Shown: one piece after another, positions 1 through 64,000 of the stretch
Numbering within the stretch: position 1 is the stretch's first letter
Layout: each line of letters starts with the position of its first letter
Virus record (IMG/VR): IMGVR_UViG_3300044535_001920
Coordinates: 603 to 64,602 of that record
Source of the DNA: a virus
Taxonomy: Duplodnaviria; Caudoviricetes
DNA length: 64,000 nt
Reading direction: 5' to 3' (one strand)
Made by a program: the position numbers and the translations under genes
Notes under the pieces: generated by a model
Seen by the model: only the letters and a program-made list of their open reading frames with translations
Told to the model about the DNA's origin: nothing
Databases searched by the model: none

Positions 1-2
1 TT

Positions 3-587
3 ACTTTATTTTTATTTGAAAAAGCAATTCAATATGGTATTCCAGTAAAATATGCCTCTTCGGCATCAGTGTATGGAAACCAAACAAAAGATTTAAAAAT
101 AATTAATCCATTAAATTATTATGCGATTACAAAATTGCAGATAGATTATTTTGTTCAAGATAATTTAGATAAATTTTCAAGTATTCAGGGATTTAGATAC
201 TTTAATGTTTATGGAGAAGGAGAAGACCATAAAGGAGATCAAGCAAGTCCTGTTTCAAAATTTACAAAGCAAATTCGTGAGACTGGTAAATTAAAACTCT
301 TCAGGGGATCTGATAAGTTTCTAAGAGATTTTATTTTTGTCGATGATGTAGTAGATGTGGTATTGAATAATAATTCATCATCAGGAATTTATGATCTCGG
401 AACAGGATCTCCAGTTTCATTTCAGGAAGTTGCAGAATTGGTGGTAGAAAAAGAAAAAGGGGAAATCGTATACATCGACTTCCCCGAACATCTTAAAGGT
501 AAATATCAAGATTATACTTGCTCTGATATGAAATGGATTGGTGATTATAAATTTAAGACAATTAATCAATACTTAATGTCAAATTGA
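3..587 (+). CDS. hldD: ADP-L-glycero-D-manno-heptose 6-epimerase (extended SDR), 5'-truncated by window edge
   Basis: Frame is open from base 3 (TLFLFEKAIQYGIPVKYASSASVYG). Has YxxxK (YAITK), RYFNVYG, RDFIFVDDV, YDLGTG and LKGKYQDYT motifs typical of HldD/RfaD. Confidence 0.85.
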   Translation, partial: TLFLFEKAIQYGIPVKYASSASVYGNQTKDLKIINPLNYYAITKLQIDYFVQDNLDKFSSIQGFRYFNVYGEGEDHKGDQASPVSKFTKQIRETGKLKLFRGSDKFLRDFIFVDDVVDVVLNNNSSSGIYDLGTGSPVSFQEVAELVVEKEKGEIVYIDFPEHLKGKYQDYTCSDMKWIGDYKFKTINQYLMSN

Positions 588-1348
588 CGATAATATTCTG
601 TCAATTCTTTACCAAGCACTTCTTCTGGTGGAGTGCTTGTTTTTTGTAACTTATTTCTAATTACGTGAAGATTTTCTATTCCCCAGGCAAGATCTTTTTC
701 TTCTTTGCAAGTATTTTCTATATTATCAAAATTATGCTCAAAATATTCTATATCTAAAAATTTATATATTCTAGATATAGTTTCATTTGGATTATTTACG
801 AGGTCATTATATTCTACCATATGAATATAATCTCTATTTTTTTCTAATGCTGATAGTATTCCTTCTCTTGGATTATTTACAAAATTATAAAAAATATGTT
901 CTGCTCTATTTGTTATACTTATTGGCAATCCCTTGTTTCTCAATGATTTATCTATAGAATTATTTAAAGAATTATTTTTTTCAATTAAGTTAATGAAAGA
1001 TGCAATTACCTCTGGTACTGATCTATTTGTGCATATTATCTTTGGATTATGTATTTTTTTTACTAAATCTATTGATCCAATCCAACCACGATGCTTATCT
1101 ATTATGATAGGAAAATCTTCATTTGAATGAAAAGAATTTAATATACCTAAAGTAAGATTTTTGTTTTTTTCTTCATAATTAAATGTATATTGATTATACA
1201 CTTCTTTTAGTGTTTTTTCGCAAGAAGATAAAATATCTAATAAAGGGCTGGTTTTAGTAGCAAATATTTGAGGATTCTGATTTAGCAAACAAGTAAGAAG
1301 AGTTGAACCAGATCTTTGCATTCCACTTAAAAAATATAATTGTTTCAT
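566..1348 (-). CDS. Sulfotransferase family protein
   Basis: 5'-PSB loop FLSGMQRSGSTLL; IIDKHRGW; R-S-x-P-E-V-I-A-S; YNDLVNNP. Confidence 0.8.
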   Translation of the reverse strand: MKQLYFLSGMQRSGSTLLTCLLNQNPQIFATKTSPLLDILSSCEKTLKEVYNQYTFNYEEKNKNLTLGILNSFHSNEDFPIIIDKHRGWIGSIDLVKKIHNPKIICTNRSVPEVIASFINLIEKNNSLNNSIDKSLRNKGLPISITNRAEHIFYNFVNNPREGILSALEKNRDYIHMVEYNDLVNNPNETISRIYKFLDIEYFEHNFDNIENTCKEEKDLAWGIENLHVIRNKLQKTSTPPEEVLGKELTEYYRQFDIKY

Positions 1349-1351
1349 AAA

Positions 1352-1711
1352 TTAATCACCATTAATAACTCTAATACTATCTGAATCAAAATGCTGTGTA
1401 GAAAATTCAAATAATTCTGTATCTTCAAGTGCAATCATTTGATGACGAAGACCTCTATAGATGTGATATTTGTCTCCTTTCTCTAATATTATTTCTTTTG
1501 AAGATTCCATTTTGTCCGAATCGCTATACTTTAAGAGAATTTTTCCAGAGTGCAAATAAAATGTTTCATCTTTTAACTTGTGATAATGCCAGGAACATTT
1601 TTTGCCTTTAGCAAAATAAAGAAGTTTTCCACAATACTCTTCATTATTTACAATCCATTTTTCAAATCCCCATCCTTTTGAAACAAATTTAATCTCCGAA
1701 GAATTCATCAT
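1352..1711 (-). CDS. Cupin-fold sugar isomerase-like protein
   Basis: KGWGFEKWIVN, SWHYHKLKDETFY and GLRHQM cupin metal motifs; lies inside the heptose cluster. Confidence 0.7.
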   Translation of the reverse strand: MMNSSEIKFVSKGWGFEKWIVNNEEYCGKLLYFAKGKKCSWHYHKLKDETFYLHSGKILLKYSDSDKMESSKEIILEKGDKYHIYRGLRHQMIALEDTELFEFSTQHFDSDSIRVINGD

Positions 1712-2024
1712 CTTTTATTGCCTTGTCATCAATGTATATATCTGCAGAAGGTTTTCCCAAAATTAATTCATGGTATTTACAACCCCAAATATCTAACTGC
1801 ATTTTTGTTAATGAATAAAATTTTTCTTTTGCTTTAACTGAATCATCTTTATATCTACCCATACCACGAGCAGTAAAATATTTAATTATATTTCCTTGAT
1901 CATATAATTCATTTATTTTTTTAATTCTATCTAATTTTGGAACACTTCCTTCGTATTTACAAGAAGTGCAATCTCCATTGGTACATATAGTACCATCAAT
2001 ATCAATTACATAAATTTTTGACAT
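1689..2024 (-). CDS. Small capless HAD-superfamily phosphatase
   Basis: Motif I DIDGT, motif II FTARG, motifs III/IV GKPSADIYIDDKA. Confidence 0.8.
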   Translation of the reverse strand: MSKIYVIDIDGTICTNGDCTSCKYEGSVPKLDRIKKINELYDQGNIIKYFTARGMGRYKDDSVKAKEKFYSLTKMQLDIWGCKYHELILGKPSADIYIDDKAIKDDEFFGD

Positions 2025-2766
2025 CTTCTTCAGTTAAAACATAAGTTCCTGGGTGCTGCACTGCTATTGCCGATGCTTTGTTTGCTAGTAAAATTGCATC
2101 TTCAATACTGTAATACCTTAGATAACCATATACAAGTGCTGAAAGAAAAGTATCTCCTGCACCAACTACATCATAAACATTTACCTTCTCTGCAGGATAT
2201 AATTTATTTTTGTAAATACATCCTTGAGATCCTTTTGTTGCAATTAGATTTTTTAAATGAAATTTATTACTCAAATTATTATATTCAAAATCATTTATTT
2301 TGATAAAACAATTTTTTTTGTCTGGTAGACAAGATTTTTTGCTATCAATGAATACGGGAATATCAGTGGACTCAACTATTTCAAATAGTTTATCTGCAGT
2401 TAAAAATCCTTTATTGTAATCAGATATCACAATCGCATCAAAATAATTAAAATCTATACATTCCGTTAGTGGTGAAATTTTATTTTCTTTATCAACTCTG
2501 AGTAGTTGTTGATTGGATTTTTCATCTATAAATCTTGTCTTTACTATTTTTTCTGAATTTGTTAAAAATTCAACAGTTAATCCAAATGATTTTAGATTAT
2601 AAAATACATTTTCTGCCATTCCTGCTCTTTTTTCTATTTTAGAAAAAATCATTACAGGAACAGGTGCTTCAGGACTAATCCTTTCACACCTGCCATAAAT
2701 GTATTCGTCTTCACAACTATCCCCTATCAATAATACTTTGAATGACTTTTGTTGAGGAGTATTCAT
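2002..2766 (-). CDS. hldA: Heptose-7-phosphate kinase (HldE/RfaE kinase domain, PfkB family)
   Basis: IGDSCEDEYIYG-x-CERISPEAPVPV, ISDYNKG, DVVGAGDTF, LANKASAIAVQHPGT. Confidence 0.85.
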   Translation of the reverse strand: MNTPQQKSFKVLLIGDSCEDEYIYGRCERISPEAPVPVMIFSKIEKRAGMAENVFYNLKSFGLTVEFLTNSEKIVKTRFIDEKSNQQLLRVDKENKISPLTECIDFNYFDAIVISDYNKGFLTADKLFEIVESTDIPVFIDSKKSCLPDKKNCFIKINDFEYNNLSNKFHLKNLIATKGSQGCIYKNKLYPAEKVNVYDVVGAGDTFLSALVYGYLRYYSIEDAILLANKASAIAVQHPGTYVLTEEDVKNLCN

Positions 2767-3118
2767 CTATCCTATCGAAAAACTTTAATTCTTTTGCATA
2801 CTGCGATCCTATAACTGGTTTATCTTTCCAATCAGATCCTACTACCATTATATCAGGTCTATAAAATTTGACAAGTTCTTCTAGATCTTCATCGGAATCA
2901 AATGTCCTAACTTCATCAACGTGATATAAATTTGCTAACATAAATGCACGATCTCGGAGAGAGTTAATGGGTCTTATTGGACCTTTCTTTTCTTTAACTC
3001 TCTCATCAGAATCAATTGCAACAATCAAATGATCCCCAAAAGACTTTGCATACTCAAATAATAAAAGATGCCCTGTATGCAGGACATCAAATGTCCCATT
3101 AACAAATACTTTTTTCAT
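2717..3118 (-). CDS. hldC: Heptose-1-phosphate nucleotidyltransferase (HldE/RfaE domain II)
   Basis: NGTFDVLHTGH (HxGH), DSDERVKEKKGPIRPINS, PDIMVVGSDW, YSSTKVI. Start set at MKKVFVN; 3127 is an alternative. Confidence 0.85.
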   Translation of the reverse strand: MKKVFVNGTFDVLHTGHLLLFEYAKSFGDHLIVAIDSDERVKEKKGPIRPINSLRDRAFMLANLYHVDEVRTFDSDEDLEELVKFYRPDIMVVGSDWKDKPVIGSQYAKELKFFDRIDEYSSTKVIQSIIDRG

Positions 3119-4763
3119 TTGGTACATAAATTAGTTTTTTTATTTCTGGAAGATACATATATTCAATTTCACTATTTCTTAGTGTGTTAAATGCATCATC
3201 TAATGTTTCAACGATAGTATCTCCAGCAAGATTGAATGATGTATTGAATAAAATAGGAACACCAGTTAGCTTATGAAACTCTTCAACTAATGTATAATAA
3301 TTTGGATTTTGTTTTTTCTTTAATGTTTGAATTCTACAAGTTCCATCTACGTGAGTTATTGAAGGTATAAGTTTTCTTTTATTTTCCCATACATCAACAG
3401 CATACATCATAAAAGGACTTTCCTCAAGTCTATCCATATCAAACCATTCAGTGCAATTTTCCCATAATACAGTTCCAGCAAATGGTCTCCACCATTCTCT
3501 TTGCTTAACTCTATTGACTATTTCTTTACCATTTTCCACTCTTGGATCAAAAAGTATAGATCTATTTCCTAATGCTCTTGGACCAGATTCTGACCTTCCT
3601 TGATAGATTGCAACTATATTTCCATTTGAAATTAATTCTGCAACCTCTTTTGGTTCAATAAATCTTTCGGATTCATTAGATTCCAATTCGTAATTATACT
3701 GTATTGGCTGTCCTAGATATAAAGTTTCTAGATTTAATGATTTTGGTTCTATATTGTTTTTTATACACTGATTTATATAAGTATATTTTGAAGATCCTAC
3801 TGTAATTCCATCATCAGCACAAAGAGGATCAATGTAAATATTAATATTTTTTGGTAATTTTTTTAATAATTTATAATTTGCTACACAATTCAAAAAACAT
3901 CCACCAGTTAAAACTACATTAGTTTTATTTGTTAATTCCACAGATTTTCTAACAAGATCTGTTATATAATTCTCATAATTTTGCTGTAATTTATAAGAAA
4001 GATTTGAAAGTTTTGAAAAATTTTCGTTAATATCTTTAAATGATGAAATGTAAGGATACTTCAAAAACATAGAACATACATCTTTAATATGATTAAAATT
4101 TGATAATTTGAATAATGATTCATTTGCACCCTTATTTAAAATCATTGGTTTTATTTCATGATCAAATTTACCATATGAGGACATCCCCATTACCTTTCCC
4201 TCCCCATGTGGCCATCCCATAAAATATGCAATAGCAGAATATGCCATACCACAACCTATTCTTTTTTCTTTTTGTACATATTCTGGGGAATTTTCCGGAA
4301 CTAACTCATTGTTGTAACCAACAACTGTTTTGTATATACAGTTAATATCAACTTTTGAATTGAAATCATATATACTTTCATTTTCTTTTCCATATAACTT
4401 ATCTGATCCTGCACTATCAACTACTAAACAAACTCCATCATCAAACCCAGAATTTAAAATGGAGCAGTATGCGTGTAAGTTGTGATGATACCGAGAATGG
4501 TCTATCCATTCTTTTACTTTTACTTTATTTTTTTCTAGTATTTTTTTATATGGACCAAAATATAAATTATTATTATTTAAGTAACTATAAATGCAATAAT
4601 CTATTGAATTAGTATAATTTTTTATTAAATCAATTGAATAAGATAATTCGGTATCATGCTTTATATGAGTTAATCGTTCTTCTTTTAAATGAAGAACGAT
4701 TTCATTATCTTTCAATAAACAAATTGACGCATCATGCGTAATATTTAAACCTAAAATCCACAT
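3099..4763 (-). CDS. Carbamoyltransferase (NodU/CmcH/TobZ family), copy B
   Basis: HDAS, EERL, HHNLHA, EGKVMGMSSYG, GGCFLNCVAN, GRSESGPRALGNRS, RPFA, HVDGTCRIQT, NTSFN. Confidence 0.9.
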   Translation of the reverse strand: MWILGLNITHDASICLLKDNEIVLHLKEERLTHIKHDTELSYSIDLIKNYTNSIDYCIYSYLNNNNLYFGPYKKILEKNKVKVKEWIDHSRYHHNLHAYCSILNSGFDDGVCLVVDSAGSDKLYGKENESIYDFNSKVDINCIYKTVVGYNNELVPENSPEYVQKEKRIGCGMAYSAIAYFMGWPHGEGKVMGMSSYGKFDHEIKPMILNKGANESLFKLSNFNHIKDVCSMFLKYPYISSFKDINENFSKLSNLSYKLQQNYENYITDLVRKSVELTNKTNVVLTGGCFLNCVANYKLLKKLPKNINIYIDPLCADDGITVGSSKYTYINQCIKNNIEPKSLNLETLYLGQPIQYNYELESNESERFIEPKEVAELISNGNIVAIYQGRSESGPRALGNRSILFDPRVENGKEIVNRVKQREWWRPFAGTVLWENCTEWFDMDRLEESPFMMYAVDVWENKRKLIPSITHVDGTCRIQTLKKKQNPNYYTLVEEFHKLTGVPILFNTSFNLAGDTIVETLDDAFNTLRNSEIEYMYLPEIKKLIYVPNEKSIC

Positions 4764-4764
4764 A

Positions 4765-6456
4765 TTAATTCGGAACTCTAACTATTTTTTGAATTTCGGG
4801 AAGATAGAGATATTCAATATCACTTCTTTGTAGTGTGTCAATTGCATCTACGATAGTTTCAACAAGAGGATCTCCACCCAAATTGAATGAAGTATTAAAA
4901 AGGATAGGAACTTCACTAATTTTTTCAAAGGCACTGATTAGATTATAATAGTGCTCGTTTTGTTCTTGAGTTACTGTTTGAATACGGCAGGTTCCATCAA
5001 CATGAATGACTGAAGGAATTTTCTCTTCCACTCCAGGTAAACAATCAACAGCATACATCATATGTGGTGATTCCTCACGGCCAGCAAGATCAAACCAATC
5101 ATTGACGTTTTCTTTCAGAATTGAACAAGCAAAAGGACGGAAGAACTCACGACGTTTTACTTTGTTTACAATATCCTTACCATCCTTAATAGTTGGGTCA
5201 AATAGAATAGAACGATTGCCCAGTGCTCTAGGACCACCTTCGGAACGACCTTGAAAGATGGTTACAATAGTTCCTTCCCGAATCAGTTGTGCAACTTCAT
5301 CATAAGAAGTATCGGAAACTTCTAGACCTTCTAGATAATCTTCATAGGTTTCTGGATCATATTGAGGTCCATAATAAATTGAAGTCTGAGGACTCATAGG
5401 TGCCTCCAGGTCATTCATCTTAGCATAGATGTATTTTGCAGCACCAATTGATGTTCCACCATCATGGGAAATTGGTTCGCAGTAAATGTTAAGATCTGGG
5501 AAAGTCTTCAAATACTTATAGTTGGCAACACAGTTTAGTCCATATCCACCACAAACAACAATATTTGTTTCACCAGTTTCTTCGTGTGCTTTGCGAATCA
5601 ATTCAATCATACGATTTTCAGTATCTCTTTGAACCGCATATGCCATATCTTTTTGGATTTGAGTATATTCACCTTTCTTATGATTTTTGGAATCTTCAAA
5701 TAAGACAGGGAATCTTTCATAGTTGATACGTGATCCATTGGGATAATTGGGCACAAAAACTTCACGGTTTGCCCATTTACCTCTAAACAACTCTGGAAGA
5801 TCTAAGTTTTCCTTTCCATATGGAGAAAGGCCCATAGTTTTTCCAGCATCAATACAAGAAAAACCACAATATTCAGTAATTGCCTCGTATGTTTTGGTGA
5901 GACCTGGATATTCAGTCAAGAAGTACTTTTCATCACCACCCATATCAAGAATACCAACAGGTTCTTTTGTGCCAAGATGCTTATATACAGTATCGAACTC
6001 TAAAGGATACTTTGCCTTAAATATAGTTTCAAACTCGTATGCAACACCCGGGAAAGCATCCCCCTGCAGAAAACTTCCAGCACCATCGGCAATTACACAA
6101 GCAGCAGTCTCAAATCCCGAATTCAAAAATGCACAAGAAGCGTGCAATTCATGATGAATAGTATCAATAAAGTGAGTTTGATACTCAAACTTTTTGCGAG
6201 ATATTTTTCTAATCCATCCTTGATATAAATCTTCACCAGTCCAATCCATTTCTGGACCATGACGATGGGTATGACAAACTACCAAATGATCAATGTGATC
6301 AACATACTCAAATACTTTTAATAATCCAAGAAGAGGTGTTCCGTCATGCTTCCATCTAGAAAGTCTTTCCTCTTCAACATAAAAGATTACTTTGCCATCA
6401 ATAAGCAAAGTGGTGCTAGCATTGTGTCCACGAGCACAGGAAACAATAATACTCAT
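4765..6456 (-). CDS. Carbamoyltransferase (NodU/CmcH/TobZ family), copy A
   Basis: HNAS, EEERLSR, HHELHA, DGAGS, GKTMGLSPYG, GRSEGGPRALGNRS, RPFA, HVDGTCRIQT, NTSFN. Confidence 0.9.
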   Translation of the reverse strand: MSIIVSCARGHNASTTLLIDGKVIFYVEEERLSRWKHDGTPLLGLLKVFEYVDHIDHLVVCHTHRHGPEMDWTGEDLYQGWIRKISRKKFEYQTHFIDTIHHELHASCAFLNSGFETAACVIADGAGSFLQGDAFPGVAYEFETIFKAKYPLEFDTVYKHLGTKEPVGILDMGGDEKYFLTEYPGLTKTYEAITEYCGFSCIDAGKTMGLSPYGKENLDLPELFRGKWANREVFVPNYPNGSRINYERFPVLFEDSKNHKKGEYTQIQKDMAYAVQRDTENRMIELIRKAHEETGETNIVVCGGYGLNCVANYKYLKTFPDLNIYCEPISHDGGTSIGAAKYIYAKMNDLEAPMSPQTSIYYGPQYDPETYEDYLEGLEVSDTSYDEVAQLIREGTIVTIFQGRSEGGPRALGNRSILFDPTIKDGKDIVNKVKRREFFRPFACSILKENVNDWFDLAGREESPHMMYAVDCLPGVEEKIPSVIHVDGTCRIQTVTQEQNEHYYNLISAFEKISEVPILFNTSFNLGGDPLVETIVDAIDTLQRSDIEYLYLPEIQKIVRVPN

Positions 6457-6468
6457 AATTTTACCTCC

Positions 6469-7563
6469 TCAAGATTTAATGTCGTTTATTTCTAAGATTT
6501 GTTCTATTGGTTTCTTTTTATTTGATAATTTTGGTTTTTGAAACCCATTAAAATTTGTTATTGGTAAATTTGATATGGGATTTGATTTCGCAACGTCAAA
6601 ATTACCAGATAAACCATTCAATTTTAATGATTCGTTAGTAACTTTACTTATTCCTATTTTATCTCTAATTGATTTTAATATTTCTTTAATTTTATCATCG
6701 GATAAAACCATGAGATCTTCATTATTTCTATCTCTACACTCATCAAAAGTCATTCTAATTGGACTATATTTTCTTTTGTTCTTTCCATTATCAATGACAT
6801 AAAAATTTTTTTCATTTGGGTAAGAAATATTCTCTGGGTATGTTGACCCAACTACAATTGTTGACGGTTTATTTAGTGCGTAAGAAATATGTTGACCTAC
6901 ACTATCACACCCCAGAAAATAATCGGCAGCATTTATAATTCCTGCCCATTGAGGTAAGCTAACATTTTGGGGCATTGCTATTCCGAGTTCTTGCCAATTT
7001 GGTATTTCTATCTGGGACATCAATATTACACCATAATTTTTTTTCAACTCTTCAATTATTTTAATAACATTGGCAACTTCAAAACTTCTTCCACTTGCAT
7101 CAAATATAAAATTTCTTTCTGCTTGAACACTACTTCCGAATGGTTGAAAAATAACAATCTTATCTTTTTTTGTTACTTCTCTAACTTCGTTAACGATATT
7201 ATGTCCTGTAATTTGTTCAGATTTATTTAATTCTAAATTTATTTTTTTATTTTTTGGTACATCTGTTAACTCATTAATAATAATATCAAATGCTTGGATT
7301 AAATTGCATTTTTGATTAAAGTATGCATTTAATCTATATGGTTCTGGAGATATAATTTCTTTATCTTTTAAATGCTTTTCAAAAAGATCTTTATGATTTA
7401 CTGGATAAACTTTATCTCGTAAAATTTTACTACAAGAATACAGTTCATGCCATCCCTCAGAAACAATTACAAAATCTTCGTTTTTTTCTGCGTATGATTC
7501 TAATGCTGGCATAGAACAAAGAACTCTCCCTGCACCACCATTAATAAAAAATGCCTTATTCAT
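6469..7563 (-). CDS. Glycosyltransferase family 9 (heptosyltransferase-like, GT-B)
   Basis: N-terminal GGAGRVLCSMPAL aligns with WaaC SMGDVLHTLPAL. Also IFQPFGSS and ADYFLGCDSVGQHISYALNKP (GT9 DSG-x-x-H-x-A-x-A-L motif). Confidence 0.75.
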   Translation of the reverse strand: MNKAFFINGGAGRVLCSMPALESYAEKNEDFVIVSEGWHELYSCSKILRDKVYPVNHKDLFEKHLKDKEIISPEPYRLNAYFNQKCNLIQAFDIIINELTDVPKNKKINLELNKSEQITGHNIVNEVREVTKKDKIVIFQPFGSSVQAERNFIFDASGRSFEVANVIKIIEELKKNYGVILMSQIEIPNWQELGIAMPQNVSLPQWAGIINAADYFLGCDSVGQHISYALNKPSTIVVGSTYPENISYPNEKNFYVIDNGKNKRKYSPIRMTFDECRDRNNEDLMVLSDDKIKEILKSIRDKIGISKVTNESLKLNGLSGNFDVAKSNPISNLPITNFNGFQKPKLSNKKKPIEQILEINDIKS

Positions 7564-7605
7564 TCAAGATAAATCCTCAATGGTTTATTATATCAATGTC
7601 AAAAT

Positions 7606-7613
7606 TATTTATT
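7606..7613 (-). promoter_or_regulatory. T4-type late promoter-like motif (AATAAATA) upstream of GT9
   Basis: One mismatch to TATAAATA, in the intergenic gap ~45 nt before the start; weak in an AT-rich genome. Confidence 0.4.
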
Positions 7614-7618
7614 AGTGT

Positions 7619-8182
7619 TTAATTCATCCAATATTCTGGATATTCTTTTATATTTTTATCAAAAATATCCATAATTAAATGAATTCTATTTTCTGTACTA
7701 TGATTTTCCACACTGTGAGAATTTAAATTATTAATTTCATAAATTTTTCCAACTTTCATATTTTCTCTCATATTACCAACAGTAAAAAATACATCTTGAT
7801 TTGTCTTAATTGGAATATGCAATCTATGACCTAACTCAAAGTATCTACTTCCACCATCAGTATGAGCATCAATCATACCCTTTGGTTTAAGGTTAACAAT
7901 TAACGCAGTATAATCTTTTATTTCATAAAAATTTGAAAGAACTTTTAAATATTGATCAATAAAAGGTTTATAAAAGTCAAACATTTCATAATTTACAAAT
8001 TTAAAGTTATTAAAATCCAAATTTTTTACGTGTCTCAAACGGATTGTTTCAGTAAATCTATGAACCTCATATACTTTCTGTCTAGTGGTATCAATCTTCC
8101 AATGACCTTTATCTATGGAATCTAGCAATAAATTGGATAACTCTGAATCAATATCACATAGTTCCTTAATCTCAAATGTCAT
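7619..8182 (-). CDS. Aspartyl/asparaginyl beta-hydroxylase-like 2OG-Fe(II) oxygenase
   Basis: IDAHTD (HxD), RLHIPIKTN, GKIYEINN, HSVEN, RIHLIMD. Confidence 0.8.
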   Translation of the reverse strand: MTFEIKELCDIDSELSNLLLDSIDKGHWKIDTTRQKVYEVHRFTETIRLRHVKNLDFNNFKFVNYEMFDFYKPFIDQYLKVLSNFYEIKDYTALIVNLKPKGMIDAHTDGGSRYFELGHRLHIPIKTNQDVFFTVGNMRENMKVGKIYEINNLNSHSVENHSTENRIHLIMDIFDKNIKEYPEYWMN

Positions 8183-8874
8183 AATTCATATCCAAAAAAA
8201 TTAATTTCAGTTTTAACTGCTTGAAATATTTCTTTTCCTATTTTAAACACATTATCTGGAATTTTTTTATCAAAGTTTGTAATTTTATTTTCTTTGTATT
8301 GTTTTACTGGACTACTTTCTAAATCTAGATCAAAATCCTTTATTTCTAAATCTTTAAAAATTATATTAATTTTATCTTTATCGTAAATCATATCTTCATA
8401 TTTTATTACTTTATCAGTATATGAAAAATAATTTTTATACTGTTCAAAAAAACAAGATGCAACGTGCCCACACGCACGATCTATAGAAATATCTGGTCTT
8501 AATTTTAAAATAGAAGTAACAATTTGGTATGGATTTCTTACTTGAATAATAAACTTTGAATTTTCAAAATGCTTTTTGAGCATATGTGCTCTTATAACAT
8601 TTGGGGGGGATTTCTCAACTTTAATTAAATCTTTATCCCAGTATAAATTCCAAAGATTTTTAATGGAATCCCAATCGTAATTTTTTTCTAAAGCAAAATC
8701 ATGATATCGTTCAGTAAACATGTAAGGACAGTTTAATGCAAATGGATTTGGACCAGCAAATCCTTGTATAAATTGACCCTCATCAGGCAAAGTTGTTGTG
8801 TATTTTGATTGCCTTATTTTCTCGTAAAGGATACTAGACCCAGAATTATTAACTGATAATAAAAATAAATGCAT
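8179..8874 (-). CDS. Sulfotransferase family protein (degenerate PSB loop)
   Basis: FLLSVNNSGSSIL, EKSPPN, IIQVRNPY, IKYEDM. Confidence 0.7.
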   Translation of the reverse strand: MHLFLLSVNNSGSSILYEKIRQSKYTTTLPDEGQFIQGFAGPNPFALNCPYMFTERYHDFALEKNYDWDSIKNLWNLYWDKDLIKVEKSPPNVIRAHMLKKHFENSKFIIQVRNPYQIVTSILKLRPDISIDRACGHVASCFFEQYKNYFSYTDKVIKYEDMIYDKDKINIIFKDLEIKDFDLDLESSPVKQYKENKITNFDKKIPDNVFKIGKEIFQAVKTEINFFGYEL

Positions 8875-8892
8875 AATATAAAATAGTATAAA

Positions 8893-9975
8893 TCATTTAT
8901 AACAAATGCAAACCATTCCTGCTCTTCCCATATCTCCACAACCTCCATAGTTATTGCTCTTGGATATATTTGGTGCTCCACCTGCTCCGGGAATTTGAAG
9001 GTATCCACAACAAGCACTAAAACAAACTCCACGGCACTGCCCACTGTAAGAAAAACAACATTGGGATGTTGATTCAAAACCATAAATTGGTGGATGTATA
9101 AAATATCCGTTTGCAGCAGTATCCCAACATGCTCTATTCCATATCCCCCTAATTCCATAAACTAATGCATTAGATGTAGTTGCACCAAAATAACTTGCTC
9201 CTGGAACATAAGGTATCTCACCGCAACTAGCACAAGATCCTACAGAACAAAAATGACTTCCACCATTACACATAGTCCAACCAGCATAATTTGAAGCAAC
9301 TTGTGCCATTCTTCTTGGGTTTCTTCTTCCGTAAGATATTGACCAAATTCCCATTCTTCCTTGCCCACCATTAGCACAGAAATTTATTAATCCAGTTCCT
9401 TGTACGTATGAAGGGCATCCTGGAAATCTATTAGCAGCAAATCTACAAGGGTAACAAGCAAGAGCACATCCAGAACAAATTGTATAAGTTTGTCCTGCAG
9501 TAACTGGAATAATTACTGACGCATATGCTCCTGTTGAACCAAATGGATTAGAAGAGCAACAAGCACCACCACTGCCCCCACCACCAGCACCCCAAAGTTG
9601 GAATCTGGCACAAGTTACACCAGCAGGAACTGTCCAAGAACAAGATCTACCATAATTAAATTGTGCGTTTCCTGCACATCTACAAACTTTAAAACCAGCA
9701 GTCCATCCAGAACCAGTAGGAATGCAAGCCCAAAGAGCAGTTTGTGCAGGGTTTCTAAGTAACGATGGTTCTATTGTAGAAGTCCAGCAAGATGCTTCTG
9801 GACCTATTGCAGCAGCAGTTGATTGTAATGCTGATACTTGTGAGCACAATGTACTCAAGCAAGTATTGCTATTGGATAAGCAAGTTGATCTAATTGGCAC
9901 ACAAGCAGTTTTTTCTATGCATTGTGTTATTAAATATGCTTCTGCATTTGTTGCACTATATCTTAATACATCCAT
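8893..9975 (-). CDS. Cys-rich, Gly-rich virion/fibre-tip-like protein (paralog 2)
   Basis: 33 Cys in 360 aa by manual count; WTVPAGVTCARFQLWGAGGGG, GAYAS and PGAGG...GRAGMV motifs of the phage Gly-rich domain. Confidence 0.6.
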   Translation of the reverse strand: MDVLRYSATNAEAYLITQCIEKTACVPIRSTCLSNSNTCLSTLCSQVSALQSTAAAIGPEASCWTSTIEPSLLRNPAQTALWACIPTGSGWTAGFKVCRCAGNAQFNYGRSCSWTVPAGVTCARFQLWGAGGGGSGGACCSSNPFGSTGAYASVIIPVTAGQTYTICSGCALACYPCRFAANRFPGCPSYVQGTGLINFCANGGQGRMGIWSISYGRRNPRRMAQVASNYAGWTMCNGGSHFCSVGSCASCGEIPYVPGASYFGATTSNALVYGIRGIWNRACWDTAANGYFIHPPIYGFESTSQCCFSYSGQCRGVCFSACCGYLQIPGAGGAPNISKSNNYGGCGDMGRAGMVCICYK

Positions 9976-9980
9976 TTTAA

Positions 9981-10622
9981 TTAACCCTCATGTCCCGGAA
10001 TTTTTGAAAATTCTACAGCAATATCTAAAGGTATTTTTGGAACATCTCTTGAAGGTATATTTAAATACTTCCAGGGCATTACTAGTTGAGGATTATCAAT
10101 AATATTGTCTAATTTTGAAAGATATTCATTTATTTTTAAATCAATATCATTACCGAAATCATATTGATTATAGTATTTTAAAATATATTCCTTTCTCTCT
10201 TTTGCAATGGGTACTGCTGGATCAAATAATTCTCTAAGTATCTGTTTTAATTCCCACTCGCCTGTATCAAAATTATAAAATAGTTCATATATATCAGTTA
10301 AATCCGGATTTAATGGATTTTTATAGATATCACCATTTTCCATCTCAATATCTTCAAATTCATATTCAATAGTAGGATTATCTAAAAAATAATGATTTAA
10401 CAAATATGCAGCAGCAGGATCTTTTTCTGGATCAATTCGTTTTATTAAATTTGGATCCATATCATCAGTGATCCTTGGTTCAATATAACGAATTGCACCA
10501 GAATGCTCTAGGAATACCGTTATTAATTCTGGACCATCATATTTAAAAGTTCCTTGTATTTTTCCGGAAACTCCCTCCACATACAATTCATCTGGTATGG
10601 GATAGGTAAACTCCTTTATCAT
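9981..10622 (-). CDS. Hypothetical acidic protein, possible fibre assembly chaperone
   Basis: Cys-free acidic ORF between the two Cys-rich paralogs; C-terminus (YLSKLDNI..PWKY...PKIP) resembles tail-fibre assembly proteins; has its own late promoter. Confidence 0.45.
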   Translation of the reverse strand: MIKEFTYPIPDELYVEGVSGKIQGTFKYDGPELITVFLEHSGAIRYIEPRITDDMDPNLIKRIDPEKDPAAAYLLNHYFLDNPTIEYEFEDIEMENGDIYKNPLNPDLTDIYELFYNFDTGEWELKQILRELFDPAVPIAKERKEYILKYYNQYDFGNDIDLKINEYLSKLDNIIDNPQLVMPWKYLNIPSRDVPKIPLDIAVEFSKIPGHEG

Positions 10623-10643
10623 TTTTTTCTGTCTATTTTTGAT

Positions 10644-10651
10644 TATTTATA
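10644..10651 (-). promoter_or_regulatory. T4-type late promoter TATAAATA
   Basis: Exact consensus ~22 nt upstream of the start at 10622. Confidence 0.75.
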
Positions 10652-10671
10652 AAATTTATTGAGTATTTTGA

Positions 10672-11730
10672 TTATTTGTATGAAACACAAACCATTCCCA
10701 TTCTTCCTGCATCTCCAGCACAGTTTAATGCACCACCGCACTTAAATCCTGCCCAACCACCTGCACCTGGTATCTGCATAAATCCATTTACAGCAGCTCT
10801 TGAACAACCTTGAATGTCATTGGTGGCCAAACAACAGGTGCAGCAAGAATTTGATGGGAAACCATAAATTGGAGGATGTCCTACGCAAATACCACCACTA
10901 CTATTTACACCCATCAATCCAAATGAACCTCTTATTCCATATACTGTTCCTCCTGTCGCAGTTCCAAAAAATGTTTTACATGAAGAAATCATTGGCATTA
11001 TATTATCACCGCAGGAATTAACTAAAGCATTATAGTTCCAACAAAAATCTGATCCAGCATTACACAAACATCCAAACATTACGCAGTAACCACAAGTTGC
11101 ACCAATTATACCTCTAGTAATTGCTTCACAGAACATACTACCTTCACCACCTTCTGCACAGAAATTATTTAAATTGCATCCGGTTGCACAAGATGGACAT
11201 CCATCAGCATCATTTTGTGCTCTACAAGCATAACAACAGTTGGCACATCCAGCACAAAGGTTGTACGTCCATCCTGCAGATACTGGTATTATAACTGATG
11301 CATATGCACCTGTTCCTCCAATAGATGATCCACCACAGCAGCAACCAGAACCTGTCCCAGCACCTGCACCCCAAAGTTGGAATCTGGCACAAGTTACACC
11401 AGGAGGAACTATCCATGTGCAGGAGGAACCGCATCTAAAGTTTCCAGAAGTGTCGCACACTTTAAAACCAGCAGTCCATCCAGTTCCTTCTGGTATTAAA
11501 CACCATACATGTGCTTGATTTGGTCCCGCATTTGCGACTAAACCTACAGCATTTGCTGCAATTTGTGATTCCGCACAAGAACAGCAAGCAAGTTGTGTAG
11601 TAATAGAACCTTGAACAGCAGTTATAGATGAATTAAGATTATTAATACAAGTTTCTAATCCAGCAACTGCAGTTCTTGTTGGCTTAATATTTGCATTTAA
11701 TGCATTATATGCTAAAACATCTATTGTCAT
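10672..11730 (-). CDS. Cys-rich, Gly-rich virion/fibre-tip-like protein (paralog 1)
   Basis: 38 Cys in 352 aa by manual count; same motif series as 8893..9975; N-terminal coiled-coil-like segment. Confidence 0.6.
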   Translation of the reverse strand: MTIDVLAYNALNANIKPTRTAVAGLETCINNLNSSITAVQGSITTQLACCSCAESQIAANAVGLVANAGPNQAHVWCLIPEGTGWTAGFKVCDTSGNFRCGSSCTWIVPPGVTCARFQLWGAGAGTGSGCCCGGSSIGGTGAYASVIIPVSAGWTYNLCAGCANCCYACRAQNDADGCPSCATGCNLNNFCAEGGEGSMFCEAITRGIIGATCGYCVMFGCLCNAGSDFCWNYNALVNSCGDNIMPMISSCKTFFGTATGGTVYGIRGSFGLMGVNSSGGICVGHPPIYGFPSNSCCTCCLATNDIQGCSRAAVNGFMQIPGAGGWAGFKCGGALNCAGDAGRMGMVCVSYK

Positions 11731-11732
11731 TT

Positions 11733-12005
11733 TTATGCCCTCGTGACTGAAGTTACATCACCGGCAGCATCGTAGGTGATTGTTATTGTGTAAGAAGAAG
11801 ATCCTATAGTTTCAACATAACCAGTAATTTTATTTTCAACATCATATGTAATACTTGACAATCTCTTATCCCCATAAGTAACAGAAGTTACTCTCCCATT
11901 ACCATCTAATGTCATATCAGTAGAACGAGTGTATGGTCTTGTTCTAAAATTATATGCTTCTTCGTCGGGATTTCTATATGGAATATTTCCAATATATCTT
12001 GCCAT
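11733..12005 (-). CDS. Small YD-repeat-like protein
   Basis: TYGD, TYDVENKIT and TYDAAGDVTSV beta-hairpin repeats. Confidence 0.5.
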   Translation of the reverse strand: MARYIGNIPYRNPDEEAYNFRTRPYTRSTDMTLDGNGRVTSVTYGDKRLSSITYDVENKITGYVETIGSSSYTITITYDAAGDVTSVTRA

Positions 12006-12018
12006 TTAAGTTTCCTCC

Positions 12019-12339
12019 TTACACGGTGGATTGCTCAATTCCATATAACGAAACTGAAGTATTGGCATTACTTGCAAATACTACAACTAATTTACCAGCC
12101 TGAAGTGAAAGACCTGTTCTTTCTAAAACACCAAGTGGTGGTATAGTAGTATCAAATTCAATATATTCACTATTTTGTGGGGTTGCTGCTGCTGCTAAGG
12201 CAATACGAACCGTAACAGCAGTAGCACCCCTATTAACCATACTGATATTTGCTACAGTATGTGTATTTGCAGGTACAGTGTAAATAGTTGTGTTAGTTGA
12301 TGACAATGGGGCAAATTGTCCTAAAATTCCAGAAGGCAT
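12019..12339 (-). CDS. Small putative virion structural protein (beta-sandwich)
   Basis: TIYTVPA..NRG..VRIAL..YIEFD..LERTGL pattern common next to phage fibre genes; late promoter upstream. Confidence 0.55.
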   Translation of the reverse strand: MPSGILGQFAPLSSTNTTIYTVPANTHTVANISMVNRGATAVTVRIALAAAATPQNSEYIEFDTTIPPLGVLERTGLSLQAGKLVVVFASNANTSVSLYGIEQSTV

Positions 12340-12371
12340 ATTTATTCATCAATTAAAGTTTTCCTTATTTT

Positions 12372-12379
12372 TATTTATA
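12372..12379 (-). promoter_or_regulatory. T4-type late promoter TATAAATA
   Basis: Exact consensus ~33 nt upstream of the start at 12339. Confidence 0.75.
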
Positions 12380-12383
12380 ACAA

Positions 12384-15300
12384 TTACGAAATACCCATAA
12401 AGTATGAGAATGTCCTTGTTCTATCAATACTATCAGTAAGTTGTTTAGATGTAATTCCATCAAGAAAATCAGCATTCAAGTTTGTAACAACAGTAGAAGA
12501 ACCAACTGAAATTGGAGCAGTTCCTTGAGCAACGTTAGATACAAATCTAGTTGCAGTGACAACACCACTAACTGGAATACCATTATTGAAGGTAACATTA
12601 CCAGTAAAAATTGGATTAGTAGTTTGATTAAATGCACTTCCATTACCAATAAGAATTGCACCTATTGAAGGAAGACCCGTTAATCCAGTTCCACCCTTAG
12701 TGATTGGAACGGCAGCAGATAAGTTAGAAGGATCAATATAATATGCTGGGGTTTGTCCACCAAGGGTTGCTGCATCAACATCACCTGTGGTTGAATTCTT
12801 TATGCTTACTGCACCATCAGCACCAATTGAGAATGTTGACGATTTAAATTTAGCAATTCCGAGAGTTGAGAATAAATCAACGGAAGATGCAACACGATTC
12901 AGTTGAATATTAATATTTCCATAATATGTGGTAACACCAACTCCTCCTGGTGGAGAATCAAAGGATGTTGCGGTTACTGTCATTGGTTGTGTTGTTCCAA
13001 TACCAACACTCTTAACAACTTTTAGATATGCAGAGTTTCCTGCCAAGAAAGTATCTTGTGATGCAGATCCAGAACCTAATCTAGTTGGAGAAATTGTTCC
13101 GGAAATAATATTTGCAGCATCAATATCAGATTTAGCAAGCAAGGACCAATTTTCTTCCAATGCAGATGAAGTATTAACTGTTTCAGAATATCTTACATTT
13201 TGCTTTGTAAGTGTAAGTGTTGTTCCAACTCCTTCGGAAGTAATTCCTACGGGATTTAGAGTAATTCCATTTGCCGATTGTGTCGCATCAGATTGTGTTG
13301 TGTGGAATGTAAATGAATTTGTAGTTGCTGAACCAACATAGTAGAAATTGTTAGTTGTTATTCCTGTTGGTGTTGATCCAGATACTCTAACAACATCTCC
13401 TGTAAGGAGTCCGTGATTTACAAATATTAAAGTATCTTTACTTTCATTGATTGGGAATCTATCAAATCTGTGAGTTCCACTTCCACTTGATGTCAATGAA
13501 ATTGGAGATGATACAGCATAAGTATTATGAAACTCAACAGAACTCAGTCCAACTCTCTTAATATAGTAAGTGTTTCCATCTATTAGTCCACCAATTGTAT
13601 TCCCACCATTACTATTATAAATAACTGGATCTCCATTCGAGAATCCTGTTTGACTTACGACAATTCTATTATTGAAGAAGTCAACACTACCACCAGTATT
13701 AATATCTGTTGGATCAAATGTTCTTCCAATTCCAACTGTTATATTTGTAGAGATTCCAACTGCATCCCTATCTTGAATATAATCGGGAAGTATAGTGGTT
13801 CCTGGGAACTTTTGGTTATTTGTAAGTTTTAAATAAAGACGAGTTTCTACATCAGAAACAGTAATAGAGAAGTTTGCACCACCAGACCTTCCACCAATAG
13901 AAGAAGGATTTGCAGTCAATAAGTTTCCAACGGCATAATATCTACCACCAGTGTTGATAGCAACATTAGAAACTGTACCAGCAGCACTAACTGTAATTGT
14001 TGCAGTTGCACTAGTTCCAATTCCAGTAGTTGAAGTGAGTGTAACTCCAGTATAAATTCCAGCTGCCAAATAACCAGAACCACCAGTTAAAGTACTGAAC
14101 TGGGTAAGAACACCTTTAACTAAACCAGTAGTTCCATATGCAACAGAAGTTGGAGCAGTAACAATACCAATAGAAGATGCCTGGGATAATGAACTATTTA
14201 CAATATCGCCGTTCAGGAAATTATAATTTCTTGTATCACTATCAAGAATCAAATATTCTTGAACAGTATCTTGAACAAGTACATATGAATTTTCTGGTTC
14301 TGCAACAGTATCACCTTGTCTAATATTTCTTGCTGGAATAAAATTAACTAAGGATGTTTTTCCTCCTATTGTAGTTACCGTAATAAAGTTTACAACTTTT
14401 GGTGGAATTAGATCAGCATTAATTTGACCAGATGAATTCAGTTTAACAATAGCATTTGGAATTGCGCTTGTACTTACATTTTGGTCAATAAAATCACCAA
14501 GTCTGTTATTTAAAAATGTTCTAACTGCAAGCTGTGTAGAAACCCTTCTATTTTGTGGTCCCCCAATCTCTGTCTCGCCTAAATTAGTGTCTATTGAGAA
14601 TTCTTCGATGGCAATACCACCAGAAAGACTCAATCTCAATGAATCTAATTGTCCAATAGTTACCTTATTGTTAAAGATAATATTACCAGTTCTGTTATAT
14701 GCTACAATAAAATTACCAATCTTAAAGTCACCTAATTCATTAGTTCCAGAACTATAAACTCTTCCACCTTGCTCAAATACTTGCTCAGTTTCTGGCCTTG
14801 TTTTTCCTCCATTTTGAGGCAAAGCATTATAATCGGTTCCAGAACCAGAATATTCCCAAGTATGTGATGAAGAGTTAATAATTGATGGTCTATGGAAATG
14901 TAATTTATATGTTTCGGGCAAATCTCCAATATTTGGGATAACATTTCCTGGAATTGTTGAGTCTACTTTTGTTGTAACTGTATAATAAGTTGTAATCCCA
15001 GAAACAGAAGTAACCGCAATAGAAACAGGAGAAGCATTATGGTCTTGAATTGCACTTCCAGATGCAGAGAATAAATTTCTTACCCCTGATACTTCTTCAT
15101 TGGAAACAATTAGTGTTCTTGTTTGTGGTATGTAAGTTAGTGCAATACCAACTGCTTGTCCACCAGTAATAGATTGTGTGACCTGTCTTCCGGAAACAAA
15201 TTTTAATGATGCAGTAGTTGAACCAAGTCCAACTGCTTGATATGAGTTATGAGCACCAATGATTTCAAAGGCAAAGAAATCTTGATTGTTTTTGGTGAAT

Positions 15301-18242
15301 GTATTAATTCCAACAAAAGTTGATCCAAGAGAAACCAATCTTGTTAAACTATCATCTTCATATAACTTAAACTCACTGCTATCAATATATAAAACATAAT
15401 ATTGGTTTCCACTTACTAGTCCATCTATTACTTGTTTTGGACTTGCATCTTCATTTCCAACATATACAATACTTTCTCCATTTATGAATGGATGACCAGG
15501 AATATTAAATGTAGATGTTGCAGTGTTTACTGATTCCGAAACATTAAATTCTTCAGTTGTTACAAGTGGTTTGAAATTTAATGTTACGTCATTATTATTA
15601 TTATCAAAAAATCTTAAAACATAAAGATCTTGATCTGATCTTCCAAGTCCAACTGTTTTGAGTGTTTGAAGTCCTCCAGAAATTCCAGTTTCTGCAATTC
15701 TTCCTCTATCAAATGCAAATGAATTTGGACTAAATCCAGTGGATCTGAGAGCATATAATCCAAAGTTAGTTGCCGAGTTCGTAATTGACAAATAACCACC
15801 AGATTGGGTTAATGAACCATAACGACAGAAGATTTGGAAACAAGAAACTACCTGTGCATATCCATCATTGATAGTTCTCCAACCAATTCCCCCGAAGGAA
15901 ACCATTGTAAATGCATTAGCAACCATTGATTTACCAAATGTTGGCACATCCCCTTCTGGTGGCTTTTCTGCTTCTTCAGGAATTGCTGGAATATTATTAT
16001 CCTGAATCTTAGAACCATCAACTAAAATACCATTTCCTCCCAAGAAAGAAAGAATAGAGCAATTTTGGATGTATGGTGATTGTGTAACTTTTGCCTTTCC
16101 TAATCTGGCAGTTCCACCACCATCATAGAAATGCTGAACCGTTGTAATTCCTGCTTTAATTGTGAACTCAACTGGAGATCTGACAGAAATAACATCAAAA
16201 TCAACTTGTCCACTTGCATTTGCTTCAGGGTAGAAGAAAGTTGTTATTCCAGAATCATAGGAACAAGTAAATCCAAGTCCAGATAGTCTTACAACTTGTC
16301 CTTTAATTAATTGATGTTCCCCGTCTACAGTAATTGTAGTAATACCTGTCGTATTATTATAAAATGCAGAAACTACATTTAAGACACTTCCTGCATAACC
16401 AACTCTTGGAGTTAATGTATCAAATGGATCATCAAATGCAACAGCATAATTAAATGTATGTTGAGGAATTCCATCAACAACATAATCTTTCATTGCTATA
16501 TTTGCAATATAGCAGCCATTTCTTACACGGAATAAGTCCTCTCCTGCATTTAATGGCCTTATAACAGTATTTCTTAAAGAATCACCGACAACAGAAATTC
16601 CATCAGCAACAATTATCGGATTGTCCTCTATATAATCTCCACCTTCTACAAAAACTGTAACTGCATCTAATGTTTGTGGATCTGGATATGTTTTTGATGG
16701 GGCAAATCCAACACCACCAGAAATAACAGTTGTTACAATACCAACATAAGAACCAATTGCTGACCAAACATTAGCACACGAGAATAAATCATAATCTTCT
16801 CTGTTTATAGAAGAATCGTATGCTAGATTTAGGTCATATTGTTGAGAAACTACACCCTGGTATGTTGTTGGAACAGCAATGTTGTTTATAATATATCTTG
16901 AAACTGTTATAATATATTGGAATGCATTTACTGTTTCAGTAACTTCTCCGGCAACGGCATTTACTGCACCATTCCAATATGAAAGTGCAGCATCTACAGT
17001 TTTTGAGTTTCCTCCATATTTAAGATCGTGGACTATTGCATCAACAATATATCCAACATCTCTTGCACAAGTTGTTGAATCATAGTCTGGGTTGGATTCT
17101 ATGTTGGTAGTTGCTTCAATATATGCAACAACCTCTGCCTTAATAAAATCTTTATTTAATTTTAATAAATTTGCACCATCAATAAATCTTCCTGCAGTAT
17201 TATTTCTTAATCTTTGTGATGCAAGTTGAAGACCTTTTTTAATGGTTTTTACTGGAAGTATTCTTCCATCATTTGCATCATCACCATCTATATCAGATAC
17301 TCTGATTCTAGATTGAGCTCCTCCTCCTCCTCCTGCTCCAAAGGTAAGATTCCCTGCCCCATCCGTTGTAATTACCTGTCCCTTTTGTCCATCAGTAATT
17401 GGATAATTCAATCCACTGATGATTGCTGACTCTAATGTAGAAATTCCAGCAACATTAAGGGCACTTAAAATTCCTGTTTTTCCTTCAATTCCTTTACTTA
17501 CAAATAAATCAGAACTAAATCCAACAAACCCATCAACACCTAAACTTTGACCAATACTAACACTTCTTACAACATTTAGTCCATCATTTAATTGTGCAAA
17601 TTGTTCTACATCAAGAGTCCCTCCGATTTCTGTATTTGATGCAACACTGAGAGTGTAACCAATTGCAACAGAACCACCAATTGTTGTATCTGAACCAATT
17701 CCTGTAGTTGATGCTATGGAAACCGAACCACCAATTTCTGTAGTCCCACCAATACTAACATTTTCACCAATATCAGCATTTCCACCAATATCTACATTAT
17801 ATCCTACTGTTAAATCATAACCAATTGTTGTTCCCCCACCTACAGTTAAATCTGAGCCAATTCCTACAGTATTAGAAACAGTAAGATCTGAAGATAATCC
17901 AACAAATCCAGTAACAGTTAGATCTTCCCCTATTCCTAAATTTTTTCCAATAGTGACATTGGAAGATAAACCAACAGTACTAGAAACTGATAATGTATTT
18001 TCAAGTTGAACAAAACCTGAAACTAATAATTGTTGATTAATTAGAACAGATCCGTTTATTGTCCCCCCAATGGAATTTGAAAAATCTCTTTTTAATAATT
18101 CAGCACCACGAGGAGTAAATCCATCATGGACATGAACTGAGTTATTTGTAGTATTTACTGTAAGTTCTCCAGAGGCTCCAGTAAAGGTTGAGTGCTCTGC
18201 ATCTGTTCCTCTTCTGAACTGTACTCTTTTAGTATTTGCCAT
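12384..18242 (-). CDS. Large tail fibre/spike protein (Mtd_N-like N-terminus, beta-repeats, beta-helix, CARD helical insert)
   Basis: QFRRGT..FTGASGELTV..VHDG N-terminus; ~12-aa GSDLTVGGGTTI repeats; GDDANDG..KTIKKG start of a beta-helix; LNADFLDG near the C-terminus. Confidence 0.75.
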   Translation of the reverse strand: MANTKRVQFRRGTDAEHSTFTGASGELTVNTTNNSVHVHDGFTPRGAELLKRDFSNSIGGTINGSVLINQQLLVSGFVQLENTLSVSSTVGLSSNVTIGKNLGIGEDLTVTGFVGLSSDLTVSNTVGIGSDLTVGGGTTIGYDLTVGYNVDIGGNADIGENVSIGGTTEIGGSVSIASTTGIGSDTTIGGSVAIGYTLSVASNTEIGGTLDVEQFAQLNDGLNVVRSVSIGQSLGVDGFVGFSSDLFVSKGIEGKTGILSALNVAGISTLESAIISGLNYPITDGQKGQVITTDGAGNLTFGAGGGGGAQSRIRVSDIDGDDANDGRILPVKTIKKGLQLASQRLRNNTAGRFIDGANLLKLNKDFIKAEVVAYIEATTNIESNPDYDSTTCARDVGYIVDAIVHDLKYGGNSKTVDAALSYWNGAVNAVAGEVTETVNAFQYIITVSRYIINNIAVPTTYQGVVSQQYDLNLAYDSSINREDYDLFSCANVWSAIGSYVGIVTTVISGGVGFAPSKTYPDPQTLDAVTVFVEGGDYIEDNPIIVADGISVVGDSLRNTVIRPLNAGEDLFRVRNGCYIANIAMKDYVVDGIPQHTFNYAVAFDDPFDTLTPRVGYAGSVLNVVSAFYNNTTGITTITVDGEHQLIKGQVVRLSGLGFTCSYDSGITTFFYPEANASGQVDFDVISVRSPVEFTIKAGITTVQHFYDGGGTARLGKAKVTQSPYIQNCSILSFLGGNGILVDGSKIQDNNIPAIPEEAEKPPEGDVPTFGKSMVANAFTMVSFGGIGWRTINDGYAQVVSCFQIFCRYGSLTQSGGYLSITNSATNFGLYALRSTGFSPNSFAFDRGRIAETGISGGLQTLKTVGLGRSDQDLYVLRFFDNNNNDVTLNFKPLVTTEEFNVSESVNTATSTFNIPGHPFINGESIVYVGNEDASPKQVIDGLVSGNQYYVLYIDSSEFKLYEDDSLTRLVSLGSTFVGINTFTKNNQDFFAFEIIGAHNSYQAVGLGSTTASLKFVSGRQVTQSITGGQAVGIALTYIPQTRTLIVSNEEVSGVRNLFSASGSAIQDHNASPVSIAVTSVSGITTYYTVTTKVDSTIPGNVIPNIGDLPETYKLHFHRPSIINSSSHTWEYSGSGTDYNALPQNGGKTRPETEQVFEQGGRVYSSGTNELGDFKIGNFIVAYNRTGNIIFNNKVTIGQLDSLRLSLSGGIAIEEFSIDTNLGETEIGGPQNRRVSTQLAVRTFLNNRLGDFIDQNVSTSAIPNAIVKLNSSGQINADLIPPKVVNFITVTTIGGKTSLVNFIPARNIRQGDTVAEPENSYVLVQDTVQEYLILDSDTRNYNFLNGDIVNSSLSQASSIGIVTAPTSVAYGTTGLVKGVLTQFSTLTGGSGYLAAGIYTGVTLTSTTGIGTSATATITVSAAGTVSNVAINTGGRYYAVGNLLTANPSSIGGRSGGANFSITVSDVETRLYLKLTNNQKFPGTTILPDYIQDRDAVGISTNITVGIGRTFDPTDINTGGSVDFFNNRIVVSQTGFSNGDPVIYNSNGGNTIGGLIDGNTYYIKRVGLSSVEFHNTYAVSSPISLTSSGSGTHRFDRFPINESKDTLIFVNHGLLTGDVVRVSGSTPTGITTNNFYYVGSATTNSFTFHTTQSDATQSANGITLNPVGITSEGVGTTLTLTKQNVRYSETVNTSSALEENWSLLAKSDIDAANIISGTISPTRLGSGSASQDTFLAGNSAYLKVVKSVGIGTTQPMTVTATSFDSPPGGVGVTTYYGNINIQLNRVASSVDLFSTLGIAKFKSSTFSIGADGAVSIKNSTTGDVDAATLGGQTPAYYIDPSNLSAAVPITKGGTGLTGLPSIGAILIGNGSAFNQTTNPIFTGNVTFNNGIPVSGVVTATRFVSNVAQGTAPISVGSSTVVTNLNADFLDGITSKQLTDSIDRTRTFSYFMGIS

Positions 18243-18306
18243 TTATCAGCAGACATGGTATTTTTCTATATTTTTATTTATCATTTATTTTAAATGCGAT
18301 TTTTAA

Positions 18307-21300
18307 TTAAATTATGAATATTCTAGTTTTCTTAGGTTGAACATAATTTTTCTTTCTATCTTGTGATTCACCAGCAAGTAATACGTTGATTTTGCCGTTA
18401 TAATTAGATCTCGCAAAAGATTCGAAGGTATTTCCAAAAATTCTAAGTGCTCTTTGGGATACTTTATAATCATAAAATACAGATTTTCCTGTACTAATGA
18501 ATAATCCAATTGTTCCAGAACCACGGAATGCTTCGGTATTTCTTTCTTGTGCATTTCCAGTAAATTCAAATATTGTTGTTACTAATTTTGGTTTGAATGC
18601 AACAATAGACTTAGATTGTACTGCAGTAATAAGTTGTCCAAAACCAGTATAGTTACCCTCACCGAAGGATTCTGATGCAGATCCAGTAACTTTAAATAGA
18701 TTTGTTTGTCCTTTAACAACAGCAGTCTCTGAATATGAAGATCCAATAATAGAGAATATAGTGCCGGAACCTCTATATGCTTCTGTATTTTTCTCAGTTG
18801 CAGTTCCAGATACTTTAAATAAACCTTTTGTATCATCTGGACTGAATGAAGCAGATTCTGATATTCCACCAAATCCAAATAATTTTCCTTTTCCTTTATA
18901 AACTGTTGGTTTAGATGTTTCCGCAGAACCAAGTGTTTTAATGAGTACTGTCTTCTCAATAGTTCTAATTGAAGAAGACTCATCGGAAGAAATAATAAAT
19001 GTTTTATTATTTTTATCTGGACGCCCAGAACCTTCAGATATTTTAGTTTTTCCTTGACCAACATATACTGGTTGAGTTCTTCCAGTTCCAGAACCAGTAA
19101 ACTTAAATAGAATAGTATTTTCTGGTGGATTTGACCCTTTGGATTCTGTTGCTCCTTGGAATGTAAATACAGAACCAGTTCCAACATAGGATTCGGAATT
19201 TCTCTCCTTAGCAGAACCTCGTATGTGAATTACTAAATTCTCAAGTTTATACGCACTTGTTAGATATTCGGAAGCACTTCCAAATCCAAATAGATCTCCA
19301 GATCCAATGAATGTATAATTTCTACTATCAGTAGATACAGAAGTAACAGAAATTGACCCAGAACCTGGATATCTTGGTCTGATTAAGACTAGAGATTCAA
19401 CATTGATTCTCTCAATTCCAACACCAACATAAGATTCGGTATTTCTTTGTACCGCAGATCCTCTAAACTTAAATAGAGCAGTGTTCTCTGGTGGATTTGT
19501 ACCAGCAGATTCGGAGGAACTTACAAATGTAAATAGTGAACCAGATCCAATCTCAGTAGTTGGTGTGATTGATTCAGCACCAGAACCATTGATATAGAAG
19601 AATCCTTCACCAATATGAATCGGTTTGAGTCTAATTATTGCTTTGCCATTTACTCTCAGTAAACCAGATCCAGTTTCACGGAACTGGAAGTAAATACCAA
19701 CCCTACCACTAATATTGATAGATCTTGGTATTCCTACTTCCTCAAATCTTACTCTTTCATACGCAGATACGAGTCTTCCCTTATCGTCTGCATCAAGTAT
19801 TTGTACCTTTTGATAAACAAAAGCAGAACCAGATCCAATCTCAGTAGTTGGTGTATAAGATTCGGCAGCAGAACCACTGACCCTAAAGAGACCGGATACA
19901 GGAAGTTTTGTGCTGAATGATTCAGTTGTACTAGAGAACGTAAAGAGAGATCCAGTTCCAAAGTAAGATTCTGTATTTCTTTCAACAAGATGACCAGAGA
20001 ATCTGAATAATTCAGTTCCAACTTCAGAATTTGTTTCGGATTCTGTTGAACTTATGAATGTAAATAATGAACCAGATCCAATTTCTGTAGTTGGTGTAAT
20101 GGACTGAGTAGCAGCACCACTGACTCTAAAGAGTCCAGATACTAGTGGTTTTGGACTGAATGCTTCTGTTGTACTGGAGAAGGTGAATAGAGATCCAGTT
20201 CCTGCATAGGATTCTGTATTTCTTTCAACAAGATGACCAGAGAATCTAGTTAGTCCATAAGGTCTTAATCCACGACCAGAAAGTAATCCATAATTGTCAC
20301 GTTCTAAAGTTAGATTTGGAATATCGAGAATTGAACCATAATCTTCACTAGAAGATTCCAGTTCATTTACAGATCCATAATCAATACCTAACAATTCAAT
20401 TACAGATGTTTCATTATATGAAACAACAGTACTTTCTACCTTGCTTCCAAATCCAAATACTTTACCTGTTCCAACATAAGACTCAGTATTATTCTCAGAG
20501 CTAGTTCCACTAAATTTGAATAGTCCAGTAGAAACTTGGGTATTTGTAAATACTTCAGATTTGCTTACAAATACAAATAGTGATCCAGAACCAACATAAG
20601 ACTCTGTATTCTTTTCAACAAGATGTCCGGAGAATCTGGTTAATCCATAAGGTCTTAGTCCACGACTAGTAATTAATCCATAATCATCACGTTCAGAAGG
20701 TAGATTTGCAACATCAAGAATTGAACCATAATCTTCACTAGAAGATTCCAGTTCATTTACAGATCCATAATCAATGGATTCAAAATCAACTGTAGATGAT
20801 TCATTATAGGAAACAACAGTACTTTCTGCCTTGCTTCCGAATCCAAATGCTCTACCTGTTCCTACATATGATTCTGTATTCTTAAGGTTACTGTAACTGC
20901 CAAGAACATTGATAGATCCAGAACCAATATAAGGTTCTTCTGTAATACTTTCTAATCCATTAATAATTCCAAATACTATACCTGCTCCAACATAATTTTC
21001 TGTATTCTTCTCAACAAGATGACCGGAGAACTTAAAGAGACCAGAAGAAGGTGGTTTTGGACTAAATGCTTCTGTGGTGCTGGAGAAAGTAAAGAGTGAT
21101 CCAGTTCCAACATAAGATTCAGTATTCTTGAGATTGCTATATTCTCCACGAATCCTAAGAAAACCACGACCTATATGAATTGGTAACACAAATACTTTTG
21201 CATTATCAAATGCAAAGAGTGATCCTGTTCCTACATAATCTTCGGTATTTTTTTCAGTTGTTGTGCTGATTAATTTTGTTAATCCATAAGGTCTTAATCC

Positions 21301-22011
21301 ACGACCTACTACGAATCCATAATCATCACGTTCTGAAGTTAGATTTGGAACATCAAGAATTGAACCATAATCTTCAAAAGAATCTTCTGGTAATGTAATT
21401 AAATTATAATCAATTGATTCAAAAGAAACGACAGAGGAGTTGTTATATGAAGAAACAACTCTCTCTGCCTTACTACCGAATCCAAATGCTCTACCTGTTC
21501 CTACATAGGATTCTGTATTCTTTTCTATTAGACTTCCGTTAATATCGGATACAATACCATATCCAATATGTGATTTATTAATATAAACGTCAGATTTTCC
21601 TTGAAACAGGAATGTAACTCCCTGGATCTCGGATGCCCTAGTAATTGAATATATTGCGGAAGATATGATCTTCCCTATAGTTCCATTTGCAGAGGTACTT
21701 GTTTGGGTGATAAACCCATATGTTTCGAATTCCATAGCAGTAGATGCTATAGATCCATAATCATCATCTTCTACGGGTTCATCCTGTAAGTTACCAAAAT
21801 CAAAAACCTCCAGATAAGTATCTGAAAATTCATTATATCCATAGGAAAATCTTTCAAATAACTGTTCCGAAGATGATGAAATTCTAAACAAATTTTTATT
21901 TCTCAATCCAAAAACAGATACAACCTCATCAGAATATTGGCTGATTTGTTGGTCAGCATATTCTAATATTTTTGGTAAAGTTGAACCCGATGAATATGAG
22001 AAAATTGCCAT
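18307..22011 (-). CDS. Repeat-rich putative virion protein (NTESYVGTGSLF and DYG repeats)
   Basis: 1234 aa made largely of (E/Q)(K/R)NTESYxGxGSLF and GLF(K/R)FSG units, with acidic DYG modules in the N-terminal half. Confidence 0.6.
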   Translation of the reverse strand: MAIFSYSSGSTLPKILEYADQQISQYSDEVVSVFGLRNKNLFRISSSSEQLFERFSYGYNEFSDTYLEVFDFGNLQDEPVEDDDYGSIASTAMEFETYGFITQTSTSANGTIGKIISSAIYSITRASEIQGVTFLFQGKSDVYINKSHIGYGIVSDINGSLIEKNTESYVGTGRAFGFGSKAERVVSSYNNSSVVSFESIDYNLITLPEDSFEDYGSILDVPNLTSERDDYGFVVGRGLRPYGLTKLISTTTEKNTEDYVGTGSLFAFDNAKVFVLPIHIGRGFLRIRGEYSNLKNTESYVGTGSLFTFSSTTEAFSPKPPSSGLFKFSGHLVEKNTENYVGAGIVFGIINGLESITEEPYIGSGSINVLGSYSNLKNTESYVGTGRAFGFGSKAESTVVSYNESSTVDFESIDYGSVNELESSSEDYGSILDVANLPSERDDYGLITSRGLRPYGLTRFSGHLVEKNTESYVGSGSLFVFVSKSEVFTNTQVSTGLFKFSGTSSENNTESYVGTGKVFGFGSKVESTVVSYNETSVIELLGIDYGSVNELESSSEDYGSILDIPNLTLERDNYGLLSGRGLRPYGLTRFSGHLVERNTESYAGTGSLFTFSSTTEAFSPKPLVSGLFRVSGAATQSITPTTEIGSGSLFTFISSTESETNSEVGTELFRFSGHLVERNTESYFGTGSLFTFSSTTESFSTKLPVSGLFRVSGSAAESYTPTTEIGSGSAFVYQKVQILDADDKGRLVSAYERVRFEEVGIPRSINISGRVGIYFQFRETGSGLLRVNGKAIIRLKPIHIGEGFFYINGSGAESITPTTEIGSGSLFTFVSSSESAGTNPPENTALFKFRGSAVQRNTESYVGVGIERINVESLVLIRPRYPGSGSISVTSVSTDSRNYTFIGSGDLFGFGSASEYLTSAYKLENLVIHIRGSAKERNSESYVGTGSVFTFQGATESKGSNPPENTILFKFTGSGTGRTQPVYVGQGKTKISEGSGRPDKNNKTFIISSDESSSIRTIEKTVLIKTLGSAETSKPTVYKGKGKLFGFGGISESASFSPDDTKGLFKVSGTATEKNTEAYRGSGTIFSIIGSSYSETAVVKGQTNLFKVTGSASESFGEGNYTGFGQLITAVQSKSIVAFKPKLVTTIFEFTGNAQERNTEAFRGSGTIGLFISTGKSVFYDYKVSQRALRIFGNTFESFARSNYNGKINVLLAGESQDRKKNYVQPKKTRIFII
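20327..20775. repeat. Exact 59-bp direct repeat (20327-20385 and 20717-20775) within a larger ~390-bp module duplication
   Basis: AGAATTGAACCATAATCTTCACTAGAAGATTCCAGTTCATTTACAGATCCATAATCAAT occurs twice; a third, diverged module lies near 21280-21520. Confidence 0.9.
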
Positions 22012-22520
22012 CAGTTTATTTTATATACCTCCATTTTCGTCCAAGCCCCGTCAGCAGTTCCTCTAATATTTTGACTGGTTGGGTTTGATGTATAAACAGT
22101 AGCATCAATATAATCTGTTGTTCCGTTCATTGTAACAATACCACAAGCATTCATAGTATAAGCAAAGGTATGTATTCCAACCTGACTTAATGCAAATGTA
22201 TTTCCATTTTTTCTGATTTGAATATTTGTTTGATTATTTGTAATTGTTCCCTCAAACCAGTTCACCATTAAATCAACATGATAAGTTCCTGCAACGGTTG
22301 GTGTAGTGCGAGTTGTAATTCCACTGTACCAATTATTTGGATCACTAACTACAGAAAATCCAATTAAAGTATCAGAACCGTTAAGAGCAGTTTGATCTGT
22401 TGTTCTTGCAAGTTTTACATAATTTGGAGATTGAAAAGAAAATACATCTCCAGCAAGTTCATTTATAACTTGACGTTGCTCTTCAAAAGTAGAATTTATA
22501 CCGACGTTAAGTGCTGGCAT
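22011..22520 (-). CDS. Short fibre-like protein with C1q/TNF-like head
   Basis: N-terminal TFEEQRQVINELA anchor; TPTVAGTYHV, IQIRKNG and MNGTTDYID C1q-type strands. Confidence 0.6.
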   Translation of the reverse strand: MPALNVGINSTFEEQRQVINELAGDVFSFQSPNYVKLARTTDQTALNGSDTLIGFSVVSDPNNWYSGITTRTTPTVAGTYHVDLMVNWFEGTITNNQTNIQIRKNGNTFALSQVGIHTFAYTMNACGIVTMNGTTDYIDATVYTSNPTSQNIRGTADGAWTKMEVYKIN

Positions 22521-22539
22521 ATTGACCTCTTATAAACGA

Positions 22540-22573
22540 TAAAAATAGGAGGGACCGCTCTCGCAACCCCTCC
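22540..22573 (-). terminator. Rho-independent terminator
   Basis: Minus strand GGAGGGGTTGC-GAGA-GCGGTCCCTCC hairpin (GNRA loop) followed by TATTTTT, just after the 22599 stop. Confidence 0.75.
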
Positions 22574-22598
22574 ATAATAAAGATATCGTATTCAATAA

Positions 22599-23981
22599 TC
22601 AGTCGAGGCTGATGTTCAGAGTGACCTTAATTTGGTCACCATTGTTTTGAATGTTGTAAGGACCATTTGTGAATCTTTCTGCGAAGAAGATGCTGCTGTA
22701 AAGAGTCGATGCACCAGTACCGTTTAGTGCTGGAGTAGTTATAAATGTTGTTGAATCAGGAGTTTCAAAAACTGCGTATGTGGATGAAGTTGTTGTAGTA
22801 TTTCCTGTTCCTGCGGCAATGTAAATAACATCACCAGGAACTAGTCCATGACCAGTTGATCCAGTGCTCACAATACTTGAGGAGAATGTAACTGTATCAC
22901 CAGTCGCAGACTGAATGTTATTTACTAGAGCATTGTTTAGATAAACAATTCTGCTCTTTTCATCAATACCAATTACTTTAGTATCTGCTGGAATTGCGTT
23001 AATTTCCCCAATTAGATTGGAGTGAGTGATTCCCATTCCGATTGTCACATCTTCTGCGACATTCTTGAAGAAGGTTGCTACACCAGTTACCGAATCAATA
23101 TTTGCCTTATTGACATATACAGTGTCAGTAGTAAAACCAACTACTCTTGCTTCTGGTGCAATTCCACTTCCAATTACTCTTTGGTTGGTTGTAATACCAG
23201 AAATGTTATCAACAGTAAATGCATAGTCACCAGAAGTTCCTGTTGCTAGTGGTTCATACTTTGTCTCAAACAAAGTGATATATGATTGTGCAATAACACC
23301 AATAGTCTGAGATTTTGCAACACCAGCATTTACGGAAATTGTTGCAGCATTAGCAACACCGTGAATTTGAACTGGCATATTATTTGCTCTTACCAAATAG
23401 TAACCATATTGCTGGTTACCTGCATCGGTGAAAGTAAATGTTTGCTCCGGATAAGAAGCAGTTGTTGTACCCACACCAAATTCTAGTGCTTGTCCAGAGA
23501 AGTTTCCTGTGTTTGGTACTGAGAGAACCAGGGTATTTCCATCAATTGCACATACGGTAGCATTTGAACCAACGTTTCCACCAGAAACATAATGTCCAAC
23601 TGCGATATTTAAAGTACTAGAAACAGTAATTGTATATTCACCAGTAGTTCCACTTCCTGTTGTGGATGCAATTGGGCTTAAGATTGTTCTAACGTTCCAA
23701 AGACTTCCATTTAATAGAATTCCATACTGATCAGTATAGTCTTGATCCCATCTATTATTGATGCAGAGAGGATATCCATTATTAGGTGCTGTACCATAAC
23801 CGACTAGACCAGAAGCATCATATGGTTCATAGTATGCTGATTGAGTTGGAACATCTCCTTCTGCTGGAGTTGTGTTGCTTGAAAACAGCTTCAGAATTAA
23901 ATTTCTAGGAATCTGATGATTGCTATTTACAAGATATCTTAAAGTTTGAAGCTCTCCACTATCTGGTACTAAAAGTGCCAT
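22599..23981 (-). CDS. Virion structural protein
   Basis: MALLVPDSGE..LILKLF N-terminus and FAERFTNGPYNIQNNGDQIKVTLNISLD C-terminus; S/T/G rich; late promoter and terminator. Confidence 0.65.
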   Translation of the reverse strand: MALLVPDSGELQTLRYLVNSNHQIPRNLILKLFSSNTTPAEGDVPTQSAYYEPYDASGLVGYGTAPNNGYPLCINNRWDQDYTDQYGILLNGSLWNVRTILSPIASTTGSGTTGEYTITVSSTLNIAVGHYVSGGNVGSNATVCAIDGNTLVLSVPNTGNFSGQALEFGVGTTTASYPEQTFTFTDAGNQQYGYYLVRANNMPVQIHGVANAATISVNAGVAKSQTIGVIAQSYITLFETKYEPLATGTSGDYAFTVDNISGITTNQRVIGSGIAPEARVVGFTTDTVYVNKANIDSVTGVATFFKNVAEDVTIGMGITHSNLIGEINAIPADTKVIGIDEKSRIVYLNNALVNNIQSATGDTVTFSSSIVSTGSTGHGLVPGDVIYIAAGTGNTTTTSSTYAVFETPDSTTFITTPALNGTGASTLYSSIFFAERFTNGPYNIQNNGDQIKVTLNISLD

Positions 23982-24024
23982 CTATTGATCTCCTGGAATA
24001 TACAATTAAAATGTTTTATATCTT

Positions 24025-24032
24025 TATTTATA
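24025..24032 (-). promoter_or_regulatory. T4-type late promoter TATAAATA
   Basis: Exact consensus ~44 nt upstream of the start at 23981. Confidence 0.75.
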
Positions 24033-24043
24033 ATCTAAACTTC

Positions 24044-24724
24044 TCACACTTTTAATTTCAATGTTAGGGTGCATTTAGAAATCCCAGAACAACTTAATAC
24101 TTCAAAATCAAGAATGTCGCCAGTATTTATAGATGCATTCCAGGTAGTTAAAATATCATCTTTATTTTTGTCTTGATTGATTAAAACGGGAATTTCTCCA
24201 CCAGTTATTGAAGTAAAATTATTTGGAAAATCTGTATATGAGGTCTTCTTTATATCTATTGCAATTGAACCTGTATCTTCCGATAAAATTGTCCAAGATT
24301 CAATTTTTCCACTAACATCTAAAGAAATATATCCTTTACTACCTGGACTTATATCTATTGACCCGTTATCAATCAAAAATACTATAGTTCTTGTTAAGTC
24401 TGCAGTGGTTACTAATGCAACCCCAGAAAAATTATTTCCACTAGATGGTGGAATTGTAAAAATAATAGTACTTCCAGAAATTTGATAATCTACTACTGGC
24501 TCTAATAAAATATCACCTACAGAAATTAGAAGTTGTTGCTCATTAATTGGAAAATATTCTTCTCCGTTCACATAAAGAGTGAAATTTGTATCAGATCCAT
24601 TAAATTGACTCGAAATGTCATCAATGATGAGATTATTATATTGTACCTGCTTTAGAGGTATTTCATAGTTTACATCAACTGTAAATCTATCTTGAGAAGT
24701 TAATCTTACGTCATAATTTGTCAT
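24044..24724 (-). CDS. Baseplate-associated structural protein
   Basis: DDISSQFNG...ILLEPVVDY module, also present in the gp7-like proteins. Confidence 0.6.
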   Translation of the reverse strand: MTNYDVRLTSQDRFTVDVNYEIPLKQVQYNNLIIDDISSQFNGSDTNFTLYVNGEEYFPINEQQLLISVGDILLEPVVDYQISGSTIIFTIPPSSGNNFSGVALVTTADLTRTIVFLIDNGSIDISPGSKGYISLDVSGKIESWTILSEDTGSIAIDIKKTSYTDFPNNFTSITGGEIPVLINQDKNKDDILTTWNASINTGDILDFEVLSCSGISKCTLTLKLKV

Positions 24725-25056
24725 AGACTAACTCCTGGTGTTACTAAAACACTTCCTTGAACTACTCTTCTGGTATAATTGTTTGGTGATGTAATAACAA
24801 CATCATAAACGTATCTTCCACCTTCAATTAGAGAAGTATCACTCCTTCCCATAGAAACACTTATTTGACCACCTAATCTATTTGGGAACGACACTGTAAA
24901 CGGATATGATGTAGATGAATATGTACTTTTTTTAATCAAACTCATACCGGTAAAACCGGACAAATTTAATTTTGTTCCATTCTCATTATAAATTGTAAAA
25001 GTACTTTCAAAATCCGTCCCTTGCTCTATTACCAGATTTATTTGCTTCGCAGACAT
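24721..25056 (-). CDS. Conserved small structural protein
   Basis: NLVIEQGTDF...GRYVYDVVI...RVVQGSVLVTPGV. Confidence 0.6.
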   Translation of the reverse strand: MSAKQINLVIEQGTDFESTFTIYNENGTKLNLSGFTGMSLIKKSTYSSTSYPFTVSFPNRLGGQISVSMGRSDTSLIEGGRYVYDVVITSPNNYTRRVVQGSVLVTPGVSL

Positions 25057-25077
25057 TGGATAATTGAAAGTGGGATT

Positions 25078-25281
25078 TTAGTTATTTATCTTTTCTAAAA
25101 GAATTTTCAGAACAGACTTTATTTCATTTATATCAGACTTTAGTTCTTCTAATTCAGTTTTTTCTTTTGTCTTAAGTGCTTTCATCTTCATATATTGTTC
25201 ATATTGTAGGTCATCGCAGTTTATAATTGAGTTGGTCTTCTCATCTCTGAAAAGACCTTTATTTTCTTTTACGGGTATCAT
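25078..25281 (-). CDS. Conserved small coiled-coil protein downstream of the VrlC-like gene
   Basis: LFRDEKTNSIIN...LKSDINEIKSVL; overlaps the upstream stop (ATGA). Confidence 0.6.
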   Translation of the reverse strand: MIPVKENKGLFRDEKTNSIINCDDLQYEQYMKMKALKTKEKTELEELKSDINEIKSVLKILLEKINN

Positions 25282-28200
25282 ATTGTCGCCACAACTCTTA
25301 GGTCTCTAAGCAATGGCGTCACTGCTTGATTTGTTCCCGTCATTATAATTTTAATTTGGTAACCATTAAACAATGGAAGATTTTTTGCTGTATATTCATA
25401 AGATCTAAAATCATCCAATGCTAATGATTCGGAAACAAATTTATCTGGCAATCCATTATGTTCTTTTGGATCAATAGTATTTCCAAAATCGTCAATATTA
25501 TTATATCCGGGGAATAACTCATAAAGTTGTTGATCATCTGGAGTGTCTGGTCTTAATATTCTATAAAGTACAATAATTTCATTGGAAGAATCTCTGAACG
25601 CATCAAAATAAACTTTTAAACTATCAGCATTTTTTTCCAATCTAATTACTTTAGAAATATAAATTGCAGCATTTGGGTCATCAAAAAGACTATTTACTCT
25701 AGAATCTGTTGTGTAATTTGTTATTGGGGAATTAATTCTATTCATAGAAGTAATAATATTAATTCTATCTAAATCAATTATTGGAGAAACTTTGCTATCA
25801 GTTGTAGAAAGTTTCAATTCCATAGTAAATGAAGTATTTCCTTGATTATTTGATAAATTCTTTTCGGAGTTGACTTTTGATGCAATTAATCTAGGTGTTG
25901 GTAGGAAATTATTAGAATTTAATGATACGGGGATATATGACTGTTCAACAAATGAACTTTCATTACCATTAATACTTGAACCAGAAACAGTTCTTATTTG
26001 TGCATCAATAGATGTTGTTTCTGGAGTCATGAATTGAATATTAGGTCTAATAATACTATATGGGATATTTTGAGATGCTTTTGGTCCTGATAATGTATTA
26101 GATCCAGTTGAACCTAAGTTTGATTGGTAGGTTCCTCCTGTTTTTGTCTGATTGAAGTATAGTCTAGGTGTTCCAAATTTTCTATCCTTTCCGGATTTTG
26201 TCATATCAAGTTTTACATGATAACTATCAAGTTCAATTGGATACTTATTTAAATCTACCTCTCCAAAATAGTGAGTTTTGTTGATTCTTCTAAGTGATAC
26301 TCCATTAAATTCATACTTAAATACTTGAGATCCAACTGGATGTGAATTTATAGAAAGAGTTGTTCTTGTATTTGGACTTACTGAATCAATAATATCAATA
26401 CCTCTAGTTATTCCACTCAATGAATTTGTAGAAGTATTAATACCAGTATATCTAATTATTTCATTATTTACTTTAATATATCCTGGATTGTCCGAAGAAA
26501 TACCAATATTTTCAAAATAAGTAAATATACCAACATTTGCTAATTGTATATCTGAGGTAGAACTTTGATTGTATTCTGCAGTTAAAGTTGATGGAGGAAT
26601 ATCAGATTCAATATCAAATAAAGTTACATAATTTAAGTCCGAATACATTCCATGGTTATTATGATTTACTTTTAGATGCAATCCATCATCAATAGTTTCA
26701 CTATAGACAACAAATCCATTTGTTACTGTAGTTATAGTATTTCCAATGCCAGTATATTGAATTTGATTTAAAACACCAGAAGTATTAATATTATCTTGAA
26801 CATTTTCAATAATCATAGAATTGAAAGAACTCAGAATTCCAACATTATTTGGAATAGACAATATTAGATTCTTTCCAAATCCACCAGTATACTCGTTTTG
26901 TACTGTCATTGTATCACCAACAGCATATCCAGTTCCACCAATAGAAACTGTAGCAGCAACAGCAACGTTATTCTGGATGGTTAAATTAACTCTTGCACCA
27001 AATCCTCTTCCAGATAAAGTTGTTACTGGAACACTACTATAAGTCTTATTTGCAGTATAAGCAGAACCAACATTAGTTATTGCCAATGTTGATCCAATAC
27101 CAACTGAACCAACTATACTTACTAAATTGCCCGAGAAATCAGGATAGTTACTTTGATACAATTTAACACCAGGGGTTAAATTATTAATATCAAATTGACT
27201 CATACTTTGTGCTAACCCAACAAGAATTTTTTGTGAATAAGCAACTACTGGATTAGTTCTAAGTGAAACGATTTGTCTATTTCCAATTCCTAGGGGTGGA
27301 TTGTAGAATCTAACTATAGCATCATTTGTTGTAAAGTTTGCTCTATAAAGTGTAAACTTTAGATCCTCTAATTGTGATGCATCCCAAGTAGATGCATTTT
27401 GTGATTTAAATAGTGATCCAAGTGTTGGTTGTCTAGAAACAATAATTCTTTCTGATTCTGGTCTATTCTGAGAAGTTACATCAACTTCAGTCATTCTAGA
27501 AATCCATACATTGTATGAATCTGAGTTTGACAACAATACAATTGCATATTCACCACCACCCTCTAGATAAACTGGTGCTTGGAATGTAAATGTTGTTGGA
27601 ACAGTAGCATCATCAGATACAGAAATTTGATCTGGTTCTAGTGATACTTCAGAGAAAGGTAAAATTTCTTGAGTTGGAGTTCCTAGTTGAACTGTTCTGA
27701 TCTGCATTGTGACAGGAACCTCAGTAGGATCCTTAGTCTTAAAGTAAATCTCACATTTTGTTAAAAATACACCATTAACATCAGTAACCTCAAATGATTG
27801 TGCTAATGGATCATAGTAGGTTCTGGTTGTTCTACTTGATCTATTTTGTGCAACTAGTCTATCTTCAGTCTCTGATAGTGTTCTTGCCTCAGAAACAGTC
27901 AATCTTTCAATTTCTGCATTTCTAATCCTTAGAGTAACATTCTCTACGTTATCAATAGTTCCACTAGCAGTAAAGTTTGCTTCTCCAATGCTATCTGATG
28001 GTGCAGATGTTCTGGAATTAGTTGGACTTGTTGTTAATGTAAGAGTTTTTGTTCCTGTTTGGAAAGATGGGTTTGAACGAATAGTTGGGTCTGGAATAAA
28101 CAATGAACCAATAAAAGTTCCAGATTGGTCAGTAATTAATCTTATATCATTAACAACTGCTATTGCATTGCTTGTTTGACCAACAAGTTGCATTTGTGGT

Positions 28201-31200
28201 GCAATACAACCAAAGAAATCTGATTGGGATTGTAATTCTAAACTTGCTGTGTCAACATTTAATATTGTAGAAGTTGATGAATATTCACTTCCAATAGAAT
28301 TTGTTGGATTATATGGATTTGTCTTATAAATATCAAAAACTTGTGGGTCTACTGTCACTCCATTGTATGGACCATATTTGTGATCTGGTCTTGCTAGTCT
28401 AAAACGTATTGTTCTATTTGCTCCACCTGAAGGCATAGTTCCAGTTACAACTTCCCCTTTCTGGAAAGTTCCACTAAGCATTCTAATTTCAATTAGTTTG
28501 GGAACAATAAAATTAGTGACATCAATGTTATCAAAGAAAGCATACAACCTAGTAGAAGGCTTCATTCTTCTTGCAACAACTTCAATGTTTCTTGACCTCA
28601 TCAAAGTCACAATTGCTCTAGAAACAACTCTATCACCAAGAGATGTTGAATCAAATCTTTCCGAAACTCCAAATTGAATTCCTTGTCTGCTTTGATTTGT
28701 TGTTGTTGTTATAGTGTCATTTCTAAGTTCAGTCCATTCGGACTCTGTGGTTACTGTTACCCATCTATTTTGAACAGTAGAGGAAGTTCTAGACCTTTCA
28801 TTTAATCGTGCGATTACTGGTCCTTCAACAACAGAAGTTCCTGTCCAATTTGTTTCCCAAGCATTCCAATTTACTGGAGATAATCCAGTATTTGTATCAA
28901 CACCTAACTGCTGTATGGAAGAAGAATAACTTCCTTCAATGTCATCGACTCTTTCTGTTCTTCTAGTTTCAATCCAAGTATCTGTGGATGGATTTAATTC
29001 TATAGATCCAATCCAAGTTGGAGTATTGAATGGGTTAACATTTTCTGTTCTTGTTGCAAATTTATTTTCGGTAAATACAACATCAGAATAGTCTAAACAT
29101 ATTACATCTCCAACTCTCTTTGCATTTGGATTTCCTAGATCGGTTACATATCTTAAATCTGTGGTTGGGTCGGAAATAGTTCCAATACCAAGTATAACAC
29201 TTGATCCCAAAAGTAAATCCACCGAAGTTGTATAGTGCATTGGCCTCAATTGACCAAATGAAGTATCTACACTTGCTCTATATAATCTATTTGAAATTTC
29301 ACCACCTAGATATGATTTAAAATTATCAACAAAAAATCCACACTTAAATCTATCTAATCCTGTTTGTGCATCTCTTATAGAAAGATTTTTAGTATCAGTT
29401 TCCAACAAAGAAAGTGAAGTATAATATTCAACATTAGATAATCTATCTTCCAATCTAGAAATATCTTTCATTCGATATCTCTTATGACTTACTAATGATA
29501 TTTGAGCTTGTCTAATATCATAAAGATATGCAGGATAATATATTGTGCATATCTCTAAAGCAGAATCTACATTGTTTGGTGCTTTTGGTGTCAAAGATGG
29601 AATTCCAGTGCTAACAATAAATGACCCATCTTTAGTTAAAAATACTTTATCTATCCTTGGTAGATAATAAGAATATGAAAGGTTTAATGTTTTATCCTTA
29701 GCAAAAATATTTGTTGCAGAATTAGAATAAGGACTGAAAACTCTCGCACTATATTCAAATGGAGAATATAGTGCATTTATTGGAGAAAAATCATCTACTC
29801 TTGGTCTTAAATCAATAATATCGGTAGTTCTAATTCCATTGATAGTTGCTATTTCTTTTGAATATCTATCTGCATCATAAGAATCCACAGATACAAAATC
29901 ACCTTCATCATTTGGATCAATTACATAACTATTATAAATTACTCTAATTTTTTTGGTTGGGGCAGATACTTCCTTCTTTCTTATTAATCTAGAATAATCA
30001 TAATATTCAAGTCTTTGTCCATTATCTAAAATGAAATTATCCTTAATGTCTTTATCTCCTGCACCTAACGAACCAACAGTTCCAGTTATATTTGTTTCTC
30101 TAGATGTTATTGTTTCACCAATAGAAAATTTATTCTCATTTAAATATACAATTTCAACTTGATTAATTCCAGAAGTAGAAACAAATTGAGCGACAGCACC
30201 ACTAGTTTTTCCTATAAATTGCTCACCTGAAATAAAATTATCTGTAGTTGAATTAAGAGAACTAAAAGTGATAGTTGGTAAACTAGGATCATCTGTAGAT
30301 GATGATTCATATATACCCAATATTGAAACAACATCAGGAACATTAAGTGATACTACTTTATCCTGTACCCTTAAACCATAAGCTGGTCTATAAACTAATC
30401 CATCGTTTAATGTTGTATTTCCAATGCCAGATGCAGATGAATTGGAACCACTAATTACCAAACTAGATGATCTATTGTATATTTTTTTCTTTACTTTTGT
30501 ATTAACCTTCTTATATGTAACTGTCAGAATTGCATTACCGTTTGAAGATAAGTTTGTTAAAGATACTGTTCTTCCTGAAACATTTAATTTTTGACTACTA
30601 AGGGGTTCAACTATTCCATTGGAGATATACGTTAGTGTGTAATCCTCTTCATCAAAAGGTTCTAGTGTTAAACTTATATCAGTTTCTAATGTAGATGCAT
30701 ATGAATTTGCAGATACTACAATGTTATATGATTTTCTTATTATTATATTAGAATTAGATAAATCTAATGTTGCAATATTTTTATGATATAGTCTAGAATA
30801 AAGATAAGAATTATTTGTGTTTAAAACTTCTAATGTTAACTTTCTTAAATCATTTACGGTTACAGTAGATGCTGGAAGTGCCCCGGTGCAAACTCCAGAC
30901 ACAGAGGATACTGAAGAGACGATTATTTTATTATTAGGGGCATCTATTTCAGTTACTTTATTGTAAACAGGAACAGAAAGTCCTTCTCTAGAATACGAAA
31001 GTATGTCACCAGTTTGTATTCCAACATAAAAAGATGGATCTGATGATGTAATTTCTCCAGAAGAAGTAATAGTGTATTGTGTTGAAGGATCTGATAAAAA
31101 TAGTTTAGTATTTAGTACGGTATCTGAAGTAAATGTAGAAATTCCAGAACTATTTTTTACTTGATGAACATCAGATAAATTATAATCTCTAATTTCTTTT

Positions 31201-32795
31201 ATAATTCTTCCGTTATCTATTCCATTTATTGATATTCTTTCATTAATGTTAAATGACCCAGATACTTGATATAATAAAAGTGTTTCTGAATCATTTACAC
31301 TGTTTACTAAATATCCAGAAGCTGAGCTATTTTTCCCCTCTATAAATGCTGGTGCATCTATATCAATACCAGTATTTAAAATAATTTTTGTATAGGTTTG
31401 AATATCATAGAGAGAGCATTCAAATTGAGTTGCTGCATTTTGATATTCTGCATTCCTTAATTTGAAATCATATATTCTAGCAACCCCTATTTTTTCTCCA
31501 GATGCAGAACCAGGAGTAGAAGTTCTGCCAGAATATAAATCTACTTTTGCTTCAGATCCAAAACCAATAATTCCAGATCCATAAACATTATTAAGTAAAA
31601 TCTGTCTTCCTACATTAAATGGAATAGATTGATTTTCTTGTTTTTCTGTATCTCTTGGTTTATTAAAATCTACTACAAGGTTATCAATAGTTTCTATATC
31701 ATAACCTCTTACATATGCTTTTCCTGGTCCAACTACAATGCTACCAAGATTTTCTGATGGGACATTACCTTGTCTAGTTTTATCTGTTTCATAAAACATT
31801 CCATCATTACCAATTCTATCATTAAGAGACTCTTTCAATACTATATTGAATGGTCTAATATAATAATCCCCAGATTCATCATAAGTTCTTCTTGCTAATT
31901 CATCTCTGATTAAATCATAATTTGAGGTACTTACAAACTTTTGAAGCACCCCATTATTTAATCTAATTAATTCAATAAAATTCTCATCATTAAAATTATC
32001 AATTTCTTTTTTTATCAGAGTAACTTCAAATTTAAGTCTATCTGCTCCAGGAGCAGCATAGTTGGAAAATCCTTGTGCATTATCATATAAATCTTGATAT
32101 TGATTTGATGCTACTGCTAACTCCTCATCAATTAATAAACCAACTCTATAAGATGGTGAATTTGAATATTGATCTAAAATTATTGATTGTTCTGAAACAT
32201 TTACAAAAAATCCTCTGATGAAATAAACACCAGAAGCAATCTTTGCTGCTGATCCAACCGCAGTTGAATTTGATATAATTGTAGTTGCAAAAGTTGTTCC
32301 TGCTCTTATAGCAGATATCCCATAAGAGACATCATCAACTGATATTAAATTTTCACCATCTACAAATGTGCTACTAGTAAAATTAACATCACTAGAACTT
32401 TGATATTTTACATATATTGTGTAGTTATTTCTTTCAGATTCTACACTAGATATAATATTTTCTACTTTTGCAGTTACACCACTCAGATCACCTTTAATTA
32501 ATTTTCCTTTGAAATTTTCAAGATATAGTGATACTGGAATTCCTAGATGAGTTTCATCAATTTGAACACAAAAATAGTTTGAATCATATGAAATTTGACC
32601 GGGAATTACTACTGAGCCTTCTTTAAAAAAGTGCTTTCCGAATTTTTCAATTTGATTCTGAAGAATTGACTGTAAAGTAGTTAATTCTCTAGCTTGAATT
32701 GGAGTTCCTGGTTTAAATAATACTCTTTTATAATTATTTGCTTCGTCAAAGTCATCAAAATATGGAGAAATGTTTAGATTAGTATTCTGAGGCAT
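25278..32795 (-). CDS. VrlC-like (DUF4815-like) large virion structural protein
   Basis: MPQNTNLNISPYFDDF..RVLFKPG..QARELTTLQSILQNQ, APGADR, LARRTYDESGDY, DPLAQSF, SLFKSQN. Confidence 0.85.
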   Translation of the reverse strand: MPQNTNLNISPYFDDFDEANNYKRVLFKPGTPIQARELTTLQSILQNQIEKFGKHFFKEGSVVIPGQISYDSNYFCVQIDETHLGIPVSLYLENFKGKLIKGDLSGVTAKVENIISSVESERNNYTIYVKYQSSSDVNFTSSTFVDGENLISVDDVSYGISAIRAGTTFATTIISNSTAVGSAAKIASGVYFIRGFFVNVSEQSIILDQYSNSPSYRVGLLIDEELAVASNQYQDLYDNAQGFSNYAAPGADRLKFEVTLIKKEIDNFNDENFIELIRLNNGVLQKFVSTSNYDLIRDELARRTYDESGDYYIRPFNIVLKESLNDRIGNDGMFYETDKTRQGNVPSENLGSIVVGPGKAYVRGYDIETIDNLVVDFNKPRDTEKQENQSIPFNVGRQILLNNVYGSGIIGFGSEAKVDLYSGRTSTPGSASGEKIGVARIYDFKLRNAEYQNAATQFECSLYDIQTYTKIILNTGIDIDAPAFIEGKNSSASGYLVNSVNDSETLLLYQVSGSFNINERISINGIDNGRIIKEIRDYNLSDVHQVKNSSGISTFTSDTVLNTKLFLSDPSTQYTITSSGEITSSDPSFYVGIQTGDILSYSREGLSVPVYNKVTEIDAPNNKIIVSSVSSVSGVCTGALPASTVTVNDLRKLTLEVLNTNNSYLYSRLYHKNIATLDLSNSNIIIRKSYNIVVSANSYASTLETDISLTLEPFDEEDYTLTYISNGIVEPLSSQKLNVSGRTVSLTNLSSNGNAILTVTYKKVNTKVKKKIYNRSSSLVISGSNSSASGIGNTTLNDGLVYRPAYGLRVQDKVVSLNVPDVVSILGIYESSSTDDPSLPTITFSSLNSTTDNFISGEQFIGKTSGAVAQFVSTSGINQVEIVYLNENKFSIGETITSRETNITGTVGSLGAGDKDIKDNFILDNGQRLEYYDYSRLIRKKEVSAPTKKIRVIYNSYVIDPNDEGDFVSVDSYDADRYSKEIATINGIRTTDIIDLRPRVDDFSPINALYSPFEYSARVFSPYSNSATNIFAKDKTLNLSYSYYLPRIDKVFLTKDGSFIVSTGIPSLTPKAPNNVDSALEICTIYYPAYLYDIRQAQISLVSHKRYRMKDISRLEDRLSNVEYYTSLSLLETDTKNLSIRDAQTGLDRFKCGFFVDNFKSYLGGEISNRLYRASVDTSFGQLRPMHYTTSVDLLLGSSVILGIGTISDPTTDLRYVTDLGNPNAKRVGDVICLDYSDVVFTENKFATRTENVNPFNTPTWIGSIELNPSTDTWIETRRTERVDDIEGSYSSSIQQLGVDTNTGLSPVNWNAWETNWTGTSVVEGPVIARLNERSRTSSTVQNRWVTVTTESEWTELRNDTITTTTNQSRQGIQFGVSERFDSTSLGDRVVSRAIVTLMRSRNIEVVARRMKPSTRLYAFFDNIDVTNFIVPKLIEIRMLSGTFQKGEVVTGTMPSGGANRTIRFRLARPDHKYGPYNGVTVDPQVFDIYKTNPYNPTNSIGSEYSSTSTILNVDTASLELQSQSDFFGCIAPQMQLVGQTSNAIAVVNDIRLITDQSGTFIGSLFIPDPTIRSNPSFQTGTKTLTLTTSPTNSRTSAPSDSIGEANFTASGTIDNVENVTLRIRNAEIERLTVSEARTLSETEDRLVAQNRSSRTTRTYYDPLAQSFEVTDVNGVFLTKCEIYFKTKDPTEVPVTMQIRTVQLGTPTQEILPFSEVSLEPDQISVSDDATVPTTFTFQAPVYLEGGGEYAIVLLSNSDSYNVWISRMTEVDVTSQNRPESERIIVSRQPTLGSLFKSQNASTWDASQLEDLKFTLYRANFTTNDAIVRFYNPPLGIGNRQIVSLRTNPVVAYSQKILVGLAQSMSQFDINNLTPGVKLYQSNYPDFSGNLVSIVGSVGIGSTLAITNVGSAYTANKTYSSVPVTTLSGRGFGARVNLTIQNNVAVAATVSIGGTGYAVGDTMTVQNEYTGGFGKNLILSIPNNVGILSSFNSMIIENVQDNINTSGVLNQIQYTGIGNTITTVTNGFVVYSETIDDGLHLKVNHNNHGMYSDLNYVTLFDIESDIPPSTLTAEYNQSSTSDIQLANVGIFTYFENIGISSDNPGYIKVNNEIIRYTGINTSTNSLSGITRGIDIIDSVSPNTRTTLSINSHPVGSQVFKYEFNGVSLRRINKTHYFGEVDLNKYPIELDSYHVKLDMTKSGKDRKFGTPRLYFNQTKTGGTYQSNLGSTGSNTLSGPKASQNIPYSIIRPNIQFMTPETTSIDAQIRTVSGSSINGNESSFVEQSYIPVSLNSNNFLPTPRLIASKVNSEKNLSNNQGNTSFTMELKLSTTDSKVSPIIDLDRINIITSMNRINSPITNYTTDSRVNSLFDDPNAAIYISKVIRLEKNADSLKVYFDAFRDSSNEIIVLYRILRPDTPDDQQLYELFPGYNNIDDFGNTIDPKEHNGLPDKFVSESLALDDFRSYEYTAKNLPLFNGYQIKIIMTGTNQAVTPLLRDLRVVATI

Positions 32796-32801
32796 TTTAC
32801 T

Positions 32802-34367
32802 TTAAAACTCCAAAATAATTTTTATGTCTTCTTTTTGACTAGATGATCTAGGAATTGCCTTTCTATTATCAATATAAATTATTTCACCCGATTTTTTATT
32901 ATATTCGGAAGATGAAATTCCAGAGACAAAATTACTTCCCAATTGGTATGTCCTATTATTTATTACAGTGCTTATGCCATTAAATCCAGTATCAATACTT
33001 AAAACTGGACCAACTATATTTTCACAGTCAATTGACAATGAACCACCCTGACCAGGAAATGAGGTGAATTTATTTATTTTATAACCAACTGCTTGTGTTG
33101 CTAGTCCAACTGGCTGATAATATTTTAAAACACCACTAATGTTATCCCAGGAAGCAACAAAACCTACTGCAGTTACACCTGTTCCAATAGTTTGCTTAAT
33201 TACAGAATCAACTGGATATGTCGTCTGTGTACTTAATCCAGTTAATTTTAATGAATCTAAAGCACTTACTTCCCCCAAAGTCAATAGTTCTGTAGCACTA
33301 CCAGGAATAGTTGGATTTTTTATAATTCCAATTCTTGAAAAATCATTTCCTAAAATAATGTCTGGGTTTGATGGGTCAGTGATGTATCTAGAATATATTA
33401 AAACTCTATTTGCTCCAAGTTCTTTATAAACATCATAACCATGACCACCTTTTGGTGGAATTATAACATCAAATTCTGCTATTTCCGATCCATTGGATAA
33501 TTCTGATGGAATACCAGGAGCACCTGGATCAAATTTTATAGTTCCTTTTGTATACCCAGATCCACCATCAGTTACAAAAACTTCAGAAACTTTTCCGAAT
33601 GAGTCAACAGTTATTGTTACTTTTCCTCCATCACCATCCCCTAAAATTGGAATATTTGTAAATGATTTAGAAATTGGTTGATATCCAGTTCCCCTATTCT
33701 TGATAGTAACTACTTCAATTTTTCCATCTATTGCATTATTTTTTGTAGAGATTGTTTCACCAGTTAATCCCCAATTTTCTGGAACAGGAATAAATTCGAT
33801 AGAATCAAATTTTACAACTTCTGATGGTTTAATTGTATACATATATTTCCAAATATATCCATCACCACTTGTTCCTGCTGGTCTTGGCTCTAAATCAATA
33901 AATTGTGGTTGATCAAATGATGGTCTTCCATTTGGATTTTCTGGATCAGATCCATTTTGTAAACAAAGATATACTCTAAAGTCCTCATTTATAACATAAT
34001 AATTTGCATTATATAAACTAGATTGTTTAGTTACTGGAGTCTTATTATAAATTGTGTAGTCATGACGATACATTTCATATGTTGTTCCAGAGGTCCATTG
34101 GACCTTTCTAATCATTCTTCTAATATCATCACCTGTTACTTTTTTTAATGCTATAATTGTTTCTTTTATTCTATTCTCCTCTTCAAATCCATCCAATGGT
34201 GGAAGTCCATCCCCCCAAATAGAAGATCCATTTGCTTGTGGATTTAAACTATTTGGTTGCCCAATAAAAGTGTAGTAATTATTTGCAGTATTACCAACAG
34301 ACACTAGACTTTTAATAAAAGTCTCAGCATTCATTACCCTAAATTGGTCAGTTATAATAGCAGGCAT
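32802..34367 (-). CDS. gp8: Baseplate wedge subunit gp8
   Basis: MPAIITDQFR, WTSGTTYEMYRHDY, DGYIWKYMYTI, IIPPKGGHG..ELGA, IYIDNR...QKEDIKIILEF. Confidence 0.9.
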   Translation of the reverse strand: MPAIITDQFRVMNAETFIKSLVSVGNTANNYYTFIGQPNSLNPQANGSSIWGDGLPPLDGFEEENRIKETIIALKKVTGDDIRRMIRKVQWTSGTTYEMYRHDYTIYNKTPVTKQSSLYNANYYVINEDFRVYLCLQNGSDPENPNGRPSFDQPQFIDLEPRPAGTSGDGYIWKYMYTIKPSEVVKFDSIEFIPVPENWGLTGETISTKNNAIDGKIEVVTIKNRGTGYQPISKSFTNIPILGDGDGGKVTITVDSFGKVSEVFVTDGGSGYTKGTIKFDPGAPGIPSELSNGSEIAEFDVIIPPKGGHGYDVYKELGANRVLIYSRYITDPSNPDIILGNDFSRIGIIKNPTIPGSATELLTLGEVSALDSLKLTGLSTQTTYPVDSVIKQTIGTGVTAVGFVASWDNISGVLKYYQPVGLATQAVGYKINKFTSFPGQGGSLSIDCENIVGPVLSIDTGFNGISTVINNRTYQLGSNFVSGISSSEYNKKSGEIIYIDNRKAIPRSSSQKEDIKIILEF

Positions 34368-34395
34368 TTTAAATAAACGTTTTTTCTTTATTTAG

Positions 34396-37300
34396 TTAGA
34401 AAAGACCACGAGTTCTTACTACGTCTGGAGCAGTAGATAAACCAACCAATCCAGTATTTGTTTGTACATAGAAATCTCTCGGATTTAATCTAGTTCTATT
34501 CTGATAATCATAGATTTTACCCCAGGTATATTTTCCATATATTCCATTTACATTTGTATTTGTGTTTACTTGTATTGGAATATTGTTTGGACCATAAGTA
34601 AAATTACATCTAACTGTAACAATTCCTGCTACAGGAGAAGAAACTTTTTCTACTCTATAAACTCCATCCAAATAAGATGTTGCTGTGCCGACTCTTGACG
34701 CTGGATAATTTGAAAGTCCACCAAGACTTGTTGTTATTCCAGTTAAAGCATGACCAATAGTAGAATTGCTTTCAAAAATTACAAAATAATCACCTACTTC
34801 CAGTTGACTATAATTAACACCATAAGAGTTCAATGAAGAATAACCGATACCTAAAGAACTATTGTTATATGTTTCTGAATGTAGTTCAAAATCAATAGTA
34901 GTTGCTCCAACACCAACATATTTAATTGTTCCAAAATCACCAACTGCTTTAATTGAAAGAATCTTTTCTGTTTCTGCACCAGCACTTTCAATAATTACTG
35001 GTGGTGGAGTAGATTGATCATATCCAAATCCTGGTTCAACTACAGTAATTGAACTAACGGACCCAGATGAAGCAGAAGAAATTGCAACTGCTCTATTGTA
35101 AATTGGTTCTGCATATAAAGTAGTTCCTCCAGATCCAACTACAATACTTCTTCCCTCATCTATTTCTTGAGAAGGTGGTAAGAAAATAAAGTCATTAATT
35201 GGATTTTGTTGATTTGTTGATCTCTTAACCCAATGAGACAGATTGTACGAGAATAGCAATTCTCCTGCACTGTTCAATGCAATATAAATTCCATATTCAT
35301 ATTTTATATTAACTAAATCATTTGTAGTATTAGTATTAACTTTTTCCCATCCGGTTATTCCATTTACTGATGTTAATACTGTTCCATTATTTCCAACAAC
35401 AACAAATCTAAATGAATCCCAAATTATTTTATTTAAATTTCTTGTTGTCGGAATAGACAATGCTCTTGCCCAAATTTCTGCATCAGAAGAATATATGATA
35501 TTCCCATTATTGCCAACTGCAACAAATAAAAGACCACTAATAAATGAAGTTGTCCTATCATTGATTGCAATACTATTCAAATCAACGAATACTGGAGGGG
35601 ATTTTTCAAATAATGTTGACGTTCCTATTCCAACTCCAGAGAATAATCCTCTATTAGTTCCAACACAAACTATAATATTTTTATTTGGTGAATATAATAT
35701 CTGATTAAAATTACCAGAATATGCACTAAAACTAATTATTGGTTCTGGAGAACCTAAAATTGCCTCTTCTTTGAATAATTTAATTGATTGCCAAGATGAA
35801 GTTGAGAATCCAGAAGAAGAATCCAAATAAACAACTTTTGCGTTGTCACCAGCGGCATAATATTTTTTATCATAACCAGAAATAGAATTAAATGTAGTTG
35901 ATTGTGCTATACCAATTGATGAAGTAATCCAACTTAATCCATCACTAGAAATACCAATTATTCCACTAGATCCAACAGAAACAATACTATCCAAATAAAC
36001 TAATGAATTTAGAGAATACTCAGATGATATTCCAGTTAAAACTGATTTCCAATTATATATTGGATCTTTTTTCTTAATTAATGATGAAGATATTGCAACA
36101 AAAGGTGTACTTAAATTCTCATATCCAATACCTGAATTTTGTATAGAAATTGATGTTATGGTAGAACCAGAAGAAACAATTGCAGTAGCAATAGCTGCAG
36201 ATACGTTATTGTTGTTTATTATTTGAATGTCTTTAAGTTCTTCAGTAATGTTGTCAACACTTACAAATAGTGGGAATGCATTATTTACATATATTTCTCT
36301 ATCATCTTTTGCTACATTCTTAATTAATTTGGTGTATGGAATAATTCTTGATTTTAAATCTGGTCTGGATTTTGAATAAAGTACACCATTAATAATTAAG
36401 TCTGATGTTTGCTTTGTCCAAACCAATGGTCTTTCCTTTGTTTGATCTGTACTTATTCCAATACTATCATAGGTAAATGTATCTAATGATTCTGATGAAA
36501 CTATTCTTTTAACAATACGATCAAATTGGGATCTATCAAAAGGATCTAAAATATTTTCAATAATTTGAATAGTATCTCCTGATTTAATTGTTTGTGGTGG
36601 ATCTATCTGTTCTACATCTAAATCTGATCCTCTATAGAATAATATCGCACACTTGGAATTTGGTTTTGGTGCCTCTTTGAAAATTAATCTGGATCCATTA
36701 AATGTATATGATTCTACTGGTTCTTGCAAAACATCATTTAAGTATATAAACAAATTATTCTCTAAAGATAAGTCAGTGCTTGGATCTACCTTCAGACTTA
36801 AAACCTCTGTTATTGCACCTTGAGTTATAGTTAATGTGAATTTTTTCTTTATGCCATTAAAAAATTGTGAAATATCGTCAAATTGTATAAACTGACCAGG
36901 ATAAAAACCACTAAATTTGTCACTAAGGGTTTCTTCTACAGTGACTTCAAATTCAGTAAATCCTGCGCCTACAAGTGGATTTGTAGTTACTCCAGCAACT
37001 TTTAATACATCACCAACTTTGTAGAATTGTCCAATATCATCCAATTTGAATTGAATCACATCGGATTGATTACCAATTATTACAGATGCTCTAGCACCAT
37101 ATCCATTTCCACTAGATCCAGAAACATATTCTAATGGCAAATTGCTGTATCCTGTTGGTACTCCAACTATAACATTTGGAATTGGATTTGAGGTATATCC
37201 ACTTCCTGCATTAACTATTGAAATTCCAGTAATAGTTCCTCCTACACCAATCGTTGCAGAGAATGATGCTCCAGAACCTACTGTAGATTGTAATTTAATT

Positions 37301-39240
37301 TCTGGTGGGGTTCTATATCCACTTCCTGAACCTAGTAAAATTATACTAGAAATTGTTCCAGCAACAGAAACTGTAACAGAAGCACCAGCTCCTATTAATG
37401 GTTGATAACCATATCCGCTGTTTATTCCTACTCTGGATATTCTTCCAGAAAGTGGGAAACCAGAAAGAAACTTCAACCTATTGTTTCCTGGTGTATCAAT
37501 AGTAAAGTCTGTTTCTGAAATTTGAGGAATTCCATTAATTAAAATTATTGGATTGTTATTAATATCAATATTCCCAACAATAATAGAATTGGTATCTGTA
37601 TAAATTCCAACTACTTGCTGACCTTCTGACTTTAAGAAAAACTCAGTAGAAGAAGTACTTACAAAATTATTTGAAATATCATCAAAAATTATATTTTTAT
37701 CATTTTCCAAGTCTGGATCAAATTGCCTTGAAAATGCTCTACCATTAAAAGTTGAATTTACCTCTAATCCATCTGGACCAACTGGACCGTATGGAGGATT
37801 AACAAAATGTATTAGATCTTTTACTATATTGAAATTTCCCCTTAAAACATTTATTGCAGAATTATTGAAATGTGCATCTACTTTTGTTCCTAAAACACCC
37901 CTATTTACTTGTATAGCATTTGTATAACCAAATCCTATATTTTTAACAGTCATTAATTCATTATTAATTCTCAGAATATCATAACTAGTAATTGATGATA
38001 ATCCAGAAGAAACAAATATTATATCAGTTGAAACCCCAATTGAAGATAAAAGATTAAGTGATAAATCAGTTCTATATACTGGACTTTGTATAATATTGTC
38101 TATTGAAATTATTGAACTTGCATTTGGATTATCAAAGGTAAATGAATGTGTTCCAATTCCATATGATATTAAATTTAATTCATTTGATGTAGATAAACCA
38201 GATACCTTAAATGAATTATCATTTGTTTTTATTACATATAGATTAGTTGGTAATTTATTTGTTCCTAAAACTGCTGGTGAAATTAATAAATTATCCTGAG
38301 GTGTTGCTCCACCAATATAGGTTCCTGCCACACTAATTTTATCTGTTAGTGCATATCCAGCACCACCATTGACAACATCTATTGTAGATATATCACCAAA
38401 TGAATCTCTAGATACATTAAACGTTGCACCAGAACCAAATCCAATTAAAGTTTCTGAAGGCAAATTCAAGAATGTGCTATTTGCTGCCGAGACTATTCTT
38501 GTATTTGCTACAGAAGAAACTGTGAATGATAGATCATTTGCTGGTGAAGTTCCATTCATAAATGTTCCAGAGATAGAGACTGTATCTCCAATAGAGTAAC
38601 CAATTCCACCAGTTCTTAATATTACTGATGTTGATATTGGAACTCCTGTTCCGGAGTCATATACGATAAAAACATTAAATTTAGCATCAGTTCCAATTCC
38701 ACTAGTATAATATGCAGGAAATGGTTCTGTAAATCCATAAAATCTGTTTTGATTCAATGAGAAATCAGGAGTTATAGAAGCAGAAGTTCCTACAACTGAC
38801 GTAGAAATTGCAATATTATACCCATCTTCATATAATGATGATCCTTCCCCTCCAATAACTCCCATTATAATATTAGATTCTGTTGATGCAACAGAAATAT
38901 ACGGAGTTGGTGTATCAAGTCCTTTTTGTATGATAAGAGAACTTTCTACAAAAGCAGTTGTTTCTATTCCTATTCTTTGTCCTGATCCAACTTCTACAGG
39001 AGTATACCCACTTCCTGGTTCAATTACTACTATTCTTGAAATTTCACCACTTGAATTTATGACAGGATAAAATACTCCCTCAACAATTGGTGTATTAGTC
39101 CCTTGTATAGTTATTTTTGGTGGATCTGTGGAAGCATACCCAGAACCACCATTAATAACATTTATTGAAACTACACCATAGTTTTCATCAAAAGTTGGTT
39201 GTAGAATTGCACCAGAACCAGGAACTACTCTTGTGGGCAT
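34396..39240 (-). CDS. Baseplate wedge protein, C-terminal part of cyanophage-type gp7, with BNR/Ycf48-like propeller insert
   Basis: IDNIIQSP, STFNGRAF, DDISxxF repeats, GxGY modules; VAVGNNG..SSD..W repeats at ~35110-36060; sits directly before gp8. Confidence 0.7.
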   Translation of the reverse strand: MPTRVVPGSGAILQPTFDENYGVVSINVINGGSGYASTDPPKITIQGTNTPIVEGVFYPVINSSGEISRIVVIEPGSGYTPVEVGSGQRIGIETTAFVESSLIIQKGLDTPTPYISVASTESNIIMGVIGGEGSSLYEDGYNIAISTSVVGTSASITPDFSLNQNRFYGFTEPFPAYYTSGIGTDAKFNVFIVYDSGTGVPISTSVILRTGGIGYSIGDTVSISGTFMNGTSPANDLSFTVSSVANTRIVSAANSTFLNLPSETLIGFGSGATFNVSRDSFGDISTIDVVNGGAGYALTDKISVAGTYIGGATPQDNLLISPAVLGTNKLPTNLYVIKTNDNSFKVSGLSTSNELNLISYGIGTHSFTFDNPNASSIISIDNIIQSPVYRTDLSLNLLSSIGVSTDIIFVSSGLSSITSYDILRINNELMTVKNIGFGYTNAIQVNRGVLGTKVDAHFNNSAINVLRGNFNIVKDLIHFVNPPYGPVGPDGLEVNSTFNGRAFSRQFDPDLENDKNIIFDDISNNFVSTSSTEFFLKSEGQQVVGIYTDTNSIIVGNIDINNNPIILINGIPQISETDFTIDTPGNNRLKFLSGFPLSGRISRVGINSGYGYQPLIGAGASVTVSVAGTISSIILLGSGSGYRTPPEIKLQSTVGSGASFSATIGVGGTITGISIVNAGSGYTSNPIPNVIVGVPTGYSNLPLEYVSGSSGNGYGARASVIIGNQSDVIQFKLDDIGQFYKVGDVLKVAGVTTNPLVGAGFTEFEVTVEETLSDKFSGFYPGQFIQFDDISQFFNGIKKKFTLTITQGAITEVLSLKVDPSTDLSLENNLFIYLNDVLQEPVESYTFNGSRLIFKEAPKPNSKCAILFYRGSDLDVEQIDPPQTIKSGDTIQIIENILDPFDRSQFDRIVKRIVSSESLDTFTYDSIGISTDQTKERPLVWTKQTSDLIINGVLYSKSRPDLKSRIIPYTKLIKNVAKDDREIYVNNAFPLFVSVDNITEELKDIQIINNNNVSAAIATAIVSSGSTITSISIQNSGIGYENLSTPFVAISSSLIKKKDPIYNWKSVLTGISSEYSLNSLVYLDSIVSVGSSGIIGISSDGLSWITSSIGIAQSTTFNSISGYDKKYYAAGDNAKVVYLDSSSGFSTSSWQSIKLFKEEAILGSPEPIISFSAYSGNFNQILYSPNKNIIVCVGTNRGLFSGVGIGTSTLFEKSPPVFVDLNSIAINDRTTSFISGLLFVAVGNNGNIIYSSDAEIWARALSIPTTRNLNKIIWDSFRFVVVGNNGTVLTSVNGITGWEKVNTNTTNDLVNIKYEYGIYIALNSAGELLFSYNLSHWVKRSTNQQNPINDFIFLPPSQEIDEGRSIVVGSGGTTLYAEPIYNRAVAISSASSGSVSSITVVEPGFGYDQSTPPPVIIESAGAETEKILSIKAVGDFGTIKYVGVGATTIDFELHSETYNNSSLGIGYSSLNSYGVNYSQLEVGDYFVIFESNSTIGHALTGITTSLGGLSNYPASRVGTATSYLDGVYRVEKVSSPVAGIVTVRCNFTYGPNNIPIQVNTNTNVNGIYGKYTWGKIYDYQNRTRLNPRDFYVQTNTGLVGLSTAPDVVRTRGLF

Positions 39241-39298
39241 ATATTTTCTTTTAATTTTTTATTAAAACCACTCAAAATAAAATAATTATAACTTTTGA

Positions 39299-39526
39299 TT
39301 ATTTATTATAAACACCACGAGGGAATACTTGACCTTGTGTTGGTCTTCTTCCAGTCAACCATCCAGGTATTGTATCAGTTATAGAAGAACCTAAATCAAT
39401 GTTACCAACACCTATGGTTCCATTAGAAGGTTCAATTGTATATGGATCTGTAGATTGTGGTTGAAATGCAGTGGTTGAAAACCCAGAAACTGCAGTTGTT
39501 AGAGATGGAAAAGTGAAATCTGCCAT
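39299..39526 (-). CDS. Small hypothetical protein
   Basis: 75 aa, coupled by a TAATG overlap to the upstream gene; ends GWLTGRRPTQGQVFPRGVYNK. Confidence 0.55.
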   Translation of the reverse strand: MADFTFPSLTTAVSGFSTTAFQPQSTDPYTIEPSNGTIGVGNIDLGSSITDTIPGWLTGRRPTQGQVFPRGVYNK

Positions 39527-40992
39527 TAGACTGTCCTCGCACAGAAGAGAATACCACGAGTTCTTGTAGTTTGATTATAAGAACCAGTAATTACTGTATA
39601 AACTTCGGATCCACTAATGGTAATTGTGTCACCCTGTTGAATATTTGCAGAAGGTGTTGCGTAATCAAAATCAATTAACACAAAATCATCTGGAATATAA
39701 TATGGACAAGGAACCATCGTAGAATTTAATGGAATACCTTTAATGACTGCGTTAAAATCTGAGTTTGTTCCAACGGGAGTTCCATCAAGAGTATTATTTC
39801 TTCTATAAATTCTTGAGTTATATTGATTTTTATTTTGAGGATATGCATTACTTTCATAATAAGATTCCACATATACAATACCATCAACACTCCTTCCAGA
39901 GGTGCTGTCACTTTGAATATAACCAAATTCTCCAGATCTTACAGAAGCATAATAATTACCACCAGTATAAACCACATTTCCACCAATCCAAGATCTAAAT
40001 GAAATAGTTGGACTACTTGTATTACCAGTAACTGGAATTATATGTGTAAGACCACCTAAAAATAATTCATCCAAATTCCAAATATTTGTTGTAAAATTAT
40101 GAAAGAAAAATGTTGAGAATGTATTATCCGATAAAACTGTAGAAGATAAAGTGGGTTGTCTATATGAAAATACTGCAAAATTTGGATCAATTGATGATCT
40201 AAAAATTGTTAGATCTAAATTATAACTATTTCCATTTACACTCGTTAATGTAAAGTCTGCAACTGAAGCAGGAGGTGAACTAGAATTAGTATAGTAATAA
40301 TTGTTGGAACTAGGTAAAGAGTATAAAGGAACATCTAAAGCTGATTTACCAGTAAATCTATTGCTATAATAATTTCCTCTGTTTGATGTATTTGTAACAT
40401 CCCAAGGATGGAAACCATTTCCAGAAGCTACAGATAAATTATATGCAGCACTTGCACTACCAGAGGTTATCTGAAATCCTCTGTAAGTATCTCCATATTT
40501 TTTGTTTTGTTGTATAGTATGTCTTACAACACCCCAAGGTTGGGTTCCAGATTTATCAAAATCATAAAAGGAAGTTGTGCTACCATAACCTGTTGGAGTT
40601 TGATTTCCAGCAACTTTGACTGTAATTCCAATAGCAACTGCTCCATTGGCAGAACCACCAATATCAGCAGCAGATAAGGTTACATATTCACCATCAGTGT
40701 AACCATATCCAGGACGATTGACTCTAATACCATTTACAACACCAGAACTTCTTGTAACATAGAAACTTGCTCCAGTTCCTATTCCAGTAGTTGTAACTGG
40801 GAAAACATCTTCATAAGCATCACCAACAGCACCAACGGTTCCACCACCACTATAAGAATCAATAAAAGTTACAATTCCAGTTCTAGTATCTCCATGCCAA
40901 CCTAACCAAGTAAATGCCTCTTCAACTTGAGTGATAAGATCACTTCTGGCAAATCCAGCAGATCTTGATATTGTGGTTGTTGTAATTGCCAT
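39526..40992 (-). CDS. Putative fibre/receptor-binding structural protein (paralog B)
   Basis: Shares N-terminus (EEAFTWLG), a GASF-V-RS module and C-terminus (GDTITISGSEVYTVITGSYN..GILFCARTV) with 41013..42551. Confidence 0.6.
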   Translation of the reverse strand: MAITTTTISRSAGFARSDLITQVEEAFTWLGWHGDTRTGIVTFIDSYSGGGTVGAVGDAYEDVFPVTTTGIGTGASFYVTRSSGVVNGIRVNRPGYGYTDGEYVTLSAADIGGSANGAVAIGITVKVAGNQTPTGYGSTTSFYDFDKSGTQPWGVVRHTIQQNKKYGDTYRGFQITSGSASAAYNLSVASGNGFHPWDVTNTSNRGNYYSNRFTGKSALDVPLYSLPSSNNYYYTNSSSPPASVADFTLTSVNGNSYNLDLTIFRSSIDPNFAVFSYRQPTLSSTVLSDNTFSTFFFHNFTTNIWNLDELFLGGLTHIIPVTGNTSSPTISFRSWIGGNVVYTGGNYYASVRSGEFGYIQSDSTSGRSVDGIVYVESYYESNAYPQNKNQYNSRIYRRNNTLDGTPVGTNSDFNAVIKGIPLNSTMVPCPYYIPDDFVLIDFDYATPSANIQQGDTITISGSEVYTVITGSYNQTTRTRGILFCARTV

Positions 40993-41012
40993 CTTACTTT
41001 TCTAAGTATTTA

Positions 41013-42551
41013 TTAAACGGTTCTAGCACAGAAGAGAATACCAGCAGTTTCTCCAAACTTATTATAAGATCCAGTAATAACTGTATAAACTTCACTACCA
41101 CTGATAGTAATCGTATCACCTTGCTTAAGATCTTGTCCTGATGCAGTGAGTTTAAAGTCAATCAGAACAAAATCATCAGGCATATAATAAGGACAAGGAA
41201 TTAGATTTCCATTGATGGGAATACCTTTGATTACAGAGTTATAAGATGTGATTGGATATCTGTTTCCATATGTTGTGTGGGTATCTAACATCCCATTATC
41301 TTTAAATCCACCTGTTCTTGAATAGATGGTTGCTTCATTGTTTAATGGACTGTTGAAACCATCCATACCAGTATCAGTTGATGCAGTATAGTTTGTTAGA
41401 GATGATGCTATATTATAATTTTGTGCCGCAAGTCCATAATGGTTATCTAGAAAAATTTGAGACCATCCTGCTTCTGCTGTTCTCGTAGATTGACTATATT
41501 CTCCAAGAGTAACTTTATTCCCAGTTAAAATAGTTCTAAATCCAAGGTATGCAGTATTTCCTTGGTTTTGATTAAGTGAAGGATCGGGAACAACAAATGT
41601 TACTCCTGCAGAAAATACTTCATCAAGATTCCATAGATTTGAATTGAAATTATGAATAATAAAAGTAGAGAAAGTATTTTCATTCAATGTTCCAGAAACC
41701 GATGGTTGAGTATATGAAAGAACTGCAAAACTTGGATCAATACCAGAACGATATACATTTAATTTTAAATCGTGAGTCTTTGGTGAATTTGATGTTGCAT
41801 ATCTAAACAAATCATCATATGCTGCACCAACTTGTGCGCTATTATCATTTTCATAATCTAATGAATTACCTGTGCTATCTGGACTATCAGTAATATCTAA
41901 GTATTGCATTCCTCTAAAACTATCCCTATATCTTGCACCTCTATCATTTGTATTATCTGAATTGAATGGAAAAAATGATGATCCAGCATATAATGATAGT
42001 CTATAATCATCATATACCTTAAATCCTCTATAAGTAACACCAAATCTCTTATTTGTATTAAAGTCTTGCTTTAATACTCCCCAAGGACGGGTGCTATCAT
42101 TAGTTGGGTTTAAATTCTTATCAAAGAAAGCATTAGTTGTTCCATAACCAACTGGAGATGCACCTCCATCTACATTTACAGTAATTCCAATTGAAACTGC
42201 ACCATTTGCTGAACCACCAATATCAGCAGCAGATAAAGTTACATATTCACCTTGAGTATATCCAACTCCAGGACGATTGACATAAATTGCATTTACTGAA
42301 CCACCAGACCTATAAACATTAAAACTTGCTCCAGTTCCTATACCAGTTGTAGTTGCAACAGGAATATCAAAATAATCTGTTTGTGCAGATCCAACAGTTC
42401 CACCACCATTATAAGAACTGATACTTGTTACAAGTCCTGATATTTGGGTTCCGTGCAAACCTAACCAAGTGAATGCTTCTTCAAGTTGTAAGACAACATC
42501 AGTTCTTGCCCAACCTGCTAATTTAGTAATTGTAGTCGTAGTAATTGCCAT
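41013..42551 (-). CDS. Putative fibre/receptor-binding structural protein (paralog A)
   Basis: Same conserved ends as 39526..40992, with a divergent aromatic/Asn-rich middle. Confidence 0.6.
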   Translation of the reverse strand: MAITTTTITKLAGWARTDVVLQLEEAFTWLGLHGTQISGLVTSISSYNGGGTVGSAQTDYFDIPVATTTGIGTGASFNVYRSGGSVNAIYVNRPGVGYTQGEYVTLSAADIGGSANGAVSIGITVNVDGGASPVGYGTTNAFFDKNLNPTNDSTRPWGVLKQDFNTNKRFGVTYRGFKVYDDYRLSLYAGSSFFPFNSDNTNDRGARYRDSFRGMQYLDITDSPDSTGNSLDYENDNSAQVGAAYDDLFRYATSNSPKTHDLKLNVYRSGIDPSFAVLSYTQPSVSGTLNENTFSTFIIHNFNSNLWNLDEVFSAGVTFVVPDPSLNQNQGNTAYLGFRTILTGNKVTLGEYSQSTRTAEAGWSQIFLDNHYGLAAQNYNIASSLTNYTASTDTGMDGFNSPLNNEATIYSRTGGFKDNGMLDTHTTYGNRYPITSYNSVIKGIPINGNLIPCPYYMPDDFVLIDFKLTASGQDLKQGDTITISGSEVYTVITGSYNKFGETAGILFCARTV

Positions 42552-42556
42552 TTATC

Positions 42557-45307
42557 TTATGCCTCCAGTTGAAGAATGGTTAGGTTTGCGGTGATTGCTT
42601 GAGTAGAACCTGAAAGGTTTGTGATTGCTGCGTAGATTGTAGTGTCAGCAGGATTATCTAAATTACCACCCATTACAAAAGGAGAAATAATCTGAGTTGT
42701 TGAAATGCCAGTAGTAACAACTTCTGCAATTACTCCACTTCCAGGTGCTGGATCAACTCCAACACTTCTGGATGCATCATTTGCTCTTGATGTACTATCA
42801 GTATATAGTCTTAACCATCCTGCAGTGGATAGTCCAACCTTCATCAGTGCATAAGACTTGAATCCAGTGATGTTGGTGTTACCAATTCCATTATTTGCGA
42901 TTGAAGTGGTTACTCCAGTTACGATAGTTCTTGATTGTAATGAACCACCAGATGCTGTGATTGTTGCGATACCTGCACTGAATGTAACATCAAGTCCAGT
43001 TCCAAAATCAATTGTTGTTGCAGAACCAACATTGACTTGATCATCTTCAACTACAACACCAGTACCTGCTGCAGTAACATTCAATAGTGCAGAACCATCA
43101 ATTGCTGGTAGTGCTCCCGTTAGTTGTCCTGATGGAATATTTGTGAGACCTGATGCAGAACCAGAGAATGATGATGCTGTAATAATACCAGTTGGTACAT
43201 ATACATCACCATAAACAGAAACTCCAGCACCAGTTGTTTCAAATTTCTTAGAGTTATCATAATAAAGACTTACAGAACCATTTGGAGTAAATATCCCCAT
43301 AGGTTCTCCACCAGAACTGTGTCTTATTTCAATAGCACTTCCAGTAGGAGTATCGATAATGAATGATCCAGAAGCATTTTTATTTCTAATTAGTGAATTG
43401 TTTGTGGATGATACATGAGTGATCTGTAGATCATCACTAGCACCTACATTTATTATTTTATCGTCTCCAAGATCTAAGTTAGATTGTAAAATAACATTTC
43501 CTTGGAAATTAGCAGTAGAATTTGCGTCAATTGCACCACTAAAAGTAGAAACACCAGAAACACTTAATTGATTAAATGTAGAAGTTCCTGATGTGTTGAT
43601 TCCAGCAATAGAAGAAGAAACAGTAGCAATACCAGAAGAGAAAGAAACACTAAGGTTAGAACCAAAGTTAATTGTTCCTGCAGTTCCTACTGGAGTTGCA
43701 TCATCTTGAATAATAACTCCACTACCACTTCCAACAACATTAAGTAGTGCGGAACCATCAATCGCAGGTAATGTTCCTGTTAGTTGTCCAGCATTTAGAG
43801 TTCCATAGAAACTGGTTGCAGATACAACACCAGCAACGGTGAGTGCTTCAGTAACTACAGTTGTCTTGATACCTACATTACCACTGGAGTTAATATACTG
43901 ACGAATATTTCCTTGACCATCAGCAATAACTACATTATTTGACAAAGTGCGAATGTCTAGATTGCCAGAGTTTCCATCATAAGCACCTAGAATTACATTA
44001 TATGCACCTGTAGTAACCTTCTGTCCTGCTCTTTCACCAATACCAATGTTGTATTGTCCAGTGGTTGTATCATAGTATGAAAGTTCTCCAATACCAATGT
44101 TTCTACCTGATCCACCACTTAGAGATGCAAGAACCTGATCACCGATTGCAATGTTTCTACCACTTCCAGAACCTGCAGGTAGATTACCAAGTCTTATGTT
44201 TGAACTTGCATCTACTTGAATTCTTCCTGCAGAAATTGTGGCAATGCCTGATACATTTAGTGAAGATGCATTTGCAGTTCCACCAGTGAGATTTGTTGCA
44301 TCAGTAATAGAACCCGAGAAGTTACCAACAAAAGTTGTTGCAGTTATAATACCAGTAGAGTAAATGTTTCCTGTAGTAACAACTCCTAATGTAGAAACAC
44401 CAGAAACACTTAATTGATTCGTAAATGTAGTTCCAGTGACTGTTACACCAACACCAAGAGTTTCTAATTTTTTATCTCCATTATAATAAAGAGAAACGGA
44501 TCCTAGGGAAACACATCTAATATAATTTGTTCCATCAACAGCATCAATTTCTAGTAGATTTGATTGAACTGTTAACGAATTTCCAGTTGCAGAGATAAAT
44601 GAATTATTAAATCCACCTAAAGTTGAATGCCAAATTTTTAAATCTCCATCAGTTCCTATATTTAAATCAATACCATCATTTACCGTAATATCTTGAGAAA
44701 AAATAGATGTATTATAAAAATTAGAAACACCAGAAACATTCAGAGTTTCAAGAGAAGTATTTCCTTTTACTGTAAGAGCACTTGTTGGATTTGTAGTTCC
44801 TATTCCAACATTAGAAAGTGTATGAATCCCGGATGCTGTTGATACCCACTGAGAAGATGTTCCACCAATATTTCCTGACCCTATTCCTAATATTGCGTTA
44901 TCAACATATCCTTCAGTTGCATAACCACTTAGAGAACCCGAAGTTATAAACCCAACTACAGCATTATCAACATATCCTTCAGTTGCATAACCAACTACAG
45001 CATTATCAACATATCCTTCAGTTGCATAACCACTTAGAGCACCAGAAGTAATAAATCCTACTACAGAAGAATCTACATAACCTTCGGTTGCATAACCAAT
45101 TAGAGCACCAGAAGTAATAAATCCTACTACAGCATTATCTACATATCCTTCAGTTGCATAACCAACAATACCAGATAAACTAAAACCATCACCAAAAGTG
45201 GTATATATCTCATCAAAATTTTGATTTATCTTTAACGCAGCTGCTAAAAGTGTATCTCCTGTACCATCATTTGGTGTAGAACCGGTATTTATTCCTAGTT
45301 TTGCCAT
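42557..45307 (-). CDS. Fibre protein with gp9/gp10-like N-terminal baseplate anchor
   Basis: MAKLGINTGSTPNDGTGDTL..KINQNFDEIY; fibre modules VSLYY..KKLET and LTGxLPAIDGSALLNV each appear twice. Confidence 0.75.
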   Translation of the reverse strand: MAKLGINTGSTPNDGTGDTLLAAALKINQNFDEIYTTFGDGFSLSGIVGYATEGYVDNAVVGFITSGALIGYATEGYVDSSVVGFITSGALSGYATEGYVDNAVVGYATEGYVDNAVVGFITSGSLSGYATEGYVDNAILGIGSGNIGGTSSQWVSTASGIHTLSNVGIGTTNPTSALTVKGNTSLETLNVSGVSNFYNTSIFSQDITVNDGIDLNIGTDGDLKIWHSTLGGFNNSFISATGNSLTVQSNLLEIDAVDGTNYIRCVSLGSVSLYYNGDKKLETLGVGVTVTGTTFTNQLSVSGVSTLGVVTTGNIYSTGIITATTFVGNFSGSITDATNLTGGTANASSLNVSGIATISAGRIQVDASSNIRLGNLPAGSGSGRNIAIGDQVLASLSGGSGRNIGIGELSYYDTTTGQYNIGIGERAGQKVTTGAYNVILGAYDGNSGNLDIRTLSNNVVIADGQGNIRQYINSSGNVGIKTTVVTEALTVAGVVSATSFYGTLNAGQLTGTLPAIDGSALLNVVGSGSGVIIQDDATPVGTAGTINFGSNLSVSFSSGIATVSSSIAGINTSGTSTFNQLSVSGVSTFSGAIDANSTANFQGNVILQSNLDLGDDKIINVGASDDLQITHVSSTNNSLIRNKNASGSFIIDTPTGSAIEIRHSSGGEPMGIFTPNGSVSLYYDNSKKFETTGAGVSVYGDVYVPTGIITASSFSGSASGLTNIPSGQLTGALPAIDGSALLNVTAAGTGVVVEDDQVNVGSATTIDFGTGLDVTFSAGIATITASGGSLQSRTIVTGVTTSIANNGIGNTNITGFKSYALMKVGLSTAGWLRLYTDSTSRANDASRSVGVDPAPGSGVIAEVVTTGISTTQIISPFVMGGNLDNPADTTIYAAITNLSGSTQAITANLTILQLEA
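44895..45165 (-). repeat. Intragenic tandem repeat: five GYATEGYVD units
   Basis: CATATCCTTCAGTTGCATAACC (one copy diverged) recurs at 66- and 39-nt spacing. Confidence 0.9.
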
Positions 45308-45332
45308 TATACAATAGAAACTTCTTTATTTT

Positions 45333-45340
45333 TATTTATG
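45333..45340 (-). promoter_or_regulatory. Late promoter-like CATAAATA
   Basis: One mismatch to TATAAATA, ~26 nt upstream of the start at 45307. Confidence 0.5.
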
Positions 45341-45342
45341 TT

Positions 45343-48300
45343 TTAGTTTTGATCCATAGTGGAATCTAAACTATCAAATGTAAATACTTGACTATCAAAA
45401 GTTTCAGTTAAATTATAACTAAATGCAGAGTCAACAGTATTTTCTACTAAACAAATTGGATCTATAGATGTAGAACCTATTCCATAGTATACTTTTTGTC
45501 CAGATTGGAAATTATGATTTCTAATGTTAAATGCATCTACATTTAAATTTATTGTAGAAGTACTAATCCCAGAAAATTCGTGGTAAAATAATGGAGTTCC
45601 TTTATTTTTTAGTTTAAAAGTAGTTAATCCAACTATTTTTCCACCTGTAGTAGTCGTAAAACCAGTAAATTGATCACTTATATCATCAATTTTTAGAACT
45701 TTATTTGTCCTACTTAAAATATATGATTTTAAACTAACTCCCTCTGGGAAAAGTACCCTCTCAATAGAACCATCTTCAAATTGGTCATCTTCAAAAACCA
45801 TTGAAAAATTAGATCTAGAATACATTGACCCATATCCATCAATATTAGCTAAAATAGTTAGAGAAGAATCCCCCACCCCAACACTCATTGTATTTGATGC
45901 TTTCTGTACTATATCTAAATCAGAAAATTCTTTAAATCCTGCAGGGTGTACCAAGGATCTTACCGATTCTTTCCAATCTTCATAATTTACATCAGATTTT
46001 ATTGAGTAAGAAAACTTTTGATAGTAACTATTGTCAGATATTCTCTGTTGATAATCATTTAAAAATCCAACTCTATCTCCAAAATCATTTACTTTTTCTC
46101 TAGATACTTCCAGATTTGAATTTAATGTAAATGTATTAACTGATTCAATAGTTCCAGTTAAACCAGATCTAGTTCCATAAAGCTTATATCCAACTTCAAG
46201 ATCTCCAGAAGAATCAATCATTCTCAATTGATTAATATTATTATCCCATCCATTCTCCATCACCTTTGCGGTGAATACTGCAGAATCAGTTGAATCATAA
46301 CCTATTATAGTTTCATTAGAAAAATAGGATAGATCATCTTCCAATTCCATTTCAAATGATGCCATATTTTTTTTGTTAACCACATATCCATATCCAAAAT
46401 CTGAATTATATTCCCCAAGATTATCGGGAATAGAAGAGGCATCATATGTAACTGTATAGTTATTTGGATTAACATCAGTTACAGTGAAGAATTTATATCC
46501 ATAATTTGATGAATTATAATTAGATTTTGTTTGATCGGATATTCTACAATTTTCAACAAATATTTGATCACCAACACTAAATGGGAAATCAATAATATTT
46601 GATCCATATGAATTTGATATCAATGGAAACTGCTGATTGTCTGAATTTACTAATTCTAATGTAACTTTCTTTGTTATATTATTATAAGTAATATCATCAA
46701 TATCATATCCATTAGAATTTCTTGTTGGTATTATTGTTAATGGTTGAGTTAAATCTTTTGTGTTTCTAATTATCTTAACATCAACAACAGAATTTCCTTG
46801 AATAATAGCTTCTAATTCTATATTATTGTTTCCTAATACTTTCAATTTTGGTGGAGTGATATAATTGGATCCACCAGATATTATATCAATTAATTTAACT
46901 CTAGAAATTCCTCTAATTTGACATACAGTTGGAACACTTAAAATTGGTTTAAGTGTTGGATCTGTTGGATAATCAAATCCATCTTTTACCCTTTCAATAT
47001 TGTTTATTTTTCCAATATTTTTTGAAATACACTTAAGAGTAGCATTTCTGCCATTTTCAGATTCAACACCAACAATTTTTGGAAGTTTTTTGTATTTTTT
47101 ACCGCCAAAATTTAATCTTATTTTAGATATTGGACCACTTGCAGTTTTGGAATCAGTCTCATAGAAAATAGAAGAAATACCAGAAGATGTAGTATATGAA
47201 AAACTTTCTGGTTTTTCATATAAATTAAATTTAAAACTTGAATTTGATGTTACTACTATTTGATATAAATCACTGAATGTACTATCTTCTATTGATATTT
47301 TATTATTTCCAATTACATCGGCATCAATAGATATCTGATATTTTTCTACAACTGATGGTGAAAGGGGTATTAATGTGTAAAAAAGTGTATTTGAGACTGA
47401 ACTACTATTTGTATCTATTCTTAGTTCTGCTCCAGGAGAACCTGCATCAATTCCATTTCTTTTATAATTGTATGATTCAACTTGAATTGATAAATTGCTA
47501 TCTCTATAAAGTTTTAAATCCATTCCACTCAATGATGTATCTGATAAATCAAATACTATTATATTTCCCTTAGTTGTTTTTAATAGGGGATTTATTAAAG
47601 ATATTGAATTAAATGAGGAACCTTGACTAGTAAAAGTAATTCCTATTCCCGATATAGCATCAGATCTATATAATGCTAATTTTATATAATCTGGATCTTG
47701 TTTTATTACATAATAGGTTTCATTATTAGTTAATCCACCTATAGAAGAGTTTCCAATATTATAGTAAACAATTTTATCACCAGTAGAAAAATCATTATTT
47801 GGAATATAGATTGTGGAATCTGCAACATCAACAGAAACTGAAGTATCAAAAGTTATGGGAACTGTTGTTAATTTTCTCAATATAGAATCATAACTTATTG
47901 AAAATACATTAGTTAATCTTGGGTTTATACTAAAGTTTACAGAATCAAGATTAGTTAATTCATGATTTTCTTCAGTATCTACAATTAAAGAATAATTTTC
48001 AACTGTACCTAAAACTTGATTATAAACCGTTGTAAATGAATGAGCAGCACCAACAGTAGAGTTATTTTCATAAATGTATAAACTATTATTATTTGTTCCT
48101 ATACCTGAAGAAGTTGTAAACCCTAAAGTGGAAATTCCAATAAAATCTTTTCCTTTATTTACAACATAAAGTACGGTATTATCTGGTAATGGGAAGGAAG
48201 CAGCAGAATCTGGGATATTGGAAACATATAAACTACTTCCAGCAAAACCAACATTATATACAATCTGCTGTCCTGTATAAAGATTGTGATTGGGAACATA

Positions 48301-51300
48301 TATTGCTCTTGCTGGTACAGATATATTAGATTGATCAGGTAAAGTGTAATTGTTTATCTGAGTTCCAAATCCTATTAATGTTTCTGGATTAAAATAAATT
48401 GGTGCATTTTCCCTCAAATATGTTGGCAAGGATAACTCAGAAAAATAGAATTTTTTAGGTAATAGTCTAACACTGTCAATTCCTACTGTATGGAAACCAA
48501 CATTTTCAATTCTGTTTACAATAAATGATGAATCTGTCTCATCAATTTTTATAATTTGTAACTTTTCGGACCCTATTCCAACAAAATCATTTACTTCAAA
48601 ATCGGAATAATCATTAACATAAATTTTAGTGGATGAACCTGTTATTTGTATGATATCAATATCACTTGTCAAACCAACTACTTTAGATTTAACTAATATC
48701 TTTCTTGATCCTTCTAAAAATGAATATGCTGGATCAGATACTGCAGATATTACTACTTGATCTCCACTTACTAAATTATGTGGTTCATTTACTAATCCAA
48801 CTACAAGATTTTTCTCTGTAAAAAATCTTGTGCCATTAAAAGTTGAAATACCAACTTCAATTCTAGAAAGATCCTTTCCTCTTAATCTTGATACTTCGGC
48901 ACTTATACCAGTACCACCAGTATCACTATTATCAAATATAACATTATCACCAATTTTATAATTTTCCCCAGGACTATAAACTAAAATCTGATCAACAGAT
49001 GATGATAAAGTTTCCGATACCATAAACTCTTGTTTATGCTTATCTTCATTGCTTTGTATTAAACTATAACTGGATTTATTTGAATTGATGTAATAAGGTC
49101 CAATATTCCTAATAATACCGGACTCAAACATATTCAAATCTTGATTAAAAGATGGAATAAAATTCTCTTTTATTGCATAATCTTTAAACTCTTTTCCTAC
49201 GATGTACGGATATTCTGGCTTTGATATGATTGCATTATCAATTGATGCAAAATAAGCATAAACTCCATTTGGAAATTCTGGAGTTATGCAAAATCTTCCA
49301 TTATATTCGTCCAAATCACCAATTGCTTTATCAAAATAAAAATCCTGAGCAAAAAAACCATCTGGTAGATTTGGTCGTAAATTCAGATTATTTTCTATTC
49401 TTTTAAAATAACTAGATCTTATCTTTCTAATTTCAGAACCAACTTGTCCATATGGTCCATATATTGGGTTTCCATCATATGCCCATCCAATAATTGGAGA
49501 ATGAGTATTATCAATGACTTCCCTATTAGATAAATCTACGTGATCATTTAGTGTATACCTTAGTACTTTGGGAGCAAAGAAGTTTATATATTGCAATCCA
49601 AAATCTTTATTATTACTTGGTGCTATTATACCTTCATCTTGAGTAGATAATAATTCTTTATTCTTTTCTACTTGATTTATTTTCCATTCAAAAATATTTC
49701 CAAGGAACTTTGCATCTTTCCCTCTTCTTACTACTTTTAATATCGTATTACTTTGCAAGTAATTTACACCACCATTTGCAATATTGACACTGGTTATTCT
49801 TCCATTTTCGTCTACTATTGGTCTAATATCTGCAAATTTCCCATCACCAAAAACTTGAATATCTATTCCTTTATCATATCCAGAACCATAAGATAAAAAT
49901 TGAACATCAACTATTGAACCATTGACAACAATTGGTTTTAATAGAGATTCAGATGCTATTGGTTTTATTTTTATGTCTGGTCTTCTATGGAAATTTATTA
50001 TATCAGAAACACCATAACCAACACCATTTGTTTCTAAGAATACACTTTCAATCTCTCCTGTTATAATCGGTTCAAATTCAGGTTTAATAATTGTTGTTGC
50101 ACCGACTCCAGAAAGAGATTCAACAACTAATCGTATTGGTGGATAATAAAAAGTATGATCACCATCACCTAAAGACGAAAATTTAATATATCTCTTATTA
50201 ATATAATCAAATTCATCTATTTTATCACCGTTTCCAACTGAAGATAAATAAAATTTATTTTTATCAATGACTGTTACGATATATTCTGATGTTGTAGATA
50301 AACCACTAATTGCTGTTCCCGTAGTTGAGTATCTTACAATATCTTTATTTTTAAATCTGTGATCTGTTGCAAAAATGTAATTGTCAAAGGTGTTAACTCC
50401 ATTTGTATTATTATCATAAGACAAAACAGAAGGAACTTTAATCAATCTATTAGAATACCCAGAACCTCCATCTTTCACATATACTTGGGTAATAGTATTT
50501 TTTGATTTTGTAGTTTTTAAATAATGAAAACCTGAACTAATTCCAATAAAATTTATTTCATTAGTTCTTGAAAATGCATTAACTACATCTTCATATAACT
50601 TTATTACTTTATCATTAATTACACCAACATAATAGATTGAACTATTTTTTAAAGGAACAATTTCTGAATTAAAGTTTGAATTATAAATTACTTCTTCACC
50701 ATCTTCAAAATTATGCTTTTCAAAAAATGTAATTGTGTTATCAGTTGGATTTAATCCAAATCCATCACCTTTAAAACCATTATTGATCTGTGATTTTACG
50801 AAATTCGGTTCTAAAACTGCTCCCGATCCGTTTCCACCAAGAATAGTTATTTTTGGTTTAACTTGATAACCAATTCCTGGAGTTATAATTCTAACTCTTT
50901 CTAGTGATCCTGTAATATTTAAATATCCCTTTGCTCCAGATCCAGAAACATCTGAAATTTCCAATTCTGGTGGATTCATTACATCATATCCACTTCCAGA
51001 ATTAGTTACTGAAACAGATTCTAATTTACCATAATAAATGTTTTCATCAAATAATGTAGGTGAAAAAATTTCTGACCCATTTACAAAAATTCCGACTTTT
51101 TTATTATTTGTTGATCTATCTCCAACTTCAGATAAAAGATTTTGTCCTTTTTTATAATTAAATTTCTTTATAATTTTTTGATTACTTACCGATTTATTTT
51201 CATAATCTAATTTAACAAAAGACCCTGATGTAGTTGATTTATTAAATGATATGTATTTTTTAGAATATAAATCACTTTTACTCAAAGAGAATTTTACTTT

Positions 51301-53412
51301 TTTGCTATCCTTTACACTACCGATAGTTGTTAAATGATATATGCCAGTAGAAATTCCAGATCCTGAAGATGGGGTAAAATAAATTTTTTCTCCCGTATAA
51401 AATCTATGGAAATCTTGAGTGTTTAGAGTATCAGTTATACCAACTCCAGGTCCAGCATTACAACTAATAATTTGTGGAGTGGAATATAGTTTATAATTTG
51501 GTATTCCAGATGAAGTTACATAAAAATATTCATTATTTTCATCAATATATGTACTTTGAGCTCCAATTGGTATATTTGAGATATTGACTAGATTAGGATT
51601 TTGACTTTCTCCAGTTTCAATTATTCTATTTAACTTATTTTTGGAGGAAATATTAAAAGAAGATTCTACTTCAATAGTATCTCCGGAAAAAACTGACACT
51701 ACCTTTGCAGTTGTAACAACATCATTTACATCTTCTGTGTTTTGTAATTCTACTTTTTCTCCAATATAAAACTTTATGTTATCAAATAACTTTATAGTCC
51801 AAATTGTTCCAGTAGAGTTTCCAGAAATATTGATAGTTTCAATATCGTGTGAAGTTGGTAAATTATAAATCCAACTATTAAATTCTGGTTTATCATTTAA
51901 ATTTTTTCCAAATGAAGATAGTTTTATATTATCTCCTATTCTTAAATTTGAAGAAGATTCATAATTTATTTCACCAATAACATTAATTAATCTAAATTCT
52001 AGTTTAGACCCATCATCTTGAAAAACATAAACGAATCTTTCTTCATATATTTCATCACCAAAATTTAAATCAAATATAATACCAGAAACACCTAAAAATT
52101 GGTTATTTGTTTTATCTTCATATGTAATTACTACAGGATCTGTAGCATTTTTTGTCTTTACTAATAGTTTTCCTGAAGATGGAAATCCTATGGTTGAATC
52201 TACAAATATATTATTTGATCCAATTACAGCAGATTTTGATAAATTTGTCTTTTTAGTTGACTTAAAATTATTTACAAATGATGTACCATCCAAATAAATT
52301 TCATATAAATCCTTATCATTAAATGGTCTATATTCTAATGAATAGATAGATGCACTTGCTTCCAATTCATCTATTTCTTGGAATATAGTTTTTCCCTTAA
52401 CAGTTGATAAATCAAAATTATAATTTTTGATTGGCTCTACTAAAATATTTCTAGTTACAAAATAATTATTGTCAGATGGACGAAGAAGATATTCTTGTGG
52501 TTTAATTATAGATATATCCTTTCCAAATAACGCACTAAAAAGTAATCTGAATGAAGTATCAGTTCCTTTTGTAGTGTAAAAATCAATAGCTCTAGATAAG
52601 ATATTTTGAATTTGTATTTGGGGAACAAAATTTCTATTCTCAAATCCAGGTAAAAATTGAGATTTAAATTTTTTAAAAAGTTCTTGATAGAAAACTAAAT
52701 TTAAATTTTGTACTACAACTGTTTTGACTACTTTAGATTTATCCGAAATATCACTTGCTGCTTCAACTATAATCTGTTGTTGGGAATTTACACTTACTAC
52801 TTTTGCAGGTACTCCTCTTGGAACCAACGGATTTGTTGATGCTGTAGATATCCCATCCTCAAAATAGACAGTTTCATTAACTGAAACGTCAATCGGATCA
52901 ATCAATGAAATAGTCCAAGACGAATCATTCTGAACTATTGATGATATCTCAAATGTTGAAATATGAGAAGAGGCAGAAGTCTTAGAAAAATTAATAGTTT
53001 CTGTTTTTAATGTTTGATTTATACTGTCTACTCCAGAAAAACCTCTAAAGCATCCAATAAAACTATTTTCTGTTTTTGAAGAATAAAATATTATTTCATC
53101 ATTAATCTTAAGTAATCCATACTTACTAGGAAATCCAATTGTATGAGTAACATTGATTACATCATCAAATGCTAGAACCTTTTGAGTTAAAACACTTGGG
53201 TAAACTGCAGAAAAGAAGGTCTCATTATCATATGAAGACAATGATTTAAGTGAATCTACATTAACACCTAAATCTACTATACCAGTTGGATGTTCTTGTG
53301 ATATATAATATCTGTCTAAAAATTCTTTAAATAAAGGAGATTCCCCATTTAAAAATTCTGGAATCTGTGCTTCAATAATATTTTGGATTCTGACTCTCTT
53401 AATTTCTGACAT
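45343..53412 (-). CDS. gp7: Baseplate wedge initiator gp7 (N-terminal part) with YHYH-like domain
   Basis: IEAQIPEF..FKEFLDRYY, DFYTTKGT..SFRLLFSALFG, HSPIIGWAYDGNPIYGPYG, YYQKFSYSIKS..LVHPAGFK; follows gp6. Confidence 0.85.
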   Translation of the reverse strand: MSEIKRVRIQNIIEAQIPEFLNGESPLFKEFLDRYYISQEHPTGIVDLGVNVDSLKSLSSYDNETFFSAVYPSVLTQKVLAFDDVINVTHTIGFPSKYGLLKINDEIIFYSSKTENSFIGCFRGFSGVDSINQTLKTETINFSKTSASSHISTFEISSIVQNDSSWTISLIDPIDVSVNETVYFEDGISTASTNPLVPRGVPAKVVSVNSQQQIIVEAASDISDKSKVVKTVVVQNLNLVFYQELFKKFKSQFLPGFENRNFVPQIQIQNILSRAIDFYTTKGTDTSFRLLFSALFGKDISIIKPQEYLLRPSDNNYFVTRNILVEPIKNYNFDLSTVKGKTIFQEIDELEASASIYSLEYRPFNDKDLYEIYLDGTSFVNNFKSTKKTNLSKSAVIGSNNIFVDSTIGFPSSGKLLVKTKNATDPVVITYEDKTNNQFLGVSGIIFDLNFGDEIYEERFVYVFQDDGSKLEFRLINVIGEINYESSSNLRIGDNIKLSSFGKNLNDKPEFNSWIYNLPTSHDIETINISGNSTGTIWTIKLFDNIKFYIGEKVELQNTEDVNDVVTTAKVVSVFSGDTIEVESSFNISSKNKLNRIIETGESQNPNLVNISNIPIGAQSTYIDENNEYFYVTSSGIPNYKLYSTPQIISCNAGPGVGITDTLNTQDFHRFYTGEKIYFTPSSGSGISTGIYHLTTIGSVKDSKKVKFSLSKSDLYSKKYISFNKSTTSGSFVKLDYENKSVSNQKIIKKFNYKKGQNLLSEVGDRSTNNKKVGIFVNGSEIFSPTLFDENIYYGKLESVSVTNSGSGYDVMNPPELEISDVSGSGAKGYLNITGSLERVRIITPGIGYQVKPKITILGGNGSGAVLEPNFVKSQINNGFKGDGFGLNPTDNTITFFEKHNFEDGEEVIYNSNFNSEIVPLKNSSIYYVGVINDKVIKLYEDVVNAFSRTNEINFIGISSGFHYLKTTKSKNTITQVYVKDGGSGYSNRLIKVPSVLSYDNNTNGVNTFDNYIFATDHRFKNKDIVRYSTTGTAISGLSTTSEYIVTVIDKNKFYLSSVGNGDKIDEFDYINKRYIKFSSLGDGDHTFYYPPIRLVVESLSGVGATTIIKPEFEPIITGEIESVFLETNGVGYGVSDIINFHRRPDIKIKPIASESLLKPIVVNGSIVDVQFLSYGSGYDKGIDIQVFGDGKFADIRPIVDENGRITSVNIANGGVNYLQSNTILKVVRRGKDAKFLGNIFEWKINQVEKNKELLSTQDEGIIAPSNNKDFGLQYINFFAPKVLRYTLNDHVDLSNREVIDNTHSPIIGWAYDGNPIYGPYGQVGSEIRKIRSSYFKRIENNLNLRPNLPDGFFAQDFYFDKAIGDLDEYNGRFCITPEFPNGVYAYFASIDNAIISKPEYPYIVGKEFKDYAIKENFIPSFNQDLNMFESGIIRNIGPYYINSNKSSYSLIQSNEDKHKQEFMVSETLSSSVDQILVYSPGENYKIGDNVIFDNSDTGGTGISAEVSRLRGKDLSRIEVGISTFNGTRFFTEKNLVVGLVNEPHNLVSGDQVVISAVSDPAYSFLEGSRKILVKSKVVGLTSDIDIIQITGSSTKIYVNDYSDFEVNDFVGIGSEKLQIIKIDETDSSFIVNRIENVGFHTVGIDSVRLLPKKFYFSELSLPTYLRENAPIYFNPETLIGFGTQINNYTLPDQSNISVPARAIYVPNHNLYTGQQIVYNVGFAGSSLYVSNIPDSAASFPLPDNTVLYVVNKGKDFIGISTLGFTTSSGIGTNNNSLYIYENNSTVGAAHSFTTVYNQVLGTVENYSLIVDTEENHELTNLDSVNFSINPRLTNVFSISYDSILRKLTTVPITFDTSVSVDVADSTIYIPNNDFSTGDKIVYYNIGNSSIGGLTNNETYYVIKQDPDYIKLALYRSDAISGIGITFTSQGSSFNSISLINPLLKTTKGNIIVFDLSDTSLSGMDLKLYRDSNLSIQVESYNYKRNGIDAGSPGAELRIDTNSSSVSNTLFYTLIPLSPSVVEKYQISIDADVIGNNKISIEDSTFSDLYQIVVTSNSSFKFNLYEKPESFSYTTSSGISSIFYETDSKTASGPISKIRLNFGGKKYKKLPKIVGVESENGRNATLKCISKNIGKINNIERVKDGFDYPTDPTLKPILSVPTVCQIRGISRVKLIDIISGGSNYITPPKLKVLGNNNIELEAIIQGNSVVDVKIIRNTKDLTQPLTIIPTRNSNGYDIDDITYNNITKKVTLELVNSDNQQFPLISNSYGSNIIDFPFSVGDQIFVENCRISDQTKSNYNSSNYGYKFFTVTDVNPNNYTVTYDASSIPDNLGEYNSDFGYGYVVNKKNMASFEMELEDDLSYFSNETIIGYDSTDSAVFTAKVMENGWDNNINQLRMIDSSGDLEVGYKLYGTRSGLTGTIESVNTFTLNSNLEVSREKVNDFGDRVGFLNDYQQRISDNSYYQKFSYSIKSDVNYEDWKESVRSLVHPAGFKEFSDLDIVQKASNTMSVGVGDSSLTILANIDGYGSMYSRSNFSMVFEDDQFEDGSIERVLFPEGVSLKSYILSRTNKVLKIDDISDQFTGFTTTTGGKIVGLTTFKLKNKGTPLFYHEFSGISTSTINLNVDAFNIRNHNFQSGQKVYYGIGSTSIDPICLVENTVDSAFSYNLTETFDSQVFTFDSLDSTMDQN

Positions 53413-53413
53413 T

Positions 53414-55300
53414 TTATCTAATATAATCTCCGTTTGAATAGCTTGATGTTACAATATATTCTGTTGCAGAAGTATTTTCACCTGAAGTAATCTTATCTTC
53501 AACCATATTTACAACTAAGTTGCTAATACTTAGATCTAAATATATATCCTTCAATGCAATGACATCATTTGACTCTGGAATTGCTTGTACTTCAATTCCA
53601 TTTGTTGAAACTGTTGATGTAATGTTCACAACATCTAATAAAATTTCACCTTTATCATAATGAATCACACCTGCATTATTTTTGATGATAAATGGTAAAT
53701 TGTCTTTTAATACAAAAAAGAAAATTGTACCTTTTTTATCATCAATGGGGACATCACTCATATAAACAGTGCCATCAACGTTCAAAATATTAAATCCTGT
53801 AGATTTTATATTATAACCACGATTGTCTAGTAGATTATTTCTTTTTATATGAAATGCATTACCAAAACACAATTCATAAGTTGCAAATTTATTAAATTCT
53901 GGTTGAAGATCTCTTCTAATCTTTATTTTTGTAATATTGGAAGTAACTGATGTACTTACGTTATCAATTAATGATGTCAATTTACTATATTTAAATCTTC
54001 CTCCAAAATTATTTAATTCATATGAAGAACCATATTGTGTAATTGTATCAATAATCTTTTTCCTAACATTTTCAACCTCAGAAATTGCACTTCTATCATA
54101 ATAAGCACTAGTGTTTATTTCAACATAGAGATATTTGAGGTCAACAATTTCTGGTTTAATTCCTGCAATTGTATATTGTTTTAATTTATTTTTAATTTCT
54201 TCTTTAGTTATTTTTGAAATATATTTTCCATTTCTTGGTTTAATTGATATAAAAACTTTTCCATATTGTGGTGGATCCAATTCATCACCACCATAAGCAG
54301 TAACAGATTCAACATTGGGAAATATTGATGGAATTAATCCTTTATAGTCATTTGCAGTAACTGCCCTAAATTGTGATGAATATACTCTAGGTGCAATATA
54401 TTTAATGGAATCTATTTTTTCAATGTCATCTCCATTTTCTGATGGAATATTTGTTGTAATTAAAGAGATTCCATTGGTAATTTTATTACTGTTATTATCA
54501 ACTAAAATTCCACTAAAGGTAAAGTTCGCAGATCCATTTGCTTGTTTTCCATTTGTAGTAATATAACTTACATAAACAGAACTTCCAGAAATTGGTCTTC
54601 TTCCAAATATATTATCTCCGAATAAAATCTGATATTTCTCATCTTCTACTTCTTGAACTAAGAAAATTTTAGAATTTTTATTAACATTTAAGATATTATC
54701 AAACTTTGTATATTCTTCATTAGTAATATCAGTAACAAAAACCCTTATTAACTCGGTATCAACGTCGGCATTTGGAATAATAAACTTTTGATTTGGTTGA
54801 TTATTATCTACAATAAAACTTTTTGTTAAGAATCTTCCTTCGTAAATTGAAATATTATTGAATCTCGCAATTCCCTGATTATCTACAGGAACCGTAATGT
54901 CTTCTGGAATGGAAAATACAAAATTTCCTGTTTCAAGATTTCCTAAACATACAACACCAGACCTTAATGTAACTGATTTTACATCTAAAAATCCTTCAGT
55001 ATCTACTGTAAAACTAATTTGTGCTCTAGATGCTCTTTTTGATCTAGGAACATATCCAATATTTCTTGCAAGTGAAACTACATTTTCTCGTAAAGTTGCA
55101 CTGTCCAAAAATGATTCATTCACTGCCATATTGGTGTTATAGGCAGTTATATAAGAGTTATAGGCAAGAATATCAATTAATACAGAAAAATTAGAACCTT
55201 CATAATCAAAGTCAGTAAATTCTGTATTGGTTCTTAGGTAATCTTTTATTTGAGATCTAATGTCCTCAAAATCTAGATTAGTGAATTGATTTATTGCCAT
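53414..55300 (-). CDS. gp6: Baseplate wedge subunit gp6
   Basis: LDFEDIRSQIKDYL..FTDFDYEGSN, NESFLDSATLRENVVSLARNIGYVPRS, QFRAVTANDY, YGKVFISIKP. Confidence 0.95.
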   Translation of the reverse strand: MAINQFTNLDFEDIRSQIKDYLRTNTEFTDFDYEGSNFSVLIDILAYNSYITAYNTNMAVNESFLDSATLRENVVSLARNIGYVPRSKRASRAQISFTVDTEGFLDVKSVTLRSGVVCLGNLETGNFVFSIPEDITVPVDNQGIARFNNISIYEGRFLTKSFIVDNNQPNQKFIIPNADVDTELIRVFVTDITNEEYTKFDNILNVNKNSKIFLVQEVEDEKYQILFGDNIFGRRPISGSSVYVSYITTNGKQANGSANFTFSGILVDNNSNKITNGISLITTNIPSENGDDIEKIDSIKYIAPRVYSSQFRAVTANDYKGLIPSIFPNVESVTAYGGDELDPPQYGKVFISIKPRNGKYISKITKEEIKNKLKQYTIAGIKPEIVDLKYLYVEINTSAYYDRSAISEVENVRKKIIDTITQYGSSYELNNFGGRFKYSKLTSLIDNVSTSVTSNITKIKIRRDLQPEFNKFATYELCFGNAFHIKRNNLLDNRGYNIKSTGFNILNVDGTVYMSDVPIDDKKGTIFFFVLKDNLPFIIKNNAGVIHYDKGEILLDVVNITSTVSTNGIEVQAIPESNDVIALKDIYLDLSISNLVVNMVEDKITSGENTSATEYIVTSSYSNGDYIR

Positions 55301-55701
55301 TATGCTCTAGTTGGTTGTAAGATAAACTCTATATTTTGTCTTGGGAATCCCTCACCAACAATATCATAGACAATGTTTATATTTAATTCATATAAATCAG
55401 GATCATCACTAATATTAATTTGTCTAACCTTTATTCTTGGTTCAAAATTATTAAGTAATGTTTTAATTTCATCTTCCAATACAATAGATATCCCAATTGT
55501 ATTAAGTTCAAATAGTGAATCATTAATTGTTGAACCAATTAATGAATTAAAAAATCTCTCACCTACAACTGTTTTTACTAAATTAGTGACAGATTTTTTA
55601 ATTGCATCTTCATTTTTAATTGGTAAAATATCATTTGTCACAGGATGCCTAGCAAAAGACAAACTAATGTCCTTAAATGCTCTTGAAATCCTTGCTGCCA
55701 T
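55300..55701 (-). CDS. gp25: Baseplate wedge subunit gp25
   Basis: FKDISLSF..HPVTND..NEDAIKKSVTNL..GERFF..FEPRI. Confidence 0.92.
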   Translation of the reverse strand: MAARISRAFKDISLSFARHPVTNDILPIKNEDAIKKSVTNLVKTVVGERFFNSLIGSTINDSLFELNTIGISIVLEDEIKTLLNNFEPRIKVRQINISDDPDLYELNINIVYDIVGEGFPRQNIEFILQPTRA

Positions 55702-55738
55702 TAAAATAAAAAGGTATTTTATATATCTATAAGACTTT

Positions 55739-55942
55739 TTAGACTATTTTTCCGTAACTTGGTTCTGTTCCATATTCCCAATCATCATAATCTTCATCAT
55801 TTCTAATTTTTTCGTGCAATTCTGTTTGTCTTTTCAAATTATGCCTCGAAATATTTGGTTTTTCATAGTCGGTAACTAATTTCTTAGTTCCCCACATCTC
55901 ATACATATAGTTCTGATCTCTATCAACGGGTAAATTGGACAT
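55739..55942 (-). CDS. Small acidic hypothetical protein
   Basis: 67 aa (MWGTKKLVTDY, DYDDWEYGTEP) with a CAGGAG Shine-Dalgarno. Confidence 0.65.
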   Translation of the reverse strand: MSNLPVDRDQNYMYEMWGTKKLVTDYEKPNISRHNLKRQTELHEKIRNDEDYDDWEYGTEPSYGKIV

Positions 55943-56011
55943 TTTAGCTCCTGTTTTTTGGTAAAAACAGAACTTTTTTTGGTAGGAGGTTGCTATCTCC
56001 CCTACAAATAT

Positions 56012-56353
56012 TTAACGATGCAAATATCTGAGGTTATAATTATCTGAATTTAAATATTTCAACAATTCCAATGCTATTAATTTGGGATTTCCTGGTCCAC
56101 AAGTATAAACATCAATAGCAACACATCCATTTTCGGGCCAAGTATGGCACGATACATGACTCTCTGACAGTGCTATGACTATTGTGCAACCTTGTGGGTA
56201 GAAACAGTGCTGAAACGTGTTTAAAATGGTCATTCCTGCACGTTCAATGCCTTGTTTCATAACTCCTTCAAGAGTTACCGCATCATTGAGTAGAGAGTAT
56301 TCTACCCCGTATACCTCCAACAGGAGGTGATTCCCCATTGAAAATCTCTCCAA
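56012..56353 (-). CDS. speD: S-adenosylmethionine decarboxylase proenzyme
   Basis: MGNHLL, HCFYPQG, autocleavage site LSE/SHVSCHTWPE, AIDVYTCG; TTG start preceded by AGGAGG. Confidence 0.92.
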   Translation of the reverse strand: MERFSMGNHLLLEVYGVEYSLLNDAVTLEGVMKQGIERAGMTILNTFQHCFYPQGCTIVIALSESHVSCHTWPENGCVAIDVYTCGPGNPKLIALELLKYLNSDNYNLRYLHR

Positions 56354-56388
56354 TTCACAAAATCCTCCTATTTTCTCCGAAAAACTAT

Positions 56389-56988
56389 TTATTTTAGATA
56401 AAATCCCTTTCTTAGATAACCAGAATCCTCTATATAACTTAATTTTGAGTCATTTTTTTGCCTATCATCTTCCCATACAGGAATTGCAACTGTATTTCCG
56501 TATCTAAAATTAGGATTTTGTCTTGTGTGAACCTCAATTAGGTTTCCATCAATAAATTCACAGTTAATCCAATCATAATTTCCCTTCAAATTTTCTAAAA
56601 TTGAAGGGAATTCAATCGTCTTATCAATTTTTTCCCATTTTTGCCACTTATATAAGGGGTCATTCTCATCTTTAGTGCCTTTTACTACTAATTTTGGTTC
56701 TTGATGATAGTAATCAATACTCAAATGCTCTCCTTTGAACACTTCACACCAAAAATTAGAAGGATGAAAGTGCTCTGTGTCCTTTTCTATCCACACAATT
56801 TCAGCAAACCGACCCATTCCAAGGAAATTTATCGCAGGTCTAACAATATAAAAGTCGGGTTTAGGAACTGTAGATCCAATTGGACCACATTTATATCCCA
56901 ATACCCGACTTAATTGTAATTTATTGTATATCCACAAGTCGTCATAATGAATTGCATTCCATTCATCATCAACTTCTAGATGATACAT
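56389..56988 (-). CDS. Hypothetical protein with ATP-grasp-like motifs
   Basis: Start reassigned to MYHLEVD (56988). YIVRPAINFLGMG, CEVFKGEHLSIDY and NLIEVHTR parallel the ATP-grasp KP/G-loop, ExxIxG and IEvNxR motifs. Confidence 0.5.
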   Translation of the reverse strand: MYHLEVDDEWNAIHYDDLWIYNKLQLSRVLGYKCGPIGSTVPKPDFYIVRPAINFLGMGRFAEIVWIEKDTEHFHPSNFWCEVFKGEHLSIDYYHQEPKLVVKGTKDENDPLYKWQKWEKIDKTIEFPSILENLKGNYDWINCEFIDGNLIEVHTRQNPNFRYGNTVAIPVWEDDRQKNDSKLSYIEDSGYLRKGFYLK

Positions 56989-56989
56989 T

Positions 56990-57115
56990 TTACTTATTCT
57001 CTTTTTTATTATCTGGATGCTCTTGTAAATGTGCTGGTTTACCAGCAACCCAACCAAAAACTTTCGGTGCAGAAGTAGAAGTGGTTTCTTCTGAAGTTTT
57101 TTTAGTTCTTGCCAT
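56990..57115 (-). CDS. Micro-protein, 41 aa (not in ORF track)
   Basis: MARTKKTSEETTSTSAPKVFGWVAGKPAHLQEHPDNKKENK; TAATG overlap with the upstream ORF, abuts the downstream start. Confidence 0.6.
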   Translation of the reverse strand: MARTKKTSEETTSTSAPKVFGWVAGKPAHLQEHPDNKKENK

Positions 57116-57261
57116 TACCCCTTTCCTTGCCCACGATACTTTTTACGTGCCTTATTACGACTCGTTGCACTGTATTTAGTATTCCGACCTGCACCTTGAA
57201 GAGTCAGCTTGGGTTTGGATTCAACTTTTGCTCCACCTTTTGCACTCTTTTTCACTGCCAT
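57115..57261 (-). CDS. Highly basic micro-protein, 48 aa (not in ORF track)
   Basis: MAVKKSAKGGAKVESKPKLTLQGAGRNTKYSATSRNKARKKYRGQGKG, with an AGGAG Shine-Dalgarno upstream. Confidence 0.75.
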   Translation of the reverse strand: MAVKKSAKGGAKVESKPKLTLQGAGRNTKYSATSRNKARKKYRGQGKG

Positions 57262-57412
57262 TGTAATAATCTCCTAGTTGGTTTTTGTTTACGGTTTTTT
57301 TAAACGGTTTTTTCAGAAGGACTTAAAATGCCCTCAGAAGACTTTGAAATCTCCATAAGGGCATCCTATCAAAAAGATCAGAGAACGTCAAGAAGACGGT
57401 TCTGAAAGGGAC

Positions 57413-58165
57413 TCAGATGATTCTAGTCTTCTCGTGTCCAACACGAATCTTAGGATCACACCAAATCTCATAACCTGCTTCTTTTGCATCAAGACAGAAT
57501 GAAACATCCTCTCCGCACATATCCTGAACTTCTCCTGAGTCAAATACCTGCATCTTGGGAGCAAACCAAGGATACTCCAAGTTCTCAAAGACTCCCTTCT
57601 TAATCAGAACCCAACCAAATCCAGTGTAATCCACAGTGAATGGTTTGCGACGGTTTTTCATCGTCTCTAGAGTTTCGTGATTCATCACTCCACCATTGTT
57701 CTTAAAGTCATCTTCTTCAAGCCAATGTGCAACGGATGTAGTCATTCCATCCTCAGTGCAATACCAACCAGCAGCAATATCCCGATCCATTGCTACAAGA
57801 CGATAGAACTTCTCAGTATCAAAGACAATATCACTGTCAATCCAGAGTTGATAATCATAATTAAGTTTACCATCCCAAGGAATCTGCTTCGGACCTCTGA
57901 GAACATTTGCTCCAAGAACTTTGCATCGTGCAAAGTTTACCATTGAACTATAATCTTGTGAAATCTGAATACTCGCACCTGCTTGTACCAAATCAAAACA
58001 CAATTGAACAAAATTTTTCAAATATGTATATGATACTCCTCTTCCTGGAAGACAAAATACAATTGACTTCCCTCGAATCATTTCCCTTGCTGTTGCAATA
58101 TCAAACTCATCTGCACTCTTATTTACAATAGGTGCATTTGCTTTAACTGTAAATCCTTTTGCCAT
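57413..58165 (-). CDS. GT-A fold (GT2-like) glycosyltransferase
   Basis: LWIDSDIVF (DxD), TGFGWVLIKKGVFE, GEDVSFC, VGHEK. Confidence 0.8.
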   Translation of the reverse strand: MAKGFTVKANAPIVNKSADEFDIATAREMIRGKSIVFCLPGRGVSYTYLKNFVQLCFDLVQAGASIQISQDYSSMVNFARCKVLGANVLRGPKQIPWDGKLNYDYQLWIDSDIVFDTEKFYRLVAMDRDIAAGWYCTEDGMTTSVAHWLEEDDFKNNGGVMNHETLETMKNRRKPFTVDYTGFGWVLIKKGVFENLEYPWFAPKMQVFDSGEVQDMCGEDVSFCLDAKEAGYEIWCDPKIRVGHEKTRII

Positions 58166-58188
58166 AAAAAATAAATTTCGACGTTAAC

Positions 58189-58217
58189 ATTATACCACTA
58201 CAAATCAATCATTGCAA
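58189..58217 (-). promoter_or_regulatory. Sigma70-type promoter for the GT2-like gene
   Basis: Minus strand TTGCAA-17nt-TATAAT with extended -10 TG. Confidence 0.7.
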
Positions 58218-58376
58218 TGGGTCTTCTTGATTATTTAGAACTATTTTGATATCCTCATTGTTTCCACCAGAAGTCCATACAAGACCCCTGACCTGATTCA
58301 ACATCCCATCTAAATCTTCTGGATTTACTTTCTCAACGATTGTTATACCATTGACTTCTATGTTATACGTATTCAT
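58209..58376 (-). CDS. Hypothetical protein, 55 aa (not in ORF track)
   Basis: MNTYNIEVNGITIVEKVNPEDLDGMLNQVRGLVWTSGG...; tightly packed with its neighbours. Confidence 0.6.
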   Translation of the reverse strand: MNTYNIEVNGITIVEKVNPEDLDGMLNQVRGLVWTSGGNNEDIKIVLNNQEDPLQ

Positions 58377-58515
58377 CAGATTCTTCTACCTTGAAGAGCA
58401 ACTCTTCCAGTTCCTCTCTTAGGGTTATATTTGAATTTACTGTCTTGTCCGTCTCTAGTCGATACTGAATGCACTCAATGAGCATCTCTTTCTCTTCCTC
58501 TGTAACTTCTAACAT
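58363..58515 (-). CDS. Hypothetical acidic protein, 50 aa (not in ORF track)
   Basis: MLEVTEEEKEMLIECIQYRLETDK...; AGGAG immediately upstream. Confidence 0.55.
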   Translation of the reverse strand: MLEVTEEEKEMLIECIQYRLETDKTVNSNITLREELEELLFKVEESDEYV

Positions 58516-58541
58516 CTCCTTTCAGTTTATTTCTTTTCCAA

Positions 58542-58697
58542 TTATATATCAACCTTTGAGGATTTTTTTCCCCTCCGGAAAAATTTTTGTATTCCTTGTG
58601 CCCCAAATCTCATAAGTTCTACGAGTACAATTCCGAGGTATTCTAACTCTTCCTTATGGGTGGTTCTCGTACTTATGCTTTTTTTATTTTTCCGCAT
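58542..58697 (-). CDS. Hypothetical basic protein, 51 aa (not in ORF track)
   Basis: MRKNKKSISTRTTHKEELEYLGIVLVELMRFGAQGIQKFFRRGKKSSKVDI; starts inside the HNH 3' end and fills the gap. Confidence 0.45.
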   Translation of the reverse strand: MRKNKKSISTRTTHKEELEYLGIVLVELMRFGAQGIQKFFRRGKKSSKVDI

Positions 58698-59278
58698 GAA
58701 CTTCCTTTCTTTATTGCACTATATAAACTTTTCGCAAAACTCTTTGGGTTTTTTGTTTTTGTTCTTTTTTGAATCCATTCCCAATTTACTGTTATCCATT
58801 CAGTTAAATTTACACCACTATAAATTTTACCAGTCATCATATCTACAATTTTGAATTCTTTTGCTGTAATTCTAATCATATTCCCTTTTCTGGAAATCCA
58901 TCTTAGATTCTCTGCATGATTATTCAATTTATTAGAGTCAATGTGATCGATTTCTGTAAGGTTCTCTGGGTTTTCTACAAAACACTCCGCAATTAATCTA
59001 TGAGTATAATATTTGATTTGTTTTGTGGTTCTCCCCATCTCATCCTTCAGGGAAATATTCACAGACATATATCTGTCCTTTGGATTGCTCCCACCCCTCG
59101 GATTTTGATTTATTTCTCTCAGTTCCCCCCTCTCAGAGGAACATCCCTTTACTCCTTTGATGTATTTCTTATACCACTCAGTGAAAACTCTTCCATCCTC
59201 AGAGACATAATACCCATCGAACCTTGTGGGTAAAATTTTTTCTCGGAAAATTTTTTTATTTTTCATTGAATAATTCAA
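58673..59278 (-). CDS. Free-standing HNH homing endonuclease (NUMOD4/HNH_3-like)
   Basis: YYVSEDGRV, YMSVNI, THRLIAECFVENP..EIDHIDSNKLNNHAENLRW. Confidence 0.88.
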   Translation of the reverse strand: MNYSMKNKKIFREKILPTRFDGYYVSEDGRVFTEWYKKYIKGVKGCSSERGELREINQNPRGGSNPKDRYMSVNISLKDEMGRTTKQIKYYTHRLIAECFVENPENLTEIDHIDSNKLNNHAENLRWISRKGNMIRITAKEFKIVDMMTGKIYSGVNLTEWITVNWEWIQKRTKTKNPKSFAKSLYSAIKKGSSCGKIKKA

Positions 59279-59665
59279 GGTCTCTGGGTAAGGTTTATAG
59301 ATTAGGGTAGTAGGGCACTTTTACTTTTAGGGGGGGGGGCATCGGTTCTTTATAATAATACCCAACAATCGCAAATCACTGTCAATTAGAATTAAACAGC
59401 ACTGTTTTATTCTTATAACGAACAATAACGAATAATAATATACTATACTGGGTATAAAGAATAAAAAACTATTACCAGGGTATTAGTGATAACGAAGGGG
59501 CACACATAACGAATTAAGTGTCACTGTGCGATTAGAATAGAAAACCCTACCCCAGGTATGACTATAGGACGAATCATCCGAGTTGTCAACACATAAGGAC
59601 GAAACATAAAGGACGAAACAGTACTGCTTGATTCTTATATAAAACTATACCTAGGGTATTATACC

Positions 59666-59728
59666 TGTGGAAAACTCTTATACTTTTTCCACAGCCCTGT
59701 GGAAAACTATTGTGGAAACTGTGGAAAA
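59666..59728. promoter_or_regulatory. Cluster of cyanobacterial-type DnaA-box-like 9-mers
   Basis: TGTGGAAAA 59666, TTTTCCACA 59685, TGTGGAAAA 59698, TGTGGAAAC 59711 (1 mismatch), TGTGGAAAA 59720. Confidence 0.65.
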
Positions 59729-60046
59729 CTTTATATCGACCCCTGTGCAATTCTTATAAGTCCTAGGTGTTTATAACGAATTCCCTCTCCTCCCGCCCTA
59801 TAAATCTAGCACGAATGGCATAAGACTCATAAGACGAATAGACAGAGCACGAAGTGTCCTTGGACGAATGAAACTCACGAGTATTATGAGTCTTATGGAC
59901 GAACAAATAAAAATCCTCCGAGTCTCATAAGACGTATGAGTTTCTTTGAGACCCATTGCTATAACTCATCATACACGAACTTGACATAAGAATCAAAACG
60001 TGCTGGGGAGTTATAGTGTGCCAGTTTGGGAGGTGGAAAAATGCTC

Positions 60047-60075
60047 TTGACTTTTCTGGGGTTTTATGATACAAT
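60047..60075 (+). promoter_or_regulatory. Sigma70-type promoter with no downstream + strand gene
   Basis: TTGACT-17nt-TACAAT with extended -10 TG; preceded by TGTGCCA-N10-TGGAAAA. Confidence 0.7.
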
Positions 60076-60168
60076 GCACGCTTAGACGGCAATAAAATCA
60101 CATAATAACAGGGTATAAGAGAAGGTTTTCCAGACGATTAGAAGAACTAAAAGAGGTATAACACATAG

Positions 60169-60190
60169 TTTTCCACAACCCTGTGGAAAA
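60169..60190. promoter_or_regulatory. Inverted pair of DnaA-box-like 9-mers
   Basis: TTTTCCACA-ACCC-TGTGGAAAA, same geometry as 59685-59706, next to the AT-rich tract. Confidence 0.65.
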
Positions 60191-60266
60191 AGAACAAAAC
60201 ACACATATATGTTTTTTAATACATTTTTTTTAATTATCTTTTTTAACGATAATACATTAAAATAGA

Positions 60267-60389
60267 TTATTTTACCTTATTCATCTCTGTTTCTACTGTA
60301 TAAAACATACCGATTACCATAAGAGATAAAGAAACTGATAAGGTAATAGAGTTGAATATACTAGGAAGAATCGGTATTGATTGCTTCAT
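60267..60389 (-). CDS. Small putative membrane peptide, 40 aa
   Basis: MKQSIPILPSIFNSITLSVSLSLMVIGMFYTVETEMNKVK; last ORF of the packed early run. Confidence 0.45.
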   Translation of the reverse strand: MKQSIPILPSIFNSITLSVSLSLMVIGMFYTVETEMNKVK

Positions 60390-60393
60390 AGTA

Positions 60394-60549
60394 TTAGGTA
60401 TTCAGTTCTACTTGAGCAGAGGTGAGAGAATCAATGATTTCTTCGCATAAGTCATACTCATCAGTATTGAAATCAGAAGTCATTTGCTCTAGACAATAAA
60501 GAAGCAATTCAATCTGATCTTCATTTAACCTAACAAATGTTTCTTTCAT
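60394..60549 (-). CDS. Hypothetical protein, 51 aa
   Basis: MKETFVRLNEDQIELLLYCLEQM...; packed between its neighbours. Confidence 0.6.
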   Translation of the reverse strand: MKETFVRLNEDQIELLLYCLEQMTSDFNTDEYDLCEEIIDSLTSAQVELNT

Positions 60550-60553
60550 TGTA

Positions 60554-60853
60554 TTAGTAAGATGCTGATTCAAGTGTAAGATTTTCTTTTCTTGAGAGTT
60601 GATCTACTTGATGAGACATTTCATCTCTTACACTCTTGTAAATTGTTTCATAAATTGAATCATAACAATCTAGATTGATAAGAACTTGTTCTGCTAGTTC
60701 ATCAGTATAAGGATAAACAATTTCATTACGATTGTAATCATAATGTGCCAAATCTTCTTTTATGTTCTGTGTAGTATAAATGACTGAGAAGATTGTTTCA
60801 TTTGGATCAAGTTTTTCAAGTTGATTGATAACGTCTTTGACTGTTTGTTTCAT
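60554..60853 (-). CDS. Hypothetical early protein
   Basis: 99 aa, TVKDVINQLEKLDPN start, ATGA overlap with the upstream gene. Confidence 0.65.
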   Translation of the reverse strand: MKQTVKDVINQLEKLDPNETIFSVIYTTQNIKEDLAHYDYNRNEIVYPYTDELAEQVLINLDCYDSIYETIYKSVRDEMSHQVDQLSRKENLTLESASY

Positions 60854-61044
60854 TTACTTAGATTGATGAGTTCTTTTTGAATGTTAAGGACTTCTTCTTT
60901 GTCCTCACAGTTGAATAGATCTACAGGAGCAAACTCAGAAATGTTGATGGAGTTATCACTGTAGATAGGAGCATAATACAACTCTTGAGAATCAGTGTCA
61001 AGAGTATAAATGCAGGAATGGTTTTCTTTTTGAAGAATAATCAT
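60850..61044 (-). CDS. Hypothetical early protein
   Basis: 64 aa (YTLDTDSQELYYAPIY); ATGA overlaps at both ends. Confidence 0.65.
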   Translation of the reverse strand: MIILQKENHSCIYTLDTDSQELYYAPIYSDNSINISEFAPVDLFNCEDKEEVLNIQKELINLSK

Positions 61045-61124
61045 TTGATGGAGTTCAGGATAATGAGAAGTTCTTTGCCGTTAGTTGCTTTAGATAGCAG
61101 TTGAAGTTTTTCTTTGTTCTTCAT
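61041..61124 (-). CDS. Micro-protein, 27 aa
   Basis: MKNKEKLQLLSKATNGKELLIILNSIK; exactly fills the gap with translational coupling. Confidence 0.5.
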   Translation of the reverse strand: MKNKEKLQLLSKATNGKELLIILNSIK

Positions 61125-61125
61125 T

Positions 61126-61284
61126 TTAGAATTCATCAATGACTGAGTAGTTGTCAACATCAATCTCTTTCAAAAGAGTTGTGTATGCTTGAATAGATGC
61201 TTCAGTGCAATTATGGTCTTTCAAGTCTTGAATATAATACTCAAGTGCCTCGATTAACATTTGAGTGCGATTTGGTTGTTTCAT
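61126..61284 (-). CDS. Hypothetical protein, 52 aa
   Basis: MKQPNRTQMLIEALEYYIQDLKDHNC...; TAAAATG junctions. Confidence 0.6.
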   Translation of the reverse strand: MKQPNRTQMLIEALEYYIQDLKDHNCTEASIQAYTTLLKEIDVDNYSVIDEF

Positions 61285-61285
61285 T

Positions 61286-61429
61286 TTAGTTGCTCATTAC
61301 TTTTTCAAAGAGTGAATCATATGATTCTTGGTCTACACCATCAGGAATACCAACATCATTAAAGAATCCAATCAGAGATTGCAATACTTCAAGTTCTTCA
61401 GGAGTGAATCGGAAAATCAATTCAGTCAT
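61286..61429 (-). CDS. Hypothetical protein, 47 aa
   Basis: MTELIFRFTPEELEVLQSLIGFF...; coupled on both sides. Confidence 0.6.
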   Translation of the reverse strand: MTELIFRFTPEELEVLQSLIGFFNDVGIPDGVDQESYDSLFEKVMSN

Positions 61430-61620
61430 TGATAAAAATTAGGCACCCAGAGAAGTTCTACTGATTCATGATGTTGTTGAAATACTTCTTGCCACTCCAT
61501 AAAAATAGCACTTGCATTTGTCTTATCTTTTTTCTTCTTGCTCTTTGTCAGTTTAATCATTCTCTTTTCCATCTGCAAAAGAGTCTTTTCTGCTTGACGA
61601 TTCAGTTTCTCTTTATTCAT
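61426..61620 (-). CDS. Hypothetical early protein
   Basis: 64 aa; ATGA overlaps. Confidence 0.6.
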   Translation of the reverse strand: MNKEKLNRQAEKTLLQMEKRMIKLTKSKKKKDKTNASAIFMEWQEVFQQHHESVELLWVPNFYQ

Positions 61621-61772
61621 TTTGTTTTTACGATTTTAGCAGGTGAACCACAAGACCGATAAAAATCTACCATTCTCTGTGCTTCTTCAACATCAGGAAA
61701 TGATTGAAACCTCCACTCACAATCGTTGTAAGGGACTTGATAAGTAATCTGGACTTGCTTTTGAATATACAT
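61617..61772 (-). CDS. Small cyanophage-type hypothetical protein, 51 aa
   Basis: YQVPYNDCEWRFQSFPDVEEAQRMVDFYRSCGSPA. Confidence 0.65.
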   Translation of the reverse strand: MYIQKQVQITYQVPYNDCEWRFQSFPDVEEAQRMVDFYRSCGSPAKIVKTK

Positions 61773-61774
61773 GC

Positions 61775-61945
61775 TCACTTGCTCTGCGAAATCATAGTTT
61801 TAACTTCATCAAAAGACTTACATTGTCCTGCTTTAATAGCATTGAGCACATTGTAAGTCACAAAACCGCAACGTTCAGTGTGAGGGTCACAGATTGCATA
61901 ACCAGGTTGTTGAGTCTGAACGTCGAAAACAGTTTTAATCAGCAT
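61775..61945 (-). CDS. Hypothetical protein, 56 aa
   Basis: MLIKTVFDVQTQQPGYAICDPHTERCGFVTY... Confidence 0.55.
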   Translation of the reverse strand: MLIKTVFDVQTQQPGYAICDPHTERCGFVTYNVLNAIKAGQCKSFDEVKTMISQSK

Positions 61946-61985
61946 TGATGTTTTTTATGTGGGACAGATGGAAAGAAAGAAAGAA

Positions 61986-62225
61986 CTATTGATAGAATCG
62001 GTTCTTAATTTCATCACACAAACTCTTGAGTTTGCGAACATCAGAAATATATGCTACATCAGGATGATAATGATCTTCAAAACTTGCATAACCAAGAACA
62101 TCAACAATGTCCTGAACAGTCAAATCACCGTGCTCTTGCAACTCACATTCATCAAACTGATTAAAGTATCGAGTCAGAAAGAACAGAGCATCAGAGTAGA
62201 TAGTTTCAGTGAGAGTTTGAGTCAT
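61986..62225 (-). CDS. Hypothetical protein, 79 aa
   Basis: Start reassigned to MTQTLTETIY; the longer call runs through a pyrimidine tract. Confidence 0.6.
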   Translation of the reverse strand: MTQTLTETIYSDALFFLTRYFNQFDECELQEHGDLTVQDIVDVLGYASFEDHYHPDVAYISDVRKLKSLCDEIKNRFYQ

Positions 62226-62262
62226 TGTTGGTAAGAAAGAAAAAGGAAGGAAAGAGAAAGAA

Positions 62263-62436
62263 CTACACAAGAGTCAGAGCATCTTTCTTCTGTTTGGGGT
62301 TTTGAACTTGCTTTACCCAAGCAGACTTGCGATAAGAACCAACTTGCGAAGGAAGTTTTTGCTTACCCTGAACCTCATTGATAAGAGAAATGAAATTGAT
62401 GAAGAATTGCTTTTCCATTCGTTGAGCAGCAGTCAT
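62263..62436 (-). CDS. Hypothetical protein, 57 aa
   Basis: MTAAQRMEKQFFINFISLINEVQGKQKLPSQ...; first ORF after repeat copy 1. Confidence 0.6.
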   Translation of the reverse strand: MTAAQRMEKQFFINFISLINEVQGKQKLPSQVGSYRKSAWVKQVQNPKQKKDALTLV

Positions 62437-62450
62437 CTTAATTCAAATAA

Positions 62451-62556
62451 ACAATGGGTCTTGGGTGGGACAGGCACCCCTGCTCCCTCCACCCTCTTAA
62501 TATAGCACCTTTTGAGCACCGTGCTCTTTTAGTGTGCCAGTGCTACAGGTGGCACA
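62451..62556 (-). promoter_or_regulatory. Repeated operator-promoter-stem-loop unit, copy 1
   Basis: TGTGCCA-N10-TGGCACA palindrome, TGn-TATATT -10, then AAGAGGGTGGAGGGAGCAGG...CTGTCCCACC hairpin. Confidence 0.75.
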
Positions 62557-62580
62557 TGGTATCAGAGACTCACCTTGAGA

Positions 62581-62811
62581 CTATGATTCTTTATCCCAAT
62601 GATGCTTCCAATCATAATCCTCATAATATCCACTCTTTACAATATCATTATAAACAGTGGGAAGATTGTGAATCTTTGCTTTATCCCTATTTCGAAGTTC
62701 TACTTCATTATCGTGAATGAGAGTTTCAAGTTGCTTGATTTCATTAAATGTCTTTGGTCGTCGATATGGGTAATAATCAGAAGAATTACCGTTTCGTTGT
62801 GTTTTAGACAT
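62581..62811 (-). CDS. Hypothetical early protein
   Basis: 76 aa (YRRPKTFNE...LPTVYNDI). Confidence 0.65.
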   Translation of the reverse strand: MSKTQRNGNSSDYYPYRRPKTFNEIKQLETLIHDNEVELRNRDKAKIHNLPTVYNDIVKSGYYEDYDWKHHWDKES

Positions 62812-62836
62812 TGGTTTTTCCTTTTGTTAATTTAGG

Positions 62837-63076
62837 TCAGAGTTGAGACAGCACCCACATCATTGCAGAAACTTCGTGTTTAGTATTCCATCCACTTACA
62901 TCCTCAGTCAGATTACCATTCGGTCGGAAGATACCAACTTCATAAGTTTCTTCATCAATTCTACCATACAATCCAGGACCAGCAACTACACTAATCTCCC
63001 AATCATTCTCAAACTTATGCCTTGCAGCAATCGCATTCGGAATGTTGTGCGGTTCAAACTTCAGAAGATCAAACAT
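62837..63076 (-). CDS. Hypothetical early protein
   Basis: 79 aa (HKFENDWEISVVAG..LYG..TYEVGI), a common small phage protein pattern. Confidence 0.7.
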   Translation of the reverse strand: MFDLLKFEPHNIPNAIAARHKFENDWEISVVAGPGLYGRIDEETYEVGIFRPNGNLTEDVSGWNTKHEVSAMMWVLSQL

Positions 63077-63097
63077 CGGAAAAAAAAGATAAAGAAC

Positions 63098-63676
63098 TCA
63101 ACCGAACAGTTTAGCACAAACAGGACCAATTCCCATCTGTACAGAGAGAGGGTCATTCAGAGTGCGACCACAAATAGAGCAAGAACCAGATTCGTGCCCA
63201 TAAATCTTTGCGAGTTGCAGAAGATTATCATTGGCATCCTCCAGCAGATTCTTTACATCCTCACTGACATTACCTTTCAACTCACCATTTTGAGTAATCT
63301 TACCAACGTATTGGTTGTTTTCAAACAAGTAAACACAACCGATATTTGCACCCTTATTCACAGTGGAGAGAGTAATACCAGGCAGTCGGACTTGAAACTT
63401 GGTCTTGCGATTCTTACCTGCATCATATATTTTCTCCACCAGGTTAATATATTCACCCTTCTTTGCAGGAGTTTGAGAATCAATCACACTTTGAGTTGCA
63501 AGATAGTGCATCCAAGCAATTTGCTTTTCGGACACTTTCTTCTTCTCAACCAGACTCATTGCAAAGTTATTATACGACATTTGCTGACGCAGATAATTCC
63601 GCACATCATTCACATCAGTGAAAGCAGAATCAAAATTGATTTCTTGACCTTGCTTTTCAATCGTGAAAGAAGTCAT
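63098..63676 (-). CDS. Zn-ribbon protein (DUF6011-like C-terminus)
   Basis: CSICGRTLNDPLSVQMGIGPVCAK. Confidence 0.75.
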   Translation of the reverse strand: MTSFTIEKQGQEINFDSAFTDVNDVRNYLRQQMSYNNFAMSLVEKKKVSEKQIAWMHYLATQSVIDSQTPAKKGEYINLVEKIYDAGKNRKTKFQVRLPGITLSTVNKGANIGCVYLFENNQYVGKITQNGELKGNVSEDVKNLLEDANDNLLQLAKIYGHESGSCSICGRTLNDPLSVQMGIGPVCAKLFG

Positions 63677-63685
63677 AAAGAATTA

Positions 63686-63791
63686 ACAATGGGACTCAGG
63701 TGGGACAGTGCGACCTGCTCCCTCCACCCTCTTAATCTACCAGAAAAAAGTGCCAGTGCCCGTTTAGTGTGCCACTAGAATAAGTGGCACA
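63686..63791 (-). promoter_or_regulatory. Repeated operator-promoter-stem-loop unit, copy 2
   Basis: Same 106-bp layout as 62451-62556: TGTGCCA-N10-TGGCACA, TGn-TAGATT, GGTGG...CCACC hairpin. Confidence 0.75.
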
Positions 63792-63805
63792 TCCCAACAC
63801 TAGAC

Positions 63806-64000
63806 TCACACAGTCTGATGCGACAATGCAAACTTCACAATTTCAGTGCGATTATTCTTATATTCAAGAATCAAATCTACAATCGCATCAATATCATCTG
63901 GATTGGGTTCTTCATCACACTCATCTTTTGCAAGTGCAGTAAAAATACTCGCAATCTCAAAGTCTGATTCAAACAGAATGTTCCGATGATTATCAATCTC
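63806..64000 (-). CDS. Hypothetical acidic protein, 5'-truncated by window edge
   Basis: Open frame EIDNHRNILFESDFEIASIF...FALSHQTV*. Confidence 0.55.
   Translation of the reverse strand, partial: EIDNHRNILFESDFEIASIFTALAKDECDEEPNPDDIDAIVDLILEYKNNRTEIVKFALSHQTV

Follow-up and report, generated by a model that had tools for sequence, protein, structure and literature searches.

The marine cyanophage gene at positions 6469 to 7563 of the window (the whole 64,000-nucleotide stretch of viral DNA analysed here) lies next to genes for the tail-fibre tip and encodes a glycosyltransferase-like protein. This protein belongs to a large branch of the GT9 (heptosyltransferase) fold that is, as far as sampled, exclusive to phages. 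The usual catalytic aspartate of GT9 enzymes is an arginine across this family, so that its way of treating the acceptor is probably one not yet described. Judged from sequence, the protein is likely to be an active, non-canonical GT9 enzyme with a coupled Arg-Glu-Arg site. The complete reading, in which an active phage-specific GT9 variant with an ADP-heptose donor and an Arg-Glu-Arg acceptor pocket modifies a fibre adhesin, has a little under an even chance of being correct.

6469..7563, minus strand: GT9-fold glycosyltransferase-like gene (P0001), 364 aa; translation, phrog_8954 (E 2e-146), AlphaFold2, structure matches and hhalign
6472..6624, minus strand: C-terminal tail of this protein, residues 314-364; low confidence, ending in a conserved KKKPI[D/E]xxLE peptide (alignment A1)

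The protein begins with MNKAFFINGGAGRVLCSMPAL (translation of 6469-7563, minus strand), and its catalytic core consists of residues 1-305. The AlphaFold2 model (mean pLDDT 89.8) has the two-Rossmann-domain GT-B fold and is closest to solved GT9 enzymes in both VIA-align and Foldseek. In VIA-align the GT9 structures match at Z 18.5-23.2, with 3tov at 23.2, WaaF at 21.4, TibC at 19.6-19.9 and WaaC at 19.1-19.5, as against 12.2 or less for other GT-B families. The top 13 among the Foldseek matches listed are all GT9 or TibC. The fold is thus the same as in E. coli WaaC/HepI, WaaF, WaaQ and WaaU (CAZy GT9; Z 19.1-21.4), and a GT9-like fold is also common to this protein and TibC/AAH (BAHT). Residue 1 of the model lies on residue 1 of WaaC, the match extending across ~253 residues. 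The two proteins are collinear from this point and have the same start of helix 1 (G-x-V-L-x-x-x-P-A-L), although the N-domain of the phage protein is smaller. Residues 314-347 have pLDDT values below 50, and the model suggests that the C-terminal tail is probably disordered.

Profile comparison gives the same placement. When the family profile (A2, 84 sequences) is aligned by hhalign to an alignment of E. coli WaaC, WaaF, WaaU and WaaQ, residues 1-244 fall on WaaC 1-285 with a probability of 97.2% (E 3.4e-11). Against WaaC or WaaF alone only the C-terminal half is aligned, and the N-terminus is aligned only against the profile of the four GT9 paralogues. The single protein misses the curated family cut-offs (Pfam PF01075, 18.9 bits vs 22; NCBIfam TIGR02201, NF007742 and TIGR02193, 16-21 bits vs 170-467), and phmmer with this protein against PDB sequences returns chance matches only. 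A precomputed PF01075 match is present in 10 of the 120 homologue clusters listed. Megablast of positions 6000-12000 against the phage collection found nothing, and tblastn of WaaC against the same collection found 6 records, which resemble host DNA or contamination and not phage GT9 genes. The family itself is large, with 3151 matches at E <=0.001 among proteins clustered at 90% and 423 among those clustered at 50%. As far as sampled, it is essentially all viral by the Atlas taxa. Cultured phages that carry the gene include P-SSM2, S-SSM7, S-CAM1, S-CAM3, Vibrio SBP1 and Aeromonas HJ05.

GT9 enzymes are textbook inverting transferases, and to our knowledge the base aspartate is conserved in every characterised member. 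In the phage protein this position lies in a glycine-rich loop.

7525..7542, minus strand: loop N8-G9-G10-A11-G12-R13 behind strand 1; family motif [D/N]GGxGR, with R13 at the position of WaaC D13 and TibC D110

The first-pass annotation named Asp13 of WaaC as the proposed general base, in agreement with the report that D13A lowers activity 4688-fold and that the residue is present in Hep I-IV (PMC5713226). For TibC D110, equivalent to WaaC D13 by superposition, the D110A variant is described as inactive (PMC4358343). Codon 13 of the phage gene is AGA (7525-7527) and encodes arginine, where TibC keeps its aspartate. Arg13 falls on WaaC Asp13 because the N-terminus is free of gaps in the profile-profile alignment with the four E. 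coli enzymes, and on the strength of this alignment the two positions are equivalent. The annotation had drawn the same gap-free correspondence, and the WaaC residues that it gave agree with the annotated E. coli K-12 record, in which the N-terminus is MRVLIVKTSSMGDVLHTLPAL. WaaC K7, which is described as next to D13 (10.1101/2021.06.16.448588), is replaced by Ile. The stretch 7495-7563 corresponds to the first 23 codons of the gene.

The arginine is very well conserved. It is present in 20/20 close homologues, and 90 distant representatives (24-63% identity) have R in 85, K in 3, C in 1 and S in 1. The 262 related IMG/VR viral loci have R in 258 and K in 4, and Asp occurs in neither set. Arg13 is therefore not a private mutation, which was the objection that the first-pass annotation had raised against its own observation. 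The surrounding loop is similarly constrained, with G9, G10 and G12 each kept in 89/90 representatives and position 8 being D or N in 78/90. The family consensus is IDGGxGRVICA, represented in this protein by I-N-G-G-A-G-R-V-L-C-S.

The donor half of the site shows the GT9 pattern.

7084..7089, minus strand: R159-S160, on WaaC K192 (hhalign); R159 kept in 89/90 representatives
6889..6906, minus strand: donor-sugar motif D220-S-V-G-Q-H225, on WaaC D261-T-G-L-S-H266 (profile against PDB chains, hhalign)

All three donor residues of WaaC (K192, D261 and H266) thus have counterparts in R159, D220 and H225, and the impression of an intact donor-binding motif gained from the single sequence holds. 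D220 and H225 are each kept in 88/90 representatives. In WaaC, K192 is reported to contact the donor pyrophosphate and the anomeric centre, and K192A lowers activity 926-fold (PMC5713226).

Two further positions vary together with residue 13.

7336..7344, minus strand: E74-P75-Y76 motif behind N-domain strand 4; E74 kept in 86/90 representatives, P75 and Y76 in 90/90
6754..6756, minus strand: R270 in the Y-x-P-I-R loop of the C-domain, in perfect co-variation with R13

Among the 90 representatives, 85 have arginine at both 13 and 270, five have it at neither, and none is mixed (Fisher p 2e-8). The IMG/VR loci show the same pattern, with 257 R/R, 4 K/G, one gap and no mixed pair. E74 deviates in 4/5 of the representatives that lack R13 and in 0/85 of those that have it, and K13/D74 pairs occur in loci L187-L189. 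Each sequence without R13 is closer to an R13 relative (33-55% identity to the nearest) than to the others without it (21-35%, L187/L189 excepted), which argues for about seven independent changes at residue 13. In all seven lineages Arg270 is lost, and in five Glu74 is changed. These counts demonstrate that, at the level of sequence variation, Arg13 is evolutionarily locked to Glu74 and Arg270. The variants still have R159 or K159, D220 and H225, so the trio varies independently of the donor core. Strand 4, which precedes E74, would neighbour strand 1 in the Rossmann sheet, and this strand order together with the co-variation suggests that R13, E74 and R270 lie close to one another. E74 is a candidate for an alternative base or for a salt-bridge partner of R13. 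The first-pass annotation had allowed that another acidic residue might occupy the base position, and Glu74, being both conserved and coupled to residue 13, may be such a residue.

The gene lies in a run of genes on the same strand, which is headed by a tail fibre gene and includes both adhesin-like and sugar-related functions.

12384..18242, minus strand: tail fibre protein, 1952 aa; heads the same-strand gene run, in synteny with PSSM2_301 of P-SSM2 ('phage tail fiber-like protein')
10672..11730, minus strand: Cys-rich fibre adhesin paralogue B, 352 aa, 38 Cys; candidate acceptor (model fold match)
9981..10622, minus strand: 213-aa protein between the adhesin paralogues; no Pfam family, travels with the adhesins in 34/80 related loci
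8893..9975, minus strand: Cys-rich fibre adhesin paralogue A, 360 aa, 33 Cys; N-terminal helix then glycine-rich domain (phrog_35878, E 7e-73; weak Pfam Gly_rich_2)
8179..8874, minus strand: sulfotransferase-like gene (PF13469, E 9.7e-6; 26.4 bits, just under the cut-off of 27)
7619..8182, minus strand: Asp/Asn beta-hydroxylase-like 2OG oxygenase, directly upstream of the glycosyltransferase gene (PF05118, E 1.9e-13)
3099..6456, minus strand: a pair of NodU/CmcH-type carbamoyltransferases in tandem, immediately downstream of the glycosyltransferase gene (PF16861, PF02543)
1352..3127, minus strand: ADP-heptose supply genes, comprising the following four
2717-3127, minus strand: HldE domain II adenylyltransferase (TIGR02199, E 2.5e-32)
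2002-2766, minus strand: HldE domain I kinase (TIGR02198, E 3.1e-45)
1689-2024, minus strand: HAD phosphatase (TIGR01689, E 5.9e-9)
1352-1711, minus strand: cupin (Cupin_2)

A carbamoyltransferase accompanies the glycosyltransferase gene in 78/80 close loci, HldE-I-like genes are found in 32/80 and HldE-II-like genes in 26/80. From this gene context, with HldE-like kinase, adenylyltransferase and phosphatase all in the window, the enzyme probably uses ADP-heptose. The Asp/Asn beta-hydroxylase-like gene is present in only 1/80 close loci. In 42/108 family clusters, other ORFs resembling 2OG oxygenases are found no more than 2 kb from the glycosyltransferase gene, a raw count for genes that are plentiful in cyanophages. 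The tail-fibre neighbourhood is shared by P-SSM2, S-SSM7, Aeromonas HJ05 and Vibrio SBP1/D505.

The two Cys-rich neighbours are, from modelling, Pam3 gp24-like adhesins of the tail fibre that contain a glycine-rich domain. The model of paralogue B is of low confidence (pLDDT 59.4) and serves for fold matching only; its residues 84-352 match the Pam3 fibre 7ypx_A at Z 13.4 (187 residues aligned) and the Bxb1 tail tip 9d93 at Z 12.4. The Pam3 gp24/S16 gp38 adhesins are described as having an N-terminal helix, one TNF-like and one glycine-rich domain, as in the Cys-rich proteins of the window, and the fibres of Pam3 virions as being disulfide-linked (PMC9942802). Cysteine makes up 9-11% of the window's adhesins. 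About 11 of the cysteine positions are conserved or nearly invariant, including a CxxCxxCC stretch, while many others show no positional conservation. The conserved cysteines are more likely structural, since Pam3 virions have disulfides in proteins of this fold class. However, the Pam3 disulfides as described link one fibre cysteine to the baseplate wedge, and not a Cys-rich adhesin domain of the kind found in the window (PMC9942802).

The association with Cys-rich neighbours, to which the first-pass annotation had pointed, is real but not universal. A Cys-rich ORF is present in the loci of 76/108 family clusters, mostly directly upstream of the glycosyltransferase gene on the same strand, and in most of these clusters the latter lies 50-3000 bp downstream of it. 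The proportion of Cys-rich ORFs drops with distance from the glycosyltransferase gene, from 88/458 within 2 kb to 5/151 beyond 6 kb. These figures come from naive ORF calls on a non-random sample, consisting of the best 80 loci per pattern scan (sub-alignments A1, A3, A4 and A5). The neighbour is seen again in S-SSM7, P-SSM2, Aeromonas phage HJ05 and Vibrio schitoviruses. In P-SSM2 the glycosyltransferase is PSSM2_307 and its adhesins are PSSM2_304/306, and in S-SSM7 the corresponding genes are SSSM7_120 and SSSM7_114-116. On the side of the G-D enzymes, the comparison of neighbourhoods covered the E. coli waa locus. The remaining 32/108 clusters keep a basic residue 13 (Arg; Lys in four) without a Cys-rich neighbour, and adjoin instead ribonucleotide reductase, 2OG oxygenases, a sulfotransferase, fused HldE or neck genes. 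The adhesin can thus be the acceptor throughout the family only if these genomes encode it at another place.

For the proposed mechanism, the neighbouring HldE-like kinase, adenylyltransferase and phosphatase genes of the cyanophages would supply ADP-heptose. Arg13, Glu74 and Arg270 would line an acceptor pocket across the domain cleft, where Arg13 and Arg270 may clamp an anionic group on or beside the nucleophile. Either Glu74 would take over as base from residue 13, or a nucleophile that is already anionic would make a base unnecessary. The acceptors would most likely be the Cys- and Gly-rich adhesins of the tail-fibre tip (Pam3 gp24/S16 gp38 type), whose genes lie just upstream on the same strand. 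The adjacent enzymes may afterwards carbamoylate the transferred heptose and, in this phage, perhaps add sulfate to it. Taken separately, the assignment of the acceptor as a fibre adhesin is plausible but somewhat weaker than an even bet. Its closest functional analogy is TibC, which is reported to heptosylate an adhesin using ADP-heptose (PMC4358343). BAHT enzymes are marked by an extra N-terminal region ahead of the GT-B core and by dodecamer assembly. The model covers TibC residues 97-391 only, with its residue 1 on TibC 97; in this alignment the N-terminal part of TibC is without a counterpart in the phage protein, which lacks an N-terminal extension.

A more specific form of this mechanism, in which heptose passes without a base to an anionic nucleophile held between Arg13 and Arg270 on the phage's own receptor-binding adhesins and is later carbamoylated or sulfated, is very doubtful. 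The nucleophile would be a Cys thiolate (giving S-heptosylation), a carboxylate, or an acidic residue hydroxylated by neighbouring 2OG oxygenases. For both forms of the mechanism SenB is a precedent for an anionic acceptor, being described as an inverting, metal-independent GT-B enzyme whose selenophosphate nucleophile sits in a positive pocket that has no classical acid base (PMC11237966). However, SenB has a UDP-sugar donor and a small-molecule acceptor, its detected relationship to the phage protein is the GT-B fold only, and it is absent among the structural matches listed. The first-pass annotation had arrived at an acceptor that needs no base, a thiolate or other anion. The other anion fits the coupling of Arg13 and Arg270, but for the cysteines a structural role is simpler.

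Several other explanations compete with a GT9 enzyme acting on a fibre adhesin. The strongest is that the acceptor is glycan- or lipid-linked, the gene belonging to a phage 'LPS-like' pathway for envelope remodelling or for a carbamoylated, sulfated heptose glycan, with Arg13 and Arg270 binding an acidic sugar or phosphate. The gene lies inside the region of P-SSM2 and S-SSM7 that the literature calls an 'LPS gene cluster', its role being given there as not known (PMC3037559), and canonical GT9 acceptors are described as anionic glycolipids gripped by basic residues (10.1101/2021.06.16.448588). The near-constant carbamoyltransferases, the nucleotide-heptose genes and the sulfotransferases nearby are all consistent with such a pathway, and the clusters without adhesin neighbours retain sugar-pathway neighbours. 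On the other hand, in unrelated phage groups the gene consistently occurs within tail-fibre modules, where it shares the strand of the adhesin gene and is often separated from it by <200 bp, and the annotated stretches around the Vibrio and Aeromonas phage homologues contain no sugar-pathway genes. On balance, a glycan or lipid-linked acceptor is unlikely.

Quite unlikely is a role of the two arginines on the donor side, gripping the leaving ADP phosphate upon domain closure, so that transfer would proceed without a base (SN1-like) or even with retention. Some GT-B fucosyltransferases are known to work base-free, and retention is known among GT-B enzymes whose first loop is G-rich. AtFUT1, which we take to be a base-free transferase, is among the weaker Foldseek matches listed. 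The coupled arginines are placed one per domain, facing the cleft, and the NGGAGR loop resembles the NGGLGR loop of E. coli maltodextrin phosphorylase (malP). In that GT35 enzyme the glycine loop is presumably at the phosphate site and structurally equivalent to the loop described here. The likeness (G-N-G-G-L-G-R-L-A-A-C vs I-N-G-G-A-G-R-V-L-C-S) is at the level of the motif only, and maltodextrin/glycogen phosphorylases are not among the fold matches listed for the model. The canonical pyrophosphate contact is already provided by R159. Moreover, the lineages that lose R13 and R270 keep all of the donor-core residues, which fits a change of acceptor better.

The possibility that the enzyme is an S-glycosyltransferase, transferring heptose onto Cys thiolates of the Cys-rich neighbours with Arg13 stabilising the thiolate so that no base is needed, is improbable. 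It would account for an arginine in the base position throughout the family and for the fact that most loci have Cys-rich ORFs (8-12% Cys in cyanophages) immediately upstream, and the distant Vibrio and Aeromonas phage homologues are also flanked by Cys-rich tail proteins. The many adhesin cysteines that are not conserved in position are as decoration sites might be. The nearly invariant ones, including CxxCxxCC, suggest disulfides or metal sites instead, and Pam3, which has the same fibre fold, is reported to have disulfide-linked fibres (PMC9942802). The clusters that keep a basic residue 13 in the absence of Cys-rich neighbours also argue against it, as does Glu74, which could be a base, and a thiolate would be a poorer fit for two coupled arginines than an oxyanion (carboxylate, sulfate or phosphate). 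Known peptide S-glycosyltransferases (SunS/ThuS/GccA type) belong to another fold, which counts against this explanation, and none is among the structural matches listed by Foldseek or VIA-align. Finally, the protein might have lost catalysis altogether, its GT9 fold now serving in fibre assembly or as a virion component that binds sugar. The lost catalytic Asp, the location among fibre genes and the match (Z 18.5-19.8) to the GT9-like, presumably non-enzymatic NDH-PSI subunits of chloroplast NDH, a precedent for structural reuse, could be cited for this explanation, but it is highly improbable given the strong conservation of donor-site residues over 24-63% identity and the association of the cyanophage gene with ADP-heptose synthesis genes and a carbamoyltransferase.

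The preferred reading remains that of an active, phage-specific GT9 variant, most likely acting on a fibre adhesin. A full-text literature search, with subscription journals outside its scope, found no paper describing a phage GT9 with Arg in place of Asp. A whole family has exchanged the GT9 base Asp for Arg yet keeps the donor site, which raises the question of what activates the acceptor, and three specific residues (R13, E74 and R270) are offered for mutation. Since the gene occurs in cultured phages, next to genes for fibre-tip adhesins, glycosylation of receptor-binding proteins by marine phages can be tested, and the purpose of the long-unexplained cyanophage 'LPS gene cluster' becomes testable as well. 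If true, base-free transfer to the adhesins would be a new protein-glycan linkage on the host-recognition tips of abundant ocean viruses.

The window, drawn from a 64.6-kb viral fragment, belongs to a T4-like cyanomyovirus. Its heptosyltransferase-like gene (GT) begins MNKAFFINGGAGRVLCSMPAL, where codon 13 is AGA (7525–7527). The single GT sequence matches Pfam PF01075 at 18.9 bits, below the cut-off of 22 and over residues 201–259 only; it scores far under the cut-offs of the NCBIfam heptosyltransferase models, and phmmer finds no real match among PDB sequences. It does match phrog_8954 (E = 2e-146), and the family comprises 3151 homologues at E ≤ 0.001 (423 representatives at 50% clustering). 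An 84-member family profile reaches WaaF, WaaC and a Veillonella GT9 in the PDB via the C-terminal motif (E 0.008–0.36), and hhalign against four E. coli GT9 paralogues places residues 1–244 on WaaC 1–285 (probability 97.2%, E 3.4e-11). The AlphaFold2 model (pLDDT 89.8, with a disordered tail at 314–364) retrieves only GT9 and TibC structures as top Foldseek matches, and VIA-align gives these Z 18.5–23.2 versus at most 12.2 for all other GT-B families. The fold and probable chemistry are already known ones. In residues 314–364 (6472–6624, minus strand) a variable, low-confidence linker leads, in the cyanophage members, to a conserved terminal peptide of basic and acidic residues, KKKPI[D/E]xxLE...KS, that may serve to dock a partner protein.

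The start of WaaC as given in the first-pass annotation matches that in the annotated E. coli K-12 genome (MRVLIVKTSSMGDVLHTLPAL). By hhalign, R13 falls on WaaC D13 with no gaps at the N-terminus, the equivalence being one of alignment, and residue 1 of the GT model aligns to WaaC residue 1. D13 is described as the proposed base and is found in Hep I–IV, with activity falling 4688-fold in D13A, 2027-fold in D261A and 926-fold in K192A (PMC5713226); the equivalent base in TibC is D110, and D110A is inactive (PMC4358343). Both accounts agree with the role as general base that the first-pass annotation gives as proposed for Asp13. A preprint describes D13 as strictly conserved, with K7 beside it (10.1101/2021.06.16.448588).

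In GT, Arg is found at this position in 20/20 homologues at 58–81% identity. The 90 full-length representatives, which reach down to 24% identity, have R in 85, K in three, and C and S in one each. IMG/VR yielded 264 loci, of which 262 carry a GT gene; 258 have R (231 read directly, 27 after extension of ORFs with non-ATG starts) and four have K. Asp is absent from all three sets, so the Arg is not a private mutation. The surrounding family motif is [D/N]GGxGR; a similar loop, NGGLGR, occurs in E. coli MalP. No ATG precedes the GGxGR loop in 27 of the 262 genes (e.g. loci L109, L112, L116, L117, L120 and L144), and automated gene calling that begins at the first ATG would lose the motif. No description of the family-wide Asp-to-Arg change was found in full-text-searchable literature. 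Part of the record named Campylobacter phage A11a (MG065691.1) is 100% identical to E. coli K-12 WaaC and looks like host or contaminant DNA.

Residue 13 does not vary alone. E74-P75-Y76 is the strongest N-domain motif besides the loop (E in 86/90 representatives, P and Y in 90/90), and R270, in the C-domain, is kept in 85/90. The five representatives without R13 are the same five without R270, and four of them also lack E74; all 85 with R13 retain both residues (Fisher p = 2e-8 for R270 and 2e-6 for E74). The IMG/VR set comprises 257 R13/R270 sequences, four K13/G270, one gap and no mixed pairs, with D74 in three of the four K13 sequences. The non-R13 sequences are 33–55% identical to their nearest R13 relative versus 21–35% among themselves (the pair at loci L187 and L189 excepted), which indicates about seven independent events. 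The donor motif, claimed to be intact, indeed aligns as R159 on K192, D220 on D261 and H225 on H266, with 89, 88 and 88 of the 90 representatives retaining these residues. The non-R13 variants also retain them (K for R159 in one). On this sequence evidence, we interpret residues 13, 74 and 270 as one functional unit apart from the donor core, most likely an acceptor pocket. From the fold, E74 would lie after strand 4, adjoining strand 1 of the Rossmann sheet, which makes it a candidate base or salt-bridge partner and bears on whether another acid occupies the base site. Neither this coupling nor a tie to fibre adhesins was found described in full-text-searchable literature.

The genes around GT are as follows.

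Genes in the window, in order along the minus strand
Minus strand, first in order: tail fibre gene, 1952 aa
Minus strand: two small ORFs, between the tail fibre gene and Cys-rich protein B, including one of 90 aa (11733–12005)
10672–11730, minus strand: Cys-rich protein B, 38 Cys
Minus strand: 213-aa protein, between Cys-rich proteins B and A
8893–9975, minus strand: Cys-rich protein A, 33 Cys
7619–8874, minus strand: sulfotransferase-like, then Asp/Asn-hydroxylase-like gene, between Cys-rich protein A and GT
6469–7563, minus strand: GT, 364 aa, with R13 near its start
3099–6456, minus strand: tandem pair of carbamoyltransferase paralogues (554 aa and 563 aa)
Minus strand: HldE-II adenylyltransferase, then HldE-I kinase
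Minus strand: HAD phosphatase
1352–1711, minus strand: cupin, within the heptose gene set
Minus strand, last in order: second sulfotransferase

P-SSM2 has the same gene order. In the annotated stretch around GT, P-SSM2 has one carbamoyltransferase and S-SSM7 two. The 11733–12005 ORF has a marginal RHS-repeat match (E 1e-4, 22.9 bits versus a cut-off of 22). Both PHROGs and the S-SSM7 record call the cupin a 'cysteine dioxygenase', and it matches only generic Cupin_2 and WbuC-like models; because no GmhA-type isomerase was seen, an isomerase or epimerase acting on sugars is a possible alternative.

A 15-member alignment of the Cys-rich proteins contains seven invariant and four nearly invariant Cys, including a CxxCxxCC stretch. 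Modelling gave low overall confidence (pLDDT 59.4), but residues 84–352 match the fibre of cyanophage Pam3 at Z 13.4 over 187 residues; the tail tip of Bxb1 scores Z 12.4, glycine-rich domains of ALK score about 8, and the next match has Z 5.0. The Pam3 fibre is described as resembling the S16 gp38 adhesin: a helical stalk plus a TNF-like and a glycine-rich domain. Together, these matches and this description identify the Cys-rich neighbours as predicted fibre-tip adhesins. In the glycine-rich domain, the two adhesin paralogues of the window have in common a CC pair and a conserved C-A-G-C-A-x-C-C stretch, a spacing that would also suit a metal site.

The best 80 loci, many on incomplete contigs, contain a carbamoyltransferase in 78, an adhesin-A-like gene in 54, a B-like gene in 35, HldE-I in 32 and HldE-II in 26. 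The hydroxylase of the window occurs in one, each of its two sulfotransferases likewise in one, and the 7619–8874 insert is shared with only one of the 80 (L003). Other 2OG-oxygenase-like genes adjoin GT in many distant loci and, by raw count, lie within 2 kb in 42/108 clusters.

These clusters group the 262 GT genes, collected in four scans, at 70% identity. At least one Cys-rich ORF (naively called, at least 150 aa with at least 4% Cys) occurs in 76 of the 108, mostly on the same strand and directly upstream of GT, and 54/108 have a detectable homologue of the adhesins of the window. The Cys-rich share of all ORFs of at least 150 aa drops with distance from GT: 88/458 under 2 kb, 51/326 at 2–4 kb, 17/252 at 4–6 kb and 5/151 beyond 6 kb. 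S-SSM7 carries three Cys-rich paralogues (261–264 aa, 10.6–11.5% Cys) in the interval from the tail fibre gene to GT; in Aeromonas HJ05, the gene directly upstream of GT encodes 559 aa with 23 Cys. Directly downstream of GT lie 'Tail' proteins with 41 Cys in both Vibrio SBP1 (925 aa) and Vibrio D505 (1756 aa). However, 32/108 clusters keep a basic residue 13 (Arg; Lys in four) without a Cys-rich neighbour, and adjoin ribonucleotide reductase, 2OG oxygenases, sulfotransferase, fused HldE or neck genes. The proposed link between R13 and Cys-rich genes therefore stands for the majority of clusters and fails for these.

Among the alternatives, the published hypothesis for this gene cluster is an 'LPS-like' pathway (PMC3037559), in which the acceptor would be a glycan or lipid; this appears unlikely to us beside the frequent adhesin neighbours. 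A base-free or retaining mechanism, with the arginines engaging the leaving phosphate, would accommodate R13 and R270 but seems somewhat less probable again. S-heptosylation of cysteine by GT would draw on the abundance of Cys next door; it is improbable, and the Pam3-like fold, together with the reported disulfide linkage of Pam3 fibres, makes structural cysteines the simpler reading. Structural reuse of a dead enzyme, set beside the retained donor residues, is very improbable.

SenB, described as an inverting GT-B whose basic pocket holds an anionic acceptor, provides a precedent for the anion idea. Our leading, though tentative, interpretation is that GT may be an active GT9 variant using ADP-heptose, whose Arg13-Glu74-Arg270 pocket would take an acceptor that is anionic or unusual in some other way, the fibre adhesins being its most likely carriers, with carbamoylation following sugar transfer.
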